Source: Scyliorhinus canicula
Lineage: Eukaryota
Length of the DNA: 64,000 nt
Direction of reading: 5' to 3'
Assembly (NCBI RefSeq): GCF_902713615.1
Contig: NC_052159.1
Span: 70,656,520 to 70,720,519, forward strand
The notes beneath the pieces are model-generated. The model did no database searches and had not been told where the DNA came from. It saw nothing but the letters and a program-made list of their open reading frames with translations. Below, in pieces: positions 1-64,000 of the stretch (its first letter is position 1; each line of letters starts with the position of its first letter). The position numbers and the translations under genes are program-made.

Positions 1-1481
1 GGGGGGGAAATATTTGCCCACCAAAGTCATGGTCCTCACCAAAGCGAGGGTTTTTTTGGGGCGTCCTGAACCTTGCGCTCCTTTGCATCCTAGCCAAGTG
101 TGTATGAGTTTATACCTCCAGGAAGTGTGTGATAATAAATATTTTTTTCTTTTAATTCACAAAAGCTTGCTGCTGGAATGTATTTGAATTGAGACACCAC
201 TCAATGATAAGAAAACACATTATGTTTACACTTCAAAGCACTTTAACCATGAAAAATAAGAAAACAGATATACTGTCAATTACAGTACCAAATTTGCTAT
301 ATTTAAAGCTCACCCAGGAATTTGTCGGTTCTCTTCCCTCCATTGAAAATAATTGAATTCAGAATACAGAATTCAGGTGCAGTGATTACAATGCAAAATA
401 ATTTGTTTGATTAATGTGGTTGATAGAATATTTGGAAGTAACAGACTGAAAGGTACAGTATTGCATTGGGTGCCGCAGGGAATGATGACTCGTTGCATGT
501 TTGTGAAAGTAGTGGAAGCCAAACCAGATGATCTTCTGTTTGTGATTATTGATAAATCCTGTGTCCAGACAATACATCTTTAGCCTTCTCAGAAACCTTT
601 TTGGCTGTGGGCATTTTGCTCATGGGATCAAATGTCATTCCTAATGAGCTGATGCAGCTTTCTCTGAAGTTGAAGTAGAATTACAAAAGTCATCTTATTA
701 GCATCTTCCAGCTCTTGTAAATAATAGAATAATGAAAGTCCACACTAGACAAGTTCATGCTTTGTTTGGTCAGTTCATTCTGCTCTCAGTGTTTGCATTT
801 AATTCAACATGTGTGTGAATATAGTTAGGAGCCACTTCATGAAATGTAGATGCACTTTTACTTTTAATCAACAATTGTCCTGCTATGAATCTCCCAAAGC
901 AACATATTTGCATGCAGCTCCAAGGATGTTGAAGAGATGATTAACATAAATATATATATATAGAAATTTAGAATATGTACATATTTTTAGAGTTATAATG
1001 CATATCCACAAATATATTCCCAGAAATTCAAGACCAATGATTATTTGGGAAAAGGCTAATCCTTAACGGAATCCCGTTACCAGAATTCAAATCTCAGACT
1101 TTCCATTTATTTATGGAATGAATTATAAATGACTTCATTTGTATTCAGCAAACAAATCATTAGCAGTATCATTGCAAATGTCACATACACATAATCAATC
1201 TGTCAGACTGCATGTACAGTAAAACACACAGCAGTTCACATAAAGTTCTTCTCTCACGTTTGTCCATTTTCTTTAGGGAATCTATTTGAAAATGTGTGCC
1301 TTAAAGCTTCAGTATTCCTTATCCTAAACATCTTCAAATCAATATTGAAGTCATTGCCTAGTGCTAAAAGCATCATCCCCATCATTTCAAAATATGCTTA
1401 ACTATTTGAGTGCAGAATTGTCTTTATCTTTTCAAAACTCATGTTTTGATGGCTCAAGTGTTTCTGGTGGGGAAAAACTCT

Positions 1482-2950
1482 GGGCGAGATTCTCCGCACT
1501 CCCGACGGTGCGGAGAATAGCGTGGCTCGTAAAATTTTACGGCCACGCTATTCCGACGCCCTCCCGCTATTCTCCCCCCCCCCCACGCCCAACTCCCGAC
1601 ACGAATCGCTGCCGCCGTTTTTTTACGGCCGGCAGCGATTCTCAGCTGGCCGATGGGCCGAGTTCCCAGCCCTTTACGGCTGTTTTTACGAACGGCAAAC
1701 ACACCTGGGGCGAGATTCTCCCATATGGGGAGAAATCGTAAGGCTGGCGTCAAATCCGGGTGGGTTTGACGACAGCCCCCCCCCCCCTTCCCGACCGGGA
1801 ACCGATTCTGGTCCCCGGTCGGGGCTAGCAGCCCGACGCCGTAAACTCCGGCATCACGGGCTTTCGTTAAGCCCGCTTGCCAGAGTTAGCGCCGGCTGAC
1901 GCGTCATATGACGTCAGCCGCGCATGCGCGGATTGGAAGACTCCAACCCGCGCATACGCGGATGACGTCATCGCGTATTTGCGCGAAACCCGCGCATGCG
2001 CGGGCCGGGATGCCCCTCAGCCGCCCCGCGAATGGATACTGCGGGGCGGCGGAAGGACAAATAGTGCGCGGGCATCGGGCCCGCTGCCCGCGATCGGTGG
2101 GCACCGATCGCGGGCCCATGGCACCCTTGGCACAGCCATGGTACTGCCGTGCCAATCGGTGCCATGGTTATAAAAAGCGAGAGTTTACGGCCATTTTTAC
2201 GAACGGCCAGACCAGTTGTGTTTGCCGTTCGTAAAAACAGCCATAAAGGGCTGGGAACTCGGCCCATCGGCCAGCTGAGAATCGCTGCCGGCCGTAAAAA
2301 AATGGCGGCAGCGATTCGTGTCGGGAGTTGGGCGTGGGGGGGGGGGAGAATAGCGGGAGGGCGTCGGAACAGCGTGGCTGTGAAATTGTATGAGCCACGC
2401 TATTCTCCGCACCGTCGGGAGTGCGGAGAATCTTGCCCCTGGTCTGGCCGTTCGTAAAAACGGCCGTAAACTCTCGCTTTTTATAACCATGGCACCGATT
2501 GGCACGGCAGTACCACGGCCGTGCCAAGGGTGCCATGGGCCCGCGATCGGTGGGCACCGATCGCGGGCAGCGGGCCCGATGCCCGCACACTATTTGTCCT
2601 TCCGCCGCCCCGCAGTATCCATTCGCGGAGCGGCTGAGGGGCATCCCGGCCCGCGCATGCACGGGTTTCGCGCAAATACGCGATGACGTCATCCGCGTAT
2701 GTGCGGGTTGGAGTCTTCCAATCCGCGCGTGCGCGGCTGACGTCATATGACGCGTCAGCCGCCGCTAACTCTGGCAAGCGGGCTTAACAAAATTCGTTAA
2801 GCCCGTGATGCCGGAGTTTACGGCGTCGGGCTGCTAGCCCCGACCGGGATCCAGAATCGGTTCCCGGTCGGGAAGGGGGAGGCTGGCGTCAAACCCGCCC
2901 GGATTTGACGCCAGCCTTGCGGTTTCTCCCCATATGGGAGAATCTCGCCC
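1482..2950 (+). mobile_element. CpG-rich non-autonomous DNA transposon (MITE, PIF/Harbinger-like), outer copy split by a nested copy (arms 1482-1707 and 2442-2950)
   Basis: TIRs GGGCGAGATTCTCC (1482) and GGAGAATCTCGCCC (ends 2950); flanks tct/cct (imperfect 3-bp TSD); the joined arms are the reverse complement of the inner copy. Confidence 0.85.
1708..2438 (-). mobile_element. Same-family MITE nested in the opposite orientation
   Basis: TIRs GGGCGAGATTCTCC / GGAGAATCTTGCCC; perfect TSD CTG at 1705-1707 and 2439-2441. Confidence 0.9.
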
Positions 2951-3142
2951 CCTATGTTTTATGTTGGGATGATTGTCCTTTTTAGAGCTAGGTTTCTGTG
3001 AAAGATTTGTTGTAAACAACCTGGCTTCCAGTAGCTAATCATGTGACCAAGTTGCCTGTGGTATAAACAATAGAAAAAATGGACAGCAAAATATTTTTTT
3101 AGGGGTAAGTAAATTGTGGGTGTGGCTCTAATCTCAAGCAGG

Positions 3143-3779
3143 GGCCGGAATTCTCCGCACCTTTAGGGGCCAAGCCCTCACATTGAGGGGCTAGGCCCAT
3201 GCCGGAGTGGTCCCCACTCCGCCGGCTGGCGTGAACGGTCTTTGGCGCCATGCCAGCCGGGGCCGAAAGGACTTCGCCAGCCGGCGTAAGTCCACGTATG
3301 CGCTGGAGCATCAGCGGCTGCTGACGTCATACCGGCACATGCGCAGGGGAGGGGGTCTCCCCCCCATGGTGAAGACCATGGCGAAGGCCGAAGAAAAAGA
3401 GTGCTCCCATGGCACGGGCCCGCCCGCCGATCGGTGGGCCCCGATTTCAGGCCAGGCCACCGTGGGGGCACCCCCCAGGGTCAGATCGCCCCGCGCGCCC
3501 CCCCCCCCCCCCCAGGACCCCAGAGCCTGCCCGCGCCGCCAATCCCGCCGGTCAGGTAGGTGGTTTAATCCACGCCGGTGGGAGAGGCCTGTCAGCGGCG
3601 GGACTTCGGCCCATTGCGGGCCAGAGAATTGCTACGGGGGGTCCGCCGACCGGCGCGGCGCGATTCCCGCCCCTGCCGAATCTCGGGTGGCGGAGAATTC
3701 GGGACACGGTGGGGACGGGATTGATGCCAGCCCCGGGTGATTCTCCGACCCGGTGGGGGTGGGTCAGAGAATCCCACCC
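3143..3779. mobile_element. CpG-rich MITE, second subfamily (related to 30206-30900)
   Basis: TIRs GGCCGGAATTCTCC / AGAGAATCCCACCC; TSD AGG on both sides; sharp GC-rich block in AT-rich DNA. Confidence 0.85.
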
Positions 3780-5378
3780 AGGGTTATTAGTTTTAATCTG
3801 GAACAAGCTTGCTGCAAGAAAAATCTCATTCAGAGTTAAGTTTAAAATTGTGTGTACTGGGTATGTTAACTGAACTACTCCACTGACAGTGAGCCAGACT
3901 TCTGGAAGAGCTAAACTGAGGATAGAGAGAAAGAGAGAGTTTTAGATACAATACTCCAAAGCTAAAGATTATTAGAGCTAAAGCATAAGATAGTTCTGAC
4001 CCGAGGTGGCATCACGTAAAATGTTAGCGATGCTGGTGTTGAACTGGAGTTCACAACTATGCTATAGTTGGAGATGTGAAGGGAAAAATCTTGCTGAAAA
4101 TATGTGAAACGCCAAAGAAACCTCATCCCTTAAAACAAATCTTTGATACCGTATTCAGGCCAAATGGTTAAACCTCAGATTTCTGTAAGTATCTGACTTG
4201 AGTTTTGGGGGGGGGGGTAAATTAAATTGGTGTTGAAGGAGAGAAGTTTGGTTTACAGTATAAAGAACTGGTGTTTAATATTTTTTAACCTAACTATTTA
4301 AGATGGAATCCAGTTGTGAGTAATCAAGTTCTTGGATTCTTAGGTAGTAAAATTATTTTGCTTTAAACTGTGAACCCTGTGGCCTCACTCTTTTAGAAAA
4401 TGTCTGGTTTTTCAGACTTCCAAAAAAGAATGTCACTGGTCACTGCTCAGATTGTAACAATATGTACAAAAAAGAATCCCATATGTACTAAAAGGAATCC
4501 CAGGATTATTCTTGGAACTGTAAAGTATGTATTCAAGAATTCAAAGAACCACAGAAACTTTTAGCACTTTTGACAATCTTTGGCATGGAAAAGTGGAGCC
4601 AAATTAACTTCCTCCTCAAAAACCCAGGTTAATCCACGTTTGAGATTTATTTTTCTGTTTTTATCTTGCCGTGGTGAAGTTCTGGCAGGTTAAAGGGCTG
4701 CCTGGCCTTCATTTTCCTGCTATCGAAGAGGCATGTATGTTCCCACAGTTATTCAAGTCAACACCTTTGTGTAACTGACCTGCCGGAGCTGCAAAGCACC
4801 ATCGAGGCTTCTTTCTTTCTATTCCCATACTGCTGAAGGGAAATACCAAAGGCACAGTTTGTGGGTTTTTTTGGAAACGGTAACAGGACTGAATCAATGC
4901 TTCTCTTGCTCTGTATTATTGATTTCCAGAACTGAAATCCTCACCGCACCCATGCTGCCCCAACTGAATTTGAATCTGTTCTTTCAATAATCCCTTCAAT
5001 CTTTCAGTTGTGGTTATTCAGATTGACTTCAACGATTTGCCTGCATTCCAAGCCATGAATGACACAGCTGCAATAATCTTGCAAAAAGTAATGAGATGTG
5101 ACTATTTTCAGTTAAATGTAAATCTGTAATTGCTTGGTTATGCATTATTCAGGAACAATTTTTGACTTCTCATAACCAATTAGTTTGCAAAATATTCATG
5201 TTTTAAATAGTCATTAATGACAATTAAAACTGATGCAAACTGAGTAATTTGAAAAAGAAATACATTTATATACACACACACATCTTTTTATATCGTTATC
5301 TGGTATGTGTAAAGCACAGTTACAAATAGAATTGCTGCAATAAATTCCATGGTACCAAAATGTTGCCAGAAGAGAAGT

Positions 5379-5572
5379 AGGAAGTCTTACCACACCAGGT
5401 TAAAGTCCAACATGTTCGTTTCAAACACTAGCTTTCGGAGCACTGCTCCTTCCTCCTGAGCTCCACTAGCTCCGAAAGCTAGTGTTTGAAACAAACCTGT
5501 TGAACTTTAACCTGGTGTTGTAAGACTTCTTACTGTGCTCACCCCAGTCCAACGCTAGCATCTCCACATCAT
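5379..5572. mobile_element. Short fold-back retroelement remnant (probably Penelope-like)
   Basis: 61-bp inverted arms 5381-5441 / 5469-5529 (4 mismatches); 11-bp direct repeat AGAAGAGAAGT at 5368-5378 and 5573-5583. The Penelope assignment is inference. Confidence 0.65.
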
Positions 5573-6304
5573 AGAAGAGAAGTGTCACTAAATCAGGAAT
5601 TGAACGATGAATTTAATTATGTTAAATGTTCTCTCACTTAGAGGATAACACAGGCATTTACCCACTATGTGGAAAATTTCCGAAGTATGTCCTGTCCATA
5701 AAAAGCAGGTCAAATCTAATCTGGCCAACTACCACTCCATTAGCCTACTCTCATCATCAGCAAAATGAGGCAAGGTGTCACTGACATGTACTGAGAAATG
5801 ACCTGCTCACCAATGCTCAGTTTGGGTTCCACCAGGGATCTCAGCTTCTGACCTCTGTGCAACCTGAGCCCAAAGGCGTGACTGCTATATATAACTGGGA
5901 CATCGCCGTGGGGTAAACACGCTGGGAGTCAAGGATGTTCAACTGCACCTTGAGCGGCACTCGTGCTGTCATTGAGCACCAGTGGAATATGTAGAAACCA
6001 GGATTTGGTTCCGGTGAAATTGGGCTGTGTGGGAGGGCCTGTACAGCTGCGGCTCCTGGATGGAGAATGGCATGGAGATGTGGAGCAAGTCACAAATTAT
6101 TGGACAGATCATTTCTATGGCAAAGCTCTGCAAATGACAACACATTCTCAGGCTTATCCTCTGTTTCTGTTGAGGAAATTACGAGGGGTGATACTGTGTG
6201 TATTATTTTGTGAAAATTAGCTGATATAGCTTTGTATTGGTACCAATATGGAACAGTGGCGTTTCCTTGTTGTTTAATGGTTAGTGTGATATGTGGTATG
6301 TCAC

Positions 6305-6500
6305 GTAATGTATCAGCCCCAACCTTGCGCACAAATTTGAGGCATTCACATTGCGCAGCACCTCACACCACAATCCCTCTTCTAGCGCCACCCCCAGCTC
6401 CATGAACACCCTATCCTCTTCCTGGATCCTCCTGTAAATCACTGAGACATCCCCCTGACCTGGCTCCCAGCTTAAAGTGTTGTCTAAACTGGCCCTAATC
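6305..6500 (-). mobile_element. L1/Tx1-type LINE ORF2 C-terminal fragment
   Basis: Translation GDVSVIYRRI...ELGVALEEGLWCEVLRNVNASNLCARLGLIHY resembles the region before the C-terminal zinc knuckle of fish L1 ORF2. Confidence 0.6.
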
Positions 6501-6719
6501 CTCAACGTGGTCATCACCATGAGACTCACCGAATACTTCCCTGGGGCCATTGTCAGTGGTGCCATTGCCAGCACCTCCAACCCTGACCCCTACAAGATCC
6601 CGCCTCCATCTTTACCCACAGAGCCTGCCCCGCTCCTTGCTCCAACCCCACACCTTCTCTGCATTTGCCGTCCAATCATAATACAGCAAGATTGTGAGGC
6701 CTCGGCTCCCCTACTGACG

Positions 6720-6930
6720 CCCTCTCTGCAGGATCACCCTCCTAATTGTTAAGGCGGGAAAGAGCCCAGACGGGCATCAGGATGCCAGTCCTCATCCCCT
6801 ATGAGAAGCAGGCCCTGGAAATCATGAGGTTGTCTGAGGATAAAGCAATCATCGACGGCGATGTTGGCCTGCACTACCCAGCTGAGCATCCACTGCCCCT
6901 TCACCTAGATGACATGTCTCAAGTGAGTTG
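6720..6930 (+). mobile_element. Decayed Harbinger Myb/SANT-like ORF fragment (second exon)
   Basis: Acceptor-like ctctctgcag followed by RRERAQTG...LIPYEKQALEI...EDKAIIDGDVG, similar to the post-Myb segment of vertebrate Harbinger DNA-binding proteins. Confidence 0.5.
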
Positions 6931-7511
6931 TCAGACAAAATAACCTCACTAATCATTGGTGCTGCCATTCAAATATTTCAATGTTACCGCAGGTACAAAA
7001 TTATGGAAATAATCTGTAATAACAGCAACTTCGTACTAAAATGTACTGAAAATGTGGAAAAAAAAGCAAATCCTTTGATGTTGTAGGAGGTACTGTTTTA
7101 AAATCATGGGTTCCCCTTTTAGGAGAGAGTTGAGGAGAATTTTTTTCTCTGAGGGTTTTGCGACTTTGGAACTCTGCCTCAGGTGATGGAGGCATGGGGG
7201 GGGGGGGGGGGGGTGGGTCACTGAATAGTTTTAAGGTGGAGGTAAATAGATTCTTGTTAGGCAAGGATAATCAAATGTTAAGGTCCAGGCAAGTTGATTC
7301 TTGGTAGGTAAAGGAATCAAATGTTTCAGGGGTTGATGGGAATATAGAATGCCAAACACAAACAGATCAGCCATGATCTTATTGAACCGTGGGGCCAAAT
7401 AGCCTATTTCTGCTTCTATTTTTGATGTTTGTATGTGATCATTCCTGTACACATGGAGCTCCACGTGTTAGCACAAAATAATGCTATGTGCTCACTTGCT
7501 TGAAAGCTGGG

Positions 7512-7814
7512 TGTGGTAGCATGGCTAGAGAGATCATATTACCAAAGAACCAAGCTGCCATTGGTACAGCAGCCTCGCTGCCCATTGGCCCAGGCAAGTC
7601 ATGTGCCTCTCTGCCAATTGGTTGTGGCTGGTCATGTGACTCCCCGCCGATTGGCTGAGAGGTTGGGAGCTCCGCCTACAAGGTGGGGTATAAGAGCTCA
7701 TGCTGGCTGGTAGTCGGCCTTTTTCTGTACGACCACAGCCGGGCTCACATCTAGCGTATTAAAGCCTGTTGTTTGGAACTTCACTATGACTCGAGTCCAA
7801 TTGATGATGCATCA
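7512..7814 (+). mobile_element. Solo LTR (Gypsy-type)
   Basis: TG...CA termini, internal TATAA and ATTAAA, perfect 5-bp TSD CTGGG (7507-7511, 7815-7819). Confidence 0.85.
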
Positions 7815-8321
7815 CTGGGCACTTAATGAGGCTAGTGCACGTCTGGTACACAGATCTCATCACACAGCACATTTCGGCCATGTTAACCTGCACTACTGAT
7901 GCACCACAGGTCGAAGAAATTGGTCCAATTGCTGCAAGCTATCACCCATATTGCCAACAAGTGTGGCATCAGCTCATAGGCTGTGATCCCTGATCAAGTT
8001 GGGAAGCCGATTTGAAGGTGATGACATTTTGTTCAAAATCACTCCTGGGACCAATTCATGTGTTTAAACTTAAACTACTGCTTCGAAAAAATTTTATTAA
8101 GTAACTTGGTCAATGCACAGATAAATATTAAAGTGCTTTTTGACTGGAGGCACCTTTCTCCTCCTGTGTGAGGCACATTCCTTTGCTTCTTGCAAGTTAA
8201 ACAATAGAAAATTAGCCTTAAATTTTCACAATAAGCTGTATGTTATTTTACTACAATGGGATTGTCATGTCATTCACTCAACTGGTAAGTGAATTGGGAA
8301 ACTGGAATTTTATTTTAATAA

Positions 8322-11300
8322 TGTGGTGAATGGATTTCTGTAACAATTCACCATATGCTTACCTGTATTACGCTGTTGCCCATGTGGGCTTCACCTATGA
8401 ACTATTGTATGGTATTACCTATAATGTAGCATATTGGGGCCTGTGTGGGCAACCCCCTTGTGGACCCCCGACCAAAGAATACCCCAGGCCTGTGCCGCGT
8501 AGCAACCCACCCACCATGGGGGCTACCCTGTCATTTCTGCAGCCAGCCTCAACACCCCAGGCAACGCTGCCCGGCCCGGAACGTGAACTGCAGTGACTGC
8601 GGGAGAAAAGGATGTTTTGCGAAAGTTTGCCTAGCCAGGTCCAAAAACTCTACATCACAAGCCCGACCCTCGGACTCACAGGCCCGCAGTCACCAGCCTC
8701 GTGTTGTCCGTGGGGGCAGCCATCTCCAAGCCCGCACAACACATGCGACTCACGGGGGTCGCCAGCTTGGCCATCCTTGCCCACGTGGCCCGCCACGTGC
8801 GATTCATGGGGGCTGCCATCTTGGACGCCATCTTCCTCACCGCCTGACACGTGCGACCAAAGGAGGCAGCCATCTTGGGACCACCCCAGCACCTTCGACC
8901 ACGCTGGCTACCCACAACTCAGCGTGGTCACCCTTGACCAGTCACGGCCCAAACACCTCTGGAGCTCTATGATGACCTTCATTCATCTGGACATGGCAAG
9001 ACGCTGCTCGCTCCCAATCTTCCCGACGCATCAAACTATCTCGCTTGCCTCCGGGTCGCACTCGGTGCCGGTCCGAGGGTGCACTACCGCAACCCTCGCA
9101 ATACAGGGCGCCGAGTACACCAATTTTAAATTATATGTACTCCCCAACCTCTGCACTCCTCTTCTATTGGGACTGGATTTCCAATGTAACCTCAGGAGCC
9201 TCACCCTGAAGTTCGGCTGGCCCCTATCCCTACTCACCATATGTAGCCTCGCGAGCCTAAAGGTTGACTCTCCCCCACTCTTCGCAAACCTCACCGCCGA
9301 CTGCAAACCAGTCGCCACCAGAAGCAGGCGGTACAGCATTCAGGACAGGACTTTTATCAGGTCCGAGGTCCAACAACTCTTGTGGGAGGGGATCATCGAG
9401 GCCAATAACAGCCCCTGGAGAGCTCAGGTGGTTGATGTCAGGACCGGGGAAAAGAACCGGATGGTTGTAGATTACAGCCAAACCATAAACCGGTACACGC
9501 ACCCCGATGCGTACCCACTTCCCCGGATCGCAGACATGGTTAATCAGATCACGCACTACCTGGTGTACTCCACAGTGGATCGGAAGTCTGCGTGCCACCA
9601 GCTCCCAATCCGCCCGGAGGACCGCCACTACACGGCTTTTGAGGCAGACGGCCACCTCTTCCACTTTCTCCAGATCCCTTTTGGCGTCATGAACGGGGTC
9701 TCGGTTTTCCAAAGAACGATGGACCGAATGGTGGACCAGTACGGGCTGCAGGGGGCCACATTTCCGTACTTGGACAATGTCGCCATCTGCGGCCATGATC
9801 AGCAGGACCACGATGCCAACCTCCAGAGATTTCTCCAAACCGCCCAAACCCTTAACCTCACTTACAACAAGGAGAAATACGTTTTCCGCATGATCAGACT
9901 AGCCATCCTCGGCTACATTGTGGAAAACGGGGCCCTAGGACCCGACCCTGACCGTATGCGCCCCCTCCCGCAACTCCCCCTTCCCCACTGCCGCAAGGCC
10001 CTGAAAAGTGACTCGGGTTCTTTTCATATTACACCCAGTGGGTCCCCAACTATGCGGACAAAGCCCGCCCACTAATCAAGGCCACCATCTTCCCACTGGC
10101 GGCTGAGGCCCGCCAGGCCTTCAGCTGCATCAATGCAGATATTGCCAAAGCCGTGATACACGCGGTGGACGAATCCGTCCCCTTCTAGGTGGAGAGCGAC
10201 GCATCAGAGGTCACCCTCGCCGCTACCCTCAATCAGGCAGGCAGGCCCGTAGCGTTTTTTTCACGAATCCTCACCACCTCCGAAATTCGACACTCCTCAG
10301 TCGGAAAGGAGCCCCAAGCCATCGTGGAAACCGTGCGGCACTGGAGGCACTACCTCGCTGATAGGAGGTTTACCCTCCTCACCGACCAACGATCGGTAGC
10401 CTTCATGTTCGATAATACCCTGCGGGGCAATATCAAAAATGATAAGATCTTGAGGTGGAGAATCGAACTCTCCACCTATAATTAAGATTTAGTATATCGC
10501 CCTGGGAAGCTCAACAAGACCCCAGATGCCCTGTCCGGCAGCACATGCGCCAGCGCGCAAGGTGATCGTCTCCGGGCTATTAACGATGACCTCTGCCACC
10601 CGGGGATCACCCGGCTTCTCCACTACATCAAGGCCCGCAACCTGCCCTACTTCACTGAGGAGGTCAGAGCCATGACCAGGGACTGCCCGATCTGCACAGA
10701 GTGCAAGCCGCACTTCTATCGACCAGATAAGGCCCACCTGGTAAAGGCATCCTGGCCCTTTGAGCACCTTAGTATCGATTTCAAAGGGCCACTCCACCTC
10801 AGGGCCCTCGCTTCCGCCCTGGCTGAAGACACCGGGGCCCGTCCTGCTCTGCAAGCACGTCAGGAGCCAAATGTCCGAACCCCTGGTCGTGAGGTTCCAG
10901 CTCCTACACTCCAAACCCCCAGTACGCATACATCGAACACCCCGACGGCCGACAGGATACGGTCTCCCTCCGAGACCTGGCACCCGCAGGTTCCACTACC
11001 ACTGCCACCCCATCTTACCCCACCCAACCTACGCTGATCAGCGCCCCCACCCCTACGTGGAACCAGCACCCCCTCCCGCCCACCATTCCCCCTTCACTGA
11101 CCCACAGGAATGAAGCTCCAGAAGACACGCTCCCAGAGTCCACGTCTGTACCTGCACCGGCGACTTCACTACCGATGCCACCACGGATGAGTTCGACGCC
11201 CGGGCCAGCAGCGACACCAGAGCTTCGGCATTCACAGCGCACAATCCGCGCGCCGGACAGGCTGAACTTATGAACCCCCGCCAGACTTCATTTTTTTAAC

Positions 11301-11710
11301 AGTGGGTGAATGTGGTGAATGTATTGAGTAACAATTCACCATCTGAAATGAAAATGAAAATGAAAATCGCTTATTGTCACGAGTAGGCTTCAAGGAAGTT
11401 ACTGTGAAAAGCCCCTAGTCGCCACATTCCGGCGCCTGTCCGGGGAGGCTGATACGGAATACGGTGATACCTGATATGGTGCTTATCTGTATTACGCTGT
11501 TGCCCATGTGGGCTCCACCTATGGACCATTGCATGGTATTACTTATAATGTGGCATGCTGGGGCCTGTGTGAGCTCTGCCCTTGACTCCACCCCTTGAGG
11601 GGACGTAGAAAGAGCAGTCCCACTAACAGTCGGAGGCAGGCACTGTTCTAGTTGATTAAAGCCACAGTTTACTTCTACTCCTGGTTTCGTGTGAATTGAT
11701 AGTCGCATCA
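8322..11710 (+). mobile_element. Gypsy/Ty3 LTR retrotransposon, internally deleted
   Basis: 5' LTR remnant 8322-~8447 matches the 3' LTR 11311-11710; TSD AATAA; gag knuckle CSDCGRKGCFAKVC, protease LLLGLDF, RT, RNase H (ESDAS...) and integrase zinc-finger region (CHPG...CPICTEC); integrase core deleted near 10795; a SINE fragment sits inside the 3' LTR (~11346-11460). Confidence 0.95.
8612..10075 (+). pseudogene. Gypsy protease/reverse transcriptase reading frame (disrupted pol)
   Basis: SPWRAQVV, RMVVDYSQTIN, AYPLPRI, TAF, PFG and YLDN motifs; frameshift at the 3' end, RNase H continues at 10189-10485. Confidence 0.9.
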
Positions 11711-12454
11711 AATAATAAACAGAACGTAATATGCACCAAATAAAAATAGAAAATATGCATCAAGCCGATGTCTGTGAAGTCAAAAATGGGCAGTTAGTTA
11801 CAGAGCCACCTTCATCAGAAATGAAATCAGTGACAAAGGGTCTACACCCAAAACTTTGAGGCACATCATTAACTTCTCACACAGAGTATGTCTGGAATTG
11901 TGGTCTTATTGCCATTGTGGACACCAACAGATTTTGGATTCCACAATGCAATGTAGATTGGGTGGTTTCTAGAACATGCAGCTGATCCACGACACTTATT
12001 AAATGACTGATTGATAATCTATCCTATTGAGCCACATTTTCTTTTAAAAGTATTAACAGACCCATCTTATACTTTCAGCAATTCCAGACTTTATTCCACT
12101 TCTCTTCATTAGTACTTTTTTCTCTTTGTCTCGAAAATGTACTCTGCCCTTCAACATTAAATACAATTATTGTTCGCAACATTTTCATATTATTGTAAGA
12201 GTAGCATGCGTTTATTTCGAAGGTTGGAACTCGAATCAAGATGCCTGTGTATTTTATTTATTATAATTCTATCTCAATATTTGATGAAAGGGTAATCTAG
12301 ATGTACCAGCTGGAGTGTTAGCGAACTGGTGACTGAAAGTGTGCAAGCCAAAAATCCTGGCACTTACTGCCGAAGGTCACGTTCCCTAGTGACCACAACC
12401 CTACTGGAATATGCTGGGTCGGGGTAAAGTGACCAAATTTGCATTCCCTCCAAG

Positions 12455-24599: not shown

Positions 24600-26634
24600 A
24601 ATACTGTGCAATACTGCACAGAACGTATGCACTATTTATTTGAACTTATACATTGGTTTTTCATTATCCTCGAAAGACTTATCTACTCTTTTACTTGTAT
24701 TTTAGAAAGACCTATCTACTCTTTTACTTGTATTAAATTGAAATTTGTTACTCAGTAGAAGTCAGACTGGTGAATTTTAAAGTCTGGTGATGTGGTTCAA
24801 CACTGTTCCAGTTCTGTTAACTTCATTAATTGCTTCGGATACAATTCTTCACAGATATGCAACCTTCCAAGTTTGATCAGAAATGTTAAGTTTGCACTGT
24901 CGCTGCCACATTTTTTCTTTGAACTCATCCATTATATATTTTGAATGATACAAGTTTTTTTAAACTGATACAAGTTTTTTTAAACCAATAAAAGCTATTG
25001 TATAAAAACATACACCCTTGCCCATGACTCACACTTACAGTACAAGGTAAACATGGAAGACTATAGCCAGAGGCAAACTCTGCACCTGGTGAAAGCCGAC
25101 TGGAGCAGTGTGAAATTTTACAGGCAATCTGCTCTTTGACCTTGCTAAATTTCAGTTGGTTATTCTGCTGTAGGGAAAAGACAATCATTATGCTTTGAGG
25201 ATTTAATGACCTTTATGCTAATCGTTCAGACCGAGATGTGGACCTTTTATAATTATTTTTTGTGAAGTAGACAAAGTATTTTTATTTAAGAGTAACATGA
25301 ATAGTTCAAATACACAAAATGTTTGCTCATTAGTCTCATTCAAAAATAATTACCAAAACCACAAAAACACATTTTCATCAGTGCAGCATAAAGGTTTATG
25401 TGATCGTGGTCTCTTATTAGTAAAACTTTCAAAATATTAGTGATTGTGGTCTCTTATTAATAAAACGTTCAATAATTAGTTTCTGTTGCTATGCTGGTCA
25501 ACTGCTTTTTTTCTTCATTCCAAATTGAAGCAAAACTCTCATCTAATCAGAAAATTTCAATATAACAAATATTTTCCATTCAGTCTCATTTTGTGGAACT
25601 TTTAGTCCGGACACTACCTTAACCATTTAATCTTGATACACAAGTCCATTCAACTGCTTCAATTATAATGGCACTCAATGCATTGAATGCAGTCAATCTA
25701 TTGCCCCATTCACAGATCTCAGTTTAATGCATGTTAGAAAGGCTAATGTTTCATTCATAAATGTTTTCTTATAATAGATAATTTTGCTTTTTTGGCAAAC
25801 ATGGGCAGCTTTGACCATCTTACATTCAGAGTTTTTGCAGAATGAGGGAATAAATCAAATTATTCTAAATTGGCAGGTTATAAAATCGGATCTAAATCTA
25901 TGGACAACTTAAATGTGCTTTAGCCAGGGCTCCATAGGACTGGATTGGTGGTTACAAAGTGAGCTGGAGCTGTGAAACAGTAAGTACATATTTTGTTTTT
26001 ACTGTCCATTTAACTAAAAGCATTGGAAATCTGCATTCCTCTGAAGTAGGAATTCAGGTGGAATTTTGAAACAATTTGTAACATAATAAACAAAACCCTT
26101 CAATGCACCTTGTAATGTGGTAAATCACAACTGTTCTTTATAAGCAGTTTTATTGTAGCTATACATAGATACATACAAGATAGGAGCAGGTGGAGGCCTG
26201 CAATATTACACGAGTATATGTAAGAGATCTGGTCACCCTGACACACAGCAGGCTCAAATATTGTAGTATTTATTAAATTTTAATAAAGTTAACCTATGAC
26301 TAGTCATTATGAAGTAAAAATCAAAAATCTGTTGCCTCAGTACTGTAACATATAGTCGTGCCCCCCTCCCCCCCCCACTCCACCCAGAGAAAACTTCAAA
26401 ATTGACCATATTAGTGAAGAACTGCAGATTACATGTCTCTGGCACGCTACACCTGGAGCCACTACTACATCGTGCTTTAAATTCCATTCAGCAGTTCATA
26501 ATATGTATTGTTCCAACACAGAGCTAAAAGGTCACTATTATACATAAGAAAAATTAAGCCGATGTTCTTGGTTGCCTTACAGTTCTTCTAGTTCAACTAC
26601 TCCAATAAATGAACATGTACAACAAGCCAAAGGG

Positions 26635-26766
26635 NNNNNNNNNNNNNNNNNNNNNNNNNNNNNNNNNNNNNNNNNNNNNNNNNNNNNNNNNNNNNNNNNN
26701 NNNNNNNNNNNNNNNNNNNNNNNNNNNNNNNNNNNNNNNNNNNNNNNNNNNNNNNNNNNNNNNNNN
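26635..26766. other. Assembly gap (132 N)
   Basis: Run of N. Confidence 1.
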
Positions 26767-28066
26767 ACTGTGATAATGGCACAGGCACATTTTATTAATG
26801 CAGGCTAGCTTCCTGCCAGAATCATAGGATTCTCAACTATGTGGTGTCTGCTTGTTTCCTGTTCCCACTCGTGATATTAATAATTATGCAGTGGGATAAT
26901 TAGCAACACAAAGAGTCATTCCTACCAGCTTGCAGCTAGATTTTTGTTTTGCATGTTAACCTTCTGTGAGCAGAAATGACAAGCTCAGTGAAATAACAGG
27001 TTGAACTTCCAGTGTCCAAAAAGGTTAACTATCCATGGCATCTCTTGCCTTAAGTAGACAAATCAGATATATAGAGATGTTATAATTCTATAGGTAAAAC
27101 CTAACAACTTGATTTATTAATTTAGATTTCAATCATAAAATGTCAACAATACATTCACGTCCAGTTGATTTCTAATTGTTCAGAAGTCTTTTTAAAGGAT
27201 TGACAGAAACTGGCAATTAATTATCTAGATTATTTTGGCATTACATTTCAAGTATAGCCCACGATAAAGGAAAATATAGATCGATAATATTTATGCCCAC
27301 CTCAAGTTGATTTCAAATTATTCACAAGGATTTTTAGGTAGGACAGAAACTATCAATCAATTATCTAGATAATGTTTTAAGTACATTTCAAATATAATCC
27401 ACAATAAAGGTAAAAAAATACATAAAAGTTGCAAGCAAATAATGAGATCATATGCTTGTACACTAACTTCTTCACAAAAAGATATACAACCTATAAAAGG
27501 AGCAGAGGTTCTTAATATGCTTGCTTCTTTTCTATCCCTATTCATAGTTTCAACTTCTTAAAGTAACAGCAGAAAATAAAGGAGGCAGCTCTTTCATTTT
27601 ATTGGGAATTTGAGCACTATGCTCTGGCGCTGCATCTCAATAATTGTCACCATTTCCCCAAACACTAAAAGGAGCACCGTGCATTTATCTTCAAGGGAAT
27701 GAACCAGACTGGTTTCATATCTATCTTTTTTTTAAAGAGAAATACATTTCAAACTTCATGCACATTCCATTAAAATGCTTGCAATTTCAAGGATACTTAT
27801 TAAATTCTTGAGACGGGTAGTATGAGAAAGAAAACATTCTGAAGGCATGCAGAAAAAGACTAAACTTGAAACCTGCTATTTTTTTTAAATAACCTAACTG
27901 CAAGAATCTTTCTTCACCCTCAATGTCTCTTTTCACTGCAGTGGCTTTGGCTGCACAGCTCACTGTGTGAAATACCTTTTATCTGCAAATTATTAATACA
28001 ATCACACTGAAAAAAACCCAGAAATTCGCTTAAGTGTTATACAATATTGAAAACAGTTGCACTGAC

Positions 28067-28246
28067 CGGCAGGACGTACTCTAACCCATTCCTTTTAGCC
28101 ACGTCTCTGGCTACGTCCTCTCCCTCCTCTATCTCAATGGTGTAGTAGTTGAGAGGATCAGCAGTCTCCTCCCCTCTAGTGGTTACCAACGCACTTTGCA
28201 AGAAGCAGAGGGAATAAAACAAGACGGCGGGTTTTCCAAAGGCCAT
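28067..28246 (-). CDS. First coding exon of a proprotein convertase (subtilisin/kexin, S8B)-like gene: signal peptide and start of the prodomain
   Basis: MAFGKPAVLFYSLCFLQSALVTTRGEETADPLNYYTIEIEEGEDVARDVAKRNGLEYVLP (60 aa); acceptor ttcccatttttcag about 10 nt before the ATG; phase-0 donor CCG|GTCAGT; the NxY/WxxEIxxGxxxAxxxAxxxG pattern and the exon length and phase match the first coding exon of PCSK1/furin. Confidence 0.8.
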
Positions 28247-28990
28247 GAATCTAAATCTGAAAAATGGGAAGAGAATTAGAGAACACATCACGAGTCATAC
28301 ATGAAAATCTTGCCTGAACTGACATTGGTGACAGGAACTTAATCAACACTACACTGTACCGCACTGCATTTAGATGTCATGGATTAACATTAACAACTTG
28401 CCTCAACCTGTCTGTGGCAAAATATTGTTTGTTAAAGGTTGCATCGACAATAATCAGGTTTTAGCTGGTGGAATATTTTGGAAACCAACGAATCACAAAG
28501 TAGATATATTGAGCGTACAACTCCACGATATCAAATTCTATTTTATCAAGCTATGAGTTTAAAGGGTTGGGAAATGAACTCAGGATGAAAGTCTTGGTTT
28601 GAAGCAAAGATATGCTTGATGCTACTTTCAAAAAGATATTTATTCATATTTTATTACCAGAGAGCCCCGAAAATAAATGGGGCAGTGGAATATCATCTCT
28701 GCGGGATAAAGGGTAATTTCTTGTCTATTTTAACCAATTATGTGCTCCTTCTATAACTCCAGATAATTGTATGTTAACGTGCTGCTTCCTTTTTTATTAG
28801 AATTTACCATTTTCCCAACAAGACTTACAACTGATTGGAACAAATGCTATTCTTTTTAAACAAACTGATAATTTATTAAAAGTTAACTGATTCCCAAATA
28901 GTCTGCAATTAGAAAATGTGCATCTCATTCCCAAGACTCTGGTTCCATGCATTTTCTTCCTTCACAGAACAGATGCAAAGATTTAAATAC

Positions 28991-29051
28991 CTTGCATTGT
29001 ACAAACATGGACAGTCACAGAACTTCTTGCCGAACAGGAGCTATTTATATA
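28991..29051 (-). promoter_or_regulatory. Candidate TATA box and short non-coding first exon of the convertase-like gene
   Basis: TATATAAAT at 29051-29043 (minus); AAG|GTATTT donor at 28991; the coding exon has an acceptor upstream of its ATG, so an upstream exon is expected. Confidence 0.4.
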
Positions 29052-29119
29052 AAATAGGGTTCACTGTCATTGTAAAATTGTAATTAACGTCCAATTCTGG
29101 TTTAAGAAGAGTTACATTT

Positions 29120-29440
29120 GAATTAGGAGCATAGGCCACTCGGCCCCTCGAGCCTGCTCCATCATTCAATAAAATCATGGCTGATCTGACTGTGAACTGA
29201 ACTGCTTGCACTTGCTAAACTTTCACCCCCTTGTCAATCAAGAAACTATCTTGCTCTGCCTAGAAAGCATTCAAAAACAGCTTTCGCTGTTTTGAGGAAG
29301 AGTTCCAGAGACTCACCATCCTCTGAGAAAACACGTCTTGATTGGTTGACCCTTCGATTTACCTGTGACTCCTAGTTCCAGATTCTCCCGCAAGAGGAAA
29401 CATCCTCTACACATGCACCCTGTCAAGTTGCCTCATGATT
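29120..29440 (-). mobile_element. Old CR1 3'-end fragment
   Basis: Reverse complement of the CR1 3' UTR (TCAGCCATGAT...GAGCAGGCTCGAGGGGCCGA...GCTCCTAATTC) and of the end of ORF2. Confidence 0.8.
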
Positions 29441-29849
29441 AGTTGACTTCATTTTAAAGTCCCACCATTGGCTCAGCAATTTATCCAGTGAGTGGACAAG
29501 CTATACAGATAAGGGGAGACCGGGGTTCAATCCCTTGATCTGTGTTGAGGAGCATGAGAGACGTTCCAATTAGCCTTAATGCCTCAGAGTTTGGTTGGGG
29601 AAATTGCCTATGGTTTTTGATTGTCATCCAGTGATGGATGACAGAGTTAGATATTAGGAGACAGAATTTGGCAATGTTACTTCTATATTCCCTCTGTGGC
29701 TTCAGTAAAGAGCCATGGAAAGCAGGGATAGCTGTGATGAAATCTAGGCTGAATAACCAAATGAAATGCCAATGTTTGGCATGTGGTTTAATTGTCGATT
29801 GAAGGAAATACAAGAGAGCAATTGTTATTTTTATGAAAATTTGTTTAAG

Positions 29850-30925
29850 GGATATGGGCATCGCTTGTTAGGTCAGCATTTATTGCCCATCCCTAGTTGC
29901 TGACTAGTTGAATGACTTGAAGGGGGACCTCCAGGTGTTCCTGGGTGTCTGCTGCTCTTGTCCTTCTAGATGTTAGTGGTTGTGAGTTTGGAAGGATTTG
30001 TCTAAGGAACCTTGGTGAGTTGCTGCAGTGCATCTTGTAAATGTTGCATATAGCTGTCAGTGTTCGTCGACGGTGGAGGGTCTGAATGTTTGTGGAAGGA
30101 GGAGCAATCAAGCGGGCTGCTTTGTCCTGGATGGTGTGGAGCTTCTTGAGTGTTGTGAGGGCTGCACTCATCCAGACAAGTGGAGAGTATCCAATTACAC
30201 ACCCGGGGCGGCATTCTCCCCTACCCGGCGTGACGGAGGGTCCCGGAGTAGGGGAGTGGCACCAACCACTCAGGGGTCGCGCCTCCCCAAAGGTGGGGAA
30301 TTCTCCCCACCTTTGGGGGCCAGCCCCGCGCCGGAGCGGTTGCCACCAGAAGACCGGCGCAAACAACCGGCGCCCCCGGCAGCAGGGCTGGCCGAAAGGC
30401 TTTCGCCGGTCCGCGCATGCGCCGGCAGTGACGTCAGCGGCAGCTGGCCACTGACGTCACTGTCGGCGCATGCGCAATGTGGGGTTCTCTTCCGCCTCCG
30501 CCATGGTGGAGGCCGCGGCGGACGCGGAAGAAAATAGAGCAGCCAGGGCACTGGCCCGGACTCTGAGGGGGGGGCCCCGATCGCGGGTCAGGCCGCCGTG
30601 GGGGCACCCCCTGGGGTTCGATCGCCCCCCGCCCCTCCAGGACCCCGGGGGCCTGCTCGCGCCGCTGAGCCCGCCGTTCCAGAGGTGGTTTAAACCTCGC
30701 CGGCGGGAGAGGCCTCCCAGCGGTGGGACTTCGGCCCATCCGGGCCGGAGAATCGCCGCAGGGGCCTCTCTGATCGGAGTGGCGAGATTCCTGCCCCCGC
30801 CACTTCCCGGGTGGCGGAGAATCTCTGCCACGGCGGGGGCGGGATTTTAGGCGCCCCCAGGCGATTCTCCGACCCTGCTGAGGGTCGGAGAATTTCGCCC
30901 CCGACTTGTGCCTTGTAGATGGAAT
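29850..30925 (-). mobile_element. CR1/L2-group LINE 3' fragment interrupted by a MITE
   Basis: YSPLVWMSAALTTLKKLHTIQDKAARLI...LHRRR...YKMHCSNSPRFLRQ; the sequence resumes at 30904 after the MITE. Confidence 0.8.
30206..30900. mobile_element. CpG-rich MITE (second subfamily)
   Basis: TIRs GGGCGGCATTCTCC / GGAGAATTTCGCCC; perfect TSD CCG (30203-30205, 30901-30903). Confidence 0.9.
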
Positions 30926-31268
30926 TGCCTTCCAGAAGCAGTTGACTTCTTCAAGGTGGTTGAGTGAATAGGGAGAAAGTCAAAAAGATCCTGGTCGCAA
31001 AACTTAGCTCTGTGGTGCCCATATTGTCACCACAAACCTGTGCTGTTGCCAAGAACAAAATGACACCAGCATCTCACACACATACACACTTATGGTGTGG
31101 ATTGCGGCAACCGCCATTTTCGGTAGGCCGGTAGCATGGGCGATTGGAACCTGCTATGGAAGCTTGTCGAGTGGCCATACCTTATGTCATACTGGTTAAA
31201 TTGTAACAGTGACATTTTCAGTGACACAACAAGCATCTTATCCTCACAAAGTTGACCTGTTCAGCAGC

Positions 31269-31770
31269 ACAGATGCACCATAGAAAGCACCCCATCTGGT
31301 TGCATCACAGCCTGATATGGCAACTGCTCGGCCCAAGACCGCAAGAAACTTCAGAGAGTCGTGAACACAGCCCAGTCCATCACTCAAACCCGCCTCCCAT
31401 CCATTGACTCCAGCTACACCTCCCGCTGCCTGGGGAAAGCGGGCAGCATAATCAAAGACCCCTCCCACCCCCTTACTCACTCTTCCAACTTCTTCCATCG
31501 GGCAGGAGATACATAAAGTCTGCGAACACGAAGGAACAGATTCAAAAACAGCTTCTTCCCTGCTGTTACCAGACTCCTAAATGACCCTCTTATGGACTGT
31601 CCTGAGTAATACTACACCCCGATATGCTTCACCCGATGCCGGTGTCTATGTGTATCATTGTGAACTTATGTTGATATTTTCTTTTGATTTTCTTTTCTTT
31701 TCATTCACTTAATGATCTGTTTGCAGAAAAATATTTTTCACTGAACGTCGATACACGTGATAATAAACCA
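31269..31770 (+). mobile_element. Rex1/Babar LINE 3' end
   Basis: RCTIES...GCITA(W)YGNCSAQDRKKLQRVVNTAQSI...IIKDPSHP...SGRR...RFKNSFFP, followed by a 3' UTR with AATAAA. Confidence 0.88.
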
Positions 31771-31974
31771 ATCCAAAGCAAGAAGGAACCCCCACCAATG
31801 CTATTTAATGGGATTATCAATGTTAGTTGCTGATTTATTTCTATTGGCAGCTGCTGAGTTAGTGGAATTGATTGGTATTTTCCACTATTGTATAATGTTG
31901 GTAAAATGTAAAGGCAATGATGTGGCACTTGTGAAGATCTTGGCTCTCACTTCAAGAGTTCAGGTCAGACTGAA

Positions 31975-32905
31975 TATAGGTGGTCTGATTACCAAGTTTG
32001 CAGATGATACTAAGATTGGTGGAGTTGCAGATGGCGAGGAGGACTGTCAGAGAATACAACAAAATATAGATAGATTGGAGAGTTGGGCAGAGAAATGGCA
32101 GATGGAGTTCAATCCAGAGGTGATGCATTTTGGAAGATCAAATTCAAGAGCGGACTATATGGTCAATGGAAGGGTCTTGGGGAAAATTGATGTACAGAGA
32201 GATCTGGGAGTTCAGGTCCATTGTCCCCTGAAGGTGGCAACGCAGATAGAGTGGTCAAGAAGGCATACAGCATGCTTGCCTTCATCGGAAGGGGTATTGA
32301 GTACAAGAGTTGGCAGGCCATGTTACAGTTGTATAGGACTTTGGTTCGGCCACATTTGGAATACTGCATGCAGTTCTGGTCACCACCTTACCAGAAGGAT
32401 GTAGATGCTTTGGAGAGGGTGCAGAGGAGGTTCACCAGGATGTTGCCTGGTATGGAGGGTGCTAGCTATGAAGAAAGGTTGAGTAGATTAGGATTGTTTT
32501 CGTTGGAAAGACGGAGGTTGAGGGGGGACCTGATTGAGGTCTACAAAATTATGAGAGGTATGGACAGGGTGAATAGCAACAAGCTTTTCCCAAGAGTGGG
32601 GGTGTCAGTTACAAGGGGTCACAATTTCAAGGTGAGAGGGGGAAAGTTTAAGGGAGATGTGCGTGGAAAGATTTTTACGCAGAGGGTGGTGGGTGGCTGG
32701 AATGCTTTACCAGTGGAGGTGGTAGAGGCAGGCACGATAGCATCATTTAAGATGCATCTGGACAGGTATATGAATGGGTGGGAACAGAGGGAAGTAGACC
32801 TTGGAAAATAGGAGACAGGTTTAGATAAAGGATCTGGATCGGCGCAGGCTGGGAGGGCCGAATGGCCTGTTCCTGTGCTGTAATTTTCTTTGTTCTTTGT
32901 TCTTT
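31975..32905 (+). mobile_element. CR1 LINE, 5'-truncated
   Basis: KFADDTKIGG...WQMEFN...LVRPHLEYC...FTQRVV; (TTCTTTG)n tail; same subfamily as 38009-41380. Confidence 0.95.
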
Positions 32906-33855
32906 ATTTGTTCAGACCCTCAGTCATGGGTGCTGTGGTTTCCATTTCCCTTGGTCTACAGCATGATAGGGAAATCTCACAGAAGAGATCAAACTGATTG
33001 AAATAGGAGGAGAGGAGAAGGGAGAGAAAGGATATCAACAAGCGGCCCTGCCCAGCAGGGTCTTCAGGGAGCATTTCTCATACTTTAACTTAAGTCAGAA
33101 ATAATCACCGGAATTCACCAGTCGGTGCGATTCAGTTTTCCCACTGGCACCCCTGCCTTCATGTTTCCAGGCAGTCTGAGGTGACTTGAATGGGAAATCC
33201 CATAGGCAAGCAGTGGGAAGATAGAATCTCACTTCTGGTAAACGGTGCTCGTCCGAGAAACACGTGGCTGTGGGCCTGGGGAATCGCTCCCAGTGTGTTT
33301 ATATAAAGGAGGTGACTGATGCACGGTTTGCAAAGAGGGGTAATGTATTGCCTTTAGAGAAACAGGGTGTGTGCACATGGCTTCCATGGTGCAGTGTGCC
33401 ATTGACTGCACACATGTTGCTTTGTGGATGGCAAATCTAAATTCAGAGATGCACCGTAACTGCAAAGTGTTCAATTTCCTGAATGTCAGGTTGAATTGTG
33501 ACCAAGCTCAGTACATTATCCAGATCAATGTCCAATGATCCTGAGGAGATTTGATATGGGAGATATTCCTGAGGGTGACCCTATCTGTGAAAGTGTCTTG
33601 AACCAGGGGACCCATTTTAAGAATGTTTAAAACTGTTTAAAACGAGGATGAGGAGAAATAATTCTGCCTTTATTCTGTGTCAGTCCAGTGTCTCATCAAC
33701 ATCTGAACCACTACAAAAATCCCAGAGGATGACTATTGGATAACAACAGTTATATGCTGACACCTCGGCTCATGATTTCAGTGCTCGATCACACACAAGT
33801 CTCTAGCCTCCCTGTATCTAATGTCAGGCTGGCAAATGGAAGATTGGTGTGCTCA

Positions 33856-34238
33856 AGAAGGTTAAGAGGTGACTTAATAGAGGCATACAAAATGATCAGA
33901 GGGTTAGATAGGATGGACAGTGAGAGCCTTCTCCCATGGATGGAGGTGGCTAGCACAAGGGGACATAGCCTTAAATTGAGGGGTAATAGATATAGGACAG
34001 ACGTCAGAGGTAGGTTTTTTACGCAAAGAGTGGTGAGGCCGTGGAATGCCCTACCTGCAACAGTAGTGAACTCGCCAACATTGAGGGCATTTAAAAGTTT
34101 ATTGGATAAGCATATGGATGATAATGGCATAGTATAGGTTAGATGGCCTTTAGTTCTTGACTTCCCATGTCAGTGCAACATCGTGGGCCGAAGGGCCTGT
34201 ACTGCGCTGTATCGTTCTATGTTCTATGTTCTATGTTC
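33856..34238 (+). mobile_element. CR1 LINE 3' end
   Basis: RRLRGDLIEAYKM...TRGHSLKL...FFTQRVV; (TTCTATG)n tail. Confidence 0.92.
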
Positions 34239-34547
34239 TGCAGTTTGGACCATTCTGGAAGAGTCCTATATACTCTCCAAACTTTTGAGTCCTGATTCAT
34301 AATGGTTTTACATCCTGACAACCTCATCATTATGAAGGCATAACCCCTGTCACCAGTTATACAACGAGCAGCAGAAAAGGAAGAGGAGAAAGGGAGGAGG
34401 AAATCCTTTTCTTGTATGGCTGTCTGTAATTGACTAATCTGATGTTGGTACTAGTGAACGCAAACTTAATTCCCCATTCAACAATAATCCCACATTTTAC
34501 CACCCCTATGTTATAAACCACTGCTGTGTCCTCTTGATCTCGGAGAT

Positions 34548-35625
34548 TCACTCAACTCATTCCAGGAATGAGGGGCTTATCTTATGAAGAAATGTTAAAC
34601 AGGTTGGGCCTGTACCCATTGGAATTTCAAAGAATGAAAGATGATCTTATTGAAACATGTATATGGGCGCGATTCTCCGCAAATGCGGAGAGTCGTGAAG
34701 GCTGCCGTGAAACAGGCCGTGTTTCACGGCAGCCTCCACGCCCCCTCCCGGGACCCAATTCTGCTCCCCGGTTGGGGCTAGCAGCGGGACCCCGTGAACC
34801 TCGGCATCGCAGGCTTAGCGAACTTCGCTAAGCCCGCGCGCCAAGGTTAACGGCGGCTGATGCAAACGATGTCATCAGCCGCGCATGAGCGGATGATGTC
34901 ATCACGCATAAGCGTGAAACCCGCGCATGCGCGGGCCGTTATGCCCCTCAGCCGCCCCGCGGCCGTGCCAATCGGTGGCATGGTTCTCCAGAATGGCACT
35001 TTGCGGCCGTTTTCACGAACTGTGAGAGCAGGTGTGTTGGAGTTCGTGAAAACGGCCGTAAAGGCCTGGGAAATCGGCCCATCGGCTAGGGGAGAATCGC
35101 TGCTCGCCGTAGAAAACGGCGAGCAGCAATTCGTGTCGTGGGGCGGCCGTGGGGGGGGGGGGGGGGGGGGAGAATAGCGGGAGGTCGGGAAAAATGTCGG
35201 GAAGGCCCTCCCGCTATTCTCCGACCCGTCATGGGGGGCGGAGAATCGCGCCCACAAAGATCCAGCGAGGATTTGATAAGATGTATACTGACAGAATGTT
35301 TCCATTTGTGGGAAAGATAACAAACAGGGGACACAGTTTAAGAATAAGAGCTCTACCATTTACTACGGAGATGACGTGAACTTTTTTCTTTCAAAAGTAT
35401 TGTTGGTATGTGGAATTTTCTTCCACAGAAGATAATGGAGTCAAGATCATTGAATAAAATCAAGGTAGACCATGACAGCTTTTCTATAGACAAGGGAGTC
35501 AAGGGTTATGGGGGCTGATGACAAAGTGGAGTTGAGACACAACCAGTGAGCTATGATCATAATAAATTGAGCAAACTCGAGGGGCTTAATGGCCTGGCTG
35601 CTCATAATTTTAATGTTTATATGTT
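34548..35625 (+). mobile_element. Old CR1 3' end interrupted by a MITE
   Basis: MRGLSYEEMLNRLGLYPLEFQRMKDDLIET before the MITE; ...RGFDKMYTDRMFPFVG...RGHSLRIR after it. Confidence 0.85.
34665..35253. mobile_element. CpG-rich MITE (first subfamily; internally deleted relative of 52676-53377 in the opposite orientation)
   Basis: Perfect TIRs GGGCGCGATTCTCC / GGAGAATCGCGCCC; no clean TSD. Confidence 0.88.
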
Positions 35626-38008
35626 GCAATGCTCATATTAAAGGCACCACAAAGCAAACACTCAATTTCAAAGTTTTGAAACAAATTCAAATTTCATACA
35701 AAATAACCTAATTATCGTTACAAAATTAATCTTCCTTATGCATTTCCTTTGTGTCTTGTCCTCCATTTGCCTGTTTCACAGCTGCAGAAAGGCTGCTGAT
35801 ATTCAGTGGGGGAGACTGCGAAGGCCATGCAGGATGTCCCCTCTCCAACTCTGGCTCGGGGAGACTTGACTTTGGACTGCTATATCTCAGCATGGGCAGC
35901 TGCAGTCTGGGTTAGCTGTCTGACAGGCAGCAACACGAACATTTCTGGGGCAGCAGTGGTAGAAGGATCAGTGCGGTCATCTTGAGAGAGGACAACAGGT
36001 TCATGCTGCATGAGCCATTGTCACTGCCTCGGAACAGTTCACAGCAATCTTAGTAATCTGCCAAAGGACAATTTGTTGCGGGGCTGTGAGAGCCTGGAAA
36101 CTCCTTTAGGCACTCTATCTGCAGCATGAGAGTAGCAGTCTAAACCTGCATGGAATTAAACTGAGCTTACATGACTTTTGTCTGAATTTCCACTCATTCA
36201 GACCTGTGTGACCTTTGGTGTGCTGCCATGGAAGCTGAGGCACTGGCCCTCTAATGTTGCACCGTAGCTGGCTCTGCTTTTACACTGGAAGGGGTGGACT
36301 CCAAACTTTGTACAAAGTCATGCCCTTCATGTTCCATGACAGTAACTGAACACTCTGGGAGCTTGGTGAATGACCGAACCAATAGTCCATCTTCTTAACC
36401 AATGAAATTGAAAGCAACAGAGTTAATGCTGGAGAAGGAAATAGGGTGAAAAGGGAAAAAAGAAACAGAAAGGAAAGGGAAAAAAAGGAAAATTGGAACA
36501 TGTTAAAAATATCTAAGAACAATTTACTACCTGCAGTAGTATGACTCTGCAATTCTAATTGTTTCCTTTTGGGTCGCTAAGATTGAGTGACATTCAAGTA
36601 GCATGCATCTCGTCATTAAAAGTATCCTTGCACCACAAAATATCAGTCCTAACTTTCTGCAGTGAATTTAATTGACTTTTACAGCAGTAATGCAATGATT
36701 TCTTGATGCGTATAGGAAGATTGACAGTAAGTTCTGGTTTTCACAAGGCTAACAGTGGAGCATGCAAATTATTCAGCAGTTTGTGGTGATTTGCATCTTA
36801 TGATCTACCTCTTTCTTGTCACTGATTGCTGAATTATTTGCACACTAATGCAAAATTGCCCCTTTAACTCACTGTTATTTTGTCAACAAGTTCTGGCCCT
36901 TAAAGGTCTATTAGCATGTACCACAGCTTTCACTTTTCCAGAGAAAAGACCCTGTTCAGTCATTCCTCTAGTTCCTGATAATCACTTAGCTCGAGTAACC
37001 TTTTTATGCTCTTATAAATACCTTGGAAGGAAAATATATAATTGCATCTTTGTGCAAACCAGTAAAGTTCATATTTTTCTTTTTCAAAATGCTAATTTGA
37101 TTTGGAGCTGGATTAATTTCAAACTGAGCGCCTGCATGGGGTTTGTATAAATGAGACCATCAACACTAATTGGACTCTGGTATTTAGCAAATAGTAATTT
37201 TAAAACTGACCATTATAATTGAACAATGAACAGTATCGGTAAAGGTTCATGATGGAAATCCTCAATCTGAATGTACAATATTCATATGAACTGTGAAAGG
37301 ACAGATAGTAAAATGAAAAGACTAAATCTCATGTCATACATAAGTCAGGACTAGAAATACTAAAAATGTATTTTATTCGGTTAGAAAATTTGGAAGAACA
37401 CATTCCTTGAGAATGTTTAATTTATATTGTAAGTACTGTCCTGTCACAAGTTGCACCTGTCCAATGATTCTCCTGGGCTTCAAGGGCCAAATAAGCACTC
37501 ACAACACACCCATAACAGTAAAATTGTCTGTTTCGGCATTTTTATTTCTTACAGATTGGCGAGTAACAGTATAAATGCCAAGCTAATGAGGGAGATCAAT
37601 CTGCTAATACTCTGGTTGCAATTTTAGAAATAGGTAAACTGTACATTGAGGTGGGAGGAATGCTGCCTGGAAATGTATCATGTTTGACACATCGTTTGGC
37701 TCCGTTCTGAGGGATTTGCAGTGGAATGTATTATATGCTTTGGTGCCAACAACAGAAGTTGATCGACTGCAAAATGCATTAAATCTGCACTGTTTACTGA
37801 CCAGAAGGAAAACTGAGAGCAGAGACATGACCTGTTCCTCAGATTTCTAGAGGCTGTAGAGCTGGTTCTCGAGTAGTGTGTTCAGCTCCCATATCAGAGA
37901 CTTGAGCGCAAAATCCAGGTGAAGTACATGAGGATGTACAATGTCAAAGGTGTATCCTTTTATTTTTAATAATAATAATTTCTTATTGTCACAAGTAGGC
38001 TTCAATGA

Positions 38009-41000
38009 GTAGAAGTAGAAATTCAAGAATAGTCAGAATGAATACGTGGCTTGAGAGATGGTGCAGGAGGGAGCGGTTCAGATTTTTGGGACATTGGAAC
38101 CGGTTCTGGGGGCGGTGGGACCATTACAAATTTAGGAGTCTGGTAACAGCAGGGAAGAAGCTGTTTTTGAATCTGTTCCTTCGTGTTCGCAGACTTTATG
38201 TATCTCCTGCCCGATGGAAGAAGTTGGAAGAGTGAGTAAACGGGTGGGAGGGGTCTTTGATTATGCTGCCCGCTTTCCCCAGGCAGTGGGAGGTGTAGCT
38301 GGAGTCAATGGATGGGAGGCAGGTTCATGTGGTAGACTGGACTGTGTTCACGACTCTCTGAAGTTTCTTGCAGTCTTGGGCCGAGCAGTTGCCATATCAG
38401 GCTGTGATGCAGCCAGATGGGATGCTTTCTATGGTGCATCTGTGCTGCTGAACAGGTCAACTGTGTGAGGATAAGATGCTTGTTGTGTCACTGAAAATGT
38501 CACTGTTACAATCTAACCAGTATGACATAAGGTATGGCCTACACCTGGGCAGGACTGGAACCAATGTCCTAGGGGGTGCTTTTGCTCACACTGTTGGGGA
38601 GGTTTTAAACTAATGTGGCAGGGGGATGGGAACCAGATAAGGAAGTTAGAGGTCAGTAAAGAGGCAGCAACTATAGCCAGTAAGGTACTAGATAATAAAC
38701 TCAATATGACTAAGGGGAAGAGTAGACAGGGAAGAGATGATGAACGCAATGGGACAGGTGGTTTGAGGTGCATTTGTTTTAATGTGAGAAGTGTAGCAGG
38801 TAAGGCAGATGAATTTAGGGCTTGGATTAGTACCTGGGAATATGATGCTATTGGTATTACTGAGACGTGGTTGAGGGAAGGGCAAGACTGGCAACTAAAT
38901 ATCCCAGGGTATAGATGGTTCAGGAGGGATAGAGAGGGAGATAAAAGGGGTAGAGGAGTTGCATTACTGGTCAGAGATGATATCACAGCTGTGATTAAGG
39001 AGGGCACGATGGAGGATTCGAGCACTGAGGCAATATGGGTGGAGCTAAGAAATAGGAAGGGTGCAGTAATATTGTTGGGACTTTACTACAGGCCTCCCAA
39101 AAGCGAGGGTGAAGTAGAGGTACAAATATGTAGACAGATTATAGAAAAATGTAGGAGCAAAAGGGTGGTTGTGATGGGAGATTTTAACTTCCCCAACATT
39201 GAATGGGTCAAGTATAACAAAATTCGGCAGGAGCTAGGGAATGTGGATTGGGAGCAGTTGTTTAAGGGTAAATCCACATTGGAAATGTGGGAGTCTTTTA
39301 AGGAAAGGTTGATTAGAGTGCAGGACAGACATGTCCCTGTGAAAATGAGGGATAGAAATGGCAAGATTAGGGAACCATGAATGACGGGTGGAATTGTGAG
39401 ACTAGCTAAGATGAAAAAGGAAGCATACATAAGATCGAGGCGACTTAAACTGATGCAGCTTTGGAGGAATATCGGGAAAGTAGGACAAATCTCAAACGCG
39501 CAATAAAGAGAGCTGAAAGGGGTCATGGAATATCTTTGGCTAATAGGGTTAAAGAAAATCCCAAAGCCTTTTATTCGTATATAAGGAGCAAGAGGGTAAC
39601 TAGAGAAAGGATTGGCCCACTCAAAGACAAAAGAGGGAATTTATGCGTGGAGTCAGAGGAAATGGGTGAGATTCTTAATGAGTACTTTGCATCGGTATTC
39701 ACCAAGGAGAGGGACATGACAGATGTTGAGGCTAGGGATGGATGTTTAAATACTCTAGGTCAAGTCGGCATAAGGAAGAGAGAAGTTTTGGGTATTCTAA
39801 AGGGCATTAAGGTGGACAAGCCCCAAGAATGAATGGGATCTATCCCAGGTTACTGAGGGAAGCAAGGGACAAAATAGCTGGGGCCTTAACAGATATCTTT
39901 GCAGCATCCTTGAGCACGGGTGAGGTCCCGGAGGACTGGAGAATTGCTAATGTTGTCCCTTTGTTTAAGAAGGGTAGCAGGGATAATCCAGGGAATTATA
40001 GACCTGTGAGCTTGACGTCAGTGGTAGGCAAACTGGTGGAGAAGATACTGAGGGATAGGATCTATTCACATTTGGAAGAAAATAGACTTATCAGTGATAG
40101 GCAGCATGGTTTTGTGCAGGGAAGGTCATGTCTCACAAACCTAATAGAATTCTTTGAGGAAGTGACAAAGTTAATTGATGAGGGAAGGGCTGTAGATGTC
40201 ATATACATGGACTTCAGTAAGGTGTTTGATAAATTTTCCCATGGCAGGTTGAAAAAGTGAAGTCGTATGGGGTTCAGGGTGTACTAGCTAGATGGATAAA
40301 GAACTGGCTGGGCAACAGGAGACAGACAGTAGTGGTGGAAGGAAGTGTCTCAAAATGGAGTAAGGTCACTAGTGGTGTTCCACAGGGATCCGTGCTCGGA
40401 CCACTGATGTTTGTGATATATATAAATGATCTGGACAAAGGTATCTGTGGTCTGATTAGCAAGTTTGCAGATGATACTAAGATTGGTGTAGTTGCAGATA
40501 GAAAGGAGGACTGTCAGAGAATACAGCAAAATATAGATAGATTGGAGAGTTGGGCAGAGAAATGGCAGATGGAGTTCAATCCAGGCAAATGCGAGGTGAT
40601 GGATTTTGGAAGATCTAATTCAAGAGCAGACTATATGGTCAATGGAAGAGTCCTGGGGGAAATTGATGTACAGAGAGATCTGGGAGTTCAGGTCCATTGT
40701 ACCCTGAAGGTGGCAACGCAGGTCAAGAAAGCATACAGCATGCTTGCCTTCATCGGAAGGGGTATTGAGTACATGAGTCGGCAGGTTATGTTACAGTTGT
40801 ATAGGACTTTGGTTAGGCCACATTTGGAACACTGCATGCAGTTCTGGTCGCCACATTACCAGAAGGATGTGTATGCTTTAGAGAGGGTGCAAAGGAGGTT
40901 CACCAGAGGTGGTTGCCTGGTATGGAGGGTGCTAGCTATGAAAAAAAGTTGAGTAGATTATGATTGTTTTCATTGGAAAGACGGAGGTTGAAGGGGGACC

Positions 41001-41380
41001 TGATTGAGGTCTACACAATTATGAGAGGTATGGACAGGGTGAATAGCAATAAGCTTTTTCCAAGAATGGAGGTGTCAATTACAAGGGGTCACGATTTCAA
41101 GGTGAGAGGGGGAAAGTTTAAGGGAGATGTGCGTGGAAAGATTTTTACGCAGAGGGTGGTGGGTGCCTGGAATGCGTTGCCAGTGGAGGTGGTAGAGGCG
41201 GGCACGATAGCATCATTTAAGATACATCTGGACAGATATATGAACGGGAGGGGAACAGAGGGAAGTAGATCCTTGGAAAATAGGCGACAGGTTTAGATAT
41301 AGGATCTGGATCGGCGCAGGCTGGGAGGGCCGAAGGGCCTGTCCCTGTGCTGTAATTTTCTTTGTTCTTTGTTCTTCTTT
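38009..41380 (+). mobile_element. CR1 LINE with the end of ORF1 (esterase-like) and a disrupted ORF2, inserted into a SINE
   Basis: NTWLERWCRRERFRFLGHW...GLHL; ORF2 motifs ITETW, YRPP, GDFN, GVPQGSVLGP, FADD; deletion after GDFNFPNIEW; ATGA direct repeat at 38005-38008 and 41381-41384, with the host SINE continuing across it. Confidence 0.95.
38130..38539 (-). repeat. Inverted duplicate of 31172-31582 inserted in CR1 ORF1
   Basis: Reverse-complement match over ~410 bp, including the Rex1 5' junction and ~95 bp of non-Rex flank. Confidence 0.93.
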
Positions 41381-41668
41381 ATGAAGTCACTGTGAAAAGC
41401 CCCTAGTCGCCATATTCCTGCACCTGTTTGGGGAGGCTTGTCCAAGAATTGGACCCATGCTGCTGGCATTGTTCTGCATTACAAGCCAGCTGTTTAGCTC
41501 TCTGTGCAAAACCAGCCCCTAATAATTGCTTATTGTCACAAGTAGACTTCAATGAAGTTACTATGAAAACCTCCTAGTCGCTACATTCCAGCACATGTTC
41601 GGGGAGGCCAGTATGGGAATTAAACCCGTGCTGCCAGCTGTTTAGCCTACTGTGCTAAACAAGCCCCT
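41381..41668 (-). mobile_element. Two tandem short tRNA-derived SINEs (first copy split by the CR1)
   Basis: Repeated TTATTGTCACAAGTAG...GAAAAGCCCCTAGTCGCCA...AAACCAGCCCCT units. Confidence 0.85.
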
Positions 41669-42646
41669 GGTTTATCCTCTCACCTGAACATTAAAGATCT
41701 TATGGCATTAGAATGAAAACAAGAAAGAAAGTTCTCTCCAGTGCCCTGGTCAACATTAATCTCCAACAAACTTCATTCCATGATATTATTTGGCTGTTAT
41801 CACATTGTGCTTGTGCGATTTTGCCATGTATAGGTTGGCTGCTGTATTTTCTACATTACAACAGTGACTGAACTTCAAAAGTACTTCACTGAATAGACTT
41901 ACATTTTTATTTTTCTAGCTCCTTCCATGTCCTTAGGCTGTCCCAAAGCTCTTTACAACTAATTTTAAGGTTATTTTAGACATCTCAAAATCGTAAATGG
42001 CATGTTATAAATGTAGAGCCTTCTTTCCTTTTGGAGCATTACCATCTAAATGGCACAAAAGGTTGCTACTCTAGGGCACCAGAGTGGTGTCCCTTTTCCT
42101 TCCATCACACAAAAGAGAAATACTGCAGATGCTAGAAATCTGAAATAAAAACTGAAAATGTTGGAAATGCAGTATTGTTAGGGGAGAGAAGCAGGATTAA
42201 CAGCTTGGATTTTTCTGTCAGTGGTGAAGTAACACTTGTTGATGACCTTAAAAAAAGCTGCCCATAAAATTGCACGATCTTTATGCCACAGATTTCCACT
42301 TGTTTTTATGTCAAGTGGCCTCCAGGCATGGAGCAGCATTGATATCAGCAGAAAGGATGAACAACCAATCGCATTGAAGTATTCTCACTGACAGCAAACC
42401 AGGAAGTTAAAGGTACTGAATCATTTAATTTGAACTTAAAATTTAAGATGTAAAAATGAGTGATTATGATTAAGTTAGAAATTAAATGAAGATAAACATT
42501 GAAAAAATATCAATTTTATCATAATATCAAAATGCGACATCCTACAAATATTAAATCAGCTTTTCAGGACAGTGAGGGAATTCATCAATAATCATGAACT
42601 TAGTATGGTGTTAAAAACCCAGGTGTGCCTCTTTTAGCAAGTAACA

Positions 42647-42821
42647 GGGACTGTTTAGCACACTGGGCTAAATCGCTGGCTTTGCAAGGAGACCAAGGCA
42701 GGCCAGCAGCACGGTTTGATTCCCATACCAGCCTCCCCGAACAGGCACCGGAATGTGGCGACTAGGGGCTTTTCACAGTAACTTCATTGAAGCCTACTCG
42801 TGACAATAAGTGATTTTCATT
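42647..42821 (+). mobile_element. Short tRNA-derived SINE
   Basis: GGGACTGTTTAGCACACTGGGCTAAATCG...GGTTTGATTCCC...GGAATGTGGCGACTAGGGG; TAACA direct repeat on both sides. Confidence 0.88.
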
Positions 42822-43526
42822 TAACAAAGATTTTTACAGCAAAGCAAACAGAAAATAGTGGAAGTTTTCATTACCAGAGATTTCCCATTGATTGCTCTCT
42901 GGGGAAGACGTTAACAGTGCATGCTCAGGAGATGCATAAAATCACTGACAACATTTTGATTTCTGTTGACAGTTTGGCTATCATTACCACTGTAAAATGA
43001 GGATGATATCGTTCAGGCCAATTTGATCAAACAGTCCCTTTGCCAGAACCGGCAATCGGGCATCGAATTGAAAGGTTAACTTTGTTTCTCTCTTCACAAA
43101 TACTAACTGCCCTATTTCTGCATATTCCCAGAATTTTCCTTTCATATGTCACTTTTATTTCTCTCAGTTTCAAATTCAATAAACCCACAAAACATACATG
43201 GCGATGAAAGTAGCAAAAACTGACCAGAAATTCAAAACAGCTGAAACAGCTCCAGAAGCAAATGGCTCAAGAACAGCTCTGATTATAAACCTCTTGACAT
43301 GTGAAAATTAATGATTTCATGGGCTTTTTTTCACTAAAGCTGCAGCGACATCAACCTCTTTCATTGACATTACCAAGGGGTATTGCATTTCTTGAGACTA
43401 GGGACATGCATCTAGGGATATCTTAGAATTATTAATTTTAGAAATTTTAGCTTCGGGTTAATCTTGCTCACTTTTAGCCATTTATAATTGAGATAATTTC
43501 AATCATAAAAAAAGTGACATTTGGAT

Positions 43527-43757
43527 GTTCTTTTTCTTAAAATTTAGAATACCCAATTAATTGTTTTGCAATTACGGGACAATTTTGCATGGCCAATCCA
43601 CCTAGCCTGCACATCTTTGGATTGTGGGGGCGAAACCCACACAAACACGGGGAGAATGTGCAAACTCCACACGGACAGTGTCCCAGAGCCGGGTTCAAAC
43701 ACGGGACCCCAGCGCCGTGAGGCACCATGGCAAACCCACTGCACCACCATGCTGCCC
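43527..43757 (-). mobile_element. HE1-like short SINE
   Basis: GGGCAGCATGGTGG head on minus; 12-bp TSD TGACATTTGGAT (43515-43526, 43758-43769). Confidence 0.9.
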
Positions 43758-44815
43758 TGACATTTGGATTTTCAACTAATAATTCCCGTAATATCACATG
43801 GTGAACTCAGTAAGAGGTCAATGGATCTCCTAGAGAAATTATAAAATTGCTAAACAGAAGAAAAGTAGGAGAAACTTCAGAGATTGCTCACAACATTTTA
43901 CCTTCCTCTAGAACTCCCAAATGATTGTGCAGTAGTGTGCACTTTAAGGGGCAAGTTCTCGGAGGATCATGAGACACATTCGGCAAATTGGGCAGGAGCA
44001 AATTCTGCGGCTGAGCACGGGTTTCCTTGCAGTTGGGAGTCTGGAGTCGTAGAGTATGATATTGCACTCTCTGTAGATAGTTGATTACCTTAATAAACCA
44101 TTTATTTGTGATCTGCTTGGTGGTTACCGGTCTTACAGGATACTACATATGGTGATGAGGATCAATCAGAGTGCCATCCTACTACTACAGTAATTGGCAA
44201 AGCAGACTTGTGTGGAAGCCAATTTTGAAGAAAACTCATTCAGCAGTCAAAATGCCCCATTTTGGGAAACTTAAATCTTTCAACCCTAACACAGAGCAAT
44301 GGATGCTATATATATGCCTGTAGAATTTTTTTTTGTGGCCAGTGAAATTGGGGGGGAAGAGAAGCAGTGGGTAATCCTATTAACAGCCTCCAGGACTCCA
44401 ACCTTTAACCTGATAAGGAGTCTGTCTTCTCCAAATGCCCCTAACTCAAAAGCTTTCGAGGAGCTTGTGAAATTAGTCAAACGACATTAACACCTGAAGC
44501 CCTTGGTGATAATGCAATGATACAAATTTAATTCAATGACAAAACTCCAGGGGAGATGATAGGAGTATTTGTGGCACATCTAAAACAAATTGCTGAGCAG
44601 TGCAAGTTCAGGTCTGCACTCAATGACACGTTGAGAGACAGGGAAGTGTGTGGCATTAATAACACAGCCTTACAAAATAAACTATTAGCAAATGCAGAGA
44701 TTACCTTAAAGAGGACATTAAAGATCGCCTAGGCTGTGACAAGTGCCAAAAGGGGGACAATGGAACTACAGAGCATGCAAGCAGGTGAGGTCCACAAAGT
44801 TTGATGGGAAGCTGC

Positions 44816-45368
44816 TGTTTAATAAGGCACGTGGAGTCCACAGTGCGTTGTACTAAATACATTTATTTAACAATAATACTATCTACATGAGTGTGGTGAT
44901 ATGCCTGTGCACAGTTCTGTATATAGTTTGGAAAGCAACCTCCAACCAGCTGGTGGTGATAGAGATCTATCACATGACTCAAGACACCCACCAACTTGGT
45001 AGTAAGATGTACAACAGGATAGTCGCACTTAGAGTAGCTCCAGGAGAATGCACTGAATTTATTTAGTAGCCATCGCCTGTATTATAGTTTGTTAGTTATC
45101 TTTCCACGTGTTTGTTAATAAATCATCTTTCTAGTTAAACAACTAGATGTTCTGTGTGCATCATTACAATGGTTATATCACAAAACACAACAATGGGGCT
45201 CGGTTACACCTCATCAGGTCCTCTCTCCTTTCTGCTCAGCTCCACACTGGCCAACCTTTTGTACCAGCACAGATAATCTACCCCGCCTCTAGGGGGGGAG
45301 CTTGCATTTCCAATGAGAATGGGGAAATCATCATGCCCAGCCAGTTGTGACCCGTGCAGGTTATTACA
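44816..45368 (-). mobile_element. Probable antisense solo LTR inside the Gypsy gag, itself interrupted by another solo LTR
   Basis: TG...CA ends, TTTATT (AATAAA on minus) near the left end, interrupts the gag frame; no clean TSD. Confidence 0.5.
44892..45192 (+). mobile_element. Solo LTR
   Basis: TGTGGTG...ACAACA termini, AATAAA inside, flanks ATGAG/ATGGG (TSD with one mismatch). Confidence 0.75.
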
Positions 45369-48300
45369 CACTAGTAGTCATGGCACCAGGGATGAGGGTG
45401 CAAAAAGTAATGAGCAAAGAGTTTTGGAACAAAAGAGAGTCCAGAGACTAGGAGCAGTATGGGGGAGATTACCCCAGGAGAGATGTAAATTCAGGAAAGC
45501 TACTTGCTATGCCTGCAATAGGAGGGGGCACATTAAGCGCAAAGTGCGAGACTAAGCAGAGCGTACCAGGAGCCAAAAATAAAATCCTGATTCCAGTACA
45601 CATTGTCGAGAATAACCCTGAAAAGGAATCTGAAGTATATGGATTGAACAACATTAAGGTGGGCAAGATAGACCCAATCACGATTGTGTTGATGATAAAT
45701 GGTCAACCACACAGAATGGAGGTGTGGCCGCTACAGTTGTAGGTGAACAAATGTATCATTATTTTCAAGGGGGAGGGGGCGTTCAGCCCCTGAAGTTATT
45801 TTCAAGGGGGAGGGGGAGTACAGCCCCTGAAGTTAAGAAGAACTACAGCCAGGCTAGCAACGTAAATTGGGGAAGATTTAAGGATTTTAGGAACAACAAC
45901 AAAACCTGTAAGTTACTGGCAGCAGTCAGCACAACTATCTCCAATAGTGGTGGGGAGGGGGTCAACGTCCAAGTTTGATGAGCCGAGAAAAACTTTGTCA
46001 AACTAAATTAAATTGGCTAGAAATAATCAAAATTAACAAAGGAGGTTTTCATGATGTCTTTAAAAAATACCAGGAAGTCTTCCAAGACAAGTTAGGCAAG
46101 ATACAAGGCCTAAAGGCAAAACTATAAATGGATTTTGAGGCCACACCCAAGTTTCACAGAGTCTGACCTGTACCCTATGCGGTAATCGAGAAGGTTGAGT
46201 CTGAACTCAAGCAGCTGGAAGAATTAGGTATCATCAATCCCGTACAGTTTTCAGAATGGGCGGCTCCCATCATATCAGTGGTTAAACCAGATAGAACTAT
46301 TGGGCTATGTGGGGACTATAAATTAATTGTGAATCATTGCCACAAAATTGGACCACTAACCAATACCAAGGACTCTCTTGAACGATATGACTTTCTGCCT
46401 TAGTTTTCAAAAGCATAATTGTTTAAATGCAGGATGTTTAATGTACACTAAACGTGATATGAGCCATGCATACCAGCAATTAGAATTAGACGGAGTATCT
46501 AGAGAATGTGTTACTATAAATACCCACAAGTGTGGATACTAGTATACCTGGCTACCTCGCGGAGTCTCATGGGCATGTGTAATTTTCCAGTGCACAATGG
46601 AGAGCTTACTACGGGAGCTACCTAAAGGAGTTATCTATCTAGATGATGTACTGATAACAGGAGCGTCCGAAGAAGAGCACCTCGCAAATCTCAAAGAGGG
46701 ATGGTGACGTACTTGTGGTTTAGAGTAGATGCCCAATGGCTGCATCCTATGGAGGAGAAGATAAAAACGAAACAGCCCCCAAAAATGTGTCAGAATTGAA
46801 ATCCTTTTTAGGAATTGTGACTTATTACAGAAGATTTGTCCCTAATCTTTCTACAATGTTGGCAGCCCCACACACTGCTCAAGTAGCATCAGAAGTAGTA
46901 TTGGAGAGCATCAAAAGGAAGCCTTTGCACAGGTTAAATCAGCTTTGCCAGTCTCTTAGTTCATTTTGACCCCTCCAAAGAGATCATTCTTACCTGTGAC
47001 CGTCTCCTTATCTCATAAGATGGTGCAGAAAGGCCCATCATCTATGCCTCAAGGACTCTGACCGATGCTGTAAAAACTTACTCACAAATCGAAAAAAAGG
47101 GACCAGCCGTAATCTTTGGAGTGAAGTAGTTCCAAGAACATGTTTATGGACAGCATTCCATAGTAACTACTGACTACAAACCCCTGGCTTTGACAAAGTG
47201 TCAGTGCAGACTCATTTTGCCGAATGGAATCCTATTGCTATGTTGGGATTTTATGATGATATGGTCCTCTGCGGCTGGCATTATGTTAATAGGTCCAAGC
47301 CATTAAGGCCCTTTCAGTTGAGAAAAGACAAGTGAAGTTGTGAAGATGGTGTATTATTATGGGGAACGTTTCCCACTCCCGCTAGAAAGTTATTATTACA
47401 AAAGTTTCACTGTGCCCATTCTAGAATGACAAAGATGAAGATGCTTATACACAGTTATGTGTCGTGGCCCAGGGTAATATTGATATAGAGAATCTTGTCA
47501 AGCAATGTGACCAATGTCAATTGTAGCACAAATTACTGTTTGTGGCCCTAATCCACCCTTAGGAGGGCCAGATTGACCATGGGTCTGACTACACGTCAAT
47601 TTTGTGGGACCATTCATGGGCACGATTTTCCTGTTCATGATAGATGTGCACTCCAAGTGGCTGGATGTATGTGAAATGAAGTCCACGACATTATCAGCAA
47701 CAGTAGAGAAAATGCGATAGACATTTGCCAGCCATGGGTTGCCCGAGGCGCTAGTCTGCATTCACCAGTGAAAAGTCCCAGCATTTCATGAGAACCAATG
47801 GCGGTCCACATCTTCAAACTGCTCCCTACCACCCTGCTTCGAATGGACTGGCGGAGAGAGCTGTCCAAACATGTTAAGCTGCCATGAAGAAACAGTCATT
47901 AACTTCGCTATAAACCAAACAGACCTGTTTCCTGATCGCCAACAGAACAACAGCTCATGTCACGTCAGGTGTTACACCTCACGAGTTACAAATGGACAGA
48001 CGCACCAGAACAAGGTTGGATCTGATATTTCCGAATTTGGCAGGGAAGGTGGAGGCAAATCAGAACACACTGAAGAGACATCACAACTCAACAAAAACTG
48101 AGAAGACATTTGAGGTGGTATATGTAAAGGATTTTGGTGCTGGTCCAAAGTGGACCCCTGGAACAGTCGTGGCCAGACAGGTCCAATGTCATATGAAATC
48201 AATGTCCAAGGTAAAAGGTTAAGGAAACACCTGGACCATTTGAGAAGAAGAGAATCTTGCACGGAGCCAGTGGGGCAGCCAGCTCCTGGTATCCCTGTCA

Positions 48301-51300
48301 GTGATATTGTTATGGATGGAAGTAATGCTGCAGCAAGCAGGAAGAGTCCAGTAATGTTCCAGTGGAAACTGGAGAAGTTATCTGCACTGAGCCATCTTCA
48401 CAAGTCAAGAGTCCACACAGTGAGGTTCAAACCGATTTACCTCTACTGCAGTAGCAGCTGCTAGTGAATTGTGATGCTCCCAAAGGATCAGGAAGTTCCT
48501 AGACCAACGTATCTTATAAGGGAGTGTGTTGATATCCATTTGTTGTATATTATTGTAAGTAGTTCTACTGTTATTGATATGTGTTAATCAGGAACTTAAA
48601 GGGAGAGGGATGTGGTGGTGTGCCCCTTTAAGGGGCTAGTTCTTGGAGGGTCATGTGATCCATTTGGCCAATCGGGCTGAAGCAGCCAAATCCTCACGCT
48701 GAGCGTGGGTTTTCCTTGCGGTTTGGAGGCTGGAGTCGTGGAGTATGGTAGCCTTTATCGCACTCTCTGTAAATAGTTACTTATCTGAATGAACCGTTTA
48801 TTCGTTGATCAACTTGGTGGTAGCCTGTGCTACAGGATACTACATATAGCAACACTTTTTTCACTCTGCTTCTTCAGTTCAACCTTTCTGCCTTCTACTG
48901 TACCCTCATTCTAGCTGCTTCTCTTCTTCCCCTCCAATTCAGAATATTCTGGCACTTTACTTCTACTTCTCACATTCAAACTGATACTGTGAGGGAAAAA
49001 TCTTACCAGCCCCATCAATTATGTGATTTGGGCAAGGGGGGGCACGTTGGGTGATAGGGTGATGTGGAAATTTGAAACGTTGCATATTGGTTTGCCCTCC
49101 TGACTTGGTTCCAGCTCTAGGGGTATTTCCAGATGTGGGAAACCTACAGCAGAAAATGTCTGCCTGGTAGAAATATCCAACCAAGGCACTTAAAAGGATA
49201 ATTAACTACTGTTTTTGGATGAAGTTGGAATCTTTTGAGTGATGTCTGCTCCCCCCCCCCCCCCCCCCCCACTCCTTGCCTCACCCTTCTGTATTGACTC
49301 CCTGGTAGGTGGGGGCAGTCAACCTCATAAAGGAATGTTGGAGCCTCATTACTTTTGAGACTCTTGAAGAGCTCACTGGCAACATATGTCAAGTCTGTTG
49401 TCTGCCCATATTGCGCCTTGTCATTGAGCAAAGGCATTTTGGAGACAGATGCCTCCATTTGTCATATATCAGTAAACTTATCGTCTGTCCCACACATGCT
49501 AATGGCGGCCACAGTACCTTCCTGCCACTCCATCTGTCTGGAGCACAACAGCACACCCACTGGTCTCATAGTGAGGTTGCTGACTTCCATTTAAGTGGGT
49601 TCAATGCCCTGCACTTCAGCCTTGGGAATCTTTTGAGGATGAGTGCAGAGGCGGCACTTAATTGTTCGCACTACCACCCCCAGAATATTCTTCATGTTAA
49701 CACACCTCTGATCCATCCAAACTCGGAACTCAGAATTGGTCCCAACCTACAAAAGTATTCAAAGAGGGAGGGATTGCATCCACTATTTCATCTCTAATTT
49801 CCTCACTTCATGTTGTTCCCCATTTTCCTCAGTTCAATTTCTGTTGCCACTAAGCTCCTCCCGTCTCTGCCCACTGGGTGAATGTTTGCAGCTTCAACCC
49901 AAGGCCCTTTACTCTTCATCGCCGCATAATGCATTCCTCTCTCCTTTGTTGCTATTCATTTCCCTCTTTCCCCTCTCCTTCAGTGCAATCCATTCTGCTT
50001 TCCCGCTCCTCATCATTGCAATTCTTTTCCCATCTTTCCTTTCCTTTCCTTTCCTCTCTTTTGTGATTCATTTCCACTTCCCCTTTTCCCTCAGCATCCA
50101 CTCGGCATGATTAATGCTACTAATGGACCAGAAGCTGGCCCAGCCCTTCTCAGCACTGCTCTCTGAGAACTGCAACTAATTGAAAAGATCCCTGCCTTTA
50201 CATATTGTAGGCAGGGACTGCCTGTTCTCATGAGATTTCTGTCTATAATTTTCAAGAAATAAATTTCACAGTGGGAACAGTGAAAGGGAACAAACAGATA
50301 ATTGTATAAAATGCAACCCTCTGTCTTGAGTATTATTGCTGCACAGGCTGCCGTTCTCTTTTCAATGGAATAAATATTTAACAGAGTCAAGGGGATATAT
50401 TTATTGCAGACAATCCTGATTAGTCATCAAAACATCACAAGCACAAAGGCTGGAACAATGTACGAAGTACCAATTGGTGAATGACTGCAACAGAGACAGA
50501 AAATATACAAAAGATCAAATGAAATGATTTCAACTCCATTAGAGCTATTCCCATTAATCAGTCACTGGATTTTCTACCCATTATACCCATTCAATAAACC
50601 ATGATGTTATCACACTATTTTTCCTCTGTGACATAAATCATATTAACAAATTCAAACTGCGTTCTGTGAAAGACAACCTGCTTTGAAAAAAACCGCAAGC
50701 ACACACTTAACGGAAGAGGAGAGGCAATATATATATCTAACAATGGTAAACTTTTAATGGTACTTAGAAAAAGATGGTTACAGAAACTGCACACCTGGTG
50801 AAACATGCTGAAAAAACAATTAGTGCAGTTGCACTCCAGAGCATCTCCCTCAGCATTGCCAAGCCATTTTCAGTCCTGAGCCAAAATTTCACATTCGAGG
50901 AAAATAGTTGTTTCCTTCAGCATCAAGGACTAAAACAACCTTGGTCTAGATGAAGCTCTCTGCTGTAAAGGGAAAATGTTGTCCCCAGCATAGCATAATT
51001 CATCGCCTGGGTAAGCAGCAGGTTTCACTGGTAAAGAAAGACCTGCTTTTAGATTGCACTTTTCATGATCACAGGATGTCTCAAAGTGCTTTACAGCCAA
51101 TGAATTACTTTCTGAAGTGTAATCACTGTTGTAATATAGAAAACGCACCAACCAATATGCTCTGAAAGACAGCACATCCGTAAGTGCAGCACTCTCTCCA
51201 CCAGCAGCAATGTAAGAATGATTAGGTAATCTGTTCTTTGGGATGTTGATTAAGGGATAAATATTGCAGAGGGATAACTCCCCCTCTCTTTTTCAAAGCA

Positions 51301-51345
51301 AACCTTTACATCCACATGAGCAAGGCAGATGAGGCCTGATTTAGT

Positions 51346-51471
51346 GAGTGGGATTCTCCGGCCGCTTCCGCCCGGTGACCGGAGAATCCCGCCCGAGGTC
51401 AATAGCCTTCTCCATTGTCTGCGGGTCGCCCATATCATTCTTGCGGCAGGCGGGGCGGAGGAATTCAGCCC
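51346..51471. mobile_element. 126-bp mini-MITE with the same TIR family
   Basis: GAGTGGGATTCTCC ... GAGGAATTCAGCCC; TSD AGT on both sides; terminal hairpin GGGATTCTCCGG...CCGGAGAATCCC. Confidence 0.75.
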
Positions 51472-51834
51472 AGTATTTCATCTGATAGACAGAACATCTG
51501 GAAGTGCAGCACTCTCTCAGTATTGCATGGGAGCATCAGCTTTGTTTTTTGTGCTCAAACCCTGGAGTGGGACTGGAACCTAGAACCTTATGAAGTAGGG
51601 ATAAGAGCACTACCTGGTGAACCACAACTAACACTCCAAAAAGATACACTAAAAAGGAAAGGAATCTGTTAAATGAAGCGGTTATAACTCATAGTAGGTT
51701 ATTCCACATCTTAGATTTGATCAGTTTGATCATAGTTGACATATATTGGCTGACACTATAGGCCAACACTGTAGTGACAATATGGCCTACTTCTGCTCCT
51801 AATTCTTCATATGTATCCTAATTTCATCCACCAG

Positions 51835-52061
51835 GTAGTACAGTGGAGTAGTGGTTAGCATTTCTGCCTCACAGCGCCAAGGTCCCAGGTTTGATCCCGG
51901 CTTTGGGTTACTGGCCATGTGGAGTTTGCACATTCTCCCTGTGTTTGTGTGGGTTTCATCCCCACAACCCAAAGATGTGCAGGGTAGGTGGATTCGCCAT
52001 GCTAAATTGCCCCTTACTTGGAAAAAATGAATTGGGTACTTTAAATTTAATTAAAAAATAA
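51835..52061 (+). mobile_element. HE1-like short SINE
   Basis: GTGGTTAGC head; 16-bp TSD TAATTTCATCCACCAG (51819-51834, 52062-52077). Confidence 0.92.
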
Positions 52062-52282
52062 TAATTTCATCCACCAGCCTATCAATCTCAGTTTTGACAT
52101 TTTTTATTGATTTCACCTCAGTGGCCATTTGGGAGAGAGATTTTGTGTGAAGAAGTGCTTCCTGATGTAACTCCTGAATGGAATAGCTCTAATTTGAAGG
52201 TTATGAGCCATTGTTCTGAACTCTCACATGAGTAAAAATAGTTCCTATTATTCTACCCAATCAAATCCTTCAATAATCTTGA

Positions 52283-52460
52283 ATGAATGAAAACTGCTTA
52301 TTGTCACAAGTAGGCTTCAAATGAAGTTACTGTGAAAAGCCCCTAGTCGCCACATTCCAGCACCTGTTCGGGGAGGCTGATACGGGAATTGAACCGTGCT
52401 GCTGGCCTGCCTTGGTCTGCTTTCAAAGCCAGCAATTTGGCCCTGTGCTAAACCAGCCCC
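52283..52460 (-). mobile_element. Short tRNA-derived SINE (same family as 42647-42821)
   Basis: Reverse-complement match to 42647-42821. Confidence 0.88.
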
Positions 52461-52675
52461 TTATTCTTATTCTTGTTTAAATATTATTAAATACTTCAGT
52501 TGGATCACTTTTAATCTTTGAAATCGAAGGCAATACAAGCCTACTCTATGTAAAGTGTCCTCAGAATTTAATCCTTTTAGCCCCAACAGCATTTTGCTGA
52601 AGCAAGAGAAAAATACTAGAATCTAAAATAGAAACAGAAATTGCTGAGTGTACTCAGTAGGTTAGGCAGTATCTG

Positions 52676-53377
52676 GTGTGCGATTCTCCGCCCCCCACGA
52701 CGGGTCGGAGAATAGCGGGAGGGCCTTCCCGACATTTTTCCCGACCTCCCGCTATTCTCCCCCCCCACGGCCGCCCCACGACATGAATCGCTGCTTGCCG
52801 TTTTTTTACGGCGAGCAGCGATTCTTCCATATCCGATGGGCCGATTTCCCAGGCCTTTAAGGCCGTTTTCACAAATTTAAACACACCTGCTATCACAGTT
52901 CGTGAAAACGGCCGCAAAGTGCCGTTCTGCACAACCATGCCACCGATTGGCACGGCCATAGGGTGGCATGGGCCCGCGATCGGTGCCCACCGATCGCGGG
53001 CAGCAGGTCCTATTCCCGCGCACTCTTTGTCCCTCCGCCGCCCCGCAGGGGCGGCTGAGGGGCATGACGGACCGCACATGCGCAGGTTTGACGCATATGC
53101 GCGATGACATCATCCGCGCATGCGCGGGTTGGAGCCATCCAACCCGCGCATGCGCGGCTGACGTCATCGTGCGCGTCAGCCGCCGTGAGTCTTGGCGGCT
53201 GGCTTAGCGAACGTTCGCTAAGCCCGCGCTGCCGTTCTTCCCGGGGCCGCGATGCTAACCCCGACCGGGGGGGGGGGGATGAATCGGGTCCCGGGAGGGG
53301 GCGCGGAGGCTGCCGTGAAACACGGCCGGTTTCACGGCAGCCTTTACGACTCTCCGCATTTGCGGAGAATCGCGCCC
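52676..53377. mobile_element. CpG-rich MITE (first subfamily)
   Basis: TIRs GTGTGCGATTCTCC / GGAGAATCGCGCCC; perfect TSD CTG (52673-52675, 53378-53380). Confidence 0.9.
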
Positions 53378-53694
53378 CTGAAGAGGGATTACCTTTTGTC
53401 AGATTCTGACTGTTATCAGCTGCGGCTCTGCTAACAGTCCTCTCCTCTCTGAGTCAAAATGTGCGATTAAGTCCTAGGACTTTGGCATGAAGACCAAGGT
53501 TAATACTCCAGTGCAGTGCAGAGGTAGTGCAGCAATCGTGGAGGTGTCGTCTTTCAGTGTGATGTGAAATGAAGGCCCTGCCTGCCCTCTTCGTTTGATG
53601 AAAAAGATCCTGGTTCATTAGTTTGAAGAAGAGTAAGGAAATTATTCCTGGTGTCCAACTAATTTTTACCTCTTAATTGACATCACACAAAAAC

Positions 53695-55900
53695 GACCAT
53701 GAGACCATAAGGTACAGAAGCAGAATTTGTCCCCTCGAGTCTGCTGTGCCATTCAATCATAGCTGATACTTTTCTCATCCCCATTCTCCTGCCTTCTCCC
53801 CATAATCCCTGATCCTCTTATAATCAGGAACCTATCTATCTCTGTCTTAAAAACACTCAGTGACTTGGTCTCCACAGCCTTCTGGGGCAATACGTTCCAC
53901 AGATTCCTCAGGCTGAAGAAATTCCTCCTCATCTCAGTTTTAAAAGATCACCCCTTCAGTCTGAGGCTGTACGCCTGGGCTCTAGTGCTCCTACTAGTGG
54001 AAACATCCTCTCCACATCCACTCGATCTAGGCCTCTTAGTATTCTGCAAGTTTCAATGAGATCCCCCCTCATCCTTCTAAACTCCATAGAGTCCAGGCTC
54101 AGAGTCTTCACCTGCTGCTCATGTGACAAGCCCTTCATTTCAGGATCATTCTTGTGAACCTCCTTTGGACCCTCTCCAAGATCAGCACATCCTTCATTAG
54201 TTCTGGGACCCAAAACCGCTCACAATATTCCAAATGGGGTCAGACGAGAACCTTAAATAGCCTCAGCAGTACATCCTTGCTCTTGTATTCTCGCCCTCTT
54301 GAAATCAATGAAAAAATTTGCCTTGCTAACTACCAACAGAACCTTCATGCTAACCTTAAGAGAATCCTTAATTAGGACCCCTAAGTCCCTTTGTGCATCA
54401 GATTTCCAAAACCTTTTCTCATTTAAAAAATTGTCCCGGCCTCTATTCTTCCTACCAAAGTGCATAACCTTACACTTTTCCCCATTGTATTCCATCTGCC
54501 ACTTCTTTGCCCACTCTCTTAGCCTGCCCAGGTCCTTCTACAGCACCCCTGCTTACACAACACAACCTATCTTTGTATCATCTACAAACTTAGCAACAAT
54601 GCCTTCAGTTCCTTTTTCCAGATTGTTAATTTATAATGTAAATAGTTGTGGCCACAAACTGATAACTGCGGAATACTACTAGTCACCGGCTGCCATCATG
54701 AAGAAGACCCCTTTATCCCCACTCGGTGGGCGGGATTCTCCGAAATGGAGGCAGAGAGTCCGCGCCGTCGTGAACGCTGTCGCGTTTCACGACGGCGCAA
54801 AACGGGTGCGGGCACTACCGATTCTGGCCAGCACGGCACTGGAGCGGTTCACGCCACTCCAGCCTCCCTTCCTGGCGCCAACTGGGCGCCGCACCAACCC
54901 GCGCATGTGAAGTGGCACCACGCCAACCCGCAAATGCGCGGGGGGCTTTCTCAACGCGCCGGCCGCAACGCAACATGGCGCGGGGGTTCAGGGGCCGGCC
55001 ACATACAAAATAGGGCAGGGTTTGGAGAGGTTTGCCCCGATCGTGAGCCAGACCCCATAGGAGGCCCCCAGCGGTGAAGGAGCATCCCTCTATTTCCCAC
55101 AGGCCACCCCCCGACCCTGCGCGCAGAGTTCCTGCCGGCTGCGAGCAGGTGTGGATGGCACCGGAGGGAGTCTGCTGGTTCCGCGCGGCTGCTCGGCCCA
55201 TCGAGGCCGGAAAATCGGTGGCCCGGCTGCAGACAGCGGCCCACGACTGGTGCCATGCCAAATGCGCCGGCGCAAATGGTGCCGATTCTCCACTGCTCGG
55301 AGAATCATGTACCGGCGTCGGGGCGGCGTGGCGCGGTTGCGCCGATTTTCCGGCCCGGCAGACGGGAGGTTATACCTATCAAACCTGTTAAAATTCTTTC
55401 AGGAGGTAACAAGGGTGCTAGATAAAGGAGAGCCAGTGGACGTGATCTATTTTGATTTCCAGCAGGCCTTTGACAATGTTTCATACAGGGGGCTGCTAAA
55501 TAAAACAAGAGCCTATGGTGTTAGGGGCATGGATAGAGGATTGGCTGTCTGGCAGAAGACAGAGGGTGGGATTCTCTGAGACCCTCCTGCCTGCAGAGAC
55601 TCCTGAAAGATCACCACCAATGCCTCCACAAACTCCTCAACTATCTCCTTCAGAACCCTGGGGTGTATTCCATCCAGTCCGAGTGATTTATCCATCTTCA
55701 AACCTGTCAGTTTACCCAGCACCTTCTCCTTAGTGATGGCCACTACACTCAGCTCTGCCCCCTGACTCTCTTGAAGATCTGTGGTATGAAACTGGTGGTT
55801 GCCACTGTGAAGACTGATGTAAAATACCTACTCAGTGTCTCTATCATTTCTTTTTTCCCTATTACTACGTCTCCAGCTTCACTTCCCAATGTCCAATACC
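53695..55900 (-). mobile_element. CR1 LINE (minus strand), interrupted by a MITE and a local inversion
   Basis: Minus-strand ...MKGLSHEQ...MRGDLIET and ITKEKVLGKL...DGIHPRVLKE; segment 55364-55563 (GRLYLSNLLKFFQEVT...WIEDWLSGRRQR) is on the plus strand. Confidence 0.9.
54728..55368. mobile_element. CpG-rich MITE (third subfamily); right TIR displaced to 55564-55576
   Basis: Left TIR GGGCGGGATTCTCC; the right end stops at ...CCGGCCCGGCAGACGGGAG. Confidence 0.8.
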
Positions 55901-56021
55901 CAAATCAAATCAGATCATCTGATCATTATAACAAAGTGCTCCAGCCAGCGAAGACCCATGCTTCTCGCTGGTTCTAGGAGAGAAGCTGATGTGCTATTCA
56001 ATGATACTTATATTTTTTTCC

Positions 56022-56345
56022 CGGCACAGTGGCATAGTGGTTAGCACTGCTGCTTCACAGAGCCAGGCATCCGGGTCCAATTCCAGACTTGCGTGACTGC
56101 CTGAGTGGAATTTGTAAAATTTCCCTGTGTCTGCATGGGTTTTCTCCGGGCACTCTGGTTTCCTCCACAGTCCAAAGCTATGCAGGTTAGGTGTGTTGGC
56201 CATTCTAAGTTGCCTCTTAGTGTCCAAAGGTTAGATGGAGTTATTGGGTTACAGGGATAGGGTGGGGGCATGTGTTTAGATAGGGTGCTCTTTCAGAGCA
56301 TCAAATGTCTTCCTTCTGCACTGTAGGGATTCTATGATTCTATGA
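56022..56345 (+). mobile_element. HE1-like SINE
   Basis: GGCACAGTGGCATAGTGGTTAGC head, conserved core, CTATGATTCTATGA tail. Confidence 0.88.
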
Positions 56346-56761
56346 TCGGTTCTATGCTGGACCTGTGAGAGATGGGGCCTAAACTCTCTGACAGGTCCGA
56401 CTCCTCAGAGATTGGGCGCCATTTTTAAATGGCGCTTTGATCTCGGAATAATGTTACAGCCCCTTCTAATAGCTGGCAAGAGCAACCTCAGTGAACTCTT
56501 TACCCCCCCCCCCCCCCCCCCCCAAGCCTTCCTCTTCAGGCCCTGCCTCTTGGCAGTGCTAACTTGGATTCCAAGGCGGGGGCAAGGGAGTGAGGACCCT
56601 CCTAACACATGCTTCCAGGGCACTGAGGGGGGGTCCTTCAGAGGAGGTAGTGGTTGAGGGGTTTGGGCTGGGCTGGAGGGCTCAGGTTGGGGATCTTTCC
56701 TGGGTTGGGGGTCATTTGGCTGGTCTTCCCATCTCTAGCCTTGAAAATCGTCAAACTGTAT

Positions 56762-57107
56762 TTCAGCATGTCAAGATCAAAGATTTGTGAGAGGAAAGTG
56801 AAAGTCTTCTCTCTGAACCCCTAAAACCTTTAAATTCCCATCCTGTCAAGTTCAAAGGTCTGTGAGATAAAGATAAACATTTACCCTTGAATGTGGTAGG
56901 AATCTTTGAAGTGCCTTTATTGCAGTCAATTTCATTGCCCTGTAACTTTTTGCCTCTGTGCATACTTGGAAACTTCAAAGGGAAGACTTTTACCTTCATC
57001 TCACAAATCTTTGAACTTGACTGGATGGGAGAGAGCTCAAGGGTATGAGTCTGCAGAGAGAACACTTTCACTTTCTTCTCACAGATCATTGATCTTGACA
57101 TGCTGAA
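56762..57107. repeat. Long inverted repeat (~130-bp arms, ~80-bp spacer)
   Basis: 56762-56891 is the reverse complement of 56974-57107; the outer 54 bp have 4 mismatches. Confidence 0.9.
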
Positions 57108-57404
57108 GCACAGTTTAATGGTTTTCGAGGCGACTGGGAGGCTGTGGTGAAGTGAAGTTTTCACTGGACTGGTAATCCAAAGGTTCAGGGTAATGATCTG
57201 GGGACTGCAGTTCGAATCCCAACACAGCAAATGGTGGAATTTAAACTCAATAAAATATCTGGAATTAAAAGTCTAATGATGACCATTGTTGATTGTCCTA
57301 AAACCCCATCTGGTTCACTAATGCCCTTTATGGAAGGTCGTCTGCCATCCTTACCTGGTGGGCTGACATGTGACTCTAGAGCCACAGCAATGTTACTCAC
57401 TCTT

Positions 57405-57620
57405 TTTTTTAAACTAAATTTAGAGTGCCCAATTCATTTTTTCCGATTAAGGGGCAATTTAGCATGTTCAATCCACCTACCTTGCATATCTTTGAGTTGT
57501 GGGGGCGAAACCCATGCAAAAATGGGGAGAATGTGCAAACTCCACACGGACAGTGACCCAGAGCCGGGATTGTATCTGGGACCTCGGCGCCGTGCTACTA
57601 CTGCGGCACCGTGTTGCCCG
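57405..57620 (-). mobile_element. HE1-like short SINE
   Basis: 15-bp TSD ATGTTACTCACTCTT (57390-57404, 57621-57635). Confidence 0.92.
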
Positions 57621-58485
57621 ATGTTACTCACTCTTACGTGACCTCTGAAATGGCCTACCAAGCCACTCAGTTTTACACAACTGCTACAAAATACAAAAAA
57701 AGATTGAAACCAGGTGGACCACCCAGACTAGGCATCGGAAGCGGCAACGGCAAACCTAACCCTGTCGACCCTGCAAAGTAATTCTTACTTACATCTGGGG
57801 GCTGGTGCCTGACATATTCATTCTCACGGAATCATACCTTGCAGACAATGTGCCAGGCACAACTATCATCATTCCTCACTGGCAGGACAGACCCAGCAAC
57901 GGTGGCGGCACAGTTGTATACAGTCAGGAGGGAGTTGCCCTGGACGTCCTCAACATCAGCTCTGGACCCCATGAAGTCTCATGTCTTCAGGTTAAACATA
58001 GATATAGGAACCTCCTGCTGATTATCATGTACCGGCCACCATCAGCTGATGGATCAGTACTCCGCTGTGTTGAACACCACTTGGAGGAAGCACCGAGGGT
58101 GGCAAGGATGAAGCATGCACTCTGAGTGGGGGACTTCAATGTCCATCACCAAAAATGGCTTGGTAGTATCACCACAGACCAAGCTGGGCAGGTCCTAAAG
58201 GACATAGCTGCTAGACTGGGAGTGCAGCAGGTGGTGAGGAAACCAGCAAGCGAGAAAAACATACTCACCTATCTGCCTACTGAAGATGCATCAGTCCATG
58301 ACTTTACCAGTAGAAGTGGCCACTGCACAGTCCTTATGGAGAGAAAGTCCCATATTCACATTGAGGATTCCCTCCCTCATGTTGTGTGGCACTACCACCA
58401 GGCTAAATGGGATAGACAGATCTAGCAAGACTGGGCACCCATCAGGCACTGTGGGCCATCAGCAGCAGCAGAATTGAACTGAACC

Positions 58486-58717
58486 GGGCAGCACGGTGGC
58501 CCAGTGGTTAGCATTGCTGCCTTACGGTGCCGAGATCCCAGGTTCGATTCCGGCTCTGGGTCACTGTCCGTGTGGAGTTTGCACATTTTCCCCGTGTTTG
58601 CATGGGTTTCATTCCCACAACCCAAAAGATGTGCAGGGTAGGTGGATTGGCCACTCTAAATTGCCCCTTAATTAGAAATAATAAATTGGGTACTCTAAAT
58701 TTATTTTTAAAAAATTT
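58486..58717 (+). mobile_element. HE1-like short SINE
   Basis: GGGCAGCACGGTGGCCCAGTGGTTAGC...GGTTCGATTCC; TSD AACTGAACC (58477-58485, 58718-58726). Confidence 0.92.
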
Positions 58718-59439
58718 AACTGAACCACAATGTACAACCTCGTGGCCTGGCACATCCCCCACTCTACCATTACCACCAAGCCAGGGATCAACCCTGGTTC
58801 AATGAAAAGTGCAGGAGAGCATGCAATGAGCAACACCAGGCATACCTAAAAATGGGGTGTCATCCTGTGAACGTACAACACAGGACTACTTGTGTGTCAA
58901 ATAGCATAAGCAGCAAGTATTCGACAGAGCTAAGCAATTCCACAAAGATGGTTTCCAGATAGAGTGGATCGGAAGGCCCTATTCTCTTTATTTGAGGGTG
59001 TGTAAAACTAAGGGCATAGATTTAGGGTAAGGTGTAAGAAGTGTGGAGGGGTTTCAAAGGGGTGTGTTGTCACTCAGAGAATGGTGGGAATCTGGAACTC
59101 ATTGATTGAAAGGACGCTAGAGGCAGAAACCTTCATAACATTTAAAAAGTATTTGGAGATGCACTTGAAGTGCTGCAACCTTCAAAGCGGTGGACCAAGA
59201 AGCAGAGAGTGAGATTATGCTGGATGGCTACTTATCAGATGGTGTGGACCTGATGGATCCATAGCCTGCTTCATTTCTAGGATTCAGTCAGAACCAGAAG
59301 GCTGGGAACATTAAGGTTTGCCTACAAATAGGATGGTGTGGCATATTTTCTTATTCAAAGGAGGGATTTGAAATTGGTAAATTAAGGAATTTAATAGCCA
59401 AACCTCAACTGGGTTTATGCCAGGTGAAGAGAAAATAAT

Positions 59440-60400
59440 GAAACATTTATGTGGATGTGGAAGGGTAAGGGATACTTGGCATGGATCAATGGGAGGGAGG
59501 TCCTTCTTAACGAATTACTGGAACTCTTTGAGAAACAATGAACCTCGTTGACAAAGGAATTTCTGTCGAGGTATGATATTCAAATTTCAGAAATGCTTTT
59601 GATTGGTCAATGGGCTGGGGAGGAGGTATGAATGAGTCGAGTGCGCATTGGGTGAACCAGTAAAATAAACAAAAGGATGGTTCTGGATTGAGCTGCCTCG
59701 ACATGACAAGTGGTCTCTTGTGGGGAGCCACAGCAATCAGTGCTAGGGCCACTGTTGTTTACAGTTCTGATAAATGGATTGACCTGGGCACGTTTTGAAG
59801 CTGACATTACTTCTAGGGCTGGGACTGTTTTAAACAAAAGGCAAACCAAGTACAAAGGGATCCAAATTGGAAAGTGGAGCAGGTTTTTCAGTAGCAAATT
59901 CAAGGTGATTTGGATAAGCACAAGGTGATATACGGAGGAAGAAAAATACACAGTAGGGATAGAATATATATTTAGTTCTAGACTACTGGATATGGGGGAC
60001 GCTGTGAAATTATGAGTGGAAAGCTGACTGAAATCAAATCCTGTACTTAAAGCATTTATAAACACTTCCTTTTATTTACATGAGAAAAATAAGGAAGCGC
60101 CTAAACTTTATCGTGGTACAGATTTGGAATAATTACTGCGCTTTCAAAATGAAAAGCACTGAAGTGGTACTTTTTTTTGCATTTTTTTTTTTATTTCAAT
60201 TTTTGGTGCCAAAAGAAACCTATAAGCTAGAGTTGTTTACTTTGGAAGACAGGAGGCTGAGGGAAGATCTAATTGAGGTTTACAAAATTATGAGCGGTCC
60301 TAAAAGAATGGATAGGAAGGTCGTATTCTCCTTGGTTGGGGGCAGAGATTTACTGTAAAGGGTAGGAGGTTTCGAGGGGATTCAAAGCAAAACTCTTCTT
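59440..60400 (+). mobile_element. Ancient degenerate CR1 RT fragments
   Basis: GEPQQSVLGPLLFTVLINGL; LELFTLEDRRLREDLIEVYKIM. Confidence 0.7.
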
Positions 60401-62269
60401 CCCAGCCAATATTTTAACTATCTGCCGATGAAAGGCATACTGTCCAAGAAAGTGAGAAACAAACCTGTAGGGGATATTCTTTCTCCACTCGAGCTGCTTC
60501 AAGAAATCAATGGAATTGGCAAACGATTTGTTGCTAAATGCCTAAATTTTCCAATAAACCAAATAGATAATATGTCTCAATTAGTGAGTGCAGCTTCAAA
60601 CATAGACATTGGTTTAGAAATGTAAATTTTTGAGTGCACGTGCATTTGTTCAGGGTTCATTTGGGCTACCTGCAGTGCCTGTCTGTAGCCCATTAATCTT
60701 TTAAGGTGAATATTGAGTATGATTTGCCTCACACCATGTTGACACTATTAAATCAAAGTATAACAGACTGAATCACTGGCAGAATGGGCACATTTTAACA
60801 CTTATTGTGGGCTTGCCCTTTAGTTTGTCATTTTGCCACAAGCTGGCCAACGTCTTGAGGAGTACAATATCTGTAGGTGCATATTTCCAGCAGTTTGTCA
60901 GTGTGCATGCCACAAAAAAACTATTTTGTTGTCAGCTCTGCAAAGCAATTGCAAGGCTCGACACATTGCACTTAAGTGCATTCTTAGAACTTGAATGGAT
61001 TCTGCAGTCACCACAATGAGGAGATAGTTTACAGGAAAGATAATAGTTTCAGATATTGAAAGTGCCAGTAATATAGATAGACATTGATAGCTCATCTGAA
61101 GTGGGCTAGAGGTGTGTGGTGGTGTGAAAATTGGTCACAATATATATGACAAAGGAGGGAAAAAGATCAGTCAAGGATGTTGTTGCTGCTATAAATGTGT
61201 GCACATTGTGTTTGTGTTTACATGATGGATGAAGACAAGAATGTGTTCAGCTGCATTATCATACAGAACTGCTCACTGGCCTCGTGGATGAAATATGATC
61301 ACTTGGGCAAAGTATTGGGGGACTGCCAGCACTGTACAAAGTCAAAACAGCTGATTCCAACATATTACTGCCTCCAATGAGAGAGAGGAAAATTAGAGAA
61401 AGATGTTCCAACTAAGAATTGGAATAAGATGCTTTGGGAATTTTATGGCCACCGTGTCAAACCAGAAAGAAGGTGGCTGCTGGGCAACAAGTTAGTTTAA
61501 ATCTATTTTGTGGGATGTGGATGTCACTGGCTCGGCCAACATTTATTCTCCATCCCTGTAGAATGTGGTGGCAAGCTGCCTTCTTGAACCATTGCAGTAC
61601 ACCCATAGTGCTGTTAGGGAAGGAGCTCCAGGATTTTGACCCAGTGACAGTGAAGGAACACCAAGTCAGGATGGTGAGAGGCTTGAAGGGGATCCTCCAG
61701 GTGGCTGAGCTGAGAACATTTTAATACATAATACCTCCTACTTGTAAGATTATTCATTGGAACATACCTGTCATTCCATCAAATACTTTTCTAAAATGCT
61801 ATTCTGATTAAATGTTTAAATTTATATCTATAAACCTTCAGTTTATTGTTTTGAATGTGAAGAATAAATCATTCAATTGTCATATTCCTCCTAATCTTTA
61901 AAGCAATTATATTGAGACTTAAGCCCCAATTTTAAGTGAGAATGGAGTTGGAGGATATAATGATAGAAGTGCACAGTGACTCCACAATTGCACAAGATGT
62001 GATGGCCTGGTTGCTTTTAATGATCAGGCCTAATTTTGTTAAGGCAGAGGTTAAGCCAGAGGCTCAGGTGGCAGAGTTTCTAGTCAGAGTCCCAACCACT
62101 GAAAGGACCCCTCCAGTTCTTCAACTGGATGGCTGAATTCAGTCAGAGTTCACATGTGGAGAATGGTGCATTCTTGTTGGTCAGCACCTAGATGGCTACA
62201 AAAAATATATGGCGCTGTCCAGATTATCCGACAATTCACTGAAAGTGATGATAGCTGCAATAACATCAG

Positions 62270-62840
62270 GAAAAATGTGCTGCTCTGTATAAATGGGAAC
62301 AAGAGATCTGATGACCCAACTAAGAAGGTATGGTTTCCTGCCGTCCAAGAAGTCAGGAGCAGGATTATGATACCAAGGGATAGGATCCAGTGTAAGAACC
62401 ATTTTAATAGCTTCACTAGGTCTGGGACGATCAATCCAGATACTTTTTTTCTGAACTCTTCCAAGCATCTGGTTTTACATCCTCTTATGCCTCAGATTAT
62501 TCACAAGGTACACTGTTCCACCTCTCATCTTTACTTTTAACACATGCTCACTTCATATTTCCTTTTTTCATTGCTGAGGCAAGCATCATCCTCATCTCAT
62601 CTCTATGCTACTCAATCCACACCTCGTTCAGCAATCCTTCTCAATTCACACTGTAACCACTTACTGTAACTGTCTGACATACCCACTCCCATACTTCTGT
62701 CTGATTTTCCCTTTTACATAATGCACTATATGCATAAGAAGCACACATCCTTGCTTGCCCCTCATAATGCTGTCCAACTCCTTTTACAGAGGAGAATGCA
62801 GAACAGTTTAGCATGGGCCAGGATTGATGGAAGTGATCAG
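62270..62840 (+). mobile_element. Decayed Harbinger Myb/SANT-like ORF
   Basis: TKKVW...VQEVRSR...PRDRIQCKNHFNSFTRSG, then a pyrimidine-rich intron-like stretch and a ttttacag acceptor at ~62790. Confidence 0.6.
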
Positions 62841-62990
62841 GGTGGTGGAGAACCCAATGAAGATAGTATGGCATGTAGTATTGGCAGCAGTGGTAATGTT
62901 GAGATTGGTAGCTTGGTAGAGCAGGGTAACTGATTTAACCTGAAACCCCTTCACTCTCCTACAACCAACTGCACCTTCAGATCACTTAGA

Positions 62991-63274
62991 ACATACATAG
63001 AATATACATACAGTGCAGAAGGAGGCCATTCGGCCCATCGAGTCTGCACCGACCCACTTAAGCCCTCACTTCCACCCTATCCCCATAACCCAATAACCCC
63101 TCCTAACATTTTTGGTCACTAACGGCAATTTATCATGGCTAATCCACCTAACCTGCATGTCTTTGAACTGTGGGAGGAAACCGGAGCACCCGGAGGAAAC
63201 CCACGCAGACACAGGGAGAATGTGCAGACTCCGCACAGATAGTGTCCCAGCGGGGAATCGAACCTGGGACCCTG
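62991..63274 (-). mobile_element. HE1-like SINE, 5'-truncated
   Basis: Closely similar to the SINE at 24261-24599 (GGGAGGAAACCGGAGCACCCGGAGGAAACCCACGCA core). Confidence 0.88.
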
Positions 63275-64000
63275 ACTGACGGTCAAATGTTTAATAGGCA
63301 CATTTACATTTTTGTATTGCCATTACTAAACCTTCAACATTTCCCTTTCCTACAAATCATTCATATGAAGAAGAAAAGCATATGTCTACAGAGGAAGGGG
63401 ACAGCTTGGAAGAACTCACCGCTCTTAAGACCACACCAGCTAACTAACAGCTACATCTGTTGCGGGCAACAGTGCAGAGACTAGCATATAGAGTGGCCAC
63501 ATTAAGAACTTAGATGTGCCAGCACCTGCTGGATCTCACAGAAGGACTGAGCAGTATCAGAATATGCTGGTAGGAATAAGTGAAGAGAATAGACAATGGA
63601 AGGTACATCACTTTCCTAGCAATGCCCAATAGGGCACAGCTGTAGAACTCCATGGTCCAGCCATGAATATGGGAACACTGGAAACAGAGGAACAAATGTG
63701 TGTGGTGTAGATATTGCTGAAAGCCACTCAACTTATTATGACAGGTCGGATGTGGGATGCCACTGATGGAAGTTCTGGTTAGACCTGGAATTTGCACTCA
63801 GCTCTGAGCACGGCACTTCAAGAATAAAATATTGGTCTTGGGAGAGAATTGCAGTACAGATTCCCCGGAATGACACTGCAAAATATGAGAATAGGCTGCA
63901 TGGACGAGGCTTATTTTTTTTGTGGATTTGATTTTTAATTGTGATGATTACAGGGTCTTCTAGATAGAGAGGAGTCTTTTCCTTTGTGGAGTTCAGCACA

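Follow-up and report, generated by a model that had tools for sequence, protein, structure and literature searches.

An expressed gene of the catshark Scyliorhinus canicula that very probably encodes a proprotein convertase of a lineage distinct from PCSK1-7

Results and discussion

The exon in the window

The window analysed here, a 64,000-nt stretch of the Scyliorhinus canicula genome (C14:70656520-70720519; the genome searched comprises 4.22 Gb in 646 contigs), carries on its minus strand a single short exon lying between parts of two long introns (Table 1). Reverse-complement translation of positions 28246-28067 gave 60 codons, running from ATG to Pro without a stop; the plus-strand frame of the same interval is interrupted by a stop. 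The 60-codon peptide begins with M-A-F-G-K and a hydrophobic stretch, continues with T-T-R-G-E-E-T-A-D-P-L, and ends with N-Y-Y-T-I-E-I-E-E-G-E-D-V-A-R-D-V-A-K-R-N-G-L-E-Y-V-L-P. A first-pass annotation of this DNA had read a signal peptide and the start of a convertase pro-domain here, closed by a phase-0 donor after codon 60, and that reading was borne out by the open minus-strand frame and the gtcagt donor that follows it. The exon encodes a predicted signal peptide and the first beta-alpha-beta unit of a convertase pro-domain. In a hydropathy scan the N-terminus was the most hydrophobic 19-residue window of the orthologues (with a core at about residues 6-21 behind a short basic n-region), and residues 5-22 were modelled as a low-confidence helix.

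Table 1. Positions of the window exon, of the other exons of its gene, and of the kexin-like loci of the same genome. Plain numbers are window positions; prefixed numbers are positions on the named contig.
Feature	Position	Strand	Basis or remark
mRNA exon, 190 nt (10-nt leader plus codons 1-60)	28067..28256	-	contigs X13 and X5, splice sites, mapped overhangs
ATG start codon (M of M-A-F-G-K)	28244..28246	-	sequence; N-termini of Cetorhinus, Rhincodon and Heptranchias orthologues start here
Predicted signal peptide, approximate, residues 1 to ~24	28175..28246	-	sequence reading, hydropathy of orthologues, model
Start of S8 pro-domain, residues 31-60 (beta strand 1, helix 1, strand 2)	28067..28156	-	Pfam and AlphaFold
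Splice donor gtcagt, phase 0, after codon 60	28061..28066	-	sequence; RNA contigs depart from the genome here
Splice acceptor cag, preceded by a pyrimidine tract	28257..28259	-	sequence; RNA contigs depart from the genome here
Intron 3' of the window exon (121.5 kb), first 28 kb	1..28060	-	repeats, 132-N gap, no other convertase exon
Intron 5' of the window exon (~114 kb), last 36 kb	28260..64000	-	repeat-rich; upstream exon at C14:70798948-70799043
5' exon	C14:70798948-70799043	-	orthologue mapping, RNA contig overhang
Next coding exon	C14:70562966-70563070	-	121.5 kb downstream, 93 kb past window position 1
38-nt microexon	~C14:70202072-70202110	-	pattern search; ag and gt sites
P-domain exon	C14:69848265-69848462	-	PF01483, 67.7 bits
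Type A convertase gene with the window exon	C14	-	oxyanion Asn
Degraded type B relative	C6:76.35-78.17 Mb		stops and eroded motifs
PC2-like	C1:212.03 Mb		oxyanion Asp, W-A-S-G-D-G-G
Furin-like	C24:3.66 Mb		presumed match to human motifs
PC4-like	C18:123.05 Mb		86% identical to a Xenopus protein and groups with it
PC1-like	C8:128.75 Mb		presumed match to human motifs
PC5/6-like	C8:93.46 Mb		80-84% identical to a paddlefish PCSK6-like protein
PC7-like	C19:93.7 Mb		presumed match to human motifs

The pro-domain assignment depends on the full-length orthologues. Searched alone, the 60-residue peptide gave a sub-threshold match to the Pfam S8 pro-domain profile (E 0.067, 14.3 bits, residues 36-58 on profile positions 3-26). 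The peptide is identical at 55 of 60 positions (E 7e-38) to the N-terminus of a 793-aa basking-shark convertase, P0003 (RefSeq XP_078401724.1, [quoted passage not shown]), and at all 60 positions to residues 36-95 of the Scyliorhinus torazame orthologue, P0162. On full-length P0003 the same profile (PF16470) scored 45 bits over residues 36-113, against a cut-off of 25.5, and was followed by Peptidase_S8 (202-497) and P_proprotein (557-633) domains, so that the profile check proposed in the first-pass annotation came out in favour of a convertase. Judged by these alignments, the similarity of the exon to shark convertases far exceeds chance. A homologue search with the 60-residue peptide that covered proteins of 33-105 aa only gave no match. 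The donor falls after approximately position 28 of the pro-domain profile, and five of the six other convertase loci of the genome have a donor at the same place, in keeping with the earlier claim that the intron position is that of other convertases; unlike those five, the PC7-like locus on C19 holds its pro-domain within one exon.

The remainder of the window contains little that bears on the gene. An Rfam scan of the window gave no match, and its sole N gap consists of 132 N at 26635-26766. A CpG-rich block at 30000-31000 was considered as a promoter island and rejected as a repeat copy: its ORF families are found again at 1.4-3.9 kb, 34.8-35.4 kb and 52.6-55.6 kb of the window, and the 5' exon of the transcript is 114 kb away.

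Transcription, splicing and the start of translation

The gene is transcribed and spliced. Fourteen small RNA-like runs from seven studies contain between 0.29 and 0.48 of the sampled words of window positions 27900-28400, mostly 0.35, which is about the share expected from the 190-nt exon by itself. Two RNA contigs, X13 (4260 nt, depth 125) and X5 (699 nt), cover 28065-28258 and nothing else between positions 26900 and 29600; the two bases by which they exceed the exon at each end (28067-28256) are ambiguous with the neighbouring exons. The downstream overhang of the contigs matches C14:70563039-70563068 exactly, directly after a cag acceptor, and its translation, V-G-N-L-K-G-F-H-I-L-K, agrees with the orthologues. 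The upstream overhang is identical to C14:70798951-70798980, with AG|gtag immediately following. Because both overhangs map to distant exons at canonical sites, the window exon is joined to another exon at either end. It is internal to the transcript, and most orthologue models have it as their first coding exon. A raw oligo-dT run (X22) had zero reads on the window exon.

Since the transcript extends upstream of the window exon, translation could begin there. The upstream exon contains an ATG in a frame that is open into the window exon, both in the catshark genome and in S. torazame (30 of 32 residues identical), it is included in the RNA contigs, and RefSeq isoform X2 models the upstream start. 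Initiation at this ATG would add 35 N-terminal residues, and the hydrophobic stretch would then be an internal signal or signal-anchor instead of a cleaved signal peptide. However, the Cetorhinus, Rhincodon and Heptranchias orthologue models start at M-A-F-G-K, and the 35-residue extension is absent from the family alignment consensus. Neither ATG has a strong purine at -3, so sequence context does not choose the start. We consider the upstream start unlikely and describe the protein below as beginning at M-A-F-G-K with a predicted signal peptide.

A convertase gene of about 1 Mb

A genome-wide Pfam search placed pro-domain exons at six loci, C14 not among them. On C14 it detected Peptidase_S8 exons (70.13-70.16 Mb) and a P-domain exon (69.848 Mb), which share the minus strand with the window exon and lie 0.5-0.84 Mb downstream of it. 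When the 62-aa P-domain exon was compared with 1.84 billion representative proteins, the most identical single-stretch match was P0003 (77%). One protein, P0003, thus matches both the window exon and the distant S8 and P-domain exons, linking them in one gene.

Mapping P0003 and P0162 onto the genome, followed by tblastn refinement and a sequence-pattern search for the microexon, yielded a gene of 19 exons over ~1.01 Mb on the C14 minus strand, composed of a 5' exon and 18 coding exons that span C14:70684775 down to 69785565. Splice sites were canonical at every site inspected. The first-pass annotation had reported no further convertase exon in the 28 kb downstream, with which the exon map agrees, and had placed the next exon either in the gap or beyond position 1. 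The second of these places is the right one: the next exon lies 93 kb past position 1, which is why none was found in those 28 kb, and it is not in the 132-N gap. The assembled protein, of which 766 aa were recovered without an in-frame stop (the C-terminal end is incomplete), is 92-93% identical to S. torazame P0162 and 75-79% identical to the proteins of other sharks, with a terminal branch of 0.05.

In the gene product, of ~770 aa, a long disordered linker joins the pro-domain to the S8 catalytic domain, which is followed by a P-domain and a C-terminal tail of hydrophilic character. On P0003 the catalytic domain matched PF00082 at E 4e-52 and the P-domain matched PF01483 at 80 bits, the latter being modelled as a beta-barrel at pLDDT 84-95. 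In an AlphaFold model of P0162:36-809 (pTM 0.74) the pro-, catalytic and P-domains are confident, the linker (110-183) is disordered, and the tail is helical at low confidence. The pro-domain of the model comprises E31-39, H43-52, E55-60, E67-72, H79-91 and E95-104, the first three at pLDDT 82-91. Beyond the predicted signal peptide and a buried catalytic helix, the hydropathy scan found no hydrophobic segment, and none C-terminally; with no segment of transmembrane type, the enzyme is predicted to be soluble.

The catalytic triad and P-domain, which the first-pass annotation had named as things to check, are both present in the C14 gene. The D-D-G, H-G-T, G-N-G-G and G-T-S motifs are found in its exons in the catshark genome itself, and D207/D208, H250, the oxyanion N351 and S432 are invariant across 28 family members from cnidarians to sharks. 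Among PDB sequences, human furin was the best match to the orthologue (phmmer E 1.6e-133), with the query D, H, N and S aligned to furin D153, H194, N295 and S368, and a Foldseek comparison of the orthologue model with furin gave a TMt of 0.95 at 45% identity. In furin, D258, D306, E236, D264 and Y308 form the S1 and S4 pockets, as seen in its published structures. The equivalents of all five are conserved in the orthologue, and three acidic residues of the extended cleft are changed relative to furin (E230K, E257K and D259N). Because the S1 and S4 residues are kept and three cleft acids are replaced, a basic-site specificity with a different extended preference is to be expected.

These features are those of an ordinary-looking convertase, and judging from the sequence its mechanism is probably ordinary as well. 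By extension from established convertase biology, the protein would enter the ER, where the pro-domain would help to fold the catalytic domain and would then be removed by an autocatalytic cut at a dibasic site. The pro-region offers candidates in E-K-R at ~110 and in R-S-K-R and T-K-R at ~76-82. The mature enzyme would then cleave secretory precursors C-terminal to basic residues.

Human and mouse furin structures such as 5JXG and 1P8J share with the C14-gene product the fold of the catalytic and P-domains, the Asp/His/Ser triad and the oxyanion Asn, and furin also has the same pro-domain fold and the same first-intron position. The C14-gene product differs from furin in that it has no Cys-rich region, transmembrane segment or cytoplasmic tail, ending instead in a hydrophilic C-terminal tail of ~130 aa, and in that a disordered linker of ~70 residues separates the pro-domain from the catalytic domain. 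It is further set apart by the three cleft substitutions and by its C-C-C-W-G-P, H-C-G-A-D-G-Y and F-R-G-T-S motifs.

These active-site neighbours could be taken as a sign that the product is a catalytically dead or non-convertase “pseudo-protease”, or that the C14 copy is, like its type B sister on C6, a pseudogene in decay: S-A-S-W-G-P has become C-C-C-W-G-P, x-C-N-C-D-G-Y has become H-C-G-A-D-G-Y and H-T-G-T-S has become F-R-G-T-S, the sister copy is clearly degraded, and the C14 introns are enormous. The motifs C-C-W-G-P, H-C-G-A-D-G-Y and F-x-G-T-S-S-A-A-P occur throughout the lineage, however, and being common to the whole clade they are lineage signatures and not decay. Moreover, the triad and oxyanion Asn do not vary in the family, all 18 coding exons are open with canonical sites wherever inspected, the similarity to S. 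torazame and other sharks is high and the terminal branch short, and the 4.26-kb RNA contig is spliced and deep. A dead enzyme or decaying copy is therefore very improbable, and we treat the C14 gene as intact.

Placement outside the canonical convertases

The kexin-like convertases of vertebrates are usually presented as seven enzymes, PCSK1-7, and no more. Each of the eight kexin-like loci of the catshark genome (Table 1) yielded an exon homologous to furin ~280-345; these loci are the C14 gene, its degraded relative on C6 and six loci of canonical type. The names of the furin-like (C24), PC1-like (C8:128.8 Mb) and PC7-like (C19) loci rest on human motifs as we take them to be and are to be read as “-like”; the C1 locus, beyond its oxyanion Asp, likewise agrees with what we take to be the PC2 sequence. 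A second PC5/6-type locus was not found in the genome. A protein-atlas search with the canonical loci yielded only “P-domain protein”, and two database proteins, the chimpanzee PCSK4 isoform P0145 and the Xenopus protein P0086, have an aberrant or incomplete catalytic domain.

We placed the C14 gene with IQ-TREE (LG+C20, 48 rows, 660 columns, rooted on PC7-like). All canonical rows fell in one clade (95/94); those from the catshark genome are only 16-45% complete and took the place of complete reference sequences of vertebrate PCSK1, PCSK2, furin and PCSK7. The C14 gene grouped with S. torazame (100/100), other sharks and rays, Callorhinchus (100/97) and a hagfish (97/92), a set that we call type A. 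Its sister clade (100/100), type B, consisted of a second set of shark and ray proteins together with lungfish and ray-finned fishes, and types A and B formed a vertebrate family supported at 99/94. Beyond this family joined, in order, Styela (99/90), amphioxus (99/93), sea cucumber (99/95) and cnidarian “PC3-like” proteins (92/87); the deepest join, with two arthropod sequences on long branches, was weak (80/82). The hagfish, lungfish and tunicate rows also have long branches. A quick tree of 61 rows gave the same picture.

AU tests rejected exclusive clades of the vertebrate family with PC2-like (p 9.5e-5), furin/PC4 (p 3e-97), PC1-like (p 3e-20) and PC5/6 (p 7e-38), and the PC7-like outgroup differs from the C14 gene in its motifs. 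The oxyanion Asn is present in all echinoderm, amphioxus and cnidarian members of the clade, so these are not PC2.

PCSK2 has several features in common with the C14-gene product. Like PCSK2, the C14-gene product is predicted to be a soluble convertase with a short C-terminal tail; the P-domain exons are similar, both genes are long, and in both the pro-domain is divergent enough for Pfam hardly to pick it up from single exons. The two differ in the oxyanion residue, which is Asp in PCSK2, as at C1, and Asn in the C14 gene. An early reading of the window exon as exon 1 of PCSK2, drawn from its G-E-D-x-A-R-x-V-A motif, the PC2-like P-domain and the lack of a pro-domain match on C14, was ruled out by the oxyanion Asp at C1 and by the AU test.

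The view that the window exon is exon 1 of a fast-evolving canonical orthologue (PCSK2, PCSK4 or PCSK1) can point to the C14 P-domain exon, which among canonical loci is nearest the PC2-like C1 (42% identity, with 54% for the C6 copy), and to teleost homologues auto-named “PCSK4-like”, “neuroendocrine convertase 1-like” and “neuroendocrine convertase 2-like”, but it is hardly tenable and largely refuted by the separate PC2-, furin-, PC4-, PC1-, PC5/6- and PC7-like loci of the genome, by the AU tests, and by the nearest non-fish relatives, which are amphioxus, tunicate, echinoderm and cnidarian proteins and not vertebrate PCSK1-7.

The C14 gene did not group with any canonical vertebrate PCSK1-PCSK7, for which the genome has the separate “-like” loci of Table 1. 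With high confidence, then, we read the window exon as opening an intact, expressed gene for a predicted soluble kexin/furin-type convertase of a lineage distinct from PCSK1, PCSK2, furin, PCSK4, PCSK5, PCSK6 and PCSK7. The suggestion of the first-pass annotation that this was a convertase outside the canonical mammalian set is upheld by the maximum-likelihood tree, the AU tests and the separate canonical loci, and the phylogeny and spliced transcript that it had named as checks both support it. Canonical grouping, lack of an S8 domain and lack of transcription had been set down beforehand as refuting the idea, and none of the three was found.

Distribution of the lineage and its relation to PCSKX

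The best 120 matches to P0003 comprised sharks and rays at 65-83% identity; sturgeon, paddlefish, gar, bowfin, bichir, many teleosts and one hagfish at 41-54%; and amphioxus, a tunicate, cnidarians, a rotifer and others at 39-46%. Among these 120 there was no tetrapod, and no vertebrate protein that was canonical by tree or motifs. A lungfish-fragment query returned 86 matches, all 86 from fishes. The members found thus come from sharks, rays, a chimaera, hagfish, many ray-finned fishes, lungfish and one tunicate. Type A, to which the C14 gene belongs, appears on these sequences to be restricted to cartilaginous fishes and hagfish. Ray-finned fishes and lungfish carry type B, as do some of the sharks and rays, namely Heptranchias, Heterodontus, Pristiophorus, Pristis, Narcine, Hypanus and skates. 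The catshark type B copy on C6 has stops in four conserved exons, G-S-G-S in place of G-N-G-G, and H-Y-G-S-D-G-Y, and from this sequence it is read as a pseudogene. The earlier proposal of a paralogue retained in cartilaginous fish stands as far as type A is found there, but the lineage is not confined to sharks, since it includes hagfish and, as type B, ray-finned fishes and lungfish.

Six kexin-like genes have been inferred for the bilaterian ancestor (Tao et al. 2019, bioRxiv 10.1101/802215), including a new group, PCSKX, beside PCSK1, PCSK2, PCSK7, furin1 and furin2/PCSK5/6. In that study, the one systematic survey across metazoans, PCSKX, a possible sister of PCSK2, was present in Nematostella, spiralians, sea urchin and amphioxus (as several paralogues), and it was stated to have been lost in vertebrates and Olfactores. 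Vertebrates were represented by zebrafish, Xenopus, chicken and human, lamprey having been sampled but then dropped, and zebrafish was listed as having only eight kexin-like genes, all canonical (bioRxiv 10.1101/802215).

In our tree the vertebrate family likewise lies in a clade with non-canonical cnidarian, echinoderm and amphioxus genes (several amphioxus paralogues among them), apart from the PCSK1, PCSK2, PCSK7 and furin-like groups. Given the same invertebrate membership, and a position within none of the other five groups, the clade is most probably PCSKX, an identification made by elimination and taxon pattern. It differs from the published account in that PCSKX is described as lost in vertebrates, whereas the lineage of the C14 gene is present in fishes, hagfish and a tunicate. 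We lean towards a history in which PCSKX was retained and duplicated early in vertebrates, type A persisting in cartilaginous fishes and hagfish and type B in ray-finned fishes, lungfish and some sharks and rays (decayed in the catshark), with both lost in tetrapods.

The interest of the C14 gene is both evolutionary and practical, as it represents an unrecognised, expressed vertebrate convertase lineage that is already present in databases as automatic gene models. It would mean that in non-tetrapod vertebrates the probable PCSKX lineage survives as a gene that is expressed and whose catalytic residues are intact, and that, within the searches made, its loss shifts from the vertebrate stem to tetrapods. 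If PCSKX was indeed retained in vertebrates, fishes have one or two processing proteases that lack an equivalent in mammals and whose extended substrate cleft is altered. Shark and fish models of pro-hormone, growth-factor and viral-glycoprotein processing would then have one more convertase to take into account, the replaced cleft acids and long linker of which point to a possible difference in specificity or regulation.

RefSeq already models the C14 gene, under the name “PC3-like endoprotease variant B”. This automatic RefSeq/UniProt name originally belonged to a convertase of Hydra, whose protein falls in the same large clade (92/87), and it has been transferred by similarity to the orthologues of Cetorhinus, Carcharodon, Rhincodon, Stegostoma, S. 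torazame, skates, rays and Callorhinchus. A literature search on the automatic names and on convertases in cartilaginous fish returned no paper describing the vertebrate gene; in the literature searched, “PC3-like endoprotease variant B” occurred in two jellyfish venom papers only and in none on vertebrates. The transfer of the name is inconsistent, teleost members being called kpc-1-like, PCSK4-like, NEC1-like, NEC2-like or bli-like, and hundreds of such fish gene models could take one name.

Gene structure of the type A convertase

The first coding exon of the type A convertase gene is joined by splicing to a 5' exon (see table) in which an in-frame ATG would add a putative 35-residue extension (M-V-V-D-Q...) before the M-A-F-G-K start. 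The RefSeq isoform X2 is a model that includes this extension, and 30 of 32 of its residues are kept between the S. canicula genome and S. torazame.

In the modelled part of the S. torazame orthologue (P0162:36-809), residues 110-183 form a linker that runs from the likely pro-domain cleavage site to the catalytic domain; the corresponding S. canicula exons lie at C14:70394361-70342940. This stretch is weakly conserved within the family and predicted to be disordered; it spans ~70 residues, against only ~15 in the corresponding part of furin. Directly past the catalytic Asp motif, the sequence I-D-H-A-N-T-D-L-K-K-N-Y is encoded by a 38-nt microexon that protein-based exon searches did not pick up and that is isolated between flanking introns of ~107 kb and ~42 kb.

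Coordinates of convertase gene features and intronic ORFs (G000, S. canicula genome)
Feature	Position	Strand	Locus or basis
5' exon spliced onto first coding exon	G000:C14:70798948-70799043, 78 kb past window end	minus	L059:1449-1544
38-nt microexon	G000:C14:70202072-70202110	minus	L060
Type B convertase copy	G000:C6:76351618-78165293, outside window	minus	L022/L047, L063, L064, L074, L075
Long ORFs	window 8612-10075, 16934-19554, 38613-41296	+	judged by eye only

The type B paralogue

The type B copy on C6, whose best matches are Heptranchias P0008 and skate P0009, extends across ~1.8 Mb. In-frame stops interrupt four of its conserved exons, the oxyanion and Cys motifs are degraded, and the copy is probably a pseudogene. 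By contrast, Heptranchias and Heterodontus, like skates and rays, have type B genes that seem intact.

Repeats and RNA contigs around the first coding exon

Long ORFs occupy the introns on either side of the first coding exon; judged by eye only, they resemble the genes for reverse transcriptase or endonuclease that retrotransposon copies carry. A CpG-rich block lies at window positions 30000-31000, with similar ORF families at 1361-3873, 34847-35359 and 52654-55579. Despite their resemblance to promoter islands, these blocks (GC 0.62-0.67, CpG observed/expected ~0.75-0.8) are copies of a single repeat family. An Rfam scan of the window returned no match.

One 544-nt contig from sequencing run X1 aligns to the + strand at window 27646-28165, passing from intron through the donor into the exon, colinear with the genome; SMART template-switch oligo sequence precedes it at 27646. 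The contig may derive from unspliced pre-mRNA or from an antisense RNA, or it may be an artefact of the library. Over a short repeat segment at window 29132-29194, summed contig depth is very high in all RNA runs (up to ~1900) and numerous distinct loose ends occur; position 29162 shows a T>C difference. This segment looks like a dispersed repeat present in many transcripts rather than a feature of the convertase gene.
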